55,778 nt of DNA from Parcubacteria group bacterium (GCA_041659505.1 JBAZYF010000005.1:1-55778); one strand, 5' to 3'. Positions 1-55,778 are shown, numbered from the stretch's first letter. Made by a program: numbers and translations. Notes: a model not told the origin generated them from the sequence alone.

Positions 1-243
1 AAAGATTCTACGAATGGTTCCTTTACCTGCACCTACGACAAAAACGGCACCTATGCTCCTAGTCTGAAAGTGACCGGACCAAGCTGTCTGGCAACTCCAG
101 TTGCTAAGATTAATGTCAATAATACTGCCAAAGATTGTCGCCCGGATGCTCCCGACTGTGCCTCCTATACTTGCAAGGATGTTTCTTGCAATGATGGTTG
201 TAATTTGCAGGTGGGGGAGAAGGATTGTGTGGGGAGGAGATAA
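1..243 (+). CDS. C-terminal fragment of a Cys-rich secreted protein (family A; 5' end lies outside the window)
   Basis: Frame 1 is open from nt 1 to TAA 241-243. PKD-like stretch TCTYDKNGTYAPSLKVTG. The last ~34 aa (DCASYTCKDVSCNDGCNLQVGEKDCVGRR) align with the C-terminus of 47652..49454. Confidence 0.75.
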   Translation, partial: KDSTNGSFTCTYDKNGTYAPSLKVTGPSCLATPVAKINVNNTAKDCRPDAPDCASYTCKDVSCNDGCNLQVGEKDCVGRR

Positions 244-270
244 TAATAATAATAATAATTAAAAAATAAT

Positions 271-687
271 ATGAATAAAAAACAGGTCGTAGTTCTCAGT
301 TTAGCGCTAGTGGTTCTATTTGGAAGCATCTATTTTGTTGCCAGAAAGATAAGCGATGGAAATCGGTCAATTAATCCGAAAAATATGACCAACGATAAGA
401 AAGAGATTCCTGTAAATATATTTAGTCAAGATGCGAATAACCAGCAGTCGAGTGCGAATGATGTTTCCGGCAATATAGAAAAAATTGCAGAAAAAACTCT
501 TACTATAAAAAATTCCAGGGAGTCAGTCAGTGTCAATATTAATGGCGCCACTCCAGTGATGATTTCTGTGAATGGTAATAATACAGTACTTGGTCAAATA
601 GCTGATATTAAAAAGGACGATGTGGTCAGAGTGACTTATGATGTAGCTACAAAAAATGTTAAAATGATTTTAGTGATACGGCCATAG
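271..687 (+). CDS. small membrane-anchored protein, family S copy 1 (unknown function)
   Basis: N-terminal TM helix VVVLSLALVVLFGSIYFV. C-terminal block GATPV..IADIKKDDVVRVTYD is shared with 14357..14902, 47191..47640 and 51005..51421. Confidence 0.7.
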   Translation: MNKKQVVVLSLALVVLFGSIYFVARKISDGNRSINPKNMTNDKKEIPVNIFSQDANNQQSSANDVSGNIEKIAEKTLTIKNSRESVSVNINGATPVMISVNGNNTVLGQIADIKKDDVVRVTYDVATKNVKMILVIRP

Positions 688-732
688 ATGCTTGAAAGAA
701 TTAAGTAGCTATCTAGCGTTAAAGAATAAAAA

Positions 733-757
733 AACCAGAATGAGTCTGGTTTTTTTT
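733..757 (+). terminator. intrinsic terminator
   Basis: AACCAGA-atgag-TCTGGTT stem followed by a T-run. Confidence 0.7.
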
Positions 758-787
758 ATTGAAAATGGCCTAAGAAGGATGGAACTA

Positions 788-816
788 TTGATTTTATCCT
801 ATTTTCCCTTTATACT
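788..816 (+). promoter_or_regulatory. sigma70-like promoter of argS, probably giving a leaderless or near-leaderless mRNA
   Basis: TTGATT-17 nt-TATACT, with the -10 element ending 8 nt before the ATG at 825. Confidence 0.45.
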
Positions 817-824
817 AGCTGCAT

Positions 825-2405
825 ATGCGAGAAGTTTTAATTGAAAAATTACACAGCATTTTTAGCCGGATAAGTCCGGATTTTTCGCTTTCTGAAGGGG
901 AAATCGAAATTAATTATCCGCCGGAAGAGTTTGGGGATTATTCGACAAATTTAGCGCTCAAGCTGGCAAAAAAACTGGGGAAAAATCCGCGAGAAATTGC
1001 GGAACTGCTGAAAGCTGAATTGGAGAAGGGGGATTTGGATGAGGGACTAATTTCCAAAATTGAAGTGGCAGGAGCGGGCTTTTTGAATTTCACTTTGTCA
1101 TCAGGAGCGCGCGGGAATGAAATTGGGAAAATAAATTTGGCTGGTGGAGAGTATGGCACAGGGAATTCGGGGAAAGGCAAAAAAATCCACTTGGACTTTG
1201 TCAGCGCCAATCCGACCGGACCGATTCACTTGGGGAATGGTCGGGGGGGGCCATTGGGAGATGTGTTGGCGAATGTACTGATAAAGAATGGTTTTTCTGT
1301 TTGGCGAGAATATTATGTCAATGATTTTGGCAATCAAATCAAGGTGTTGGGACATTCGATTCTCAAAGACGCAGAGGCGCAATACCGGGGAGAATATATT
1401 GATAAGTTAGCAGAAAAAAATAAAGAAACCGATCCATTTTTAGTTGGACAAATTGCGACCAAAACAATCCTGAAAGAAATGATTAAGCCGGCAATGGAAT
1501 CATTGGGAATACGTTTTGATGAATATTTTCGTGAGAGTTCACTTCATCAAGACGGCGAAGTGGAAAAAGCTTTTTCGCAGTTGAGAGAAAAAGATCTGCT
1601 CTATGAAAAAGATGATGCACTGTGGTTCCGAGCGGAAAAATTTGGTGATGAAAAAGATCGGGTGGTGAAAAAAACAACTGGCGAAATCACCTATTTCGGC
1701 GGAGATATCGCCTATCATTTGAATAAATTGCAGACGCGAAAATTCGATCTGGCAATTGATATCTGGGGCGCTGATCATCATGGGGATGTCGCGCGCGTGC
1801 AAGGAGCTATGGAGGCATTAGGTTATCCTGGAAAAGTAAAAGTGTTACTTACGCAAAATCTTACTGTGCTTAAAAATGGCGAGGAATTTAAGATGTCAAA
1901 AAGAAAAGGACAATATATTTGCCTAGAAGATTTAATTGATGAAGTGGGGAAAGACGCCGTACGTTTCATTTTCTTAGCCTATTCTGCAAATTCTCCGATG
2001 ATTTTTGATATTGATCTAGCCAAAGAAAAGTCCAATAAGAATCCGGTTTTCTATGTCCAATATGCTTATGCACGGCTCTCTGGAATTCTCAGAAAAACAG
2101 AAAAAGAAGCGGCAGGCGTGGCTGATTTTTCAATGCTCACTAATGAAAAAGAGATTGAACTTGTGAGGCACTTGATGCGTTTTCCTGATTTGATTGTAGA
2201 AATCGCCGAGAACTATGAAGTCCATCGCTTGACGCACTACGCAATAAAATTAGCGGATAAATTTCATAGTTTCTATCACACCTCGCGAATCTTGGACGAA
2301 GAAAAATCTTTGGCTTCTGCGAGAAGGGAGTTGGTCAGCGCGACAAAAGTTGTCTTGGGTGAAACATTGCGGCTGGTGGGGATTAGTGCGCCGGAGAAGA
2401 TGTGA
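825..2405 (+). CDS. argS: arginine--tRNA ligase
   Basis: Class I motifs: SANPTGPIHLGNGRG (HIGH-type) and MSKRKG (KMSK-type). Anticodon-binding C-terminus ends in ..APEKM, as in ArgRS. Confidence 0.93.
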   Translation: MREVLIEKLHSIFSRISPDFSLSEGEIEINYPPEEFGDYSTNLALKLAKKLGKNPREIAELLKAELEKGDLDEGLISKIEVAGAGFLNFTLSSGARGNEIGKINLAGGEYGTGNSGKGKKIHLDFVSANPTGPIHLGNGRGGPLGDVLANVLIKNGFSVWREYYVNDFGNQIKVLGHSILKDAEAQYRGEYIDKLAEKNKETDPFLVGQIATKTILKEMIKPAMESLGIRFDEYFRESSLHQDGEVEKAFSQLREKDLLYEKDDALWFRAEKFGDEKDRVVKKTTGEITYFGGDIAYHLNKLQTRKFDLAIDIWGADHHGDVARVQGAMEALGYPGKVKVLLTQNLTVLKNGEEFKMSKRKGQYICLEDLIDEVGKDAVRFIFLAYSANSPMIFDIDLAKEKSNKNPVFYVQYAYARLSGILRKTEKEAAGVADFSMLTNEKEIELVRHLMRFPDLIVEIAENYEVHRLTHYAIKLADKFHSFYHTSRILDEEKSLASARRELVSATKVVLGETLRLVGISAPEKM

Positions 2406-2467
2406 CAGGCACAGCTTTTTAGGGCAGGCACAAAATTTTGAAATAAAAAATTAAATTTTAAAACAAA

Positions 2468-4846
2468 ATGGAACCACAAAATAATGTGGAAGATGAAACT
2501 GCTCCGGTTGAGGTGAAAAAAGATCATCGGATCAGAATAATTTTGCCAGCTTTGGCTTTTTTATTTTTTGCGCTTCTGGTGGTGCAAAACTATTTCTATA
2601 TCAAAAACGGAAGAGAGGCCAAGAAAGATAACCAAACAAATGGCGCGACTGAGCAGGCCGGGATGCTTGCGGAAAAGTTAGCTGATCAATCTAAGATTAA
2701 GAAATTTTCCAACTATCAGGAATTGCAAGATTTTGTAGAAAATAATTCCGGAGGAGATAATTTCAGTGGAAGGATCATGTCAAATATGGAGTGGACAGAC
2801 GCGGCTGTGCCGATGGCGGAAAAAAGCGTCCAAGCGACTTCCGGGTTGGGGGGAGTGGATTATTCCCAGACGAATGTGCAAGTGTCAGGCGTGGATGAAT
2901 CTGATCTGGTGAAGACGGACGGCGAATATATCTATTCTGTCGCGGGCAATACGCTTTTTATCACGCGGGCCAATCCGGCTGATAGCGCGGAAGTTGTGTC
3001 AAAAATTGAGTTTAAGTCAGTCCCGCAAAGCCTCTATCTCAAAGGAGATCGGCTGGTGATTTTTGGTGGCGATCAAGGCATTATGACAATGGATTATTAT
3101 GCTCGTTTCAAGCGCAAATCGCCATATTCTTTTTTTAAGGTATTTGATATTACAGACAAGAAAAATCCGAAGCAGCTACGTGATTTAGATTTTGAGGGAA
3201 ATTATTTGGAATCGCGGATGATCGGCAATTATGTCTATTTCCTTACCTCGACTTACACGCAATATTATGCTGGAGAAATTCCCGTGCCAAGAATATTGGA
3301 CGATGGAAAGGAATTATATGACAGTCAAGATTTGGCTAAGTGCCCAAATTGTCCTGATGTTTACTATTTTGATATGCCCTACGATTCGGTCAACATGGTC
3401 AATGTCTCTGCGATTAATATTGATGACGAAAATGAAAATTTGACCAATCAGGTTTATCTGCTTTCCGGACAGCAGAATTTTTACGCGTCGCAAAAAAATC
3501 TCTACATCGCCTATACGAAATATTTGAGCGAGTACGATCTGTTTATGGGAGTGGCAAAAGATTTTCTATTAACGCGCCTGAGCGAGAAGGAGCAAGCGCA
3601 GATCCAAAAAATTGAGGCGGTGGATGATTCAATTCTTTCAAAACGGGAAAAAATGAGCAAAATCAACGCTGTTGTGGAGCGCTACTTGGCATCGTTGCCT
3701 GATGATGAGAATCAAAAAATAGAAAAAGAGCTGGAAGATGAAATGCAGAAAAAATACGCGGATATTTCCAAGGAATTAGAAAAAACGGTCATTCATAAAA
3801 TTGCGATCGAAGGGGGTAGGATTGAGTATAAAAATTTTGGAGAAGTGACTGGGTCAGTGCTCAATCAATTCTCGATGGATGAGGACGAAAAGGGGAATTT
3901 TAGAATAGCAACAACTAAGAATCAGACATTTTCGCCACTGAATTTTTTTGGTGGATTTGGTGGGATTGGCGGTATGGAGAAAATGGCAGGCGATACAGCT
4001 CAAGATATTAAAGCTCAGCAGAATCAATCTTATAGCAATCTTTATGTTCTCGATGGGGATCTGAAAACAATCGGTGCGGTGGAGAATTTAGCCAAAGGGG
4101 AGCGGATTTATTCGGCCAGGTTTATGCAAGACAGGGCGTATCTTGTGACGTATAAGCAAACCGATCCGCTGTTTGTAGTTGACCTCGGGGACGCAAAAAA
4201 TCCTAAAGTATTGGGTGAGCTAAAAGTGCCAGGTTTCTCCAGTTATTTGCATCCTTATAATGACACGACACTGATTGGTCTGGGGAAAGAAGCGGAAGAA
4301 AATAGTTCCGGTGGGGTGACGACGAGAGGGCTTAAGCTTTCCTTGTTTGATGTGAGCGATGTTTCTCAGCCCAAAGAGGTTGATAAGTACGAGCTTGGTT
4401 CGGCCGGTAGCAATTCACTGGCTCTTGATGACCACAAAGCATTCCTTTTCTCTCGTGAGAAGAATTTGTTAGTGATTCCGGTGACGCTGACCGATGACTT
4501 GGTCAACACTTCAATGCCTTGGCAGGAAGTGTTCAACGGAGTGGCAGTTTTCAAGGTGGACAAAAATGGTTTTACGCTTCAAGGAAAAATCAGTCAAAAT
4601 AATAAAACCGGTACACAGTTAGGTTATGATTATTACAACAATGGCTTAAAAAGGGCATTATATATTGAAAATAATCTTTATACTGTTTCAGATCAATATT
4701 TGCAGATCAACAAATTAGACGGCCTGGATCTCATAAAACGTGTACCGCTCAAAGGCGAGCAAGATTTTCGGGTCGTGCCCAATCCGGAGCCAGTAATGAC
4801 GCCGATGTTCAAACCATCAAATTATGAAGGTGATTTGGCCGAATGA
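2468..4846 (+). CDS. secreted/anchored beta-propeller domain protein (COG4880 / Beta_propel-like)
   Basis: N-terminal TM helix. Family hallmarks YSQTNVQVSGVDESDLVKTDGEYIY and RFMQDRAYLVTYKQTDPLFVVDLGDAKNPKVLGELKVPGFSSYLHPY. Confidence 0.75.
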   Translation: MEPQNNVEDETAPVEVKKDHRIRIILPALAFLFFALLVVQNYFYIKNGREAKKDNQTNGATEQAGMLAEKLADQSKIKKFSNYQELQDFVENNSGGDNFSGRIMSNMEWTDAAVPMAEKSVQATSGLGGVDYSQTNVQVSGVDESDLVKTDGEYIYSVAGNTLFITRANPADSAEVVSKIEFKSVPQSLYLKGDRLVIFGGDQGIMTMDYYARFKRKSPYSFFKVFDITDKKNPKQLRDLDFEGNYLESRMIGNYVYFLTSTYTQYYAGEIPVPRILDDGKELYDSQDLAKCPNCPDVYYFDMPYDSVNMVNVSAINIDDENENLTNQVYLLSGQQNFYASQKNLYIAYTKYLSEYDLFMGVAKDFLLTRLSEKEQAQIQKIEAVDDSILSKREKMSKINAVVERYLASLPDDENQKIEKELEDEMQKKYADISKELEKTVIHKIAIEGGRIEYKNFGEVTGSVLNQFSMDEDEKGNFRIATTKNQTFSPLNFFGGFGGIGGMEKMAGDTAQDIKAQQNQSYSNLYVLDGDLKTIGAVENLAKGERIYSARFMQDRAYLVTYKQTDPLFVVDLGDAKNPKVLGELKVPGFSSYLHPYNDTTLIGLGKEAEENSSGGVTTRGLKLSLFDVSDVSQPKEVDKYELGSAGSNSLALDDHKAFLFSREKNLLVIPVTLTDDLVNTSMPWQEVFNGVAVFKVDKNGFTLQGKISQNNKTGTQLGYDYYNNGLKRALYIENNLYTVSDQYLQINKLDGLDLIKRVPLKGEQDFRVVPNPEPVMTPMFKPSNYEGDLAE

Positions 4847-4947
4847 ACCCGGTTTGGATTTTTTAGGGAAAAGAGGCTTATTTCGTCTTTGAATTTTTTG
4901 TGCTACAATAAACATAATCAAATTAACCAATAATTTTCATAAAAAGC

Positions 4948-5697
4948 ATGAGTGAAAAAATCTATCTTTCTGTTGTGATTCCGGCGTACAAAGAAAGCAA
5001 GCGGATTGGAATAAATCTGGAAGAATGTGAAAAATACTTCAAGGATAAAAAATATAGCTATGAGATTGTCGTTGTCGTAGACGGATCGCCGGATGATACT
5101 GCGGAAGTGGCGCGCAGTTATGCCAGTAGATTTGAAAATTTTAGAGTAATTGAAAACAAGGATAATCACGGAAAGGGTTATGTTGTGAGACAAGGGCTCT
5201 TGGAAGCAGTGGGAGAATATCGTTTATTTTTCGATGCAGATGGTTCAACGTCCATCAATCATCTGGATGCATTTTTGCCAGAATTTGAAAAAGGATATGA
5301 CGTAGTGATGGGTTCGCGTGACATTGAAGGAGCGCATATTCAAGTCCATCAGGCAAAGTGGAAGGAATTATTCGGAGACACGGGAAATTGGGCGATTAGA
5401 ATTACGTTGGGACTTTGGGGTTATCCAGATACACAATGCGGGTTTAAGATGCTCAGCGCTAAGGCGGCCGAGGCGGTGGCGAGTCGGATGGTGGTTGATC
5501 GTTTTGGATTTGATTTTGAACTGGTAATGCTTGCGAAGAAGCTGGGCTTCAAGATTAAGCAAATGCCAGTGAGCTGGATGAATGAAGCTGGATCAACGGT
5601 AAGCCTTACCGGACCAAATGGCTATTTTCAGGTACTTTGGGATTTATTTAAAACAAGGATGAGACTCTGGGGTGGAAAATACAAAATCAAAAAATAA
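4948..5697 (+). CDS. family 2 glycosyltransferase (dolichyl/polyprenyl-phosphate glycosyltransferase-like)
   Basis: LSVVIPAYKE start, DGSPDDT and FFDADG (DxD-type) motifs, QCGFK. Confidence 0.8.
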   Translation: MSEKIYLSVVIPAYKESKRIGINLEECEKYFKDKKYSYEIVVVVDGSPDDTAEVARSYASRFENFRVIENKDNHGKGYVVRQGLLEAVGEYRLFFDADGSTSINHLDAFLPEFEKGYDVVMGSRDIEGAHIQVHQAKWKELFGDTGNWAIRITLGLWGYPDTQCGFKMLSAKAAEAVASRMVVDRFGFDFELVMLAKKLGFKIKQMPVSWMNEAGSTVSLTGPNGYFQVLWDLFKTRMRLWGGKYKIKK

Positions 5698-5706
5698 CAT
5701 CAACCT

Positions 5707-5840
5707 GCTTACGTATTGGCCTTAAGAAAATTCTTTATAGCGCGGTTTTCTCTTTTTGTCTGGCCTTGCGCCGGTCTACTAAGGATTTGGATGCTAAAAA
5801 AGTCGAACGTCAAAAATTTTCTTAAGGCCGATAAGTAAGC
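5707..5840. repeat. family D hairpin element, copy 1 (long closing inverted repeat plus conserved core; candidate structured RNA or MITE)
   Basis: Arms GCTTACGTATTGGCCTTAAGAAAATTC / AAAATTTTCTTAAGGCCGATAAGTAAGC. The core AGCGCGGTTT..CCTTGC..GGATGCTAAAAAAG.C.AACGT is shared with 44767..44903. Confidence 0.6.
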
Positions 5841-5858
5841 CTCAATAAATAAAATTTT

Positions 5859-6878
5859 TTGGAAAACGAAAAAAACAAAACAAAACCAACAGAGTTGCGC
5901 CAAGATTTGATCACCGGGGATTGGGTGGTGGTTTCGACGATCCGTGCTAAACGGCCGGATGAGTTTGCCAAGAAAGAAGCGGACGGCGAAAGTGAATGTG
6001 ATGTCGCCAACTGTCTCTTTTGTGACCCAACTGCTTCTGGTCAAGAAAAGGACGTTTTGCTCTATGGAAACAATGAGAATGATTGGAGTCTGCGTGTTTT
6101 TCCCAACAAGTTTCCGGCATTTTCTCGGCCGACTGGCGGACAAATTAATCACAAAGAAGAAGGCCCTTATTTCAAGATGGATAGTGTGGGTTATCACGAA
6201 GTGGTTGTGACCAGAGATCACAAAAAGCACATCGGGCGGATGGATCCGATTATGGTAGCGGAAGTGCTCGATGCCTATCAATCACGTTACATTGATCTGA
6301 TGAATAAAAAGTCGGTCAATTACGTCGACATTTTTCACAATCATGGGAAGAGGGCGGGCGCTTCGATTCCGCATCCACATTCGCAACTGATGGCTATCCC
6401 GGTCGTTTCTCCCTATGTAGATTCGGAGCTGGATGGAGCGGAAATTTATTACAAGGCGAATAAACATTGTGTCTATTGCGCTATGCTAGAATGGGAGCGG
6501 GAACATGGGAAGCGGATTGTGTTTGAGAATGAGGAATTTATCGTCTTTTGTCCCTTTGCCTCACGGTCTAATTTCGAAATGTGGGTGATACCTAAAAAAC
6601 ATAAACCCTATTTTGAAAGAACGACGGAAGAGGAGAAAATGGCGGGAGGAGAGGCCTTACAAAAAGCAATTTATAAGTTAGACAAAGCACTAAACAATCC
6701 TGATTTTAATTTTTATATACACACATCACCGTGTGACGGAAAAGATTATCCGCATTATCATTGGCATATCGAAATTTTGCCGAAACTGAATATCTGGGCG
6801 GGATTCGAAATTTCAACCGGGATTGAGATTGTTACGATTACGCCGGAAGATGCCGCGGAATACTTAAGGGGAATGTAA
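5859..6878 (+). CDS. galT: galactose-1-phosphate uridylyltransferase (GalT-type HIT family)
   Basis: LITGDWVVVSTIRAKRP, CLFC zinc motif and the HPHSQ active-site HxHxQ. Confidence 0.85.
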   Translation: MENEKNKTKPTELRQDLITGDWVVVSTIRAKRPDEFAKKEADGESECDVANCLFCDPTASGQEKDVLLYGNNENDWSLRVFPNKFPAFSRPTGGQINHKEEGPYFKMDSVGYHEVVVTRDHKKHIGRMDPIMVAEVLDAYQSRYIDLMNKKSVNYVDIFHNHGKRAGASIPHPHSQLMAIPVVSPYVDSELDGAEIYYKANKHCVYCAMLEWEREHGKRIVFENEEFIVFCPFASRSNFEMWVIPKKHKPYFERTTEEEKMAGGEALQKAIYKLDKALNNPDFNFYIHTSPCDGKDYPHYHWHIEILPKLNIWAGFEISTGIEIVTITPEDAAEYLRGM

Positions 6879-6885
6879 AAACTTT

Positions 6886-7368
6886 ATGCACGAAATGATT
6901 ATTGGCTGGTTTACCGGCTTTCCTAAGGAACTGGCAATATTTCTTATCTCGGCCATTCCTGTGACTGAACTGCGTGCGGCGTTGCCATTGGCTTATACTG
7001 TCTATGGAATGGGTGCTTTTTGGTCTTGGTTCTATGCCGTGGCGGGCACCTTTTTTACTATGATAGTGATTGTTTTAGCACTTGATCCGATCGCAAAAGT
7101 TTTATCCACGTACATAAAATTATTTAAAGTTTTTTTTGATTGGTTGTTTGAGCACACGCGAAAGCGTGCCGGGGGAAAGATGGAAAAATATGGAGCTTGG
7201 GCGATTTTTATTCTGGCGGCCACTCCAATCCCGCTGCTTGGCGGAATGACAGGGGCGTTAGCTGCTTTCATTTTTAATGTTCCATTGAAAAAATCATTGC
7301 CCCTTTTACTTTTTGGCACGATGGTTTCCGGTGCGATTATTTTAGGAATAACTGTTTATTTTAACTAA
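6886..7368 (+). CDS. small integral membrane protein (putative small multidrug export protein family, COG2426-like)
   Basis: Four predicted TM helices. Motifs AIPVTELRAALPLAY and TPIPLLGGMTGALAAF. Confidence 0.55.
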   Translation: MHEMIIGWFTGFPKELAIFLISAIPVTELRAALPLAYTVYGMGAFWSWFYAVAGTFFTMIVIVLALDPIAKVLSTYIKLFKVFFDWLFEHTRKRAGGKMEKYGAWAIFILAATPIPLLGGMTGALAAFIFNVPLKKSLPLLLFGTMVSGAIILGITVYFN

Positions 7369-7377
7369 AAATACAGC

Positions 7378-7402
7378 AGAGACGAGGCAGTGCCTCGTCT
7401 CT
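7378..7402 (+). terminator. perfect 12-bp hairpin between two genes (possible terminator or processing site; no long T-run)
   Basis: AGAGACGAGGCA-g-TGCCTCGTCTCT. Confidence 0.35.
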
Positions 7403-7419
7403 ACGGGCTATATCGTATT

Positions 7420-8181
7420 ATGAAAAGAATAATTATAGGTAATCTAAAAATGAATATCGTTTCTATTCAGGAACGAGACCAATATTTGAAATCGTTTAAA
7501 AAAGAATTGCTGGAAAAGAAGTTAGTCAATACGGAAATTGTGCTTTGTCCGCCAGTAATTCATCTGGAAAGTTTTAAAAAAGTGCTTGGTAAAAAAGTTA
7601 TTCTAGGTGGTCAGAATTGTTTTTGGGAAGATAAAGGCTCATACACTGGAGAGATTTCTCCTTTGATGCTCAAGAATTTTGATTGTGACTACGTAATTAT
7701 TGGGCACAGCGAACGGCGGAAATATTTCGGGGAAAATAATCAATCAATTAATCAAAAGATTTTGGCCAGTCTCAAAAATGGCCTTAGCCCGATAATCTGT
7801 GTGGGCGAAACGAAAGCGGAAAGGCAGTCTGGTGAAACGATGCGCGTGATTACCAAACAAGTCAAGGAAGCGTTCGCGGGAGTGGCTTCGGGAAAGTTGG
7901 AAAAAATAGTCGTAGCCTATGAACCAGTTTGGTCCGTTGGGTCAGATGCGATTCCAACCAGCAATGAAATTATGGAAGCGAAAGTTTTGATCCAAAAAAT
8001 TCTTTCACAGAATTTTTCCAAGGGCTATGTTGAAAAATTAAGAATAGTCTATGGCGGATCGGTCAGTGCGAAAACCGTTAAGCAAGCTTGTGTCGACAGT
8101 GGAATGGAAGGAGCACTGATTGGGAGAGAGTCATTGACACCGAGGGATTTTTTGAAAATAGTAAAAATAATAAACGGATAA
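7420..8181 (+). CDS. tpiA: triose-phosphate isomerase
   Basis: GNLKMN, IGHSERR, AYEPVWSVGS, YGGSV. Start placed at ATG 7420 (MKRIIIGNLKMN) rather than the GTG at 7390, which lies inside the hairpin. Confidence 0.92.
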   Translation: MKRIIIGNLKMNIVSIQERDQYLKSFKKELLEKKLVNTEIVLCPPVIHLESFKKVLGKKVILGGQNCFWEDKGSYTGEISPLMLKNFDCDYVIIGHSERRKYFGENNQSINQKILASLKNGLSPIICVGETKAERQSGETMRVITKQVKEAFAGVASGKLEKIVVAYEPVWSVGSDAIPTSNEIMEAKVLIQKILSQNFSKGYVEKLRIVYGGSVSAKTVKQACVDSGMEGALIGRESLTPRDFLKIVKIING

Positions 8182-8192
8182 TTGAAAAATAT

Positions 8193-9056
8193 ATGATTAC
8201 ATCAGTCAAGGAAATCCTAACTAAAGCCAAAAAGGGTGGGTATGCCGTGGGTGCCTTTAATACAGTAAATTTGGAAACGACGCGGGCGATTGTGGAGGCG
8301 GCTCAAGAGATGCGTTCCCCAGTCATTATCCAAGTTACGGAAAAAACGATGGAGTATGCGGGAGGTCGGGGAATTTTTCATCTGATAAAAAATGATGCAC
8401 AGTTTTATGCGCCGGAAATTCCAATTGGAATCCATCTTGATCACGGAAAAAGTTTTGAAATAGTCGAGCGGGCAGTGGCGATCGGGTTTACCTCTGTGAT
8501 GTATGACGGTTCGCGCAAGGTTTTTGCGGATAATTTGGAAGTTACTAGGAAAGTGGTCGGCTTTTGTCATGAAAATGGCGTGGATGTTCAGGGTGAATTG
8601 GGTAATGTGCCTTATTTAGGTGAAGCGCAGATGGGGGAAATTGATTGGGACGAGTATATGACTGATCCGATGCAGGCAAAAACGTTTGTGGATGAGACAG
8701 GAATTGATGCTTTGGCAGTGGCAATCGGTAATGCACATGGATTTCTCAAGGAAAGAGCGCAGCCGGATTTTGATCGGATGGAAATGATAAATAAGAATAT
8801 CAACATCCCTTTTATTTTGCATGGAGCGTCGGATTGGGAAAATGGACGAGTTGTGAGTGCGATTAAAAATGGTATCAGCTGTTTTAATGTGGACACAGCC
8901 ATTCGAATCGCCTTTGTGAATAATCTGATCAATTCGGTCAATGAGCAAGGAGAACTGGGTTTTGATCTGCGAAAGCTGTTGGGTGGTGCGAGGGACGCGG
9001 TGAAGGAAACAGTGAAATATAAGATTAAAATTTTTGGCAGTGATGGGAAGGCCTAA
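8193..9056 (+). CDS. fba: class II fructose-bisphosphate aldolase
   Basis: KGGYAVGAFNTVNLE, IHLDHG, LHGASD. Start placed at ATG 8193, after the tpiA stop. Confidence 0.88.
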   Translation: MITSVKEILTKAKKGGYAVGAFNTVNLETTRAIVEAAQEMRSPVIIQVTEKTMEYAGGRGIFHLIKNDAQFYAPEIPIGIHLDHGKSFEIVERAVAIGFTSVMYDGSRKVFADNLEVTRKVVGFCHENGVDVQGELGNVPYLGEAQMGEIDWDEYMTDPMQAKTFVDETGIDALAVAIGNAHGFLKERAQPDFDRMEMINKNINIPFILHGASDWENGRVVSAIKNGISCFNVDTAIRIAFVNNLINSVNEQGELGFDLRKLLGGARDAVKETVKYKIKIFGSDGKA

Positions 9057-9120
9057 GTCAAGATGCAATAGGCATCAAACAGGAAACAGGAGGAATGTAA
9101 AAAATAAAACATTCAAGATA

Positions 9121-9155
9121 AAAAACTGAAAATTCAATTTCAGTTTTTATTTTTT
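9121..9155 (+). terminator. intrinsic terminator after fba
   Basis: AAAAACTGAAA-attcaa-TTTCAGTTTTT followed by ATTTTTT. Confidence 0.75.
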
Positions 9156-9158
9156 ACG

Positions 9159-9167
9159 TGGTATAAT
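9159..9167 (+). promoter_or_regulatory. extended -10 (TGGTATAAT) placed 6 nt before the ATG; candidate leaderless promoter
   Basis: TGGTATAAT-attaat-ATG. The same layout recurs at 14995..15003. Confidence 0.5.
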
Positions 9168-9173
9168 ATTAAT

Positions 9174-9626
9174 ATGCAAAAGTTTTTGACCATAGAAAAG
9201 ATATTGCTCGAGTTTGACCCGGAACTGAAAAACATACTTCCAGCGTTAAAAAAGGTTAATGCTAATTTTGGTTATGTCGGAGAAAAAGAAGCCGGAGTTG
9301 TGGCCCAATATTTTGAGTTACCGCTGGCTAAGGTGTATGAAACGGCCAGTTTTTATGATTTGCTCCAGACGAAAAATCCGCCAATTCTAGCTATCAAGGT
9401 TTGCTCGGGAAGTGATTGCAGCCTGGAGCGATCAGGCGTAATCATTCAAGAGATTGAAAATTATTTTCACATCAAGGTTGGGGACGAATTTAATCTAAAG
9501 GTGCGCTTGGAAAAAATTAGTTGTTTGGGGCGTTGCGGTGAAGGGCCGATTATGGTTGTGAATGGAAAAGTTTATGAAAAAGTGACGGCGAGCGGGGTGC
9601 ATCGGATTTTGGGGGAATGGAGCTGA
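9174..9626 (+). CDS. NuoE/HoxE/HydC-like thioredoxin-fold [2Fe-2S] subunit
   Basis: CSGSDC ... CLGRCGEGP cysteine pattern and a FY-containing N-terminal helical region. Confidence 0.85.
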   Translation: MQKFLTIEKILLEFDPELKNILPALKKVNANFGYVGEKEAGVVAQYFELPLAKVYETASFYDLLQTKNPPILAIKVCSGSDCSLERSGVIIQEIENYFHIKVGDEFNLKVRLEKISCLGRCGEGPIMVVNGKVYEKVTASGVHRILGEWS

Positions 9627-9643
9627 TACTTCATTTTTTTGAG

Positions 9644-9812
9644 TGTCATCCTCGCGAAGGCGGGGATCCAGGCACCTTAGGTTAAAAATAAAGAGAAAAA
9701 GAATTATTGAAATTCAAGACTTGCTGAAATAGAGAGTTAGTCTGACTTACGGCTCGATTTTCTAAGGTTTAAAACTAGTGGAACCTAGATTCCCGCCTTC
9801 GCGGGAATGACA
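9644..9812. repeat. family A MITE-like element, copy 1
   Basis: Terminal inverted repeats TGTCATCCTCGCGAAGGCGGGGATCCAGG / CCTAGATTCCCGCCTTCGCGGGAATGACA. Each end is itself a hairpin (ATTCCCGC-GAAG-GCGGGAAT). Internal blocks are shared with 43839..44007 and 46103..46260. Confidence 0.8.
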
Positions 9813-9823
9813 CAGCTTATTTC

Positions 9824-11080
9824 ATGCAAAAAAATCCAAAAATCATAACCGAACATTGGGGCAAAATTGATCCGCTAAAAATAGAGGATTATTTGGCCGT
9901 GGGTGGTTACGTTTCGCTTAGAAAATTTATCGAAGTGCTGGAACCACAAAAAGCGCTGGAGGAGGTGAAATTGTCAGGCCTTTGTGGCAGGGGCGGGGCG
10001 GGATTTTTGACTGGAGCGAAATGGGAGATGGCAATGGGGCAAAAAAGCAAGGAAAAATATTTTATCTGTAATTTGGACGAATCAGAGCCCGGGACATATA
10101 AGGATCGGGCAATTGTGGAAAATAATCCGCATTTGCTTTTAGAGGGAATAATTATTTCTGCTTTGACGATCGGTGCAAAAAAAGCCTATATCTATATCAA
10201 TGGAAATTACGCAAAGCAAGCAGAAATTTTAGAAAAAGTTATTGCGCAGGCCGGTGAAAATAAATTTATAGGATCCAAGATATTAGGTTCGGCATATTCA
10301 CTGGAAGTGGAAATATTTTCCGGAGCTGGCGCATATATCTGTGGAGAAGAAACGGCTTTGATTAATTCCATGGAAGGCAATCGCGGTGAACCAAAACTTC
10401 GTCCGCCATATCCGACAGAAAAAGGCCTTTTTGGCAGACCCACAGTAGTGAATAATGCGGAAACGGTTGCTAATATTCCATGGATCATAAAAAATGGCGG
10501 CAAAAAATATGCCTCTATCGGTCTTGAAGCTAGCCCTGGAACAAAATTATTCATCCTGGGTGGCGCGGTAAAAAACAAAGGTGTTTTTGAGGCGCCGACC
10601 GGCATCACGATTCATGATGCGATTGATAATTTGGGCGGGGGACTTTTGCGGGGAAAAGAATTTTGGTTTGTGCAAATCGGCGGTGCATCCGGACGGTTGG
10701 TTTTAGAGAAGGAATTAGACCAAAAATTGGGTTATGGAAAAATGTTGACAGAGACGCCCCGCCCGGGCGGGGAGTCGCTACAAATAGGATCCGGTGCAAT
10801 TTTGGTTGTAGACAAGTTAGTTAACATCTATGACTTGCTTTTGTCTTGGACGGGATTTTTTCGCCGAGAGTCTTGTGGAAAATGCATTCCGTGTCGAGAA
10901 GGAACTTTCCGACTCAATGAAATTATGGAGCGATTGGCCGATGGAGAGATCGTTCCACGCGACAAGGAAGCGCTCGATGATATTTTGTGGACTTTGGAAA
11001 ACACTACCTTTTGTCCATTGGGGAAATTTGCGAGCGTGGCAGTGCGAGATGCGGTTTCTAAAATTGGAATTTTAAAATAG
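9824..11080 (+). CDS. NuoF/HoxF/HydB-like NAD(H)- and FMN-binding [4Fe-4S] subunit
   Basis: GRGGAGFLTGAKW, GAGAYICGEETALINS, ESCGKCIPCREG. Confidence 0.9.
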   Translation: MQKNPKIITEHWGKIDPLKIEDYLAVGGYVSLRKFIEVLEPQKALEEVKLSGLCGRGGAGFLTGAKWEMAMGQKSKEKYFICNLDESEPGTYKDRAIVENNPHLLLEGIIISALTIGAKKAYIYINGNYAKQAEILEKVIAQAGENKFIGSKILGSAYSLEVEIFSGAGAYICGEETALINSMEGNRGEPKLRPPYPTEKGLFGRPTVVNNAETVANIPWIIKNGGKKYASIGLEASPGTKLFILGGAVKNKGVFEAPTGITIHDAIDNLGGGLLRGKEFWFVQIGGASGRLVLEKELDQKLGYGKMLTETPRPGGESLQIGSGAILVVDKLVNIYDLLLSWTGFFRRESCGKCIPCREGTFRLNEIMERLADGEIVPRDKEALDDILWTLENTTFCPLGKFASVAVRDAVSKIGILK

Positions 11081-11168
11081 AATAACCTAAAATATTTTTT
11101 CAAAAAAAAGACAGATTTTAATATGTATGGTATTGTGTAATTATATAAAAATAAATTTAAAAAAGAAA

Positions 11169-14100
11169 ATGAAAAAAAAATTAAAATTCATATTTACGTC
11201 AAGCATCTTATCGATTTTATTGTTGCTTGCTTCCCTTTCTTGCGCCTCAGAAGTTCCATTTGATTCATCTTCAACTCAAGATTTAGCAACTCCAGTTGAA
11301 GCTCAAAAAGCTATCGCCATTGCGACAGTAAATATCTATAATACTAAGCTGGTTTCTCAAGATAACAGTAAACTGAAAATTTCTTTTCAACTTTCTAATC
11401 GCGAAAAAGCCCAGCCGGCAGTTAAGTATGCCGTTCAGCTGATTGGCAAAGAAGCGGAAAGCCAATATGTGGCGGATGAACAGATTTATCCGGAAGTCAT
11501 CTCTCTGGGCGAGCATGAGACTGCTTCCAAAGAAATTGAATATTTAGCTCCGAACTATCTTACCGGCACCTTTCGCGTTTTAGTGGTTTCCCGCAATGAA
11601 AATGGCCTACCCTTCTCCTTTGCTCCAGTGGGTGAAGTGGTTTTGCAAGGAGAAGCTAATTTTCTGGAAATACTACCCAACTCTTGTTTTCTGACGGTAG
11701 AAGGAGAAGTGAGCGCTAAAAAGTATACCATAAGGCAGGGCGTCGATATTAAAAGCGAGGAAACATTGCTGGCTACTTGTAACATCATTAATCATTTTCC
11801 AACAGCTATTTCTTTCACTCCAAGCATTGAAACTCATCGGCGTATCACAGTAGGAGAGTTAGTTCCGGATAACAATGAACCACAAAAGAAGTTATCTCTG
11901 GGAGCCGGAGAAAAAAAGAGTTTCTCCTTGAGTTTGCCCAAAGCGACGGCTCCTCAAGCCTATGATGCCGTCTTGAAATTAAAAGACAGCACTGGTACTA
12001 TTTCCAATCAAGTGGCTTTTCACTATGTGATCAGGGGAGCAAGTGCTACGATCCAAAATCTCATCTTGGACAAGAACTTCTATCAAAAAGGTGAAATAGT
12101 TAATACTACTCTTTTCTTCTCCGGATCAGCAGAGGGTTTTCCCGGTTCTCGTTTTGAAAAAGAAAAGAGAGAGGAATTCTTGATGAATATGGAGATTAAA
12201 GATGCAGCGGGTATTCCTTGTGTTACTTCTCAAGAGGCAAGTTTAGGTGAAGCGGATACTGATAAGACCTTTAGTCTTCCTGCCGTGGCTGATTGTACTG
12301 ATCCACTTGCTATGGTTATCCTCACAGACGCCAAAGGGAACCTTTTGGACAAAAGAGAATATCAATTCAAAAGTAACAATCAAACAACAACCGCAATTTC
12401 ATCAGAAACCAAACAAGGACAAAAAAGTGTGATGGCCTATGGTATTATTTTTATTGTCATTCTCACGATTATCGCCCTGGGAGCCATTTTTTTCAAGAAA
12501 AAGTTTTTGATTGTTTTTTTCTTAATCTTCTCTGGTATTTTTTGGAGAGGGGAGCAGGCGCGAGCAGATACCCTCGGTAACTTTGTCATAGGGCTAAACA
12601 AGTCTGTCTATGCTCCAGGAGAAACAATTATTGTCACTGCTACGGATAATCAGGCGCAGTGTTTAAATGCCGGGCATATATATAATGATTTGTTTGTTAC
12701 GATCAATGGAATTGAGTACGTAGTATTTCTAAATTCCAGCGGAGAGGGTATTAGTACAACAGTTTATGCTTCTGCTCCAGCAGCGCCAGGTAGCTACGTG
12801 GCTTCGTTTAGGTGGCCGACAATTTGGGGTACATACGATATTCCTTATATAGTAGTTGCACCTTGTGTACCAAGTTGCGCTTCTGCAGCTAGCTATTGCA
12901 CCTGGGAATCTATTTCCGATGGTTGTAGCGGAAGCTGCACTGGCACAAGGTTGCCTGATTGCTCCGGTCGTGGTGGTGTTTGTGTCGGCGTTAACTACCC
13001 CGTTGCTTGCGGAACTTGTACGGGTACAAAACCACCACTTTGTTCCGATGCTAATCTGCATTGCACTACAGAAACATACGCCAGTACAAACGGTTGTGGA
13101 AACTGCACCGGCACCTGGGATTGCACTTTGCCAACGTGTTCCGCCTCCTTTAGTCCAACTCAATTGACAACGGCCGGCACTTCCACTTTAACTTTGGATT
13201 CTTCTGCGACCGCTGATAATGTCTATGCTTTTTGCAACGGCCCAATTGCCGGTGGCTGGTGGAGTGCCACTGATTTCTCTTCTGGGGTTTGGTTTGCCGC
13301 GGGACAGATCGGAACAGAAACTTGTACTTTCCAAACCTACAATCGCTCATTAGCGGGCGGAGCCTGCAGTGCAACAGTCACAACCTACCCGGCGGCTACT
13401 GTCAACATCACCGCCACGAGCCCGATCCCCTTCGGCGGTAGTCCTACTTTTAACCTTTCCTCGACCAATGCATCGTCCTGCACGGTCAGCGTCGACGGAA
13501 CGATAATTTCCAGCGGCCCGGTCAATCGCTTATTCACATATGGCCCCTATCTCGTTGCCGGACTGCACAACGTTAGTGCCACTTGTCTTAATGCGATCGG
13601 TGCACCGGCTTCTGCTACAACATCTTTCATTGTTGAACCTGCCCCCGTCGCAACGATTACTGTAGTACCCAATCCCGTTGCTTGTGGCAGCAGTACTATC
13701 ATCTCTCTTGCATCGACCAATGCGACTAACTGCACAGTCTCACTGGATGGAGTCGCATTTTCCAGTGGTCCAACAACTTTAGTCACTTCCAGTGGTCCGT
13801 TTTTTGTCTCAATGACACATTCCGCATCAGCCCATTGTGTTAATGCTGCGGGTTATCCCTCTGATCCAGTTGTTCTTTTCTCCGTCGGCGCCTGTCACGC
13901 TTGCGGTACAGCTGCCACATTCTACCCTTACTCACTGGGCTTGTCTGATTGGCCAGGGGGAGTCACCTTCTGTGCTCCAGGTGTACCCAACCCGACTAAT
14001 CCCAGCTTTCCCGTGCTTACCCACGTTCCTCCTAATACAAAAACCACTTGGCTGTGTGAGAATCCATGGAATGCTGCGGATAATGAGTCTTGTACAGCCG

Positions 14101-14324
14101 AAAGGCAATGTCAACCAGATGGTACTACGCGGACTTGCGTGCCTGATGATTCGACCTACTGCACCAATCCAGCCACACTTAAATTGCGTTGTGGCAAAGA
14201 CATACCCTATCATTGCCTAGATAGTTGTAATGAGCCGGCGCCTGCTCTTTGCATATCAGACCCTTGCCCAACGATTCAATGCGCCCCATGTGATGCAGGT
14301 GAGTGGAAAGAGGTGAAACCTTGA
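11169..14324 (+). CDS. very large Cys-rich surface protein, family B copy 1 (signal peptide, Ig-like N-terminal half, internal TM hairpin, CxxC-rich modules, two Ig-like repeats)
   Basis: Signal peptide MKKKLKFIFTSSILSILLLLASLSCA (start moved to ATG 11169). Cys modules CSGSCTGT..CGTCTGTKPP..GCGNCTGT resemble 49502..50989. Tail CAPCDAGEWKEVKP. Confidence 0.7.
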   Translation: MKKKLKFIFTSSILSILLLLASLSCASEVPFDSSSTQDLATPVEAQKAIAIATVNIYNTKLVSQDNSKLKISFQLSNREKAQPAVKYAVQLIGKEAESQYVADEQIYPEVISLGEHETASKEIEYLAPNYLTGTFRVLVVSRNENGLPFSFAPVGEVVLQGEANFLEILPNSCFLTVEGEVSAKKYTIRQGVDIKSEETLLATCNIINHFPTAISFTPSIETHRRITVGELVPDNNEPQKKLSLGAGEKKSFSLSLPKATAPQAYDAVLKLKDSTGTISNQVAFHYVIRGASATIQNLILDKNFYQKGEIVNTTLFFSGSAEGFPGSRFEKEKREEFLMNMEIKDAAGIPCVTSQEASLGEADTDKTFSLPAVADCTDPLAMVILTDAKGNLLDKREYQFKSNNQTTTAISSETKQGQKSVMAYGIIFIVILTIIALGAIFFKKKFLIVFFLIFSGIFWRGEQARADTLGNFVIGLNKSVYAPGETIIVTATDNQAQCLNAGHIYNDLFVTINGIEYVVFLNSSGEGISTTVYASAPAAPGSYVASFRWPTIWGTYDIPYIVVAPCVPSCASAASYCTWESISDGCSGSCTGTRLPDCSGRGGVCVGVNYPVACGTCTGTKPPLCSDANLHCTTETYASTNGCGNCTGTWDCTLPTCSASFSPTQLTTAGTSTLTLDSSATADNVYAFCNGPIAGGWWSATDFSSGVWFAAGQIGTETCTFQTYNRSLAGGACSATVTTYPAATVNITATSPIPFGGSPTFNLSSTNASSCTVSVDGTIISSGPVNRLFTYGPYLVAGLHNVSATCLNAIGAPASATTSFIVEPAPVATITVVPNPVACGSSTIISLASTNATNCTVSLDGVAFSSGPTTLVTSSGPFFVSMTHSASAHCVNAAGYPSDPVVLFSVGACHACGTAATFYPYSLGLSDWPGGVTFCAPGVPNPTNPSFPVLTHVPPNTKTTWLCENPWNAADNESCTAERQCQPDGTTRTCVPDDSTYCTNPATLKLRCGKDIPYHCLDSCNEPAPALCISDPCPTIQCAPCDAGEWKEVKP

Positions 14325-14356
14325 TTTACCAATTAATTTATAAATAAATAATAAAT

Positions 14357-14902
14357 ATGGATAGAAAAAAAATCATTATTCCCATCATTGCTCTCATAAT
14401 ACTTTTTGGCGGAGCCTTGTTTATCGCACAAAGTTTGAGTAATAAGAAGGCAGGAGTTACATCGCAGTCAGTCATTGATACTGGAAAGAATCAGTCAGTA
14501 TTAACTCCGGAGAATGTTCAAAATCCTACTACTCCGGTAAGTCCCGGAAATCAAGGGTCGCCATCAGCTTCAGGATTACCTATTGATCCAAATAACCCAG
14601 TAAATAAAGAGTTGAAGCCTGGTACAAAAGCAGATTTTGGTACAATTGATAGAGTGGATGATAAAAGCGTAGTGCTGAAATTAGCAGATAAATCAATTAC
14701 AGTTAACATTGCTTCTAATACGATCGTTACCAAAAATAGTAGTAATGGCAAGGTAACGACAGGAAGTCTTTCCGATCTAGCCGTTGGTGATCTGACTAAA
14801 GTGAGTTATCATGAAGACACTAAAAAAATTATTGAGATTGTGGTTATGAAGATTGACTTGCCGGATGACACCAAGAAACTGATTGATTTGCCTCAGCCAT
14901 AG
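14357..14902 (+). CDS. small membrane-anchored protein, family S copy 2
   Basis: TM helix IIIPIIALIILFGGALFIA, Pro/Asn-rich linker, C-terminal LSDLAVGDLTKVSYH block. Confidence 0.65.
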   Translation: MDRKKIIIPIIALIILFGGALFIAQSLSNKKAGVTSQSVIDTGKNQSVLTPENVQNPTTPVSPGNQGSPSASGLPIDPNNPVNKELKPGTKADFGTIDRVDDKSVVLKLADKSITVNIASNTIVTKNSSNGKVTTGSLSDLAVGDLTKVSYHEDTKKIIEIVVMKIDLPDDTKKLIDLPQP

Positions 14903-14950
14903 ATAAATTTCTCGGAGATATTTGGATTTAGGGTGCTTGATGAAAAGTTG

Positions 14951-14979
14951 AAAAACACCGGAATGATTCGGTGTTTTTC
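14951..14979 (+). terminator. intrinsic terminator
   Basis: AAAAACACCG-gaatgatt-CGGTGTTTTT. Confidence 0.75.
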
Positions 14980-14994
14980 TAATTCAACGCTTGG

Positions 14995-15003
14995 TGGTAT
15001 AAT
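14995..15003 (+). promoter_or_regulatory. extended -10 (TGGTATAAT) placed 6 nt before the ATG; candidate leaderless promoter
   Basis: TGGTATAAT-tcaaat-ATG(15010). Confidence 0.5.
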
Positions 15004-15009
15004 TCAAAT

Positions 15010-16059
15010 ATGCAAATAAAAATCAACAATAAAAAATACAAGGTAAAGTTGGGTGAGACTGTTTTGGATGTTTGCCGGAGAGAAAGAATTCCGGTCGCTA
15101 CGCTCTGTTCTTTTGAGGGACTTGCTCGTGAGGGAGATTGTCGCTTGTGCCTGGTGGAATTGGGCGAGACGGGCAAATTAGTGACATCTTGCACAACGAA
15201 AGTTTGCGCTGATCTGGAGGTGCAGACAGATAGCGAAAAAGTCCAAAAGGCGCGTCGGATTAACCTCGAGCTACTTTGGGCGGATCATGCGGGAAAGTGT
15301 TCCACTTGCAAGAAAAATCGGATGTGCGAATTGCAAAAACTGGCTGAGGAATATAAAATTGAAAATTTCCATTTTGTACCAAGAAAGGGTGAGATGACGA
15401 GCAGTGAAGAGCAAAAACTACTGCGGGATAATTGGTCGCGAGTCGTCGTTGAAAACCAAAATCCTTGCATTTCGAGGAATTCTGAATTTTGCGTGGAATG
15501 CAAAAGGTGTGTCAATATCTGTCCGGAACATAAATTTGGTTTTAACCATCGGGCAGGGGATGTGGTTGTTGGTACGCCCTATGAAAAAGTCTTGGAGTGC
15601 AGTTTTTGCGGAAAATGCGTCGAGGCGTGCCCGGTAGCGGCGCTGACTGATCAGAATGATTATGCTAAAATAATCGAAGATTTGGAGGATTTGAAAAAGT
15701 TTTCCGTGGCGGTGGTGGATCTGGCTATGGAAGAAAAAATAAAGGCGCAGTTGAAAGATATTACCCAGGAAAAAGATTTGAAAAAAATATTTTTTGAGTT
15801 GGGTTTTGAAAAAATTATCAATCTTTCTGAAAAAGAACAGCACAGGGAAGATGAAGTTTTTGCCAGCATTAAAGCTGATTACGCTAAAAAAGAAAAAATT
15901 GATCCCAGAAATATCCGTACGTTTTTCGTTTCTTCCAAAATCCAAAAAAAAGCCCAAAAAGGCGAATATTTGGATTATATCCTTTCGGAGCGGGAGGTGG
16001 CGAGATTGGTGCGGGATAAGAAAAAAATGATAGCGGGTAAAATCGCACCTAAGAATTAG
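15010..16059 (+). CDS. HoxU/NuoG-N-terminal-like iron-sulfur subunit with a ~130 aa K/E-rich C-terminal extension
   Basis: [2Fe-2S] CSFEG..CRLCLVE..SC; HAGKCSTCKKNRMC (His-ligated cluster motif); two 4Fe-4S motifs, CVECKRCVNICP and CSFCGKCVEACP. Confidence 0.85.
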   Translation: MQIKINNKKYKVKLGETVLDVCRRERIPVATLCSFEGLAREGDCRLCLVELGETGKLVTSCTTKVCADLEVQTDSEKVQKARRINLELLWADHAGKCSTCKKNRMCELQKLAEEYKIENFHFVPRKGEMTSSEEQKLLRDNWSRVVVENQNPCISRNSEFCVECKRCVNICPEHKFGFNHRAGDVVVGTPYEKVLECSFCGKCVEACPVAALTDQNDYAKIIEDLEDLKKFSVAVVDLAMEEKIKAQLKDITQEKDLKKIFFELGFEKIINLSEKEQHREDEVFASIKADYAKKEKIDPRNIRTFFVSSKIQKKAQKGEYLDYILSEREVARLVRDKKKMIAGKIAPKN

Positions 16060-16068
16060 AAAAGTAAT

Positions 16069-16293
16069 ATGTGCCTGGCAATTCCGGGAAAAATTATGGC
16101 AATTAAAAATCAACTGGCGACAGTTGATTTTAATGGCATTGAGAAAGAAATTAACATTTCGTTGGTTTCGGTAAAAGTTGGTGAGTATGTGATGGTGCAC
16201 GCTGGTTTTGCGATTGAGAAGATGGACAGTGAGTATGTGAATGAGATGCAGGGGTATTTGAGTAAAAAATCCAAAATATCAAATTACAAATGA
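16069..16293 (+). CDS. hypC: hydrogenase maturation chaperone HypC
   Basis: N-terminal MCLAIPGKI signature; small OB-fold-sized protein. Confidence 0.85.
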   Translation: MCLAIPGKIMAIKNQLATVDFNGIEKEINISLVSVKVGEYVMVHAGFAIEKMDSEYVNEMQGYLSKKSKISNYK

Positions 16294-16306
16294 CAAATAA
16301 ATATCA

Positions 16307-17344
16307 ATGAGCAGTTTGGATCAAATTCTGAAAAATATTCATGAAAATGCCGAGAAAATTGGACGCCCTATTCGCCTCATGGAGCTTTGTGGTACGCATT
16401 CGCAGACAATTGCCGAGCATGGAATCAAGAAATTAATGCCGGAAAATATCACGCTAGTTTCTGGGCCAGGTTGTCCGGTGTGCGTTACGGATCAAACTGA
16501 CATTGATGTGGTCGTCGGTCTTGCGCTTGCGGGAATTCCGGTGGCAGTCTATGGCGACACGATACAAGTGCCGGGAAATGTGATGAGCCTAGAAGAAGCA
16601 AAAAGAAACGGCGCAGATATTCGGGTCGTTTATTCAATTTCCGAGGCGGTTGAGATGCAAAAAGAAAAATCGAATCTGGTTTTTTTTGGTTTGGGTTTTG
16701 AGACGACGACGGGGATGACGGCTTGGGCGATTAAAAATGGACTGACCGTTTACAGCGCTCACAAACTTTTTCCGCCGGCGATGGAAGCACTTTTGGCCAA
16801 TAAGAAAATAAAAGTTGATGGGTTTATTGATCCTGGGCACGTAAGCGCGATTATCGGAACGGAAGTTTTTGAGAAATTCAAGATTCCGCAAGTCGTGGCT
16901 GGTTTTTCCGGCGAAGATGTTTTGATTGCAATTGATAAGTTGCTTGGCCAAATTTTGGAAAACAAATCTCGCGTGGAAAATGTTTATGGCCGGCTGGTGA
17001 AAAAAGAAGGTAACAGAAAAGCGCTAAATTTAATCAATGAAGTTTTCGAAGTTAGTGATGCAAAATGGCGAGGTTTGGGAGAGATTAAAAATTCGGGGCT
17101 AAAAATTCGGAAAAAATATCAAGCGCAAGATGCGCAGTTCGTGCACAAAAAGTTGATTGAAAAAATAAGAAAAGAGATTAAAATTAAGCCAAGCGCTTGC
17201 CAGTGTGGGCTAGTGCTCCAAGGTCTTATCGAGCCAAAGGCTTGTCTGTTATTCAGGAAAGCTTGTACTCCGGAAAGCCCGCAAGGCGCGTGCATGGTTT
17301 CGGTGGAGGGGAGTTGTAATGTGGAATTCCGCTTCGCGGAATAA
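16307..17344 (+). CDS. hypD: hydrogenase maturation protein HypD
   Basis: CGTHS, GPGCPVCV, GFETT and a C-terminal Cys cluster. Confidence 0.92.
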   Translation: MSSLDQILKNIHENAEKIGRPIRLMELCGTHSQTIAEHGIKKLMPENITLVSGPGCPVCVTDQTDIDVVVGLALAGIPVAVYGDTIQVPGNVMSLEEAKRNGADIRVVYSISEAVEMQKEKSNLVFFGLGFETTTGMTAWAIKNGLTVYSAHKLFPPAMEALLANKKIKVDGFIDPGHVSAIIGTEVFEKFKIPQVVAGFSGEDVLIAIDKLLGQILENKSRVENVYGRLVKKEGNRKALNLINEVFEVSDAKWRGLGEIKNSGLKIRKKYQAQDAQFVHKKLIEKIRKEIKIKPSACQCGLVLQGLIEPKACLLFRKACTPESPQGACMVSVEGSCNVEFRFAE

Positions 17345-17374
17345 ATTGTTTTATTGTTAAATTGTTGAATTGTT
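17345..17374. repeat. 4x ATTGTT with exact 8-nt spacing (left flank of the four-helix-bundle cassette)
   Basis: ATTGTT begins at 17345, 17353, 17361 and 17369. Confidence 0.85.
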
Positions 17375-17380
17375 AATTTT

Positions 17381-17758
17381 GTGGAGAAAAATTATCTTAA
17401 ATTGAACGACCTTAGCTCCTATAAGATTGCCTATAATTTAAGTAATTATGTTTGGGATATTGTGGTTAGTTGGGGTTATTTTGAAAAAGATACTGTGGGC
17501 AAGCAATTCGCAAGATCAGTCGATTCGATTTCAGCTAATATTGCGGAAGGTTTTGGTAGGTTTGGAAAAAAAGATAAAATTAACTTTTATAGGTATGCTT
17601 TTGGATCAGTAAAAGAATCTTTAGATTGGAACGAAAAATCAAAAAAGAGAAGTTTATTAAAAGAAAAGGAATACGAGTATATTTTAAGTGAGTTGCAAAA
17701 ACTACCCAAAGAAATGAACGGCTTAATCAAATTTACAAATGACAAACTGGAACGATGA
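17381..17758 (+). CDS. four-helix-bundle protein (23S rRNA intervening-sequence protein family, TIGR02436/PF05635-like)
   Basis: GTG start. Motifs SISANIAEGFGR and YRYAFGSVKESLDW are typical of the family. Confidence 0.8.
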   Translation: MEKNYLKLNDLSSYKIAYNLSNYVWDIVVSWGYFEKDTVGKQFARSVDSISANIAEGFGRFGKKDKINFYRYAFGSVKESLDWNEKSKKRSLLKEKEYEYILSELQKLPKEMNGLIKFTNDKLER

Positions 17759-17780
17759 CAATTTAGTAATACAGCATTGC

Positions 17781-17810
17781 AACAATGAAACAATTTAACA
17801 ATGTAACAAT
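17781..17810. repeat. 4x AACAAT with exact 8-nt spacing (right flank, mirror image of 17345..17374)
   Basis: AACAAT begins at 17781, 17789, 17797 and 17805. The array overlaps the first 9 codons of the hypE ORF. Confidence 0.85.
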
Positions 17811-18768
17811 GGAAATGGGGGGTGGCGGAGAAAAATCATCTCAGCTTATTTTTGGAATAAGAAAATTTTTTCCAAAAGCGATTAAATGGAAAAATACCCA
17901 AGACGATGGGGCTGCTTTTAGTCTCGGAAAAGAAAAATTAGTCTTCACAACAGATGCGTTTATTGTTGATCCGCTTTTTTTCCCAGGTGGGGACATCGGG
18001 AAAATCGCTATTTGTGGGACAATTAATGATCTCTCAGTGATGGGCGCGGTACCGATTGGGATCTCGCTTAGTCTTGTGATTGAAGAAGGTTTTCCGCAGA
18101 GTGATTTGAAAAAAATTATGCAGTCAATCGGGAAGATTTCCAAAGAGACGGGTGTACCGATTGTGACGGGGGATACAAAAGTGACAGAAAAAGGCAAGAT
18201 CGACAAAATTGAAATTACCACTTCTGGCGTGGGACTCGCTTCAAAAATTATTGAAAATGGTGGAGCGAAAGTGGGCGATGCGATCATTACTTCTGGCAAT
18301 CTTGGCGAACACGCCGTGGCGCTACTGGCTAGTCGGTTCAATTACCGGACAAAAATAAAAAGTGATTGCCAGCCAGTCACGAAAGAAGTTCAAAGTATCT
18401 TACCGTATCTTACTTCTTGCAAAGATCCGACGCGCGGTGGTGTGGCGGCGGTGCTCAATGAAATGGCGGAAAAATCTAAAATGAGATTTATTTTAGACGA
18501 AAATAATCTGCCGTTTTCCAAAGAAACTGTCGCGCTTTCTGGACTCTTGGGGATTGATAAATTTTCCTTTCCGTCCGAAGGCCGGTTTGTGGGGACTGTT
18601 CCCCAAAAAGACGCTGAAAAAGTGCTTAAAATTCTTAGAAAATATAATCGTGGAGCCAAAATTATTGGTTCAGTTGTGAAGGGCAACGGAGTTTATTTGA
18701 AGACCATAATCGGCAGTGAGAAAAAAATTGAGGTGCCGAGGGGGAAATTGATTCCGCGGATTTGTTAG
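17785..18768 (+). CDS. hypE: hydrogenase maturation protein HypE
   Basis: AIR-synthase-like fold motifs (DAFIVDPLFFPGGDIGKIAICGTINDL, TGDTKV) and the C-terminal PRIC. The true start could instead be ATG 17809. Confidence 0.9.
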   Translation: MKQFNNVTMEMGGGGEKSSQLIFGIRKFFPKAIKWKNTQDDGAAFSLGKEKLVFTTDAFIVDPLFFPGGDIGKIAICGTINDLSVMGAVPIGISLSLVIEEGFPQSDLKKIMQSIGKISKETGVPIVTGDTKVTEKGKIDKIEITTSGVGLASKIIENGGAKVGDAIITSGNLGEHAVALLASRFNYRTKIKSDCQPVTKEVQSILPYLTSCKDPTRGGVAAVLNEMAEKSKMRFILDENNLPFSKETVALSGLLGIDKFSFPSEGRFVGTVPQKDAEKVLKILRKYNRGAKIIGSVVKGNGVYLKTIIGSEKKIEVPRGKLIPRIC

Positions 18769-18778
18769 GCTCAAAATG

Positions 18779-19525
18779 TTACGGCTTAACCGCTGACTTC
18801 CAAGCTAACTCAAACATTGTCCTATAGGCATTGGCGATGTCGTTGTCTTCGATGATGACACCGTAGTAATTTTTTTTGACGGATAGACTAACTACTTTGT
18901 TGTCATAGATGATATTATCCACGCTGGAAAAGAAGTGTGCCCCTGGAAGGATGCGAACATTTGAGGTGGGATTTTTTTGACTGTTCACTTTTTTGGCGTA
19001 GTTGCGATCAAAAAGAGTATTGTTCACAATTTCTCGCGAGCCTTTTAGATAAGCAAAACTGACTTTGCTGATTTTATTATAACTTTCCATAAATTCTTCA
19101 AAAATATCCTTAATCGAGCCGAACCAAAGTACCTCTGTTTGGCTTTTTAGTGTTTCTTCATAGATTTTTCTGATGCCAGCTTTTCCTTCATAAGTGACAA
19201 TTTTGGGTTTTTCATTTTTGCTAAAATAGTTATTTTTGAGTTCCGGCAAAATTCTTTCAATGGAGTTCTTTTTGGATTCCAGCAATTGGACTAACTTTTC
19301 CGGTTCTTCCGGTAAATAATATTTCTTTTTGCCCTTGACGATGGTTTTCACGAGGCCGGCCTCGGTTAGATTTTCAATGGTAATATAGACCGTTGGTCTT
19401 TTGATTTCAGTTTCCTTGGCAATCGCCAAAATTGTACTATGGCCACAGCGAAGCATCGCTAAATAGATTTTGGCTTCATTGGCACTTAGGCCATAGTCGA
19501 TGAGGGTTTTTTGTAATTCTTTCAT
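18779..19525 (-). CDS. TrmB-family transcriptional regulator
   Basis: N-terminal winged helix LSANEAKIYLAMLRCGHSTILAIAKETEIKRPTVYITIENLTEAGLV. Start placed at MKELQK. Confidence 0.75.
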   Translation of the reverse strand: MKELQKTLIDYGLSANEAKIYLAMLRCGHSTILAIAKETEIKRPTVYITIENLTEAGLVKTIVKGKKKYYLPEEPEKLVQLLESKKNSIERILPELKNNYFSKNEKPKIVTYEGKAGIRKIYEETLKSQTEVLWFGSIKDIFEEFMESYNKISKVSFAYLKGSREIVNNTLFDRNYAKKVNSQKNPTSNVRILPGAHFFSSVDNIIYDNKVVSLSVKKNYYGVIIEDNDIANAYRTMFELAWKSAVKP

Positions 19526-19552
19526 GGTAATAGTGTAGCAAATATGCAAAAA

Positions 19553-19571
19553 ATGTCAATAATTATGACAT
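19553..19571. promoter_or_regulatory. inverted repeat ATGTCA-N7-TGACAT in the divergent intergenic region (candidate operator)
   Basis: Perfect 6-bp arms. A second palindrome, ATATGC-N6-GCATAT, lies at 19615..19632. Confidence 0.3.
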
Positions 19572-19743
19572 TATTTGTGGTTAGCTTAAGGAATAATGCC
19601 TAGCCATAGCTACGATATGCAAATTAGCATATCTGCTATGAAATATTGCGTTGACATAATGTGGGTTATTTCGCTATATTAGCTTATCGAAATAAAAAAC
19701 ATTCGAATAGTAATCTTAACAATAAAATAGTAAGGAGAGGCGA

Positions 19744-20883
19744 ATGAAAAGAATAAAGCGGGCGATGTTAAGGATTTGCGAGTTGGCAAGAGAGGGGCTT
19801 GTTCCTTTCGACAAGTTGGAAGCGAGTATATATCGTCACGACCCGATGGTTCTTGTAGATTGTGTTAGTATCTCTGAGTTTGATTTTCCCAAGGGGACAG
19901 TGAATATTTCACAGTGTGAGCAGCTTGAGATGAACGGACCTGTCGAGTTTGATATTTCAAAACTCAAACAAACATTTCACCCAAGGCAAGTCGCTGGTGA
20001 AATGATTCCATTCAGTGACGTGTATTTATATCTTGAAGAAAATAAGCTTCTTGATGATTGCCTGGGTTTTTCTGAACTCCTTGCGATTAAGAAAAAAGGA
20101 TATGATTTTTTCAGCCAGCACGTTCCTTATTACGAAGGACCCGGTGCGTTATTGATTGGCTGGAAGACAACTATTAGAGGAGCCAATGGTGATTTTCACG
20201 TCATAAGTCTTGGTAGCGGTGAATTTTTTTGGGTAGACCTTAATTATTTTCACTGTCTTCCAATCTTTCCAGCGATTTATTTTCCGGCTGATACAAAAAA
20301 GGAACAGAGAAAAAAAATCGACAGAGAGACGCTACTATCAAGATTTGAAAAATTAGTCAATAAGGGACTCATCCCTCTCGATGAGCTTCAAGCAACTATT
20401 GACGACTATGACCCAAAGGTTCAGGTAGATCGGAATATTATTCTGCCAGACCTAAATGGGGACTATCCCGTATTTGTGCACGAGGCATTTCTCCCAAGAT
20501 GCTCAGGTCCGGATAGCTTTAATATTTTAAATATTCGTCCTTGGGGTCCATCAGAAAAACCAAATAGTACTTTGTGTTTTAGGGAGCTGCAAAAAAGGCT
20601 CAAGGCAGATGGCTTGCTTGAAAAATGTTTGGATTTTTCCGAGCTTGTAGCAATTCGCAAAAGGAAGAGTCGTGAATTTGTTGAAAAATATATCTACCTG
20701 AATAAAAACCTATCCAGTATGATATTCGGATGGAAAACGACCATTAAGCTTCATGATGGAAGAATAGCCGTACCATATCTCATGGTGAATGCTTTGGATT
20801 TGGGTGGTGTTGAATGGATGGGATTTAAGCAGGAAGACGAGTTAAGAATTGATCTTTATCATGTCTTTTACCATGCTGCATAA
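19744..20883 (+). CDS. hypothetical protein made of two tandem ~190 aa homologous halves
   Basis: Strong RBS: AAGGAGAGG then 4 nt before the ATG. Both halves carry GL[VI]P[FL]D[KE]L[EQ]A[ST]I..DP.V.VD, CL.FSEL[LV]AI[KR]K and [IF]GWKTTI. Confidence 0.65.
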   Translation: MKRIKRAMLRICELAREGLVPFDKLEASIYRHDPMVLVDCVSISEFDFPKGTVNISQCEQLEMNGPVEFDISKLKQTFHPRQVAGEMIPFSDVYLYLEENKLLDDCLGFSELLAIKKKGYDFFSQHVPYYEGPGALLIGWKTTIRGANGDFHVISLGSGEFFWVDLNYFHCLPIFPAIYFPADTKKEQRKKIDRETLLSRFEKLVNKGLIPLDELQATIDDYDPKVQVDRNIILPDLNGDYPVFVHEAFLPRCSGPDSFNILNIRPWGPSEKPNSTLCFRELQKRLKADGLLEKCLDFSELVAIRKRKSREFVEKYIYLNKNLSSMIFGWKTTIKLHDGRIAVPYLMVNALDLGGVEWMGFKQEDELRIDLYHVFYHAA

Positions 20884-20906
20884 GATATTACACAAACACA
20901 AGAGGG

Positions 20907-20941
20907 AACTCCATGCATTAACTTTTGCATGGAGTTTTTTA
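20907..20941. terminator. bidirectional intrinsic terminator between convergent genes
   Basis: AACTCCATGC-attaactttt-GCATGGAGTT followed by a T-run. Confidence 0.65.
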
Positions 20942-22315
20942 TTTTAAAAGTAAATAATAAACAACCTGCCCAAAAGAAAGTCCGGCGTCGCCACGTGGGA
21001 TTTTTTTGTTTGTGTAGGCACCTTTAGAAATTAGATAGTCAGAAATAATTTTGTTGTTGGCGATACCGCCAGAAAAGAATATGTCATTCTGAGCGCAGCG
21101 CAGCGTAGCCGAAGAATCTGCTATTGAATATCGCTGGTGGTGTTCGCTGGAAGATCCTTCGGCTTCGTCCGAGTACGGACTTCGCTCAGGATGACAATTA
21201 TGTTCTATTATTTCATGCAATCCTTGGGCGATATAAAGTTGTGCCGTAGTGGCGAGGCGTTTCTTGTCTTTGCGTAAATTTTTAACTAAATATTCAAACA
21301 AAAAAGTGGTATTTAAAACTTGCTTGCCCTGCGAAAGCATAATTTTTGGTTTTAAATCCGCGTATGGTTTTTCAGAATTAGCTTCGAGGAGTTCGATCGG
21401 CTCGTGTTTATATTTCCGTTCATTTTCGCAAAAACCCAAAAGCAATGAAACGGCGTCGAGAATTCGTCCAGTGCTGGAAGTTTCCAGGCAATTGAAATTT
21501 TGCTGGAGCTGATTGTGAATTAGCTCAAATTCGTTTTTGGAATAATATTTTTTAATGTAATGAAAGATAGTGTTTTTTCTTTTCAGCTCGTCCTTGCCCT
21601 CATCTGTCACGTACTCGTGACATCCTCTCCCGGAGGGCGAGGAGGATGCGGAAAAAACTTTTTCTAAAATACCAATGAGCATCCGCGCCGGTTCTCTCAC
21701 TGCCAAATCACCGCCAATAAGTATTTGATTTTCAAGGTGGCCGATTCTATTGATTTTAACTTTATTTTTGGAATTTTTTTTAGAAATTAGATAATTAGAT
21801 AAATTAGAAATTTTAAATACTTCTCCTCCCCAAATCTTTCCATCTTCGCCGTAACCTGTACCGTCCATGGCAACTCCGTAGAAACAATTTTGAACCTTGC
21901 CTACCGGCAGGCAGGTTTTGAATTTTGAATTTTGAATAATTCTATCTCCGATAGCGGAAAAAATATGGGCGAGGTGGTGCTGAACTTGGATGTGTCTGGC
22001 TTCGTATTTTATGCTTAAAGCCTCACCCCAAGTCGAAGTAAAATATAGAGGATGGAGATCAGTGAGAATTATGTCTGGCTTGAACCCGTGGTTTTTTAAA
22101 AATTCCAAAACCGCATCCTGATATTTTTGCCAATTTTTTTCATCCAAAAGATCGCCAAAGCTCTCTGAGAAATAGATTTTCCCAGCTTTGAAGATACAAA
22201 AATTTCCGTCGGATTCAGCTCCAAGGGCGAGGATCGTCTTTTTGGTATTTTGGGGAAAAAGATGTGTGTCCATATGAATAAGTATAGCACAGGGTTTTTG
22301 CTTAGTTTTTTTCAT
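20939..22315 (-). CDS. hypF: HypF-like carbamoyltransferase, Kae1-like C-terminal domain only, with repeat-derived in-frame inserts
   Basis: ILALGAE..NFC, DLHPLYFST, VQHHLAH, MDGTGYGEDGKIWGGE, GDAGLSFGQ. No acylphosphatase, Zn-finger or YrdC-like region is present. Confidence 0.75.
   Translation of the reverse strand: MKKTKQKPCAILIHMDTHLFPQNTKKTILALGAESDGNFCIFKAGKIYFSESFGDLLDEKNWQKYQDAVLEFLKNHGFKPDIILTDLHPLYFTSTWGEALSIKYEARHIQVQHHLAHIFSAIGDRIIQNSKFKTCLPVGKVQNCFYGVAMDGTGYGEDGKIWGGEVFKISNLSNYLISKKNSKNKVKINRIGHLENQILIGGDLAVREPARMLIGILEKVFSASSSPSGRGCHEYVTDEGKDELKRKNTIFHYIKKYYSKNEFELIHNQLQQNFNCLETSSTGRILDAVSLLLGFCENERKYKHEPIELLEANSEKPYADLKPKIMLSQGKQVLNTTFLFEYLVKNLRKDKKRLATTAQLYIAQGLHEIIEHNCHPERSPYSDEAEGSSSEHHQRYSIADSSATLRCAQNDIFFSGGIANNKIISDYLISKGAYTNKKIPRGDAGLSFGQVVYYLLLK
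21082..21196. repeat. family C MITE-like element, copy 1, inside the hypF reading frame
   Basis: TGTCATTCTGAGCG...CGCTCAGGATGACA. One arm closely matches (a few mismatches) the left arm of 51741..51897. Translated in frame as CHPERSPYSDEAEGSSSEHHQRYSIADSSATLRCAQND. Confidence 0.8.
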
Positions 22316-22366
22316 AATTTATGCTAAAATAGAGGAGTAAAAACATAATTTATTCAATCTAAAATA

Positions 22367-23269
22367 ATGCCAATCAAAAATAAACCAGAAACAAAAAAAG
22401 CGAAGCCAAAAAAAAATGTAGCGACAAAAATTAAAGTACGAGTGATAAAAAAAATACTGACGCCGAAGATTAAAGCAGAGGCGGTAAAAAAATTTGCCAG
22501 TGGAAAACCGCGCGTGGCCATTATTAGCCTCACTTCTTGCGAAGGTTGTCAGTTTGTTCTCCTTGACCTTGGTACGCGCTTTTTGGAATTCACAGAAAGC
22601 GTGGAGTTAGTTGATTTCCGCTTGATTGAGGACATGGAGGATGATGGTGGAATGCTGGATTTGGTGCTTGTAGAAGGCAATCCAGTGACCAAGGCGAATG
22701 AAAAAACCTTGCTCGAAGCGAGAAAGAGAGCCAAGGTGCTGGTGGCGTTGGGAAACTGCGCGGCGATGGGTGGGGTGCCGGAGATGAAAAATTATCATGA
22801 AGGTGTGAGTACGATTAAGCATGTCTACAAGTATCTGCAAGGAATTAATAATCCGGCTATTCGCGAGATTGATAATCTGGTGAAAGTTGATTTCGTTTTT
22901 CCAGGTTGCCCGATCAATGGGGAGGAGTTTTTGACTTATGTTCCAGAATTGCTCAAGGGAAATATTCCGATTATTCCGGATCAGCCGGTTTGCGTGGAGT
23001 GTAAAAAAGCGGGAAATCGTTGTCTGCTTCTCGACAAAAAACCCTGTTTTGGTCCGATGATTCTGGGTGGCTGTGGGGCGACTTGTCCTAGTTCGCGGGC
23101 GCAATGCCAGGGTTGTCGCGGACTGCGTCCGGCAGGCAATGTGACAGCGATGCGCGCGGCGCTAAAAAATATGATGAGCGATGAACAGTTTCAGAATATG
23201 ACCGAAATTTTTGGGCTGCGTGATGATTTGGAAGCCAGGGAGCGTAAGGATAGATTAGTAAAGAGATGA
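22367..23269 (+). CDS. [NiFe] hydrogenase small subunit (group 3 type, NuoB-like fold) with a Lys-rich N-terminal extension and an extra C-terminal Cys cluster region
   Basis: SLTSCEGCQ, GNCAAMGG, FPGCP, then CVECKKAGNRC..C..GGCGATCP..CQGC. Confidence 0.85.
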   Translation: MPIKNKPETKKAKPKKNVATKIKVRVIKKILTPKIKAEAVKKFASGKPRVAIISLTSCEGCQFVLLDLGTRFLEFTESVELVDFRLIEDMEDDGGMLDLVLVEGNPVTKANEKTLLEARKRAKVLVALGNCAAMGGVPEMKNYHEGVSTIKHVYKYLQGINNPAIREIDNLVKVDFVFPGCPINGEEFLTYVPELLKGNIPIIPDQPVCVECKKAGNRCLLLDKKPCFGPMILGGCGATCPSSRAQCQGCRGLRPAGNVTAMRAALKNMMSDEQFQNMTEIFGLRDDLEARERKDRLVKR

Positions 23270-24216
23270 AAAAATTTTTTCAATATCTGGCAATCGTCAT
23301 CCTCTTTTCAACTTGGGGGACAATGCTTAAGAATAAAACATCTTTCCGTGAAGCTGTACTTGATGCGAAAGAAGCTATTTCGGAAATGACCGGAATCGGT
23401 TTGCCATGTTCCAAGCCGTTTAAATATGCGATCGGTTCAGTCGATCCGAAATTCGGTCTGAGTACGAATGAGTTTCTAATCCAAGCACAGGAAGCGGAAA
23501 ATATCTGGGAAAGCCAATCCGGGAAAAATTTATTCGAATATGATCCAAATTCCCAGTTTAAGATCAATCTGATTTTTGACTCAAGGCAGGTGCAATCCAA
23601 TGAAGCCGATAAGCTGAACGAGAACCTTGACCAGCTGGAATCGTCGCATAAAAAAATCACTGATCAATATGAGAATTTGAGTGGAACATACGAACAAAAA
23701 ACAGCCAAATACAATGCAGATGTGGCGGATTATCAGAAAAAGCTTGATGCCTATAACAAGGCGGTCGCAGATTGGAACAAGAATGGGGGATCAAAAGATG
23801 AATATGCTGAGCTAAAAGAGGATAAGGAAGATTTGGAAAATTTATACGAAAAACTAGAGAAAGAACGCCTGGAAGTAAATAGTTTGGCGGGAAAAACTAA
23901 TGCGCTGGTTTCCAAAGAACAAAAAGTGGTCAACGAATATAATACTAATGTCTCGACATATACAAATAAATACGGAGGCGGACAGGAATTTGAAAAAGGG
24001 CTCTATGATGGCGAGGAGATCAATATCTATCAATTCAAGCAAACGACTGATCTGCGCTTGACGCTCGTGCATGAACTTGGTCATGCGCTGGGCATCGGAC
24101 ACGTCGAAGACTCCAAGTCGATTATGTATTATTTAATGGGGGAGCAGGATATGGAAAATCCGGTACTTTCAGCGGAAGATCTAGGCGCATTGAAAACTGT
24201 TTGCAAGTTTAAATAA
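23266..24216 (+). CDS. membrane-anchored or secreted metzincin-type zinc metalloprotease (matrixin/M10-like) with a coiled-coil middle region
   Basis: N-terminal hydrophobic helix; HELGHALGIGH (HExxHxxGxxH) followed by SIMYY (Met-turn). The ATGA start/stop overlap joins it to the preceding small-subunit gene. Confidence 0.8.
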   Translation: MKKFFQYLAIVILFSTWGTMLKNKTSFREAVLDAKEAISEMTGIGLPCSKPFKYAIGSVDPKFGLSTNEFLIQAQEAENIWESQSGKNLFEYDPNSQFKINLIFDSRQVQSNEADKLNENLDQLESSHKKITDQYENLSGTYEQKTAKYNADVADYQKKLDAYNKAVADWNKNGGSKDEYAELKEDKEDLENLYEKLEKERLEVNSLAGKTNALVSKEQKVVNEYNTNVSTYTNKYGGGQEFEKGLYDGEEINIYQFKQTTDLRLTLVHELGHALGIGHVEDSKSIMYYLMGEQDMENPVLSAEDLGALKTVCKFK

Positions 24217-24237
24217 CTCACCGGGTTATTTTTAAAA

Positions 24238-25887
24238 ATGACAAAATTAAAGCTAAAACCGAAACTGTTTTTCTGCTTCATTGTATTTTTTAGCATTTTT
24301 GGTCTGGCTAAAAATTCCCATGCTGCTACCTACTATATTGACTACTCTAACGGGTCTGATACTAACAATGGAACTTCGACCTCGACTCCTTGGAAACTGG
24401 CTCCGGGGATGCGCGGATGCTCGGTTGGGGATACAGGTGGAAATTGTAATGCGAAGCGAGTTTCTGGTGGCACTCCTGGAGACCGGTTTATTTTTAAGGG
24501 AGGTGTAACTTGGCCACGTGCAGCGTTAAGTTTTAATTGGTATTTTGGTTCTGGTACAACAGCCAACCCGATCTATTTCGGGGTGGACAAAGCTTGGTAT
24601 GCCGGAGGCGCATGGTCTAGGCCGGTCATGGATGCGGAAGATAATGAACCATATCCTAGTCCGGAAAATTATTACACCATGATGGCTATTTATGGTGACG
24701 GGTTTGTTGTTGATAATTTAGAATTCAAGGGGTTGGCTCAGTTGGCAGATACCAATCCAATCTATCCAGGGATGCTGACTGTTGGCACATCAATAGCATC
24801 AGTACAGGGTATTGAGGTGAAAAACTGCTACTTTCATGGTTGGAGCCATGGTGGAACGGCAGTGCATGACAATATGATGGTACTCAGCACGGTTTTATGG
24901 GACACTCCAGATATGAATCTTAAAATTCATGATAATGTTTGGGATGGTTCTGATACAACAAAAGACATGGCGCTCGCATATAAAGGATCGGCCGGACATT
25001 TTTACAATAATTATGTCGGTGATATGTCCAATATGTACGTTGGTGTTAATGAGGGTTATATGTGGGGCAATTCTTTTATAAACATCGGCATCGGACGAGG
25101 GATAGATTGTACTTTCATTAATGGTGTGAGTGATTATTTCTCGTTTGATTGCACGACGCATGGAAATACAGACGAAACTTATGGCACACACTATGGCTAT
25201 TATAATAATTATTCAGATCATGTCGGCGGGGGAGCAAATCTGATCTATTATCCAGAACCGTCCGGTTCGACGACGGTCTTTAATAATGTAGTTGTGGATG
25301 ATGGCAATCAAACAATGCAGCTAGGCGCGCTGTATATGACGCCAAGTAATACTTTTGGGTATAATATTTTCAATAATACTTTCCAGGTTACCGCCACCAA
25401 TGGAACAATTAATGGAGGAACGGGCGGAGGAGATGGATCAAGATTTTCATTTGCCAAAATTCAAAATAATCATATTATCAGTAGTCCAATCGGCAGTTCA
25501 ATCAATATGTCAAACATAACAACGACCACAACACAAGACCACAATCTTGATCAAACAGCAGAAGTCGCTTTGGCGGCCGGTTATTTATCGACGCAAACGC
25601 ATCCTTATTCTCCGCAGGCGTCGAATAGTAGTACGGTAAATTCCGGGACAGTCCTTTCGTTAATATGTTCTGGATTATCTGACGTTGCCCCGTCACTTAT
25701 TGCCACAGCCTGTCTTAGCGATACGACTCTTGGTGTAACTTATGATGCTGTTAATCACGCAGTTACTGGTGATGGCAAGGCGGCAATTCTCCGCGGAGCA
25801 AGTTGGGACATCGGTGCCTACGAATATGCCACAGGAACAAGCGACACCACTCCACCAACAGCTCCAAGTGGACTCAACGTAGACTAA
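24238..25887 (+). CDS. secreted right-handed beta-helix (pectate-lyase-fold-like) protein, array member 1
   Basis: Signal peptide ..FGLAKNSHA; ATYYIDYSNGSDTNNGTSTSTPWK; WDIGAYEY; tail DTTPPTAPSGLNVD-stop. Confidence 0.7.
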   Translation: MTKLKLKPKLFFCFIVFFSIFGLAKNSHAATYYIDYSNGSDTNNGTSTSTPWKLAPGMRGCSVGDTGGNCNAKRVSGGTPGDRFIFKGGVTWPRAALSFNWYFGSGTTANPIYFGVDKAWYAGGAWSRPVMDAEDNEPYPSPENYYTMMAIYGDGFVVDNLEFKGLAQLADTNPIYPGMLTVGTSIASVQGIEVKNCYFHGWSHGGTAVHDNMMVLSTVLWDTPDMNLKIHDNVWDGSDTTKDMALAYKGSAGHFYNNYVGDMSNMYVGVNEGYMWGNSFINIGIGRGIDCTFINGVSDYFSFDCTTHGNTDETYGTHYGYYNNYSDHVGGGANLIYYPEPSGSTTVFNNVVVDDGNQTMQLGALYMTPSNTFGYNIFNNTFQVTATNGTINGGTGGGDGSRFSFAKIQNNHIISSPIGSSINMSNITTTTTQDHNLDQTAEVALAAGYLSTQTHPYSPQASNSSTVNSGTVLSLICSGLSDVAPSLIATACLSDTTLGVTYDAVNHAVTGDGKAAILRGASWDIGAYEYATGTSDTTPPTAPSGLNVD

Positions 25888-25903
25888 AAGAGGTAATGAG
25901 CAT

Positions 25904-25931
25904 GTTACGTAACAAGGCAAGTAACAAATTC
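25904..25931. promoter_or_regulatory. conserved junction motif GTTACGTAAC-AAGGCAAGTAACAAATTC
   Basis: A perfect 10-bp palindrome plus GTAAC/GTAAG half-site repeats. It is repeated at 27545..27572 and 29276..29299. Confidence 0.5.
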
Positions 25932-25950
25932 GGTGGTTTGTTTTAATAAA

Positions 25951-27528
25951 ATGCAAAATGACAAATTGAAATTCAAACTCTTTTTTCTAGTAGTAATATT
26001 TTATTGTTTTTTTGGATTGGCCAAAAATTCCCATGCTGCCACTTACTACATTGACTATGTTAGTGGATCTGATAGTAACGATGGTGCTTCAACTTCGACT
26101 CCCTGGAAATTAGCTCCAGGGATGCGCGGATGTTGGGTGGGTGATACTGGGGGTAACTGTAATGCTAAACGTGAAGCGGGTTTTTCTGCCGGAGACCGGA
26201 TTGTTTTAAAGGGCGGAGTCACATGGCCTAAAGAAGCACTCTGTTGGGATATGTATTTCGGCGGTGGGTCAACTGGAAATCCGGTTTATATTGGAATAGA
26301 TCAAACATGGTATGCTGGCCCATCGTGGAGCCGTCCCGTAATAGATGCTGAGGGCTCGACAATTTACACAAGCCCTGAAAACGTAAGTAACACAATGGTG
26401 CGTTTCTACAACGATTATAGTATTATTGATAACTTGGAATTCAAGGGGTTATATCAATTATATGGAGGAACTAATGGCCCGCGCCATATCATGCTAACCA
26501 CTGGAAATTATTCAGAGATAAAAAATTGCTACTTTCATGGATGGGGACATGGGGGAACTGCAACAGCGGACAATCTGTTTATAGTCAGCGGATGGGGGAT
26601 GGATTCATCCTTGCATCATAATGTGTGGGATGGATCAGACACTACAAAAGATATCGGCGAGGCATGGTATGGGACAACTGGTCATGTGTATAATAATTAT
26701 TTCGCATACATTCAGAATGGTGGAATAGTGGCAACTGCTGAAACTGTTTATGTATGGGGCAATACATTTTTTGAATCAGCTTATAATTATGCAGACTTCG
26801 ATCCTAGCGCACATCATCAGACTTTTGAGAACTATGGAACTACTTATTATTATAATAATTTTACACACAACATAGGTGGTGGGGGTAACGTACTAACATA
26901 TGGGATGCGCAACAACGACTACATATTTAATAATGTGATGTATAATAATAATACCCAAGTTTTACAGCTAGGGAATGATCCCAATGAAGGTGGTGGATAT
27001 GGAATTTATGCTTTTAACAATACAATGCAAAGGGCTGAGGCTTCATACATAGTTGGTAGCCCTGCAAATGGGCCTGGGATGATAACCGTTCAAGACACTA
27101 GCAATAATCATGTGGTAGCTCCTGGTCCGGATTATATATATTGTAACTCGACCTATGTTACTAATTGCACATCTAATAATGTTCTGGCTCAAACTGTAGC
27201 AGTAGCGACAAACGCCGGATACACTTCTAGTAGTACATATCCATATCTATGGAGTGGGGTAGGTAGTGGCGGGACTGTAAATGCTGGTAGCGATTTAAGT
27301 TTAATCTGTTCTGGCATGACAAATAACGGACCGTCTACTCCGTCGGCGGATTGTCTTAGTGACACTACACTCGGTGTTGTTTATGACGCTACAAGTCATA
27401 CTGTTACTTATCCATTTAAGAATCCAGTGGTGCGCGGAGCAAATTGGGACATCGGCGCCTACGAATACGCAGCAGAAACAAGCGATACCACTCCACCAGT
27501 AGCACCAAGCGGACTCAATGTAGACTGA
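25951..27528 (+). CDS. secreted beta-helix protein, array member 2
   Basis: MQNDKLKFKLFF.. signal peptide (start moved to ATG 25951). Same N-terminal, WDIGAYEY and DTTPPVAPSGLNVD-stop blocks. Confidence 0.7.
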   Translation: MQNDKLKFKLFFLVVIFYCFFGLAKNSHAATYYIDYVSGSDSNDGASTSTPWKLAPGMRGCWVGDTGGNCNAKREAGFSAGDRIVLKGGVTWPKEALCWDMYFGGGSTGNPVYIGIDQTWYAGPSWSRPVIDAEGSTIYTSPENVSNTMVRFYNDYSIIDNLEFKGLYQLYGGTNGPRHIMLTTGNYSEIKNCYFHGWGHGGTATADNLFIVSGWGMDSSLHHNVWDGSDTTKDIGEAWYGTTGHVYNNYFAYIQNGGIVATAETVYVWGNTFFESAYNYADFDPSAHHQTFENYGTTYYYNNFTHNIGGGGNVLTYGMRNNDYIFNNVMYNNNTQVLQLGNDPNEGGGYGIYAFNNTMQRAEASYIVGSPANGPGMITVQDTSNNHVVAPGPDYIYCNSTYVTNCTSNNVLAQTVAVATNAGYTSSSTYPYLWSGVGSGGTVNAGSDLSLICSGMTNNGPSTPSADCLSDTTLGVVYDATSHTVTYPFKNPVVRGANWDIGAYEYAAETSDTTPPVAPSGLNVD

Positions 27529-27544
27529 AAGAGGTAAACAATCT

Positions 27545-27572
27545 GTTACGTAACAAGGTAAGTAACAAATTC
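27545..27572. promoter_or_regulatory. conserved junction motif GTTACGTAAC-AAGGTAAGTAACAAATTC
   Basis: Second copy; it ends 4 nt before the ATG at 27577. Confidence 0.5.
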
Positions 27573-27576
27573 AGAA

Positions 27577-29259
27577 ATGCAAAAAGACAAATTAAAATTC
27601 AAACTATTTTTTCTGGTAATAATATTTTATTGTCTTTTCGGATTGGCAAAAAACTCTCACGCCGCGACCTACTATATTGATTACGCCACAGGGTCGGACA
27701 CAAATAATGGAACTTCCAAATCCACGCCCTGGAAACGCGCCCCGGGGATGTATGGCTGTTTCATAACAGATACTAATGACAATAATTGCCGAGCCAGGAC
27801 ACATTCAATGGCTAGTGGTGACTCATTTATTTTCAAAGGCGGAGTTATTTGGCCGGCGGACGCACTGGGAATGAACTGGTATTTCGGAAATAACACCTAT
27901 TTTGGCGTTGACCAGACTTGGTATGATTCAGCCGGATGCAGCGCGGCAGGCTACTCGGGGTGGTGTCGTCCCGTATTTGACGCGCAAGGAACAGAGCCCC
28001 ATCTTAGTCCGGAAAACTATCATTCGATGCTGGCAGTTTGGGGCTCTGGACAGACGATTGATAATATGGAATTTAAGGGCATGGCACAATTGCATGGCAC
28101 TGACACGAGCGTGAATGGTTGTGCGGGGATAGCGGGGAATGGATATGGTATAAATGTGATCAGTATCAATTATGGCGGCCCGGCGCCACACGCCACTGTC
28201 AAGAATAATTATATCCATGGTTGGTCACATGGTCCGGTATATAATAAAGGAGATTGTATCTGTTGGAGTGTCCAGCATACAGATTGCAATGCTTGGGCAG
28301 GGGGTGTGGATAAGGATTTGATCGTTGCTGATAGCTCCAATTTTATATCATTTTATTCTGACGTTGTGGATTACACTTCCCAGTTCTATGATAATATTGT
28401 TGACGGATCTGACACTACCGGGGACATGGGTTGGAATACGGTATCGGGCGGTTGGGGGCATGTTTACAACAATTATATAGCGTATGTCCAAAACGCAACC
28501 ATCGCTGGAAATGCAGGTTATTTTTGGGGCAATACGTATTATGAAATCGCCTATACTATTCCCGATTTTGACGTCTCCCAACATCATCAAGTATTTGAAA
28601 ATATAGGATCACCAACGTATTTTTGGAATAATTACATTAGTCATTCTGCCGGAGGAGCAACTCTGATTATTTATGGAATTGATTCTGTCAATGATTACAT
28701 ATTTAATAATGTAATTATTTATGGCAATGATCAAATAAACCAATCAAGCGATGGTGCGCTAGCCACCTATGTGTTTGGCAATACGTTGCATACCGCGCAT
28801 GGTAGTAGCAATTTGTATGCAGTTGCATCTTTGGGGCCTGTGTATGCTAAAAATAATCATATTATGACAGACAGTTCATCTTTTATACAGACAACATATG
28901 GAGGTGAAGCGACTAATAATGTTGAAGAAACTCCTGCCCAAGCTTTGTCGTATTTTTCAAATGCAATATATCCTTATTACCCTAATTCAAATGCACCTTC
29001 AATAAACACCGGAGTTGATCTGACTTCTTATTGCAACTTGTTGGTCGATAGTAGTCCATCAATGCCGCACACTGACTGTCTCAAGGATACTACTCTGGGA
29101 GTGAATTATGATACTTCTACACATACGGTAGCTTATCCTAAACGAACTCCATTGAGTAGACCGCAAGGCTCTGCTTGGGATATCGGTGCCTATGAATACG
29201 AAACTGGCGGAGGGGACATTACTCCGCCTGGAGTACCGAGCGGACTGAGTGTGAGTTAA
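27577..29259 (+). CDS. secreted beta-helix protein, array member 3
   Basis: MQKDKLKFKLFF.. signal peptide, ATYYIDYATGSDTNNGTSKSTPWK, WDIGAYEY, tail DITPPGVPSGLSVS-stop. Confidence 0.7.
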   Translation: MQKDKLKFKLFFLVIIFYCLFGLAKNSHAATYYIDYATGSDTNNGTSKSTPWKRAPGMYGCFITDTNDNNCRARTHSMASGDSFIFKGGVIWPADALGMNWYFGNNTYFGVDQTWYDSAGCSAAGYSGWCRPVFDAQGTEPHLSPENYHSMLAVWGSGQTIDNMEFKGMAQLHGTDTSVNGCAGIAGNGYGINVISINYGGPAPHATVKNNYIHGWSHGPVYNKGDCICWSVQHTDCNAWAGGVDKDLIVADSSNFISFYSDVVDYTSQFYDNIVDGSDTTGDMGWNTVSGGWGHVYNNYIAYVQNATIAGNAGYFWGNTYYEIAYTIPDFDVSQHHQVFENIGSPTYFWNNYISHSAGGATLIIYGIDSVNDYIFNNVIIYGNDQINQSSDGALATYVFGNTLHTAHGSSNLYAVASLGPVYAKNNHIMTDSSSFIQTTYGGEATNNVEETPAQALSYFSNAIYPYYPNSNAPSINTGVDLTSYCNLLVDSSPSMPHTDCLKDTTLGVNYDTSTHTVAYPKRTPLSRPQGSAWDIGAYEYETGGGDITPPGVPSGLSVS

Positions 29260-29275
29260 GAGATGTAAGTAATTT

Positions 29276-29299
29276 GTTACGTAACAAGGTAAGTAGCAA
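29276..29299. promoter_or_regulatory. conserved junction motif GTTACGTAAC-AAGGTAAGTAGCAA
   Basis: Third copy. Confidence 0.45.
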
Positions 29300-29322
29300 T
29301 GGGATTAATCATTTTTCATAAA

Positions 29323-30846
29323 ATGCAAAAAAATAATTTAAAACTAAAACTCTTTTTTATTATAATTATAATTTGTGGGATTTTCGGGCTGGCGGAAAAA
29401 ACTTTCGCGGCTTGCACAGGATCAAGCCCTACATGGACAAGTTCTTCTGATTCTGCTTCTGTTGCAAGTTGCGTTTCCAGCGCATCGGCTGGGGATACTA
29501 TAAATGTTTCTGCGGGGACGTCATCGTGGGGAGCTTCTGCTGTAACAATACCCGCCGATAAACCTCTAAATATAATTGGTGCTGGAACAGACAATACTAT
29601 TATAAATATGACAGGAAATTATGTATTTACTATTTTACCCTACGTAGGGACGATTCAAAATCCTGCATCAAGGATTAGTGGATTTTATTTTATATCTCCT
29701 TCTGAAGCTAAATATTCTTGTATAAAAGCGCAGGGGCAATACTGGAGAATAGATCATAATAAATATAGTAGCATTGATACCTCAACAACAACCGCTTTTT
29801 TTATTGAAGCCACTGGTATTAATACGGATGTTCAGCCATATGGACTGATTGACCATAATACGATTATTAATGGTAAGATAGACGGCATGGGGGGAGCTAA
29901 TTCTTACGATGAAACGAGCGCATGGCTTGATGCGATTGATTTGGGAGGATCAACGGCGGTCTATGTTGAAGACAATACTTTCTCAACTAGTTATCCAACT
30001 GTTACAACAAAGAAGTTAATGCTTGATGGTGGGTATGGCTCTAAGATGGTGTTTAGATATAACACAGTATCAAATGGGGATGTGCAGGAACATGGCTTAC
30101 AATCCGCAGGAGATCGCGCCAGCAGAAAAGTTGAATTTTACGGCAATACTTTTGATTATTTGAATGATTCAGGTTTTATAGCTATGGAGTTTTTGTCTGG
30201 AACTGGCGTGGCATTTTATAATGAAATTACAGGCGATGTACCTAGTTATGGATTAGGTTTTGAATATAAACGTGAAGGAACGAGCGTAGGGTGTTTGGGT
30301 CAGTGCAATGGAACCTATGCTTGGGATGGTAATGAATCAGGGCAAAGCGGATGGCTTTGCAGGGATCAGCCGGGTACGGGAGGCGATTCTTCAAGGTGGG
30401 TAAATTATGATGAGTCTTGTTCTGGGACACCCACTGCACAGATAAAGATGCCGATATATGCCTTTTTGATGAAAGGTGCCATAAATGATATATACAACTT
30501 TAGTCCGACGCATGTTGTAGCGAACCGGGATTATTATTATACAGACGACACTCATTGTGCGGCTGGCGGTGCATCCTGCTCGGCTGGAGTTGGTGTTGGA
30601 ACTTTAGCACAAAGGCCGTCATCATGTACTACGGGCGTAGCATATTGGGCAACCAATCAATCAACATCTAATTATTCTGGCATGGTAGGAGCAGATCCAT
30701 CAACTCCAATAAATGGTACGCTCTATAAATGTACAGCAACCAACACTTGGACAGCCTATTATGCTCCCTATGCTTATCCGCATCCTTTACAAGGAGAAGC
30801 GGACACGATATCACCGGCTGTTCCAAACGGACTGAGTGTGGAGTAG
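29323..30846 (+). CDS. secreted beta-helix/polysaccharide-lyase-like protein, array member 4 (divergent body, same signal peptide type and tail)
   Basis: MQKNNLKLKLFF.. signal peptide (start moved to ATG 29323), YAPYAYPHPLQ near the C-terminus, tail DTISPAVPNGLSVE-stop. Confidence 0.65.
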   Translation: MQKNNLKLKLFFIIIIICGIFGLAEKTFAACTGSSPTWTSSSDSASVASCVSSASAGDTINVSAGTSSWGASAVTIPADKPLNIIGAGTDNTIINMTGNYVFTILPYVGTIQNPASRISGFYFISPSEAKYSCIKAQGQYWRIDHNKYSSIDTSTTTAFFIEATGINTDVQPYGLIDHNTIINGKIDGMGGANSYDETSAWLDAIDLGGSTAVYVEDNTFSTSYPTVTTKKLMLDGGYGSKMVFRYNTVSNGDVQEHGLQSAGDRASRKVEFYGNTFDYLNDSGFIAMEFLSGTGVAFYNEITGDVPSYGLGFEYKREGTSVGCLGQCNGTYAWDGNESGQSGWLCRDQPGTGGDSSRWVNYDESCSGTPTAQIKMPIYAFLMKGAINDIYNFSPTHVVANRDYYYTDDTHCAAGGASCSAGVGVGTLAQRPSSCTTGVAYWATNQSTSNYSGMVGADPSTPINGTLYKCTATNTWTAYYAPYAYPHPLQGEADTISPAVPNGLSVE

Positions 30847-30878
30847 ATTTTTAGCTAGTCTTATTTTGAAAAATAAAG

Positions 30879-30884
30879 TATAAT
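30879..30884 (+). promoter_or_regulatory. -10 hexamer TATAAT placed 6 nt before the large-subunit ATG
   Basis: AAGTATAAT-ttagtt-ATG(30891). No convincing -35 element. Confidence 0.35.
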
Positions 30885-30890
30885 TTAGTT

Positions 30891-32150
30891 ATGAATATCA
30901 AAATCAATCATATCGCAAAGATGGAAGGGCACACTGGCTTTATGGCAAGTGTGCTGGGTGGTGATGTTAAGTCGGCGAAATTGGAAGTGCAAGAAGGCAT
31001 CCGGCTGATCGAAGGCGTACTCATTGGGCGGGAATATCAAGACATGCCGCTCATTGCTCAGCGCATCTGTGGAATTTGTCCGGTGGTGCATAATCTCACT
31101 TCGGTGAAAGCTTTGGAAAACGCGATGGGCGTGACGGTGACGCCGGAGACGAAAAAACTGCGCGCGCTTTTGGAGGACGCCCAGTTTATCCATTCACACG
31201 CCTTGCATCTGTTCTTTTTGTCACTAGCGGATTTTTTGGATATGGACAATGACATCGAACTGATTAATAAATATCCGGAAGAAGCGAAAAAGGCCATACG
31301 GATCCGTGAGTTTGGAATGGAGATTGTGAAAGTGGTGGGCGGTCGCGTGGTGCATCCACTGACCAATGAAGTCGGCGGATTTAAAAAAGCGCCGGATCGC
31401 GAAGCGCTGAAAAAGCTGGTTAAAGATGCGGGTGAAATTTTGCAAATTGCCTTGGAGCTGGGAGATTTTTTTCGCGGAATCAAAATTCCGGATTTTTCGC
31501 GAGTGACAGAATATGTTTGTCTCGACAAAAAAGGCGAGTATGCGATTTATGACGGAGACGTGATTTCCAATCTGGGACTGCACATTCCGGTGGAAAAATT
31601 TGAAGCGAACTTTTTGGAATTGCAAAAACAAAACGAAGTGATCAAAAGAGTTGAGCATAATGGCCAGAGCTATATGGTCGGCGCGATTGCGCGGGTGAAT
31701 AATAACCGCTCCAGGCTTCGAGAAAATGCGGCCCAGTATTTGCGCAGTCTGGGATTGACTTTTCCGGATTATAATCCCTTTCATAATATTTTAGCGCAGA
31801 TGGTGGAAGTGATTCATTGCGTCGAGGATGCGAGGCGGATTATGCTGGAACTTTTGAATAGTGATTTGAATGAAGTTGTCACGAAAAATTATACCGTGAA
31901 AGAAGGTGTCGGCGTGGCTGCAGTGGAAGCGCCGCGTGGAACCCTCTACTATCACGTCGATGTCGATACGAAAGGGTATGTAAAAAACGTCAACATCATT
32001 ACACCGACTGCACAGTTTTTGTGCAATCTGGAAGACGATATCGCCGACTATATCCCGCAAATTTTGAAATTAAAAGACAAGGAAAAAGAGAAAAAATTGC
32101 GCGCATTTATCCGCGCTTATGATCCGTGCATATCTTGCGCGGTGCATTAA
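30891..32150 (+). CDS. [NiFe] hydrogenase large (catalytic) subunit, group 3 type
   Basis: N-terminal RICGICPVVH and C-terminal DPCISCAVH Ni-Fe ligand motifs. The ORF stops immediately after the His. Confidence 0.92.
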   Translation: MNIKINHIAKMEGHTGFMASVLGGDVKSAKLEVQEGIRLIEGVLIGREYQDMPLIAQRICGICPVVHNLTSVKALENAMGVTVTPETKKLRALLEDAQFIHSHALHLFFLSLADFLDMDNDIELINKYPEEAKKAIRIREFGMEIVKVVGGRVVHPLTNEVGGFKKAPDREALKKLVKDAGEILQIALELGDFFRGIKIPDFSRVTEYVCLDKKGEYAIYDGDVISNLGLHIPVEKFEANFLELQKQNEVIKRVEHNGQSYMVGAIARVNNNRSRLRENAAQYLRSLGLTFPDYNPFHNILAQMVEVIHCVEDARRIMLELLNSDLNEVVTKNYTVKEGVGVAAVEAPRGTLYYHVDVDTKGYVKNVNIITPTAQFLCNLEDDIADYIPQILKLKDKEKEKKLRAFIRAYDPCISCAVH

Positions 32151-32232
32151 ATCAGAACCACTGATTAACACTTGATTACACATGATTTCACTGAATTTTT
32201 TGTAACTTTGTTAATTTTTAATAAATAATAAT

Positions 32233-32607
32233 ATGACCGAACTAAATCAAATCTACAAATGCAATATTTGTGGAAACATCGTTGAGATGGTGCATGCCGG
32301 AGCGGGCGAATTGGTCTGCTGTGGGGATCCGATGGAGCTGAAGCAGTCCAAAACGGAAGATGAGGGCAGAGAAAAACACAAACCGGTAATTGAAAGAACG
32401 GACATTGGTGTGATTGTGCGCATCGGAGAAGTGCCTCATCCCATGATCAGTGAGCACTATATTGAGTGGATCGAAGTGGTGACGGAACATCGGGTGTATC
32501 GTAAACACCTTGAGCCGGGGGCAGAACCGCAAGCGGAATTTTGCCTGGAAGCGGAGCATATCACAGCGCGCGCCTATTGCAATGTGCATGGACTGTGGCA
32601 AAATTAA
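32233..32607 (+). CDS. dfx: desulfoferrodoxin (2Fe superoxide reductase)
   Basis: Desulforedoxin domain YKCNICGNIVEMVHAGAGELVCCG; neelaredoxin-type centre EKHKPV, HPM..EHYIEWIE, CNVHGLW. Confidence 0.9.
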   Translation: MTELNQIYKCNICGNIVEMVHAGAGELVCCGDPMELKQSKTEDEGREKHKPVIERTDIGVIVRIGEVPHPMISEHYIEWIEVVTEHRVYRKHLEPGAEPQAEFCLEAEHITARAYCNVHGLWQN

Positions 32608-32608
32608 T

Positions 32609-32881
32609 ATGCACGATTTCATTTTAGCTAAAGAAATAATCGACGAACTGGGGGTGATTATGGCGGAAAAAAAGCTAGACAAGATTAAGAAAGTCAGTCT
32701 GGAAATCGGGATGATCAGCCTTGCGCATGATGGGCATCCGGAGCACGTCGAAGATATTAGTGTGGAAAATTTACAGTTTGGCTTGGCTAGTATCGCAAAG
32801 AATACGCCGCTTGAAAAAGTGAAATTTGCGGTCAAGAAAGTAGCAGGGGAGCATTGGAGAATAACAGACATCGATGTCTAA
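32609..32881 (+). CDS. HypA-like nickel metallochaperone lacking the zinc-binding CxxC pairs
   Basis: The start MHD (compare the MHE Ni-binding N-terminus) and V..V.LEIG..S pattern resemble the HypA N-domain. The 90-aa product contains no cysteine. Start placed at ATG 32609, one nt after the dfx stop. Confidence 0.55.
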   Translation: MHDFILAKEIIDELGVIMAEKKLDKIKKVSLEIGMISLAHDGHPEHVEDISVENLQFGLASIAKNTPLEKVKFAVKKVAGEHWRITDIDV

Positions 32882-32900
32882 TATATTTTAAAATAATACT

Positions 32901-33905
32901 ATGACAAAAATTGCAATCAACGGTTTTGGCCGGATCGGCCGGCTGAGTCTTCGCATCGCTTTCGAGAAAGAAGGGTTAGAAGTGGTCGCTATCAATGATC
33001 TTACGGATCTCAAAACGGCCATGCATCTTTTTAAGTATGATTCTAGCTTTGGTCATTATAACCACGAAGTGAGCGTAGACGAAGAAAATTCCGAGTTGAT
33101 CATTGACGGAACACGGATTAAATTTTTTAGCGAGCCGGATCCATCCAAGTTGCCTTGGAAAGAATTGGAAGTGGATACTATTTTGGAATGCACCGGGATT
33201 TTTGAAAATCGGGAGAAAGCCGGAAAACATATCACAGCAGGGGCAAAAAAAGTAATTTTGAGCGCTCCGCCCAAAGATGATATCCCGGTTTATCTGTTGG
33301 GAGTGAACGAAAACGAATATGATCCGAGCGAGGACATCATTTCTAACGGTTCTTGCACGACCAATTGTCTGGCACCGATGATCAAGGTTTTAGATGACAA
33401 TTTTGGACTAGAAAAAGGATTTATGACAACGACGCATTCATATACTAATGATCAGCGCATCTTGGATTTGCCACACAAAGACTTGAGACGCGCCAGGGCG
33501 GCGGCGTTGAGTATAATCCCAACAACAACCGGGGCAGCAAAAACTGTTGGAAAAGTTCTGAAGCACCTGGAAGGGAAATTGGACGGTATTTCTTTGCGAG
33601 TTCCGACACCGGTCGTTTCTATCGTTGATTTTATCTGTACGCTCAAGAAGGAGGCAACTGTGAAGGAGATTAATGAAGCCTTTAAGGAAGCGGCTGAGGA
33701 TAAGATGAAGGGAATTCTAGCTGTCAATGATGAAGGTCTCGTCTCGATGGATTTTAAGGGCGACGCGCATAGTGCGACTGTTGATATTCCGCTCACGATG
33801 GCTAATGGAAACTTGGTGAAAGTGGTCGGTTGGTACGACAATGAATGGGGATATTCTAATCGGTTGGTGGAGATGGCAGAATTTATTTCAAATCAGAACC
33901 ACTGA
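32901..33905 (+). CDS. gap: type I glyceraldehyde-3-phosphate dehydrogenase
   Basis: INGFGRIGR, SCTTNCLAP, WYDNEWGYS. Confidence 0.93.
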   Translation: MTKIAINGFGRIGRLSLRIAFEKEGLEVVAINDLTDLKTAMHLFKYDSSFGHYNHEVSVDEENSELIIDGTRIKFFSEPDPSKLPWKELEVDTILECTGIFENREKAGKHITAGAKKVILSAPPKDDIPVYLLGVNENEYDPSEDIISNGSCTTNCLAPMIKVLDDNFGLEKGFMTTTHSYTNDQRILDLPHKDLRRARAAALSIIPTTTGAAKTVGKVLKHLEGKLDGISLRVPTPVVSIVDFICTLKKEATVKEINEAFKEAAEDKMKGILAVNDEGLVSMDFKGDAHSATVDIPLTMANGNLVKVVGWYDNEWGYSNRLVEMAEFISNQNH

Positions 33906-34000
33906 TTCGCACTGATTAAGATGATTGCACTGATTATGAATGCGAAATTCAATCAGGTGTAATCAGGAAAATCATGTGATAATCTGTGGTTTAGAATTTT

Positions 34001-35572
34001 ATGTTCGATATCCTCATTAAAAATGCCAATATTATCGATGGAACCGGGATACCGGCCTTTTTGGGTGATATTGGGATAAAGGATAGTAAGATTGCACGGA
34101 TCGGAGAGCTTGGTGATGAGCGGGCGACGATAGAGTTTGATGCAGAAGGGAAAACAGTATGCCCGGGGTTTGTCGATGTGAATAATCATAGCGATACTTA
34201 TTGGCGAATATTCCTGAGCCCAGATTTGGAAAGTTTGATCTATCAAGGTATAACGACAATTATCGGTGGAAATTGTGGAACATCACTAGCGCCATTAGCT
34301 ACGCCAACAACGATCGACGCGATTCAGAAGTGGGTGGATATCAAAAAAGTAAATATTAGCTGGTTGCGAGTTAAGGAATTTCTGGCCATCCTTCGGGATA
34401 AGAAAATCTCTCCTAACTTTGGGACACTGGTTGGACACGCAACGCTTCGGCGAGGAATCATAGGAGATGAAGTGCGTAGTCTTTTGCCAAGAGAGATTGA
34501 GATGCTCAAGAAAAATTTAAAGAAAGCAATGAAGGAGGGCGCTTTGGGAATGTCAACAGGACTCATTTATTCTCATGCTCGGCTGGCTCCGCTCGAGGAG
34601 CTAGTTGAACTTGCAAAAGTTGTAAAGAAATATGATGGTGTCTATGCGACGCATATCCGTTCTGAACAGAAAGACTTTCTTGAGGCAATCGAAGAAGCTT
34701 TAGAAATTGCGAGACTTTCCGGCGTCAAGTTGCATATTTCTCATTTGAAAGTGATCGGTGAAAAATATTGGCCAAAAATGGAAGCAGCTCTGGAGATTAT
34801 AACAAGTGCGAAAAAATCCGGCGTGGATGTGACTTTTGATGTTTACCCTTACACAGCGACAGGATCGGTGCTTTATTCATTTTTGCCTGTCTGGGTTTCA
34901 GAAGGTGGAAAAAAAATAATGCTCCACCGACTGAAGGATCCGGTCATTCGTGCCAAGGTGGTTTTGGAGATGCGAGAATCGGGATTTGATTATTCTAAGA
35001 TTAAAATTGCAATATCTCCGCTCAACAAAACTCTGGCGCGCCGTGATGTTTCTGAAATCGCCCGCAGTCAAGAGAAGTCCGTCGAGGAAGCTATAATAGA
35101 CATTCTAGTTGCTTCTGAGGGTATGGTAATTATCACCGTTGAAGCATTAAATGAGGAAAACATCAGACAGTCTCTCAATCATTCACTTTCAATTGTGGCG
35201 ACAAATGGTTCCGGCTATGATATTTCTCATTCCAAGACGGGCGAGCGGGTCCACCCGCGTAATTTCGGAACCTTCATAAAAGTATTGGAAAAATACGTCA
35301 GGACAGAGAAGCTTTTGAGTTGGGAAGCGGCGATCCATAAGATGACCCAGGCGCCGGCTGAAAAGTTTGCGCTCAAAAAACGCGGGGTCTTGAAAGAAAA
35401 TTATTTTGCTGATATAGTGATGTTTGATCGCAATAAGTTAAAAAGCCCGGCAACTATTGAAAATCCGTACCAGTACTCTCAGGGTATTGAGTTAGTCATA
35501 ATCAATGGAGAGATCGTGCTCAAGGATGGTGAGTATGCTGGAAATAGGAACGGCCAAGTGCTTTTGCGCTAA
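34001..35572 (+). CDS. D-aminoacylase-like amidohydrolase (N-acyl-D-amino-acid deacylase family)
   Basis: MFDILIKNANIIDGTG..PGFVDVNNHSD and family-typical length and C-terminus. The first metal-binding His of HxH is Asn. Confidence 0.65.
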   Translation: MFDILIKNANIIDGTGIPAFLGDIGIKDSKIARIGELGDERATIEFDAEGKTVCPGFVDVNNHSDTYWRIFLSPDLESLIYQGITTIIGGNCGTSLAPLATPTTIDAIQKWVDIKKVNISWLRVKEFLAILRDKKISPNFGTLVGHATLRRGIIGDEVRSLLPREIEMLKKNLKKAMKEGALGMSTGLIYSHARLAPLEELVELAKVVKKYDGVYATHIRSEQKDFLEAIEEALEIARLSGVKLHISHLKVIGEKYWPKMEAALEIITSAKKSGVDVTFDVYPYTATGSVLYSFLPVWVSEGGKKIMLHRLKDPVIRAKVVLEMRESGFDYSKIKIAISPLNKTLARRDVSEIARSQEKSVEEAIIDILVASEGMVIITVEALNEENIRQSLNHSLSIVATNGSGYDISHSKTGERVHPRNFGTFIKVLEKYVRTEKLLSWEAAIHKMTQAPAEKFALKKRGVLKENYFADIVMFDRNKLKSPATIENPYQYSQGIELVIINGEIVLKDGEYAGNRNGQVLLR

Positions 35573-35576
35573 AAAC

Positions 35577-36980
35577 ATGATGAATATCAACGACTTGAAA
35601 GGAAAAAAAGTGACAGTAATGGGACTGGGAATACATGGCGGGGGAGTCGCGACGGCTAGATTTTTAGCTTCTCTCGGCGCGCGCTTGGTTGTGACGGATC
35701 TGAAATCAAAAACAGAGCTGGTAGAATCAGTAAAGAAACTGGCCGATCTTAAGAATATTACTTTCGTTTTTAATCAACATCGACCGGAAGATTTTTCTCA
35801 AACTGATCTGGTGGTGAAAAATCCGGCGGTGCCTTGGAATAACAAGTATATCAAATTAGCCTTGGATAATAAGATTCCGGTGGAAATGGATTCCAGTCTG
35901 TTTTTTCGTCTGTGCAAGAATAAGATCATCGGCGTGACTGGCACGAAAGGCAAAACCACCACATCCAGTCTGATCCACGCTATCTTAAAAACGGCGCAAA
36001 AAGATGTCATCAAAGTGGGAATTAGCCAAGTGTCAGTCCTCGACAAATTAAAGGAGTTAAAAAAAGACACCATTGTGGTTTTTGAGATTTCCAGCTGGCG
36101 TCTTTCAGCTCTCGGTCGAGCGAAGCTTAGTCCTGAAATTTCCGTCATTACCAACCTGTATCCTGATCATCTTAATTATTATGGTTCGATGGAAAAATAT
36201 ATTGCGGATAAAGAAAATATTTTTTTGCATCAGAAAAAAACCGATTTTTGCGTCATCAATGTGGACAGTGAGCTGCTGGAGCAGAGTCGCAAGAAAATTC
36301 CAGCGCAGGTCGTGGAATTTTCTAGACAAGATATATCTTCGGAATACGGCGCTTCCATTAGAGAGGGTGGAGTATATCTGAAAAATAAGGCGGGGGAGAA
36401 AAAGATTTTAGAACTCTCAGAAATTACTCTGCGTGGTGCGCACAATCAAGAGAATATTTTGGCGGCCATCGCTGTTGCAGGAATTTTTGGCGTAGAGCCA
36501 AAAATTATCAAAAAAGCCATTGTGGAATTTGCCGGTAATCCGCACCGCCTGGAGTTGGTGCGAAAATTATCTGGCGTGGCCTATTATAATGATAGCGCGG
36601 CAACAACACCAGAGAGCGCGATTTCCGGCATTAAATCTTTTACTGAACCGCTAGTGCTTATTTGTGGAGGAGCAAACAAAAGCTTGGATGTCTCTGGCTT
36701 GGCCAAGGAAATTGCTAATAACAAAAATATAAAAAATTTAGTTTTTTTAGCGGGCGAGTCGACTGATCGGATGATTGAAAGCTTGCAAAAAGAAAGTGGT
36801 GTCCAAAAGGCTGAATTTTTGATTGCCAATTCGATGGCCGAAGCGATCAGGCTGGCAAGAGAGCAGGCAATTTCGGGTGATGTGGTTTTGTTATCTCCCG
36901 GTGCAGCAAGTTTTGGAATTTTTATCAACGAGTTTGACCGGGGGAATCAATTTCGGGAGATTGTGCGAGGATTGAAATAA
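35577..36980 (+). CDS. murD: UDP-N-acetylmuramoyl-L-alanine--D-glutamate ligase
   Basis: VMGLGIHGGGVATARFL, GVTGTKGKTTT, NPHRLE. Start placed at ATG 35577, after the upstream stop. Confidence 0.88.
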   Translation: MMNINDLKGKKVTVMGLGIHGGGVATARFLASLGARLVVTDLKSKTELVESVKKLADLKNITFVFNQHRPEDFSQTDLVVKNPAVPWNNKYIKLALDNKIPVEMDSSLFFRLCKNKIIGVTGTKGKTTTSSLIHAILKTAQKDVIKVGISQVSVLDKLKELKKDTIVVFEISSWRLSALGRAKLSPEISVITNLYPDHLNYYGSMEKYIADKENIFLHQKKTDFCVINVDSELLEQSRKKIPAQVVEFSRQDISSEYGASIREGGVYLKNKAGEKKILELSEITLRGAHNQENILAAIAVAGIFGVEPKIIKKAIVEFAGNPHRLELVRKLSGVAYYNDSAATTPESAISGIKSFTEPLVLICGGANKSLDVSGLAKEIANNKNIKNLVFLAGESTDRMIESLQKESGVQKAEFLIANSMAEAIRLAREQAISGDVVLLSPGAASFGIFINEFDRGNQFREIVRGLK

Positions 36981-37047
36981 TTATGAGCTTGTGAAATTGT
37001 TTATTTCTAGTATAATAATAAATATGGCAGTTAAATAAAAAAAGAAC

Positions 37048-38850
37048 ATGAAAAATAAAAAATTCCTTAATAAAAATAAAAGATTTTATTTGTTTGTTTG
37101 TTTGTGTTGTTTTGTTTTTTTAGGAAAAGCTAATTATATACAAGCCGCCTGGGAAGAAGTATATGACTTTTCTTCGTCAATCGAAAGACCACAAATTGGT
37201 TTTGATTCTTCTGGTGAATTTCCTTTCATTGCAGAGCCATTATCTTCAGAAATAAGTTTTCCCCAATTCGACGGCTCTTTGTTTGGGGATGTTTTTGCAT
37301 CATCAATTTCGGATGATTTTCATGATTCCTATCGGCCAAGAAATATAAAATTAGTCAAAGCCGCATCTTCTGGTGATTTTTTTCTGACTTACCAAAAAGG
37401 AATAAGTGATACTTCTGGGTTAATTATTTTAATGAAACTAGTGGATGAACAATGGCAAGAAATATCCTCTATAGATAGTGCTGAAGTTGATAGTGGATTC
37501 GTCGATATCAATAGTTATGATATTTCAATAGCACCAGTTTCAAATGATGTGTATGTTTCCTATATAACTTCCAATGCTCAGTCTCAGACAAAAATAAAAA
37601 TTGCTAAGCTTAATGGCGGTGTATTTGATTTTATAGGAAGTTGGGATGGGGATGAGGAAGTAAATTCTATTTATTATGATCCCCAAGATATTAATATAAG
37701 CGTACAGCCAACAACTGGTGATTTATTTTTGTCGCTTGGTTATTCAATTGGAAGCTCGTTTCCTCTTCATGTCCATACTATTCCTTATGTAAGAAGGTAT
37801 TCGTCGGGAAGCTGGTCTGATTTTAATACAGATATTTTTCCTCAGGAAGCCTGTTCTAGAGTTTCTAAGGTTCTTTTCGATCAGGGATCCAATGATCCGA
37901 TTTTGATTTGTTCTCAGTTTTACGGAGTAGGTGCTTATAAATTTTCCGGTTCAAGTTGGTCAGAAATAGGGTCAGATCTTAATACCAGCGAAAATCAGTT
38001 GAATTATCTCTATGATGTCTATGCTAAGATGGATACGCATAATAGGATTTTTCTTGCTTACACTAAGCAGACCAGTGCAACTTATGGTTGGCCTAATTTG
38101 GCAATCCTTGATTTAGAAGAAGTCGGTGGTGACTGGACGAATATAGCGGTTGATACTGCCGATGGCTATAATGTCTATGACCTAGTATTGCAACCGGTAA
38201 CTTTAGCTCCCTATGTAATTACGGGAAATGAAGCCGAAACTGATTATGTACTATCTCGTTATCCTGGGGAATTTGAGGTTTCTCCTCCGGATGCTTACCC
38301 TGATAGCGCATTGACGCATGTAATCCCAATTTCCGTAACACTTTCTTCGTCAACTTCAGGCGCCTCAATCTACTATACAACAAATGGTACAATTCCCACC
38401 ACAGGATCGACTCTCTATTCCGGAGTGATTAATATTTCCAGTACTACTATACTAAGGGCAATTGCAGTTAAAGATGGATGGGTAAATAGCAATGTCGTTG
38501 CTTATTATTACACAGTAGATCAAGTTGCCCCAGTTATTACAAATGTGGTGCTGAGCAATATAACTACTACGGGGGCTAATGTAGCTTTTAATACAAGTGA
38601 GAATGTCATATCGACAATGATTGAATATGGACCTGATACGAATTATGGCTATAGCGTGGCGGGTAGTTCTTATTTACTTGATCATTCTATTAATATTGGC
38701 TCCCTTAGCCAGAATACGCATTATCATTATCGAGTAGCAGCTTTGGATTATGCTGGTAATTATGGCTATGGAACTGATGGAAATTTTACCACTCAGACTG
38801 TCGGTGATGTTACTCCGCCAATACCACCAGGCGGACTTAGCGTGAATTGA
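37048..38850 (+). CDS. secreted repeat protein with a chitobiase/FN3-associated C-terminal domain, an FN3-like domain and the same C-terminal tail as the beta-helix array
   Basis: Signal peptide; W-containing propeller-like repeats (SGSWSDF, SGSSWSEIGS, GGDWTNIA); ASIYYTTNGTIPTTGSTLY..TTILRAIAV; tail DVTPPIPPGGLSVN-stop. Confidence 0.65.
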   Translation: MKNKKFLNKNKRFYLFVCLCCFVFLGKANYIQAAWEEVYDFSSSIERPQIGFDSSGEFPFIAEPLSSEISFPQFDGSLFGDVFASSISDDFHDSYRPRNIKLVKAASSGDFFLTYQKGISDTSGLIILMKLVDEQWQEISSIDSAEVDSGFVDINSYDISIAPVSNDVYVSYITSNAQSQTKIKIAKLNGGVFDFIGSWDGDEEVNSIYYDPQDINISVQPTTGDLFLSLGYSIGSSFPLHVHTIPYVRRYSSGSWSDFNTDIFPQEACSRVSKVLFDQGSNDPILICSQFYGVGAYKFSGSSWSEIGSDLNTSENQLNYLYDVYAKMDTHNRIFLAYTKQTSATYGWPNLAILDLEEVGGDWTNIAVDTADGYNVYDLVLQPVTLAPYVITGNEAETDYVLSRYPGEFEVSPPDAYPDSALTHVIPISVTLSSSTSGASIYYTTNGTIPTTGSTLYSGVINISSTTILRAIAVKDGWVNSNVVAYYYTVDQVAPVITNVVLSNITTTGANVAFNTSENVISTMIEYGPDTNYGYSVAGSSYLLDHSINIGSLSQNTHYHYRVAALDYAGNYGYGTDGNFTTQTVGDVTPPIPPGGLSVN

Positions 38851-39039
38851 ATATATCTATTTCAAAAGATTATTTTCAGGGTCGAAACGATACTGAGTTT
38901 GCGTATTCTCCAGAATTAATCTTCAATACGCATAGTTTATTTTTCGTTCATTTAGTCTTCATGAGAGTGAAAATTTTTTGGACCAATCTTGACTATAGAT
39001 AAGATTGCTTTTGGTAAACGCGTCAGTCCTGCCATGGCC

Positions 39040-39068
39040 TGGACAAATTGTTTTTTGTTGTCTATAAT
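39040..39068 (+). promoter_or_regulatory. sigma70-like promoter for the tRNA pair
   Basis: TGGACA-17 nt-TATAAT, about 30 nt upstream of tRNA-Ile. Confidence 0.5.
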
Positions 39069-39097
39069 GACAAATAGTTGTTTTGGGGGGTAAATAT

Positions 39098-39171
39098 GGG
39101 CGATTAGCTCAGTTGGTTAGAGCGCGTCACTGATAATGACGAGGTCGGAGATTCGAGTTCTCCATCGCCCA
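39098..39171 (+). tRNA. tRNA-Ile (anticodon GAT)
   Basis: Acceptor stem GGGCGAT/ATCGCCC, anticodon loop CTGATAA, T-arm GGTTCGAGTTC-type. No encoded CCA. Confidence 0.9.
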
Positions 39172-39199
39172 CGTGAAAGTAAGATTTAGTTAAAAATAA

Positions 39200-39272
39200 G
39201 GGCCCTTAGCTCATTTGGTAGAGCACCTGCTTTGCAAGCAGGGGGTGATCGGTTCGAGCCCGATAGGGTCCA
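39200..39272 (+). tRNA. tRNA-Ala (anticodon TGC)
   Basis: Acceptor stem GGGCCCT/AGGGTCC with the G3:U70 alanine identity pair, anticodon loop TTTGCAA, T-loop GGTTCGAGCC. Confidence 0.9.
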
Positions 39273-39303
39273 CTAAGTATTCTCCGTTTAGCCAAGGATG
39301 GAA

Positions 39304-39329
39304 AAAACGCTTGACAAGAGCGTTTTTTT
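39304..39329 (+). terminator. intrinsic terminator after the tRNA pair
   Basis: AAAACGCT-tgacaag-AGCGTTTT followed by a T-run. Confidence 0.7.
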
Positions 39330-39339
39330 GTGCTAAAAT
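39311..39339 (+). promoter_or_regulatory. sigma70-like promoter overlapping the terminator
   Basis: TTGACA-17 nt-TAAAAT with a TGc extended -10. It is followed by a leader of about 230 nt before the ORF at 39578. Confidence 0.55.
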
Positions 39340-39577
39340 TACAGGTTGGTAAAAAAGATTGCAAAAAATGGTTTTTAGTGTAAAATGAGAAAATCGAATC
39401 AGTAGAGATATTATTTTGTAAACAGGATTTATTGAATAATATTTCAGATGATTTTAATTGATAGATAATATTTGTAACGACAATTTATCTATTGGAACAG
39501 TTCTTTGTGATTGGAAGCGCCTCGCACGAGGCGTTAGTAGAAAGGAGTTAACTCTCAAAAGAAGGAGATAGCTATTA

Positions 39578-39835
39578 ATGGCAAAGGGAGTCACTACCGC
39601 GTATTCCGCGGGAAAAGTTAACCAACTAAGGATTAAGGTTAGGGAGGAGCTTGAGAAGGGTATCGATCCAGCTGGACGTTACATTCTGGGCAACATGGCC
39701 TATCTAACACGAGAAGCGATTGAAAGAGTGCTCATTGCTGAGTATGAAAAATCGCTTGGGGAAATGGAATTAAGTGAAATTCTCAAAAAGTTCGTGTTGG
39801 AAAATAAGAATTATCGGGTCATGCTTGATCAATAA
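39578..39835 (+). CDS. small hypothetical protein (85 aa, helical, charged)
   Basis: Strong RBS GAAGGAGA 9 nt upstream of the ATG. No family recognised. Confidence 0.55.
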   Translation: MAKGVTTAYSAGKVNQLRIKVREELEKGIDPAGRYILGNMAYLTREAIERVLIAEYEKSLGEMELSEILKKFVLENKNYRVMLDQ

Positions 39836-39873
39836 TTACTTGTTATGTCTAAGTTTTTAACCTTAGCGAAAAA

Positions 39874-39901
39874 GAGAGCAGGCCGACGTGTCGTCCTGCT
39901 C
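39874..39901. terminator. bidirectional terminator hairpin between convergent genes
   Basis: AGAGCAGG-ccgacgtgtcgt-CCTGCTCT with flanking A and T runs. Confidence 0.6.
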
Positions 39902-39926
39902 TTTAACATTTTCATGGCATGTCTTG

Positions 39927-42900
39927 CTAATAACTTTCCACCATCGCCCCTGGAATCAGTTTTTTTATTTCATTTTCCAGATCAATACTTTTCGATATGC
40001 AGTAGGGGGTTTCTAGTTTCGTGCCGCTGATTTTGAGATAGACTTTTGTGTCGCCGGGTTGGCATTTTCCAAAATGGGCAGAAAGAGTTTTTAGAGTTTC
40101 TTGGTCGGAGGCTTGGGGGAGAGTTACAATAATTTTCGGCTTTTCATTTGGTACTGCTTCGACGGTATTTTTTTGTGCCGGAACGGCGGGCGCCGGGTGG
40201 GTGCCGTTGGTTTTTTGGGTGGCGATGATGCGGGCACGCTGTTCCATTTCTTGCTGGTTTATCACCTTAGCACTGTCGACCAAGAGTTTGAAGCTGCCAT
40301 CTTTGTCGGAAATTTTTCCTGAAGCGAGGAGGACTTTGTCTTCGGTCCAAAGTGAGCCGGTGGCTTCGAGGACTTTGGGAAAGACGAGCAACTCAATATT
40401 GGAATACATATCTTCAATCGTGGCAAAGAGCATTGTTTTTTGGTTTTTGAGAAAAATCTTTTTGATTTTCGTGACTACTCCACCGAGCGTAATTTCTTGT
40501 CCGACCAGATCTTTGCCAATGTTGCGGATGGGAACAGCAACCGAATCGATATAGGCTTGAAAATCAGCGGCTGGGTGGCCACTAATGTAGAGCCCGATCA
40601 GTTCTTTTTCCCAGGCCAGTTGTTGTTTTTTGGTAGCAGGAAAAGTGGGCAAGAGTTGGATTTCCGGACTGGCTAATTCGGCTTCTCCAAAGAGACTGAC
40701 TTGGTTGGAATTTTTGTTTTTCTGGAAATTTTTGGAATGGGAAAGAATGTTTTCAATTGATGCGACGATCTGGTTTCTCTCGCCCAAATCTTCCAAAGCG
40801 CCGACTTTGGCTAAGGCCTCGATCGATTTTTTGTTGAGATCTTTTGATTCGACCCGCTCGATAAAATTAGCGAGACTCGTGAAGCGTCCACCTCTTTTTC
40901 TTTCTTCGACAATCTCGTGCGCAACGGTATGCCCGACATTTTTGACGGCGTTCAGTCCAAAACGGATCTTCTCAGATTTAGTTTCCGGATCGATTATGAC
41001 AGAAAATTCTTCGAAACTTTCATTGACATTTGGTGGCAAGACTTCGATGCCCATTTCTCGACATTCAGTTACTTCGATGGCGACGCGGTCAATATCATCT
41101 TGGTCGGAAGTGAGGAGTGCGGCCATAAACTCGGCCGGGTAGTGCGCTTTGAGATAAGCTGTCTGATAGCCGATGAGGGCATAGCAAGCGGCGTGGGAAC
41201 GGTTGAACCCATAACCGGCGAATGGTTCGATATAGGCAAAAACTTTTTCGGCCACTTTGCGTTCTGTGCCGAGCTTCACTGCGCAGTCGATAAATTTAAT
41301 TTTTTGTTCGGCAATGAGGGCGAAGATTTTTTTGCCCATCGCTTTACGCAAAACATCCGCTTCGCCGAGCGTGAAACCGGCCAAGGCTTGCGCGATCTGC
41401 ATCACTTGTTCTTGATAGACGGCCACGCCATAGGTCTTTTCTAGGATCGGTTTTAATTTCGGGTGGAGATATTGGATCGATTTTTCGCCGTGTTTTCGGG
41501 CGATGAAATCGGGAATCCAGTCCATCGGTCCTGGTCGGTAGAGGGCAACCATGGCGATGATATCTTCAAAGACAGAGGGTTGGAGCAGCTTTAGATAGCG
41601 TTTCATTCCGGAACTTTCCAATTGGAAAACGCCAGTTGTCATAGCTTTTTGCAGAAGTTTGAATGTGTCCGGATCGGCTTCCGGAATATCATCAATTTTG
41701 AGATCAATATTTTTGGTGCGTTTCAAGATCCGCATCGCGTTTTGCATGATAGTAAGATTTTTCAATCCCAGAAAGTCCATCTTGAGAAGTCCGATCTTTT
41801 CTACATAACTGGATTTGGTCGAAGAAGAATATTGTGTAACTAAACCTTCTTTTTTGCCTTGCATTTTTTGTACGGGAGTATATTCCGTTACTGGATCTCG
41901 GGTAATGACGACGCCACAAGCATGCATCGAAGCGTGGCGCACGACGCCTTCCAGGCGTTTGGCGCTATCGATCAATTTTTTAGAGTCTTCGCCGGAAGCA
42001 TAAAAATCTTTGAACTCTTTGACATTTTCCAAAGCTTCGGCCATCGTGGAAAACATCGGAATGAGTTTGGCAGTCTTGTCGCAAAAGTCATAGGGGTAAT
42101 TGAGCGCGCGACCGGCGTCACGGATGGCGGCGCGGGCAGCCATCGTTCCAAAAGTGATGATCTGGGCGACATGGTCGTTGCCATATTTTCCCCGAACATA
42201 ATCCAACACTTCATCGCGTCGGTCGTCGGCAAAGTCCATATCAATATCAGGCATCGAGATTCTTTCCGGATTCAAAAATCTTTCAAACAGCAAATCATAT
42301 TTGATCGGGTCGAGATTGGTGATTCCGATTAGATAGGAAACAAAACTGCCAGCGGCACTGCCACGGCCCGGTCCAACGACGATGCCCTGATCTTTCGCCC
42401 AGTTGATCATATCTTGCACGATGAGAAAGTAGGAAGCAAAGCCGGTTTTTTCAATTATGGAAAGTTCATATTCCATCCGATCGCGGTGAACTTGCATGAC
42501 ATCTTCCGGTTGGTAGCGTTTTTGCATCCCTTCCTCAGTCAGTTTGCGCAGATAAGTCTCGGTCGTTTCGCCTTCCGGTACGCCAAAATATGGCAGCTGC
42601 GTTTCGCCCAGTTTAATTTCTAAATTACATTTATCAACAACTTCTTGGGTATTGGCCAATGCCTCCGGAACATGTTTAAAATGGTCAGCCATTTCCTCTG
42701 GGCTTTTGAGATAGAGTTTGAAATCCATCATGTTCATGCGATCTTTTTCTTCCACCTTGCGGTTCATTTGGATGCACAGCAAAATATCTTGCACGGGTGC
42801 GTCGGCTTCATTGACGTAATGAATGTCATTGGTGGCGACGAGGGGGATATTGCATTTTTTGGAGATGCTAATCAATGCGTCATTGGCGATTTGTTGCGGA

Positions 42901-43463
42901 GCAAAATTGGGATGATGCATAAGCTCCAAATAGAAATTTCCGGCGCCAAAAATATCCTGGTATTCTAGGGCTAAGTTTTCGGCTTTTTCCAAATTGCCGG
43001 AAACGGCGGCGGATGGCACTTCGCCTTCCGTGCAAGCACTGAGCCCTATGAGTCCTTCGGAGTGAGAGCGGAGCACTGTTTTGTCGATGCGGGGTTTGTA
43101 ATAAAATCCTTCGAGATGAGCGATGGTGATGAGGCGCATCAGATTTTTGTAACCCGCTTCATTTTTAGCCAAGAGGATGAGGTGATGACGTTTACGATCG
43201 GCCGAGTCAGGATTTTTACTGTGCAGATCGGTCGGTGTGATATACATCTCGCAACCGATGATCGGTTTGATTCCGCGCGCCTTGGCTTTGATATAGAACT
43301 CGATCGCGCCATAGAGCACGCCATGATCAGTGATCGCAAGCGATTCCATCCCAAGTTCTTTGGCGCGGTCGAGAATATCATCGATCTTGGCCAGGCCATC
43401 AAGGAGAGAGAAATGGGTGTGGACGTGGAGGTGAGTAAATTTTGGGGATAAAATTTCTGACAT
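39927..43463 (-). CDS. dnaE: DNA polymerase III alpha subunit
   Basis: PHP domain FTHLHVHTHFSLLDG, palm/fingers motifs (PDIDMDF, GLLKMDFLGL), OB-fold C-terminal region. 1178 aa. Confidence 0.95.
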   Translation of the reverse strand: MSEILSPKFTHLHVHTHFSLLDGLAKIDDILDRAKELGMESLAITDHGVLYGAIEFYIKAKARGIKPIIGCEMYITPTDLHSKNPDSADRKRHHLILLAKNEAGYKNLMRLITIAHLEGFYYKPRIDKTVLRSHSEGLIGLSACTEGEVPSAAVSGNLEKAENLALEYQDIFGAGNFYLELMHHPNFAPQQIANDALISISKKCNIPLVATNDIHYVNEADAPVQDILLCIQMNRKVEEKDRMNMMDFKLYLKSPEEMADHFKHVPEALANTQEVVDKCNLEIKLGETQLPYFGVPEGETTETYLRKLTEEGMQKRYQPEDVMQVHRDRMEYELSIIEKTGFASYFLIVQDMINWAKDQGIVVGPGRGSAAGSFVSYLIGITNLDPIKYDLLFERFLNPERISMPDIDMDFADDRRDEVLDYVRGKYGNDHVAQIITFGTMAARAAIRDAGRALNYPYDFCDKTAKLIPMFSTMAEALENVKEFKDFYASGEDSKKLIDSAKRLEGVVRHASMHACGVVITRDPVTEYTPVQKMQGKKEGLVTQYSSSTKSSYVEKIGLLKMDFLGLKNLTIMQNAMRILKRTKNIDLKIDDIPEADPDTFKLLQKAMTTGVFQLESSGMKRYLKLLQPSVFEDIIAMVALYRPGPMDWIPDFIARKHGEKSIQYLHPKLKPILEKTYGVAVYQEQVMQIAQALAGFTLGEADVLRKAMGKKIFALIAEQKIKFIDCAVKLGTERKVAEKVFAYIEPFAGYGFNRSHAACYALIGYQTAYLKAHYPAEFMAALLTSDQDDIDRVAIEVTECREMGIEVLPPNVNESFEEFSVIIDPETKSEKIRFGLNAVKNVGHTVAHEIVEERKRGGRFTSLANFIERVESKDLNKKSIEALAKVGALEDLGERNQIVASIENILSHSKNFQKNKNSNQVSLFGEAELASPEIQLLPTFPATKKQQLAWEKELIGLYISGHPAADFQAYIDSVAVPIRNIGKDLVGQEITLGGVVTKIKKIFLKNQKTMLFATIEDMYSNIELLVFPKVLEATGSLWTEDKVLLASGKISDKDGSFKLLVDSAKVINQQEMEQRARIIATQKTNGTHPAPAVPAQKNTVEAVPNEKPKIIVTLPQASDQETLKTLSAHFGKCQPGDTKVYLKISGTKLETPYCISKSIDLENEIKKLIPGAMVESY

Positions 43464-43485
43464 AATGTTATTTGTGATTTTATTT

Positions 43486-43647
43486 ATATCCTCCTCTCCC
43501 CTCGGGAGAGGATGTCCGAAGGACAGGTGAGGGCAAGGGTAATAATAAAAAGTAAGAATGTTCTAAATAGGAAAGTGATAATTTAATCAAACGCCCTTTC
43601 CCTCATCCGGCCTTCGGCCACCTTCTCCCTAAGGGCGAAGGGGATAT
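43486..43647. repeat. family B MITE-like element, copy 1
   Basis: Ends ATATCCTCCTCTCCCCTCGGGAGAGGATGTCCGAAGGACAGGTGAGGG / CCCTCATCCGGCCTTCGGCCACCTTCTCCCTAAGGGCGAAGGGGATAT. Second copy at 54769..54922. Confidence 0.75.
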
Positions 43648-43838
43648 GGGTAGAAACAAAAAACAAAAAACACCCCGCAGAGCGTCTTATGATTTCTTGG
43701 AAATTGGAAATTTGGATTTTGTCATTTAGTTTTAGCTATCCTCAGCGCCCGGACGAATCCGTGGGGTTTGCAAGATAGGTTATGTAACTATTATAGCATA
43801 TCTGTGCGCCGTGGTATACTGGGGGTATGATTGAACCG

Positions 43839-44007
43839 TGTCATTCCCGCGAAGGCGGGAATCCAGGCACCTCAGGCTTGAAATATGGAGAAATCGGATT
43901 GTTGAAATTCAAGATTCACTGAAGAAGATCGTTTGTCAGACTTGCAACTCGATTTTCAAAAGTTTATAGATAGTGGAACCTGGATTCCCGCCTCCGCGGG
44001 AATGACA
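43839..44007. repeat. family A MITE-like element, copy 2
   Basis: TGTCATTCCCGCGAAGGCGGGAATCCAGGCACCTCAGG ... GGAACCTGGATTCCCGCCTCCGCGGGAATGACA. Confidence 0.8.
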
Positions 44008-44048
44008 AGGAAAGAGTTTTGAGTTTAAAGATATGAAATACGTCGTAT

Positions 44049-44753
44049 ATGATTATTGCAAATTTTGAACATGAAGAGAATTTATTGGCTTCTGGCTATG
44101 ATTTTGTGTTGGGGATTGATGAGGCGGGGCGTGGACCTTTAGCCGGTCCGGTCGTAGCAAGCGTGGCGGCAATTAAGGATTTTAGGAGCTTGGACCTGAC
44201 TGACAAGCGTTGGAATTTTATCCGTGATTCTAAGGCGCTTTCGGAAAAGCAACGTGAGGTAATGTTTGATTTTATCCACGAGCACTTTTACGTGGGCGTG
44301 GGAATTTGTGATCACTTAACAGTTGATCGGATAAATGTATTGGAGGCGAGTTTTCTCTCAATGAAAAAAGCGCTTACTGATCTTCAGAATCAGCAGAAAG
44401 ATTTGACGCGCGATAAAAAATGCATCGTGCTCGTCGATGGCAATAAGCTTATCCCTAGCTTTTCCTTGGAGCAGTTGGCGATCGTGAGTGGGGATAAATT
44501 GGTCAAATCGATTGCGGCGGCATCAATCATTGCCAAAGTGACGCGGGATCGGATGATTTGTGAGGCGGATAAAATCTATCCTGAATATGGTTTTTCTAAA
44601 CATAAAGGTTATGGCACAAAGATGCATATGGAAGCGCTCAAAAAGCATGGACCTTGTCCGATTCACAGGCAGAGTTTTGAGCCAATGAAAGGCTGGACGA
44701 ATAGGGCAAAAGGGTGCTATTATAAAGGCGTAAAGTATCAGATTAATCCTTAA
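44049..44753 (+). CDS. rnhB: ribonuclease HII
   Basis: GIDEAGRGPLAGPVV, DSK.LS, SIIAKV.RD. Confidence 0.9.
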   Translation: MIIANFEHEENLLASGYDFVLGIDEAGRGPLAGPVVASVAAIKDFRSLDLTDKRWNFIRDSKALSEKQREVMFDFIHEHFYVGVGICDHLTVDRINVLEASFLSMKKALTDLQNQQKDLTRDKKCIVLVDGNKLIPSFSLEQLAIVSGDKLVKSIAAASIIAKVTRDRMICEADKIYPEYGFSKHKGYGTKMHMEALKKHGPCPIHRQSFEPMKGWTNRAKGCYYKGVKYQINP

Positions 44754-44766
44754 CCTAATAGGTACA

Positions 44767-44903
44767 GGACTTACACATTTGCCAAAAAATTATTCTCAAA
44801 AGCGCGGTTTCCTAATTTTGGCTTGCCCTTGCTGGTTTACCAAGAGTCTAGGATGCTAAAAAAGACAAACGTGCGAACAACTTTTTGGCAAACGCGTAAG
44901 TCC
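44767..44903. repeat. family D hairpin element, copy 2
   Basis: Arms GGACTTACACATTTGCCAAAAAATTATTC / GAACAACTTTTTGGCAAACGCGTAAGTCC. The core is shared with 5707..5840. Confidence 0.6.
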
Positions 44904-44918
44904 TAAGATAAAAAACAT

Positions 44919-46085
44919 ATGAAAATAGGAATTGATGCACGAACAATATTAAATCCAGAGAAAGGCGAAGCGATCGGTGCCGGGCACTATGCCTATCAGC
45001 TGATCCGCCATCTTTTGGAAATTGATAAGGAGAATGAGTATGTTTTGTTTTTTGATTTTCGTGTGCGGGAAAAAGATGTCAAGAAATTTTCTCGTGACAA
45101 TGTGAAAATTAAATTCTATCCATTTTCTGATTACAAAAAATATTTGCCGGGAGCATATAGCGAAATTTTGGGCACCGCCACGCTCGCGAAGGAAAAATTG
45201 GATCTGCTTCACAGCACTTCACCGATGAGTCGGATCCCGAGCAGCTACCGAGGAAAGACGGTAGTCACGATCTATGACTTAGCGGCGGTCAAAGTGCCGG
45301 AAGTTTTTCCTGTGATGGCACGGACAAAAGCGAAAACGATGCTCAATATGGCGGTCGGAAAAGCGGATAAGCTAATCGCGGTTTCCAATTCTACCAAAAA
45401 AGATTTGTGCGAGCTGTTTGGTTGCGCTGATGGCAAGGTGCAAGTGATCTATAGTGGATTCGACAAGCGTTTGTCAGAAAAATCCGCTCTGCCAAGAATG
45501 GAAGTTTTGAAACGCTATGGAATGGAAGCGGAGGATAAATACGTGCTATTTTTGGGAACGATCGAACCGCTGAAAAATATCTCGCGCCTCTTTGAGGCTT
45601 TCGCTGGATTTAAAAAACGCTTCACAACTACAGGCAAAAATTTCAACTATAAGCTGGTCATGGCTGGCAAGCGGGGGTGGCTGGCGGCCGAACATAAACA
45701 ACTGACCAAAGATTTAGGGATTGATAAGGAAGTTATTTTTACCGGTTATATTATCGGGGATGATTTGGCGCCACTCTTCGCTCAGGCTGATTTTTTCGTG
45801 ATGCCATCGCTCTATGAAGGCTTTGGCACGACTGTGCTTGAAGCGTTCGCCACCGGCGTTCCGGCGATTCTATCCAACGTTTCTTCTATTCCGGAAATTG
45901 CCGGAGACGCGGCGAAGCTTGTGAATCCGCTGGACGTGAAAGAGATCACCGACGCGATGTTTGAATTTTCGCAAGATGAAAATTTGAAAAATAGCTATCG
46001 CGAAAAAGGTCGCGTACAAGTGGAAAAATTCAATTGGGAAAAGACGGCGAGAGAAACGTTAGAGTTGTATCAATCTCTAAAATAA
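44919..46085 (+). CDS. family 4 glycosyltransferase
   Basis: C-terminal Glycos_transf_1 motif PSLYEGFGTTVLEAFATGVPAILSNVSSIPEIAGDAA. Confidence 0.85.
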   Translation: MKIGIDARTILNPEKGEAIGAGHYAYQLIRHLLEIDKENEYVLFFDFRVREKDVKKFSRDNVKIKFYPFSDYKKYLPGAYSEILGTATLAKEKLDLLHSTSPMSRIPSSYRGKTVVTIYDLAAVKVPEVFPVMARTKAKTMLNMAVGKADKLIAVSNSTKKDLCELFGCADGKVQVIYSGFDKRLSEKSALPRMEVLKRYGMEAEDKYVLFLGTIEPLKNISRLFEAFAGFKKRFTTTGKNFNYKLVMAGKRGWLAAEHKQLTKDLGIDKEVIFTGYIIGDDLAPLFAQADFFVMPSLYEGFGTTVLEAFATGVPAILSNVSSIPEIAGDAAKLVNPLDVKEITDAMFEFSQDENLKNSYREKGRVQVEKFNWEKTARETLELYQSLK

Positions 46086-46102
46086 TTTTTACTGATTTTT
46101 TG

Positions 46103-46260
46103 TGTCATCCCTGCGGAGGCGGGGATCCAGGCACCTCAGGTTTTAAGAAAAAGAAAAACAGAATTTACTGGTCAGTAATAAAAAGTCAGAGGATTTGTAA
46201 TTCGATTTTTTGTAATTCATAACTAGTGGAACCTGGATTCCCGCCTTCGCGGGAATGACA
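46103..46260. repeat. family A MITE-like element, copy 3
   Basis: TGTCATCCCTGCGGAGGCGGGGATCCAGGCACCTCAGG ... GGAACCTGGATTCCCGCCTTCGCGGGAATGACA. It ends 8 nt before the ATG at 46269. Confidence 0.8.
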
Positions 46261-46268
46261 CAGCTTAG

Positions 46269-46580
46269 ATGGAAAAATTCTGGAAATCAATTTCGGCCGT
46301 AGAGGCGAAAGAAATCATCAAACAAAAATCCCACGCTGGGGATTTTTGTATTTTGGATGTGCGGACGGAAAAAGAATTTTTGAGCGGCGCAATTCCTGGC
46401 GCAATCAATCTGGATATCTATGCCCAGGACTTTTCTCAAAAACTTAATGCATTAGATAAAAATAAGACCTATCTAATTTATTGTCGCTCGGGCAATCGGA
46501 GCAAGTCTGCGCTTTCCTTGATGAAGCAATTGGGGTTTCAATATGTGTATGAGTTGGATGGGGGAATAATCAGTTCCTAG
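46269..46580 (+). CDS. single-domain rhodanese-like sulfurtransferase
   Basis: Active-site loop CRSGNRS; ILDVRT.KEF..G.IPGAIN. Confidence 0.85.
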   Translation: MEKFWKSISAVEAKEIIKQKSHAGDFCILDVRTEKEFLSGAIPGAINLDIYAQDFSQKLNALDKNKTYLIYCRSGNRSKSALSLMKQLGFQYVYELDGGIISS

Positions 46581-46600
46581 TTAAGTTGAGGAAATAAAAA

Positions 46601-46624
46601 AAACAGGCATTGGCCTGTTTTTTG
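46601..46624. terminator. bidirectional intrinsic terminator
   Basis: AAACAGGC-attg-GCCTGTTT with flanking A and T runs. Confidence 0.7.
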
Positions 46625-46653
46625 CTGGTATTGATTTATGTCGCAGTAGCTGC

Positions 46654-47028
46654 TTATTCAGTGCAGTTACTTTCACACTCGGCATTTTTCATCGAATCAT
46701 TCGGGAAAGTCTTTGCGCATTTTTCTACGCAAGACTTGCAGGTGTCAAATTTAGCGGTCTTTTGCAATTTACACTCGCCATTGATAGTTTGGCAACTGGC
46801 ATATTGGCGGCAGTTGTCGCCAAAGGCATACATCGAATCGCAAGCCGCGCTGGTGTTTGGACCGCAAGTGATATCAAGTCCGTGGCAATTTTCCATTCCG
46901 CATTTTCCGGAAACTTGCGGAGGATTGACTGGTTGGTTTGTATCTGGATTATTTGGTCGGCTTTGTCCGCAGCCGGTCAAAAACAGCAGGGCCATAGACA
47001 GTGTTCCCAGTGTGATGATTTTTTTCAT
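46654..47028 (-). CDS. small Cys-rich lipoprotein
   Basis: Lipobox LFLTGC after a basic/hydrophobic signal peptide. The mature part has many Cys (CGMENCHG..CG..C..C..C..C..C). Confidence 0.65.
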   Translation of the reverse strand: MKKIITLGTLSMALLFLTGCGQSRPNNPDTNQPVNPPQVSGKCGMENCHGLDITCGPNTSAACDSMYAFGDNCRQYASCQTINGECKLQKTAKFDTCKSCVEKCAKTFPNDSMKNAECESNCTE

Positions 47029-47119
47029 ATTTTTTTATGATTAATAATTATTTAGTCAAAAAACGGAATTTTTTATGCTTTTATTATAGCAGGTAATAGT
47101 TGTAGTGTGAATAGTGACC

Positions 47120-47147
47120 TTGCGAATTTTTTGGTTTATGGTACTAT
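47120..47147 (+). promoter_or_regulatory. candidate promoter for the S-A-B-S gene string
   Basis: TTGCGA-16 nt-TACTAT, preceded by TGg. Confidence 0.35.
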
Positions 47148-47190
47148 ATTGGTAAGATACAAATTTAATTAATCAACTAAAACAAAAAAA

Positions 47191-47640
47191 ATGGACAAAA
47201 AGAAATTAGCTCTCGTAGCCTCATTGATTTTACTAGTTGGCGCTTTAGCTCTCGTACTTTTAGTGAAAACCAAGAATCAAAATGAACAGGCAGCGTTAAG
47301 TGGAGAAAAACGACAATTAAGTAATCCGGTAACAGCATTACCGATTGAAAATCTGACTAAATTAGAAAAAAGCTCTAGCGCATCTGGCCAAGCAATCGCT
47401 GGAAAAGTGAAATTGATCCAGGAGGATACGCTGGCAGTGGAGGATAGGGATGGGACATTGAATGGCTTTGGCATAAGCGGTTCAACTCCGGTTTTTTTTG
47501 TCGAGGAAGGGAAGGCGGATGAACTGAAGCAGATGGCCGATCTGCGTATCGGTGACTCGGTTGAGATTTCATATGACGAAGCGACAATGGAGGTCGGCGC
47601 TATCAACGTCTTAGTTGGAAAAGGGGATAATAATAAATAA
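47191..47640 (+). CDS. small membrane-anchored protein, family S copy 3
   Basis: TM helix LALVASLILLVGALALVLLV; C-terminal GSTPV..MADLRIGDSVEISYD block. Confidence 0.65.
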   Translation: MDKKKLALVASLILLVGALALVLLVKTKNQNEQAALSGEKRQLSNPVTALPIENLTKLEKSSSASGQAIAGKVKLIQEDTLAVEDRDGTLNGFGISGSTPVFFVEEGKADELKQMADLRIGDSVEISYDEATMEVGAINVLVGKGDNNK

Positions 47641-47651
47641 ATCTAAATAAA

Positions 47652-49454
47652 ATGAAAAAAAAATATTCAAACTTGTATTTAGTTCTCTTCCTGCTCCTTT
47701 CCCTGTCTCTTTTTGGAATTTCCGATTCACAGGCGGCCGAGTTTCTTTGTTCACCAAGCAACACGACTGGCTATATTTCTCTTCAATATGGACCTTCTGG
47801 CTCGTCCGTACCCTTTACTCCGCCGACAACAAGTCATTTTGCTATTGGAGGTGGGCTTGCAAAGAATGGTCCTTGCTATAAGGATGGAAAATTCAGAGTC
47901 TTTGTCTTACCAGGAACAAAGGTTCTTAATATTGACGGAAACAACTCCATGCAAAATACGCGGCTTTATTTCATTTCTCGGTTCAATAAATTTCCTGGCA
48001 AAAAAATAGCAGATCCTTTTTCTGATGCTAATATTTTAAAACTTCCTTATGGGGGAACAAAACTGAAAACATTGAAGGATGGAGATTATCATTCTACTAA
48101 TGCCAATGGAATATTTAGCATTATAACTGATGGTTATTCGTATCCTATTGCGCCCAATGAGGCAGGCTGGGTATACGTGGACGCTGACTTTGGATCAGGA
48201 GCTAGTATCAGTTACGCTAACGCTACGGGAGATATCGACTTGGATGCTTTTAATGATTGGTATAAGCATTCCGGTTCTAATTCGGATGGCTCTATTAATT
48301 GGGAAAAGGATGTTGAGAGTATGACAACCTATGCCCCGATCAATAATCATAGGACGGATTGCAATAAAGAGACTTGTGTTGGAAACTCTTGCTGGGATGG
48401 CGCGAAATTCGTTGTTGGCACCAAGACCACTGGTTGTGCTACTGGGACAGCAACAGCCGATCCAAATCCTGGCAAAATAGGAGCAAGGATTAGTTCAGTA
48501 ATAACTTGGAAATCGGAGAATGCTTCAGTGACAACATATGCGATAGGTGAGTTTGAAAATAGGATGTCCCCTGCTCGCGGAAGCACCTTAAGTGGAAATA
48601 GTGGTAGCTTTAACTACACAGAGCGTCGTAATACGGATTATCGCGTGTTCACTTTTTTTCCGCGAAACTCTTCAAATGATATGCCGGGTACGCCATATTT
48701 CGTCAAGGTTGACTTTAAAAAAACTGGGGGCTCTCCTAATTGTGCTGCCGATACCTGCGTAGGTAATAATTGTTATGATGGATCAAAGGATATCCCTGGC
48801 ACAAAAACCCAAGGCTGTGCCACCGGCACAGTCAGTTTCGCACCAACGGCGGTTACGCCTATTTCCGAGAATCCTCCCAAAGAATTGACTTACTTAACCT
48901 GGTCTTCCATTAATACTTCCAAGCTAGAAGTGGCCTGCACCGGACCAACCACCATCGCCAGAGCGGAGATTCAGAAAAGTTCCACTGAATGGATGACTGA
49001 TGCTGCCAAATCAGGACTCTATACCAAGCCCGCCGGCGCTCCTGATGGTTACCCTGGATGGTTCCATGTTGGCACCAGTGGCACATTCGCCTGTACCTTC
49101 TATCCTACTAACCAAGCTGATGGTAAACCAGGCACTCCTTTCAAAGCTTCGGTTGAAGTCAAAAAACCTGGGGGTAGTGATTTTTCTTGTACAGGAACTG
49201 TTCCTACCAACGCCACTAAGTGTACTGACGATGATACTGAGCTAACAGCGACTCTGCCTTGGCAATCCGTAGGAACTTCTGCTTCTGCTTGCACTGCCAC
49301 TAGAAAATGCGAATACTATGGTGCTTCTTCTCATAGTGGTGATATTTGCATTCCCGATGATCCAGACTGTGCAAATCATACTTGTAAGGACGTTTCTTGC
49401 AACAATGGTTGCAATATGCTAGAAGGGGTGAAGGATTGTATTGGAAGGAGGTAA
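47652..49454 (+). CDS. large secreted Cys-containing protein, family A copy 2
   Basis: Signal peptide ..LFGISDSQA. Internal repeat C..[ED]TCVGN.C[WY]DG.K...GTKT.GCATGT occurs twice. Tail CKDVSCNNGCNMLEGVKDCIGRR matches 1..243. Confidence 0.7.
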   Translation: MKKKYSNLYLVLFLLLSLSLFGISDSQAAEFLCSPSNTTGYISLQYGPSGSSVPFTPPTTSHFAIGGGLAKNGPCYKDGKFRVFVLPGTKVLNIDGNNSMQNTRLYFISRFNKFPGKKIADPFSDANILKLPYGGTKLKTLKDGDYHSTNANGIFSIITDGYSYPIAPNEAGWVYVDADFGSGASISYANATGDIDLDAFNDWYKHSGSNSDGSINWEKDVESMTTYAPINNHRTDCNKETCVGNSCWDGAKFVVGTKTTGCATGTATADPNPGKIGARISSVITWKSENASVTTYAIGEFENRMSPARGSTLSGNSGSFNYTERRNTDYRVFTFFPRNSSNDMPGTPYFVKVDFKKTGGSPNCAADTCVGNNCYDGSKDIPGTKTQGCATGTVSFAPTAVTPISENPPKELTYLTWSSINTSKLEVACTGPTTIARAEIQKSSTEWMTDAAKSGLYTKPAGAPDGYPGWFHVGTSGTFACTFYPTNQADGKPGTPFKASVEVKKPGGSDFSCTGTVPTNATKCTDDDTELTATLPWQSVGTSASACTATRKCEYYGASSHSGDICIPDDPDCANHTCKDVSCNNGCNMLEGVKDCIGRR

Positions 49455-49501
49455 AAAGTAAAAACAAACAAAATTTAATAAATAAAAATTAAAATAAAAA
49501 A

Positions 49502-50989
49502 ATGAGGGTTATAAAAAATTTGAATTGGCTACTAATCCTGGGCGTGTTACTTTTTTTTAGTAACTCTTTAGCGCTTGGAGATACTGGGGATCAGCAAGGG
49601 TGTGACTTTTGGTATCCTTGGTCATGTAATCCGTCCTCATATTGCGTGGGGGAAACTGCTCCGTATGAGTGCAACCACAATCCTCCATGTTGCGATGCTG
49701 AAACACTTAGTGGTTTGAATTGCGCTGGTACGAAACAACCGGATTGTTCCAATTCTGGTAGTTATTGCATCGGGAAGAGTTATCCTAGTCCTAATGGTTG
49801 TGGCACATGCAACGGCACAAAGGGACCGGATTTTGATCAATCGGCTTGCTCCGCCTATGGCTTGAACTGCGGTACGTATGACGCCGGTTGCGGTTATAGC
49901 GTTAATTGTGGAACTTGTACATACCCCAATGTTTGCACTGATGGCAGGTGCTCTTGTGTTCCTGATTGTTCCGGTGCTGGTAATGTTTGTGCGGGAGTCC
50001 ATTATCCCGATCCTACCGGTTGTAGGGCCTGTATCGGCACAAAAGGACCCGATTTTGATCAATCTGCCTGTTCCAAATTTGGCTTGACTTGTGGCATATA
50101 CGACGCTGGTTGTGAAAATACTGTTAATTGTGGAACATGTACACCTCCGGCAACTTGCGTGAATGGTCATTGTGAGGGCAATGGAGGTAACGGTTGTATT
50201 CCCGCTGGTTGTCCAGCCGCTTGTGCAACTACTTGTTTAGGTGAATATTGTGGGTTTGATTGTTCTACACGATGTTATGGAACGATGATTTGTGATACTG
50301 GAGAAATTGGCGTCAAATGCGGTGGATCATGCACGAAAAACAGCGAATGCTTCACCGGACTCTTTTGTAATCCATATACGCACAAATGCGATGATGGTGA
50401 TGCTTGTATTCCCCCTGATTCCTGTTCCCCGAACAACCCTAACTGTGGCGCCAATGTTTGTATCGGAGCGCCAGACTGTTGGAATGGCTGTGAGTTTGAA
50501 CATGGCACAAAAAATTGCTCAACTTGCGGGCTTACAGTTACTCTGACTGCCAATCCAACTTCCGGTCCCGTGCCTTTTACCACTACCTTGACAGCTACTC
50601 CCAGTATCCTTCCAGTTAGTAATTATACCTATGAAAAAAGCTGCGGAAGAACAGGGACGATAACAGACGGAAACAATACAACTACAAACAAGTTTAAGTG
50701 CACATACGACACAGTACCATGTCGCAGCAGAGAAAGCGCTAGCGTGATAGTGAGAAAAAAAAGCGATCCTGACTGTACGGATTCTGATTCTGCTACTATT
50801 GCATTGGAAGCTTGTGTTCCTTCGCATGATTGTGTTTCAAATTGTAATGGCAATACTGATTGTGGCTATAAGACTGATCGATGTGTTCCGACAGGTTGTT
50901 CTAATAGTTGTGATGGCGTCACCTGCACTACAGAGACCAATTGTGGATTATGCGGTTCCGGAGAGTGGAAAGAGGTCAGTCCTAATTAA
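49502..50989 (+). CDS. secreted Cys-rich protein, family B copy 2
   Basis: Signal peptide; tandem ~75 aa modules (..GC..C.GTKGPDFDQSACS..GL.CG.YDAGC...VNCGTCT.P..C); PKD-like segment LTVTLTANPTSGPVPF; tail CGLCGSGEWKEVSPN. Confidence 0.7.
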   Translation: MRVIKNLNWLLILGVLLFFSNSLALGDTGDQQGCDFWYPWSCNPSSYCVGETAPYECNHNPPCCDAETLSGLNCAGTKQPDCSNSGSYCIGKSYPSPNGCGTCNGTKGPDFDQSACSAYGLNCGTYDAGCGYSVNCGTCTYPNVCTDGRCSCVPDCSGAGNVCAGVHYPDPTGCRACIGTKGPDFDQSACSKFGLTCGIYDAGCENTVNCGTCTPPATCVNGHCEGNGGNGCIPAGCPAACATTCLGEYCGFDCSTRCYGTMICDTGEIGVKCGGSCTKNSECFTGLFCNPYTHKCDDGDACIPPDSCSPNNPNCGANVCIGAPDCWNGCEFEHGTKNCSTCGLTVTLTANPTSGPVPFTTTLTATPSILPVSNYTYEKSCGRTGTITDGNNTTTNKFKCTYDTVPCRSRESASVIVRKKSDPDCTDSDSATIALEACVPSHDCVSNCNGNTDCGYKTDRCVPTGCSNSCDGVTCTTETNCGLCGSGEWKEVSPN

Positions 50990-51004
50990 AAAATAAAAAA
51001 CACT

Positions 51005-51421
51005 ATGCAAAAAAGCAAACAAATCCTCATCCTCATTTTTGCACTTATTGTCCTCATCAGCGGGATCTATTCTGTCGCTAGAAAAATCAGCGAAAAAAAC
51101 AAGTCAGCCGTTTCCATGACAGAGAGGACGTCAAAGACAGAACAAGATGAACAACGTAAAAAAATACTCGACCGGCAAGTGCCAGACGCGAACAATCCTG
51201 ACCTAGCAGGCACCATTGTCAATATCAAAGAAAAAACCATGCTTATCAAAGGAGTGAATGAAACAGTTTTAGTCAACATCTCTGGCGCTACTCCTGTCAC
51301 GCTGATAGATAAGAACAAAAAAGAAACCCTTGCGGGTATGGCCGACCTGGAACGGGGCGATGCAGTCAAAATTACCTATGACAAGGATAAAAACGTTACA
51401 ATGATTTATCTTGAGCAATAG
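51005..51421 (+). CDS. small membrane-anchored protein, family S copy 4
   Basis: Closest paralog of 271..687 (..SGIYSVARKISEKN.., GATPV, MADLERGDAVKITYD). Confidence 0.7.
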   Translation: MQKSKQILILIFALIVLISGIYSVARKISEKNKSAVSMTERTSKTEQDEQRKKILDRQVPDANNPDLAGTIVNIKEKTMLIKGVNETVLVNISGATPVTLIDKNKKETLAGMADLERGDAVKITYDKDKNVTMIYLEQ

Positions 51422-51458
51422 GGCTTGTGGTTGGTTGCGCGGAAATGATAGCGATAAA

Positions 51459-51486
51459 AAAACACCAGGGATGGTGTTTTTTTTGT
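51459..51486 (+). terminator. intrinsic terminator
   Basis: AAAACACCA-ggga-TGGTGTTTT followed by a T-run. Confidence 0.75.
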
Positions 51487-51500
51487 TTTTCTCTTTGATG

Positions 51501-51529
51501 TTGCCAAAAAGCCAAAAATGGACTAGAAT
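51501..51529 (+). promoter_or_regulatory. sigma70-like promoter for the ileS leader
   Basis: TTGCCA-17 nt-TAGAAT. Confidence 0.5.
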
Positions 51530-51535
51530 AAGCTT

Positions 51536-51732
51536 ACAACTAAAAAGACGTTTGAGGAACTATCAATTCCGAAGTCGAAGAAAGAACTTTCGCCGAGTTC
51601 GCGCGAAAAATTAGACTCTTCCGGGTAAGCCCGTCAACGCTGTAATTAAGTCTGCCACAGGTGGAAAATTAAGGTGGTACCACGATTTATTCGTCCTTAT
51701 GCATTTTGTTTGTATGGGGATTTTTATTTTTT
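51536..51732 (+). promoter_or_regulatory. T-box riboswitch leader (Ile-specific candidate)
   Basis: T-box sequence AAATTAAGGTGGTACCACG at 51666..51684, followed by a terminator hairpin CCTTATGCA/TGTATGGGG and T-run (51695..51732). ATC followed by A at 51562..51565 is the candidate specifier. An IleRS gene lies downstream. Confidence 0.6.
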
Positions 51733-51740
51733 AATTTTTC

Positions 51741-51897
51741 TGTCATCCTGAGCGAAGTCCGTAATCGGACGAAGTCGAAGGATCTGCCTAAGGTTATCGC
51801 GGGGCTTTTTAATTTATTGTAGAGCTAACGATTACACAAAGTAGATCCTTCGACTCCATAAATTTTCCGGAGAAAATTTATTCCGCTCAGGATGACA
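51741..51897. repeat. family C MITE-like element, copy 2
   Basis: TGTCATCCTGAGCGAAGTCCGTAATCGGACGAAGTCGAAGGATCT ... AGATCCTTCGAC ... CGCTCAGGATGACA. Confidence 0.8.
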
Positions 51898-54765
51898 ATC
51901 ATGAGTATGTTTAAAAAAGTCGATTCAAGGAAAAAGTATTCCGAGATGGAAAAAGAAATTATTGAGTTTTGGAAAGCGGATGGTACTTTTCAAAAATCGG
52001 TGGAACAGCGGAGTAAGGATAAATATTACAGTTTCTATGATGGACCGCCATTTATCACGGGCGTGCCCCACTATGGCACGCTACTTTCTTCGATCGTGAA
52101 AGACGCCGTTCCTCGTTATTGGACGATGAAGGGTTTCCGCGTGGAGAGGCGTTGGGGTTGGGATTGTCATGGGCTGCCGGCGGAGAATATGGTGGAGAAA
52201 AAGTTAGGCCTCAAAAGTAAGAAAGACATTGAAAAAATTGGGGTGGCAAAATTCAATGAAGCCTGCCTGCGAGAAACTTCGCAGATCGCTTCCGAGTGGG
52301 AAGATGTAATTGATCGCATCGGTCGCTGGGTGGAATTCAAAGGCGCCTACAAAACGATGGATAAAGGGTATATGGAATCGGTCTGGTGGGCGTTTTCAGA
52401 ACTTTTCAAAAAAGGCCTCATCTATGAAGATGTGCGCGTATCGCTGTATTGCCCGCGTTGTTCCACGCCACTTTCAAACTTTGAAATCGCGATGGATAAT
52501 TCTTATGAGATGGATAGTGATCCTTCGGTGTATGTGAAGATTAAGGTTAATGGCGAGGAAAATACATATTTCTTGGTGTGGACAACGACTCCTTGGACAC
52601 TTTTGGCCAATGTCGCGCTAGCGGTTGGCGGAGGAATAGATTATGTCAAAGTCAAAACCGCTGAGGGAAATTATATCTTAGCAAAAGAACGAGTGGCGAA
52701 TGTTTTCAAAGAGGGCGAAGTTGAAATTGTTGAAGAGCTTAAGGGTGTGGATTTAGTTGGCAGGGAATACGAACCAATTTTTCCCCACGAAATTGAAAAT
52801 GGCTATCGCGTGATTGCAGGAGATTTCGTGACGACAGAAGACGGATCGGGTATCGTGCATATTGCGCCGGCGTTTGGTGAGGATGACTTTAATGTGAGAA
52901 AACCGAATAATCTGCCGATCATCATGAACGTGGATGAGGAAGGGCAATTCACGGAAGGGGAGTGGCAAGGGCAGAAAGTCTGGGAGGCGAACAACGATAT
53001 TGTGAAATGGCTGAAGGAGAACGGATTTCTTTTCAAACGCGAACAAATCACGCATAGCTATCCGCACTGTCATCGCTGTCACACTAAGTTGATCTACAAA
53101 GCCCAGCCGGCCTGGTATGTGAATGTGGACAAAATCCGTCAGAATCTGCTCGACGAAAATGAAAAAATCAATTGGTATCCGGAATTTTTAAAGCATGGCC
53201 GTTTTCAAAACGGGATCGAAAGCGCCCCGGATTGGAACATCTCACGCGACCGCTATTTCGGCACAGCTATTCCAGTTTGGAAATGCGAAGCGCAGGATTG
53301 TGGAGAAATTAAAGTTGTTGGATCATATGGCGAGCTGAAAGAATTATCAGGAGTAGAGTTGCCAGATTATCACCGGCCGGGCGTCGATGAGATTACTTTC
53401 AAATGCGAGAAATGCGGCGGGGAAATGCGACGGATTCCGCAAGTATTTGATTCTTGGATCGAGTCCGGTTCGATGCCGTTCGCGCAATTTCATTATCCCT
53501 TTGAAAACAAAGAAGTCTTTGAAAAAAGTTTTCCAACTGATTTTATCTCGGAATATATTGCCCAAACTAGAGCATGGTTTTATGTGCTCCACGTCGTTTC
53601 GGTGGGAATTTTCGGGAAAATCAGTTTCAAAAACGTCGTGACGACCGGAACGATTGCCGGATCGGACGGCAAGAAAATGTCGAAATCTCTGGGCAACTAT
53701 CCCGATTCCAATATTATCCTGGAAAAACACAGCGCCGATGCTTTGCGCTTTTATCTCTTGTCTTCGCCGCTGCTTAATGCGCAAAATATTAGTTTTTCAG
53801 AAAAAGCCATTCAGGACATCCAAAGAAAAGTGCTCTCTACTCTTTGGAATAGCTATTCCTTTTTCACGCTCTACGCCGGCGTAGATAAATGGGAGCCAAA
53901 AAATAAACTGGGCACGGTGTCAGACTCCAAAAATCTTTTGGACCGCTGGATCGTTTCTGAACTTCACAAATTGATTGGCGAAGTTGACACGAATATGCAA
54001 GGCTACGACTTGGTCAAAGCCACCCGTCCGTTTGAACTATTCGTGGACAATCTTTCCAATTGGTACATCAGGCGCTCTCGCAAGCGTTTTTGGAAAAGTG
54101 AAAATGATGGCGACAAAAACAGCGCCTATGAAACTTTGCACTATGTGCTCGTGATGCTGGCCAAAACAATGGCACCGTTCACACCGTTCATCGCAGAGGA
54201 GATGTATAAAAATCTAACCGGTGACGAATCGGTGCATCTGGTGGAATTTCCAACCAGTGATGAGAAATTGATTGATGAAAAATTAAATGCCGAGATGAAA
54301 AAAGTGCGTGATGTAATTTCCGAAGGCTTGCAACAACGGGCACTCAATCGAATTAAAGTCCGCCAACCATTGGCTGGGGCGACGATCAAGCACAAAATCG
54401 AAAACGCAGAATTGGTAGAAATTATGCAAGAGGAGTTGAATGTGAAAAGCGTTACAGTCTTGGAAACGCAGGAGGAAAATATTAAACTCGATCTCGAAAT
54501 CACGCCCGAGCTAAAACTCGAAGGCACAGCGCGCGAGCTGGTGCGGGCGATCCAAGAGATGCGAAAAGAGGCAGGCTATGAAGTAGATAATCACATCAAA
54601 ATTGGCTATGTCGGGGCAGAGGAAGTTTTCACAAAATTCGGCGACCTCATCGCCAAAGAAACTTTAGCGAATGCCATTTCCGCTGGTGAGTTGGCCGAGG
54701 CAGACCTCGAAAAAGAAGTTTTGATTGATGAGGTGAAGTATGGTATTTTTATTATGAAGGATTAA
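51892..54765 (+). CDS. ileS: isoleucine--tRNA ligase (type 2 style)
   Basis: FYDGPPFITGVPHYGT (HIGH-type), KMSKSLGN, CP1 editing-domain-sized insert, Zn-type CPRC/CHRCH/CEKCGG motifs. The first ATG (51892) lies inside the repeat, so the real start may be 51901 or 51907. Confidence 0.9.
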   Translation: MTIMSMFKKVDSRKKYSEMEKEIIEFWKADGTFQKSVEQRSKDKYYSFYDGPPFITGVPHYGTLLSSIVKDAVPRYWTMKGFRVERRWGWDCHGLPAENMVEKKLGLKSKKDIEKIGVAKFNEACLRETSQIASEWEDVIDRIGRWVEFKGAYKTMDKGYMESVWWAFSELFKKGLIYEDVRVSLYCPRCSTPLSNFEIAMDNSYEMDSDPSVYVKIKVNGEENTYFLVWTTTPWTLLANVALAVGGGIDYVKVKTAEGNYILAKERVANVFKEGEVEIVEELKGVDLVGREYEPIFPHEIENGYRVIAGDFVTTEDGSGIVHIAPAFGEDDFNVRKPNNLPIIMNVDEEGQFTEGEWQGQKVWEANNDIVKWLKENGFLFKREQITHSYPHCHRCHTKLIYKAQPAWYVNVDKIRQNLLDENEKINWYPEFLKHGRFQNGIESAPDWNISRDRYFGTAIPVWKCEAQDCGEIKVVGSYGELKELSGVELPDYHRPGVDEITFKCEKCGGEMRRIPQVFDSWIESGSMPFAQFHYPFENKEVFEKSFPTDFISEYIAQTRAWFYVLHVVSVGIFGKISFKNVVTTGTIAGSDGKKMSKSLGNYPDSNIILEKHSADALRFYLLSSPLLNAQNISFSEKAIQDIQRKVLSTLWNSYSFFTLYAGVDKWEPKNKLGTVSDSKNLLDRWIVSELHKLIGEVDTNMQGYDLVKATRPFELFVDNLSNWYIRRSRKRFWKSENDGDKNSAYETLHYVLVMLAKTMAPFTPFIAEEMYKNLTGDESVHLVEFPTSDEKLIDEKLNAEMKKVRDVISEGLQQRALNRIKVRQPLAGATIKHKIENAELVEIMQEELNVKSVTVLETQEENIKLDLEITPELKLEGTARELVRAIQEMRKEAGYEVDNHIKIGYVGAEEVFTKFGDLIAKETLANAISAGELAEADLEKEVLIDEVKYGIFIMKD

Positions 54766-54768
54766 AAA

Positions 54769-54922
54769 AATCCTCCTCTCCCCTCGGGAGAGGATGCCCG
54801 TAGGGCAGGTGAGGGTTTTTACCTATGCAGATAAGACTAGCAGTTGAATCGAGGCACTATGGTTATGGGCAGCACCCTCATCCGTCCTTCGGCTACCTTC
54901 TCCCGGAGGGCGAAGGGGATAT
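54769..54922. repeat. family B MITE-like element, copy 2
   Basis: TCCTCCTCTCCCCTCGGGAGAGGATGCCCGTAGGGCAGGTGAGGG ... CCCTCATCCGTCCTTCGGCTACCTTCTCCCGGAGGGCGAAGGGGATAT. Confidence 0.75.
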
Positions 54923-54943
54923 TAATAAGGTTTTGCTTAACTT

Positions 54944-55498
54944 ATGCTTGAATTTCAAAAAACAAAAATCGAAGGAGTGTTTTTGATTAAGCCTCAGGTG
55001 ATCGGTGATCATCGCGGGTTCTTTTTGGAAGCTTATCGTGAAGAAGAATTTTTGGCGGCGGGGATCGATGTGAAATTTATCCAAGACAATCATTCTTTTT
55101 CCACGGAAAAAGGCGTGCTGCGCGGATTGCATTTTCAAAAGCCGCCTTTTACGCAAGCGAAATTTGTCCGGGTGATCAAGGGTCGGGTGGTCGATGTGGT
55201 TGTCGATCTGCGCAAATTCTCTCCAACGTTTGGTCAGTGGGAAAGTTTTGAACTTTCTGAAGATAACTTTCAGATGTTGTTCGTTCCGCATGGGATGGCG
55301 CACGGATTTTGTTTGGTAACGGAAAATACCCATTTTGTCTATAAGGTGGACAACTACTATCACGCCGAGAGCGACGGGGGAATCCTTTGGAATGACCCGG
55401 ACTTAGACATTACTTGGCCAGTCGAAAAACCGATCATTTCAGAAAAAGATCAAAGACTGCCCACTTGGAAAGAGTTTTTGAAAGAGAATCCGTTTTGA
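54944..55498 (+). CDS. rfbC: dTDP-4-dehydrorhamnose 3,5-epimerase
   Basis: IEGVFLIKPQVIGDHRGFFLE, GLHFQ, LFVPHGMAHGF, YYHAESDGGILWNDP. Confidence 0.9.
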   Translation: MLEFQKTKIEGVFLIKPQVIGDHRGFFLEAYREEEFLAAGIDVKFIQDNHSFSTEKGVLRGLHFQKPPFTQAKFVRVIKGRVVDVVVDLRKFSPTFGQWESFELSEDNFQMLFVPHGMAHGFCLVTENTHFVYKVDNYYHAESDGGILWNDPDLDITWPVEKPIISEKDQRLPTWKEFLKENPF

Positions 55499-55515
55499 AA
55501 TTAAAAATAAATCTT

Positions 55516-55778
55516 ATGAAAATACTTGTCACCGGCGGAGCCGGTTTTATCGGCTCGAACTTTATCCACTATTGGACAAAAAAATATCCAGCTGACCAAA
55601 TTGTTAATTTGGATAAATTGACCTACGCGGGGAATCTATCTAATTTATGCTCAGTGGAAAAAAATCCACACTATAAATTTATCCAGGGGGACATTGCGGA
55701 TGAAAAATTGGTGGAGGAGTTATTTGCGACGGAAAAATTTGATTTGGTTGTGCATTTTGCGGCGGAAAGTCATGTCGA
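55516..55778 (+). CDS. rfbB: dTDP-glucose 4,6-dehydratase (N-terminal fragment; continues beyond the window)
   Basis: MKILVTGGAGFIGSNF, NLDKLTYAGN, VVHFAAESHV. Confidence 0.88.
   Translation, partial: MKILVTGGAGFIGSNFIHYWTKKYPADQIVNLDKLTYAGNLSNLCSVEKNPHYKFIQGDIADEKLVEELFATEKFDLVVHFAAESHV

Follow-up and report, generated by a model that had tools for sequence, protein, structure and literature searches.

Small membrane-anchored barrel proteins encoded beside variable cysteine-rich secreted proteins: candidate surface-protein loci in a lineage of Moranbacteria

The DNA analysed here, a 55,778-nt window (the whole stretch) with an order of 47 genes, encodes four small membrane-anchored proteins, termed S, each adjoining a gene for a signal peptide-bearing, cysteine-rich protein of type A or B. 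The gene anatomy of these loci, the fold of S, its kinship with the Pfam family DUF5666, the operon-like spacing of the genes and an adjacency that is both enriched and conserved in related Moranbacteria contigs (numbered loci with the prefix L) are established by this analysis. The explanation that we favour, though only tentatively, is that these are surface-protein loci specific to one uncultured lineage of Moranbacteria (CPR/Patescibacteria), in which A and B would be interchangeable surface cargo and S the stable partner, close to the membrane, that docks or assembles them.

The eight open reading frames of the preliminary description were all recovered on the + strand at the positions it gave, with the exception of one start. 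B1 had been placed at 11169..14324; the reading frame itself opens further upstream (Table 1), although 11169 is its second ATG and the likely start. The intergenic gaps, described as about 10-50 nt, measure 27, 32, 11, 47 and 15 nt. The interior of the S3-A2-B2-S4 block holds no + strand terminator-like site except for a weak 5-bp match in B2 (49935-49951), and a strong 12-bp terminator-like site lies directly 3' of S4. With a terminator-like site only after S4, the block fits a single predicted transcription unit. Downstream of this hairpin, ileS has a sub-threshold T-box leader.

Table 1. Coordinates and layout of the S, A and B genes and associated features in the window
Feature	Position	Strand	Product and layout	Cys content	Context
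A1 (fragment)	1..243	+	C-terminal 80 aa of an A-family Cys-rich protein (from translation), truncated at the window edge; ends in the 6-Cys A tail CRPDAPDCASYTCKDVSCNDGCNLQVGEKDCVGRR	10%	
S1	271..687	+	138 aa; TM anchor, linker and OB-like barrel		27 nt 3' of A1; argS next
B1	11127..14324	+	1065 aa counted from 11127; long B-family protein: signal peptide, Cys-poor domain of ~400 aa, TM hairpin (aa ~438-472), Cys-rich ectodomain, tail CAPCDAGEWKEVKP	4.2%	hoxF-like hydrogenase gene on one side, hoxU-like gene on the other
S2	14357..14902	+	181 aa; S paralog with long linker and C-terminal extension		32 nt 3' of B1
S3	47191..47640	+	149 aa; S paralog		Opens the S3-A2-B2-S4 block; 11 nt 5' of A2
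A2	47652..49454	+	600 aa; signal peptide, beta-sandwich head, two internal Cys-knot + Ig-like units, C-terminal 6-Cys A tail	3.7%	
B2	49502..50989	+	495 aa; signal peptide, tandem Cys repeat modules, tail CGLCGSGEWKEVSPN	13.1%	DNA repeat 49780-49921 / 50002-50143
S4	51005..51421	+	138 aa; S paralog used for structure modelling		15 nt 3' of B2
Intrinsic-terminator-like hairpin + T run	51456..51483	+			Closes the S3-A2-B2-S4 block

As had been proposed, the four S proteins are paralogs: in an alignment of the window copies, identity ranges over 25-43% and 12 columns are invariant, and the block G[AS]TPV ... [AS]D[LI]xxGDxVx[VI][ST]Y[DH] is common to all four. None of them contains cysteine. Their anatomy consists of an N-terminal TM helix, a disordered and variable linker of ~35-60 aa and a Cys-free, seven-strand OB-like barrel, and the AF2 model of S4 places the helix at residues 3-31, the disorder at 32-65 and the barrel, with pLDDT >95, at 66-137. 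Mean column identity is 0.37 in the TM region, 0.35 in the barrel and 0.15 in the linker, so that the TM segment is conserved to the same degree as the barrel. Foldseek searches returned generic OB folds only, the best at E 3e-3 and none at E <= 1e-3.

The closest named relative of the barrel is DUF5666 (PF18914), a small beta-barrel repeat of secreted or cell-wall proteins that receives only passing mention in the papers that name it. The best match among the window copies is that of S2 (19.3 bits, E 0.0014, against a gathering score of 27 bits), and S1, S3 and S4 gave no DUF5666 match in the Pfam search; 11 of 44 S-like proteins show weak matches, all under the cut-off. An HMM built from the S barrel retrieves 414 representative proteins at E <= 1e-3, many of them multi-repeat, and four of these multi-repeat matches (P0020, P0021, P0025 and P0043) score E 5e-17 to 4e-48 for PF18914. 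Judged by these profile comparisons, S belongs to the DUF5666 superfamily as a divergent relative with a single copy of the barrel. The two have in common strand-turn motifs and, going by the AF2 model of S, a small all-beta OB-like barrel of ~60-70 residues, whereas the DUF5666 relatives are multi-repeat and in S a disordered linker joins the single copy to an N-terminal TM helix, itself conserved. The earlier view that the architecture matches no named system can therefore be kept only in part: S has this kinship and Cys-rich CPR proteins have already been described, but DUF5666 has no assigned function. The topology of S is not settled from sequence because the charge is about +2 on both flanks of the TM helix; SLH, CARDB or peptidase C1 domains accompany the repeats in the multi-repeat relatives and mark an extracellular setting, and by analogy with these relatives S would be a bitopic protein with its barrel facing outward.

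An alternative function for S would be that of an export or folding helper, YajC-like or LytA-like, which aids Sec translocation, oxidative folding or release of the large disulfide-rich substrates encoded next to it and does not tether them. YajC is similar to S in its size, in having a small beta-barrel after a single N-terminal TM helix and in a GD-x-V hairpin motif, and one S-like protein (P0057) is named 'preprotein translocase subunit YajC' in one database. Pfam YajC matches 6 of the 44 S-like proteins below threshold (best E 1.1e-4, 22.5 bits against a 28.2-bit cut-off), and hhalign aligned 37 columns of the S profile with YajC at 59% probability, though with the strands in another register and against a YajC profile that comprised, apart from one further sequence, Enterobacterales sequences only. 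NCBIfam searches gave S4 weak matches to LytA (E 0.0017) and YqiH (E 0.016), with scores far under the cut-offs (18.5 against 110 bits). A helper role would also be in keeping with the conserved TM helix, as expected for contact with a membrane machine, with a thioredoxin/GILT-like membrane protein 3' of S in L007 and L027, and with tgt lying two genes from S, in L009 and L012 only. However, the four window S proteins have no Pfam YajC (PF02699) match at E <= 1 and none in NCBIfam, the S profile did not find the E. coli YajC chains in the PDB at E <= 1, and the window copies lack the juxtamembrane motif RPQQKR. P0057 is flanked by an A tail and a GDSL-lipase A gene, away from secDF, and no secDF occurs near S in any of the loci examined. 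S is present in multiple paralogs, and four or more per genome would be unusual for a translocon subunit. The YajC barrel is cytoplasmic, in contrast to the extracellular relatives of S, and the kinship with the extracellular DUF5666 repeat proteins is far stronger. We consider the wider helper role improbable; S is probably not YajC itself either, given sub-threshold matches only, none of them in the window copies, and the stronger DUF5666 kinship.

Both protein types have the appearance of modular surface proteins that are exported and rich in presumed disulfides. Hydrophobic signal-like segments are found at the N-termini of A2, B1 and B2, and Cys makes up 3.7-13.1% of these three intact proteins. 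Within the two families distinguished previously, A1 and A2 have tails with 71% identity across 35 aa, and B1 and B2 share Cys repeat modules and their final 15 aa. The families are not fully separate, however, as the A-tail module (C..TC.G..C.DG....GTK..C) also occurs once within B2 as well as twice within A2. In 17 of 17 A homologs the 6-Cys module sits at the extreme C-terminus while the heads differ (jelly-roll, BNR, GDSL lipase), and such a constant C-terminal module on varied heads is typical of an anchoring or sorting module. The AF2 model of A2 is confident at residues 80-220, 360-505 and 570-600. Long B proteins follow the order signal peptide, Cys-poor domain, TM hairpin, Cys-rich domain and GxW[KQ]EVxP tail, and those at L007 and L021 have the same architecture as B1.

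Since the signal peptide is the sole TM segment of the A proteins, with none found beyond it, they need some means of retention. The C-termini of A and B contain no LPXTG and no TM segment with a basic tail, ending 1-8 residues past the last Cys module, and sortase/LPXTG wall anchoring was rejected on the absence of this C-terminal sorting signal. Several observations count against a docking role for S: long B proteins need no tether because they have a TM hairpin of their own, and no polar or catalytic residues are conserved in the S barrel in a way that would indicate a ligand. The unsettled topology of S, the generic Foldseek matches and the S and A/B genes that occur apart from each other count against it too.

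Large Cys-rich extracellular proteins have been described in Peribacteria, another CPR group, and proposed to act in attachment (Anantharaman et al. 2016, PMC4736985). Like A and B, these have signal peptides, high Cys content, modular structure, strain-level variability and clustering in the genome (PMC4736985). For A and B, the variability takes the form of presence or absence of the A gene, of length variants of an A-family lipase protein (1109 vs 1332 aa) and of contig ends within A/B genes (L001, L004 and L034). The Peribacteria proteins have a mean length of 1655 aa, against 200-1300 aa for A/B, and belong to another phylum-level lineage; A and B are recognised by particular Cys modules at their C-termini, and the available text of that paper reports no S-like partner (PMC4736985).

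The association of S with A and B is strong in the window. When the order of the 47 genes was shuffled in 200,000 trials, all four S genes stood beside one of the four A/B genes in 85 (P ~4e-4). As the preliminary description implied, the arrangement is non-random, and it recurs in other Moranbacteria contigs, as A-S (L009, L012, L017), A-B-S (L007), B-B-S and B-S-S (L021, L027), an alternating A-S-A-S-A array (L038) and an A tail-S-lipase order in which the lipase itself carries an A tail (L040). At L004 the S2 ortholog P0010 lies 3' of a B tail, and S is upstream of A in S3-A2, L001 and L039. Some 18 of 23 S genes with resolved flanks adjoin an A/B-type gene, which amounts to enrichment across genomes and not to the fixed pairing originally described; the latter holds inside the window alone. 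Five S genes lack an A/B neighbour (L016, L019, L020, L025, L026), six A/B clusters lack S (L030, L031, L032, L034, L035, L036), among them four tandem A genes at L032, and S is present in only about 4 of 10 A-anchored clusters.

These exceptions bear on the main rival explanation, in which S and A/B are co-located without contact. S would then be a multi-copy general envelope protein whose promoter-proximal flank is permissive or recombination-prone for variable surface genes, and the adjacency would reflect shared expression or genome dynamics. Besides the A/B clusters lacking S, it is supported by orthologous S loci with and without an A gene, which differ by a clean 2.3 kb segment bounded ~20 nt 5' of the A start and ~9 nt 5' of the S start codon and preceded by the same promoter-like elements, TTGTCA / TGTGnTAGAAT. 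S therefore does not depend on an adjacent A. S is kept without A/B at the conserved positions ruvX-S-argS, comF-S-CLIPPER protein-tgt and S-pilM, and the S-argS loci of L020 and L026, syntenic with S1-argS, have no A gene. The S phylogeny tracks synteny rather than partner type, close relatives being paired with A, with B or with nothing. L004 shares 98% identity with a 248-nt block of the window that runs from the B1 tail across the spacer into S2, of which it takes in the first 96 nt; identity in the remainder is 70%, and this step points to recombination with a breakpoint inside S. Co-location without contact nevertheless leaves unexplained why the inserts nearly always belong to the A/B tail families rather than being any secreted protein, why alternating A-S-A-S-A arrays exist, and why B and S travel together into unrelated surroundings (B1-S2 lies inside a hydrogenase operon in the window; the orthologous B tail-S pair in L004 adjoins rplY). 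We regard it as a serious contender, albeit a somewhat unlikely one.

The same gene orders could be read as toxin-immunity pairs, with A and B as polymorphic secreted toxins or effectors and S as the membrane-anchored immunity protein encoded directly downstream. A large secreted protein followed 15-32 nt later by a small one, variable heads that include hydrolases (GDSL lipase, BNR), the occurrence of 'orphan' S genes and the probable episymbiotic habit of these organisms would all suit such a system. Polymorphic toxins carry their variable toxin domain at the C-terminus, and the immunity protein varies along with that domain; the A proteins show the opposite, as it is the C-terminus that is conserved throughout the 17 homologs and the heads that vary. 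Closely related S proteins with different partners or none, S clades that follow synteny, S genes upstream of A and S conserved at syntenic core-genome positions argue further against immunity, which we consider very improbable.

Under the docking explanation that we prefer, A and B would be Sec-exported, disulfide-rich mosaics with swappable heads (beta-sandwich, BNR propeller, GDSL lipase and others) carried on Ig-like/Cys-knot stalks and ending in the 6-Cys A tail or the GxW[KQ]EVxP B tail. S would be the stable element, with A/B genes gained and lost right beside it and, in the window, probably co-transcribed with it. Held near the membrane on its flexible linker, the S barrel may bind the conserved C-terminal module of A/B and thereby dock, retain or assemble at the cell surface proteins that otherwise have no anchor. 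Small membrane-tethered partners of secreted or membrane proteins, encoded together with them, are familiar from the B. subtilis LytA/YqiH lipoproteins and from the NfeD/YuaF OB-fold proteins. Like these partners, S is small, beta-rich and anchored in the membrane, and its gene would share an operon with that of a larger envelope protein; it differs from them in having no lipobox and partners unrelated to autolysins or SPFH proteins. Functional analogies may also be drawn with cohesin-dockerin, SLH-SCWP and sortase-LPXTG systems, which likewise combine a conserved C-terminal module, diverse heads and a nearby gene for a cell-bound partner. The analogy supposes a hypothetical S-A/B interaction and extends to no relation in sequence or fold, S being an OB-like barrel and not a cohesin. 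A more specific proposal, rather unlikely in our estimation, is that S barrels are membrane receptors for the lineage-specific C-terminal Cys modules of A/B, giving Moranbacteria a sortase-independent, cohesin-dockerin-like display in which lipase, BNR propeller and beta-sandwich heads are swapped beside stable S anchors, possibly by recombination that makes use of the conserved S 5' end.

CPR/Patescibacteria are thought to live attached to other cells, and how they present attachment and feeding proteins at their surface is little understood; to our knowledge, most have no recognised anchoring system for such proteins. The recurrent S-A/B pairing offers a concrete candidate for a surface-display system, with secreted partners that share a C-terminal Cys module and bear heads including a lipase and a sialidase-like propeller, and these may serve in attachment or feeding on a host. 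If the partnership is a true one, it would provide the first functional context for DUF5666, a widespread domain. Even if the adjacency reflects insertion hot spots only, it would still mark the sites at which strain-variable surface genes turn over. The location of S beside variable Cys-rich secreted proteins suggests a previously undescribed way in which Moranbacteria may hold proteins at their surface.

The window comes from the chromosome of a CPR bacterium whose closest public relatives are all annotated as Candidatus Moranbacteria/Moraniibacteriota, and it carries housekeeping genes (argS, tpiA, fba, gap, dnaE, rnhB, ileS and a murD-like gene) together with a split [NiFe]-hydrogenase cluster. 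According to the preliminary description, four small membrane-anchored proteins (S1 to S4) are encoded beside Cys-rich proteins of an A type (A1, a fragment at the window edge, and A2) or a B type (B1, long, and B2, short). ORF coordinates, alignment and shuffling bear this out for the window. All four S genes lie 11-47 nt from a same-strand Cys-rich ORF, and when co-localisation was checked by shuffling the 47-gene order of the window, four-of-four adjacency arose in 85 of 200,000 trials. The four S proteins align over their full length (25-43% identity, 12 invariant columns) and contain no cysteine. On the + strand within S3-A2-B2-S4, a single weak 5-bp terminator-like match was found, and a 12-bp stem with a T run lies 3' of S4. 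Just upstream of S3, a divergently oriented lipoprotein-like ORF (124 aa, lipobox LFLTGC, 13 Cys) may be a further member of this set of Cys-rich surface proteins. The region upstream of ileS, with the GGTGGTACCACG box, matches a T-box leader below threshold (42.9 bits vs gathering score 93, E 3e-8).

Coordinates of features in the window and, where an L number is given, in contigs of related genomes
Feature	Position	Remark
A1 fragment	1-243	followed by S1
S1	271-687	same strand as A1
Beta-propeller gene	2468-4846	792 aa; PF09826, E 1e-155
[NiFe]-hydrogenase cluster	9174-32150	interrupted twice by surface-protein genes
hoxE-like	9174-9626	
Intergenic repeats (two families)	9637-9819, 43832-44014, 46096-46267; also 43488-43647, 54770-54922	
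hoxF-like	9824-11080	followed by B1-S2
B1	11127/11169-14324	followed by S2
TM hairpin of B1	12420-12560	aa ~435-475
Block shared with L004	14205-14452	L004 1-248
S2	14357-14902	same strand as B1
hoxU-like	15010-16059	after B1-S2
hypD, 23S-rRNA-IVP protein, hypE, TrmB regulator (-), hypF C-terminal part (-)		in this order after hoxU-like
Hydrogenase small subunit	22367-23269	followed by M10-like peptidase and four unknown paralogs
Four tandem paralogs	24238-25887, 25933-27528, 27577-29259, 29299-30846	515-560 aa
Hydrogenase large subunit	30891-32150	last of cluster
tRNA-Ile(GAT), tRNA-Ala(TGC)	39098-39273	adjacent
Lipoprotein-like ORF	46654-47028 (-)	
S3	47191-47640	same strand as A2, B2, S4
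A2	47652-49454	one block, in order S3, A2, B2, S4
B2	49502-50989	same block
Terminator-like match	49935-49951	in B2
S4	51005-51421	same strand as S3, A2, B2
Stem and T run	51456-51483	
T-box-like leader	51542-51701	
ileS	51892-54765	
Repeat copies in relatives	L004 9367-9544; L026 2579-2743	
Microsatellite	L009 about 8865-8945; also L011 1-60	
Membrane protein 3' of S	L007 10559-11629; L027 3278-4336	352-356 aa
Type IV pilus operon	L016 8406-16048; L017 8258-16220; L031 7363-	pilM, N, O, B, response regulator, T, C, pilin

The pairing had also been called fixed, and here the claim holds only in part. Loci in related genomes were collected from S, unbiased towards A/B, and a separate survey was anchored on A. 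An A/B-type gene adjoins about 18 of the 23 S genes with resolved flanks, so that S does not usually stand without such a neighbour. The arrangements are A-B-S with a thioredoxin/GILT-like membrane protein downstream (L007/L018), A-S (L009, L012, L017/L022), B-B-S (L021), B-S-S (L027), a B tail and S at a contig start (L004), and, in L001, S near a contig end that cuts off the next ORF, which has a signal peptide and cysteines. S is found without A/B in S-pilM (L016), ruvX-S-argS (L020, L026), comF-S-CLIPPER protein-tgt (L025) and L019. From the side of A, S is present in about 4 of 10 clusters (L009, L012, L037 and L038, the last ordered A-S-A-S-A with gaps of 19-124 nt); the clusters lacking it are A-pilM (L031), four tandem A genes (L032), A followed by B (L034), and L030, L035 and L036. 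The association is thus strong, but not obligatory. In several relatives (L016, L017, L031) a complete type IV pilus operon follows directly on an S or A gene.

An AlphaFold2 model of S4, built on a 44-sequence alignment, comprises a helix (residues 3-31), a low-confidence linker (32-65) and a seven-strand barrel (66-137) with pLDDT above 95. Foldseek comparison with the PDB returned OB-type barrels only (for example HypC, eIF5A, LysRS anticodon domains and proteasomal ATPase N-domains), with no match at E <= 1e-3 and no functional lead; a PDB sequence search with the S profile gave no relatives, and neither S, A nor B had a match above cut-off in Pfam or NCBIfam. A profile of the barrel only, searched against 1.84 billion representative proteins, retrieved 414 at E <= 1e-3. 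The architecture of S (120-180 aa, MDRKKxLILxLALxVLxGGIF anchor) recurs in about 50 clusters, and many other matches are proteins with 3-11 tandem copies that hit Pfam DUF5666 (E 5e-17 to 4e-48). In some of these, additional SLH, CARDB or peptidase C1 domains locate the DUF5666-type domain outside the cell. The window copies themselves score below the DUF5666 cut-off. Because the barrel profile retrieves proteins scoring so strongly for DUF5666, S is a divergent, single-copy, membrane-tethered DUF5666-type barrel; a literature search gave no described function for DUF5666. Mean column identity across the family is 0.37 in the anchor helix, 0.35 in the barrel and 0.15 in the linker, so the anchor is conserved like the barrel, whereas the linker is not.

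Conservation of the TM helix, a thioredoxin-like gene nearby and the YajC and LytA echoes lend weak support to S being an export or folding helper; overall we consider such a role improbable. One S-like protein, P0057, is named YajC in one source. Pfam YajC matches are sub-threshold, occur in 6 of 44 relatives and in none of the window copies, hhalign of the S profile against YajC gave 59% probability over 37 columns, and the P0057 gene has an A tail on one side and a GDSL-lipase A gene on the other, with secDF not nearby. We therefore do not accept S as a YajC, which is retained as a minor rival only. Directly 3' of S in L007 and L027 is a membrane protein with a Cys-rich cytoplasmic N-terminus and a weakly matched thioredoxin/GILT-like C-domain (E 0.006), which makes it a candidate for forming disulfides in the Cys-rich proteins encoded beside it, as an oxidoreductase.

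The 16 homologs of A2 are all on Moranbacteria-type contigs, and 17/17 A proteins end, 1-8 residues from the stop codon, in C-x-[PVK]-D-[DN]-P-x-C-x3-[TVI]-C-K-D-[VL]-x-C-x-D-G-C-x5-G-x-K-x-C. Their N-terminal parts vary and include BNR/Asp-box with PKD (P0160), GDSL lipase (L038, L039, L040) and, in the structure model of A2, a beta-sandwich. As the tail module also occurs internally, twice in A2 and once in B2, A and B are mosaics of shared parts rather than clean families. The long B proteins (B1 and those of L007 and L021) have a common plan of signal peptide, ~400 Cys-poor residues, two-helix TM hairpin, Cys-rich ectodomain and a C-G-x-C-x2-G-x-W-[KQ]-E-[VI]-x-P tail; B2 is a short version with 13% Cys and an internal tandem repeat. 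An AxA-like site follows the second hairpin helix (ARA/D in B1, AEA/L in L007), which makes internal cleavage by signal peptidase possible; a long B ORF may thus yield two products, an N-domain anchored by its C-terminus and a Cys-rich C-domain that is set free. PDB sequence searches with A2 and B1 found no relatives. The A2 model (mean pLDDT 65) gave Foldseek matches to modular ectodomains (such as EphA4 and laminin LE) that were too weak and low in TM to be used for function. Large, Cys-rich, strain-variable extracellular proteins in another CPR lineage, with attachment as proposed role, are outlined in PMC4736985; A and B resemble them in being Cys-rich, probably extracellular and variable.

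When 21 S proteins were placed in a neighbour-joining tree, clades followed synteny, not partner type: for example, S from L009 and L012 (A-S), L023 (S-TPR-Cys-rich) and L025 (no partner) are close orthologs, and that of L016 (no partner) is sister to that of L017 (A-S). A toxin-immunity system, with A/B as toxins and S as immunity protein, is very improbable and was rejected on domain logic, since the C-terminus is the conserved part of A and S does not co-vary with its partner. L025 and L009 match in both flanks of a 2.3 kb segment that bears the A gene; the segment runs from ~20 nt ahead of the start codon of A to ~9 nt ahead of that of S, and promoter-like elements upstream of it are shared by both loci. 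Window S1-argS is syntenic with ruvX-S-argS of L020 and L026 (~76% DNA identity), where the A gene is absent. Together with the tree, these data make S the stable element, beside which accessory A/B genes turn over. The 2.3 kb indel and the synteny also support a rival reading in which S and A/B share an insertion-permissive, co-expressed site without contact; we rate it only slightly less likely than the docking role proposed below.

B1-S2 lies within the hydrogenase cluster, and its ortholog pair in L004 adjoins rplY. The 248 nt shared with L004 (B1 tail, spacer and the first 96 nt, or 32 codons, of S2) are 98% identical, beside ~70% for the rest of S2, a mosaic that points to a recent recombination event with its breakpoint in the linker region of S. 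The B-S pair, at least, can also move as a unit. No DNA repeats link the S paralogs. A phage or mobile-element origin was rejected, as IMG/VR viral contigs contain no S or A-tail relatives and neither integrase nor transposase genes adjoin the cassettes in the window; likewise DGR-type hypervariation, with no reverse transcriptase in the window. Duplicated promoter-like -10 elements flanking A in L012 may be local promoter consensus and were not counted as an insertion scar. In L009, an (AAGAAAC) x ~13 heptanucleotide microsatellite separates the A stop codon from the promoter-like region of S. The beta-propeller gene is absent at otherwise syntenic L020, where a GT2 gene is directly 3' of argS, and is a further indel of a probable surface protein.

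Between the hydrogenase subunit genes, the four tandem paralogs have signal-peptide-like N-termini (…KLKFKLFFLVVIFYCFFGLAKNSHA), DNA segments 62-86% identical and no Pfam match. One intergenic repeat family (~175 nt, terminal inverted repeats GTGTCATCC.CGCGAAGGCGGGGATCCAGG … CCTGGATTCCCGCC.TCGCGGGAATGACA) looks MITE-like, and the second consists of GC-rich hairpin elements of ~150 nt; there was no Rfam match. The tRNA pair is rRNA-spacer-like, yet no rRNA genes were detected within the window.

The literature searched holds no description of the recurrent S-A/B cassette, of the A and B tail modules as defined, or of a single-copy membrane-tethered DUF5666 form. We tentatively favour S as a docking, retention or assembly partner of A/B, in which the barrel, held near the membrane on its flexible linker, would bind the conserved C-terminal Cys module of varied secreted proteins. 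Docking would explain the conserved tail on variable heads, A proteins without an anchor of their own, and an A/B-tail protein as the nearly constant neighbour of S. Counter to this reading, S is found without A/B and A/B without S, long B proteins possess their own TM hairpin, and the charge flanking the S helix does not settle topology. Both components belong to known kinds, DUF5666-type barrels and CPR Cys-rich surface proteins, and the family, small and of one lineage only, has a putative function.
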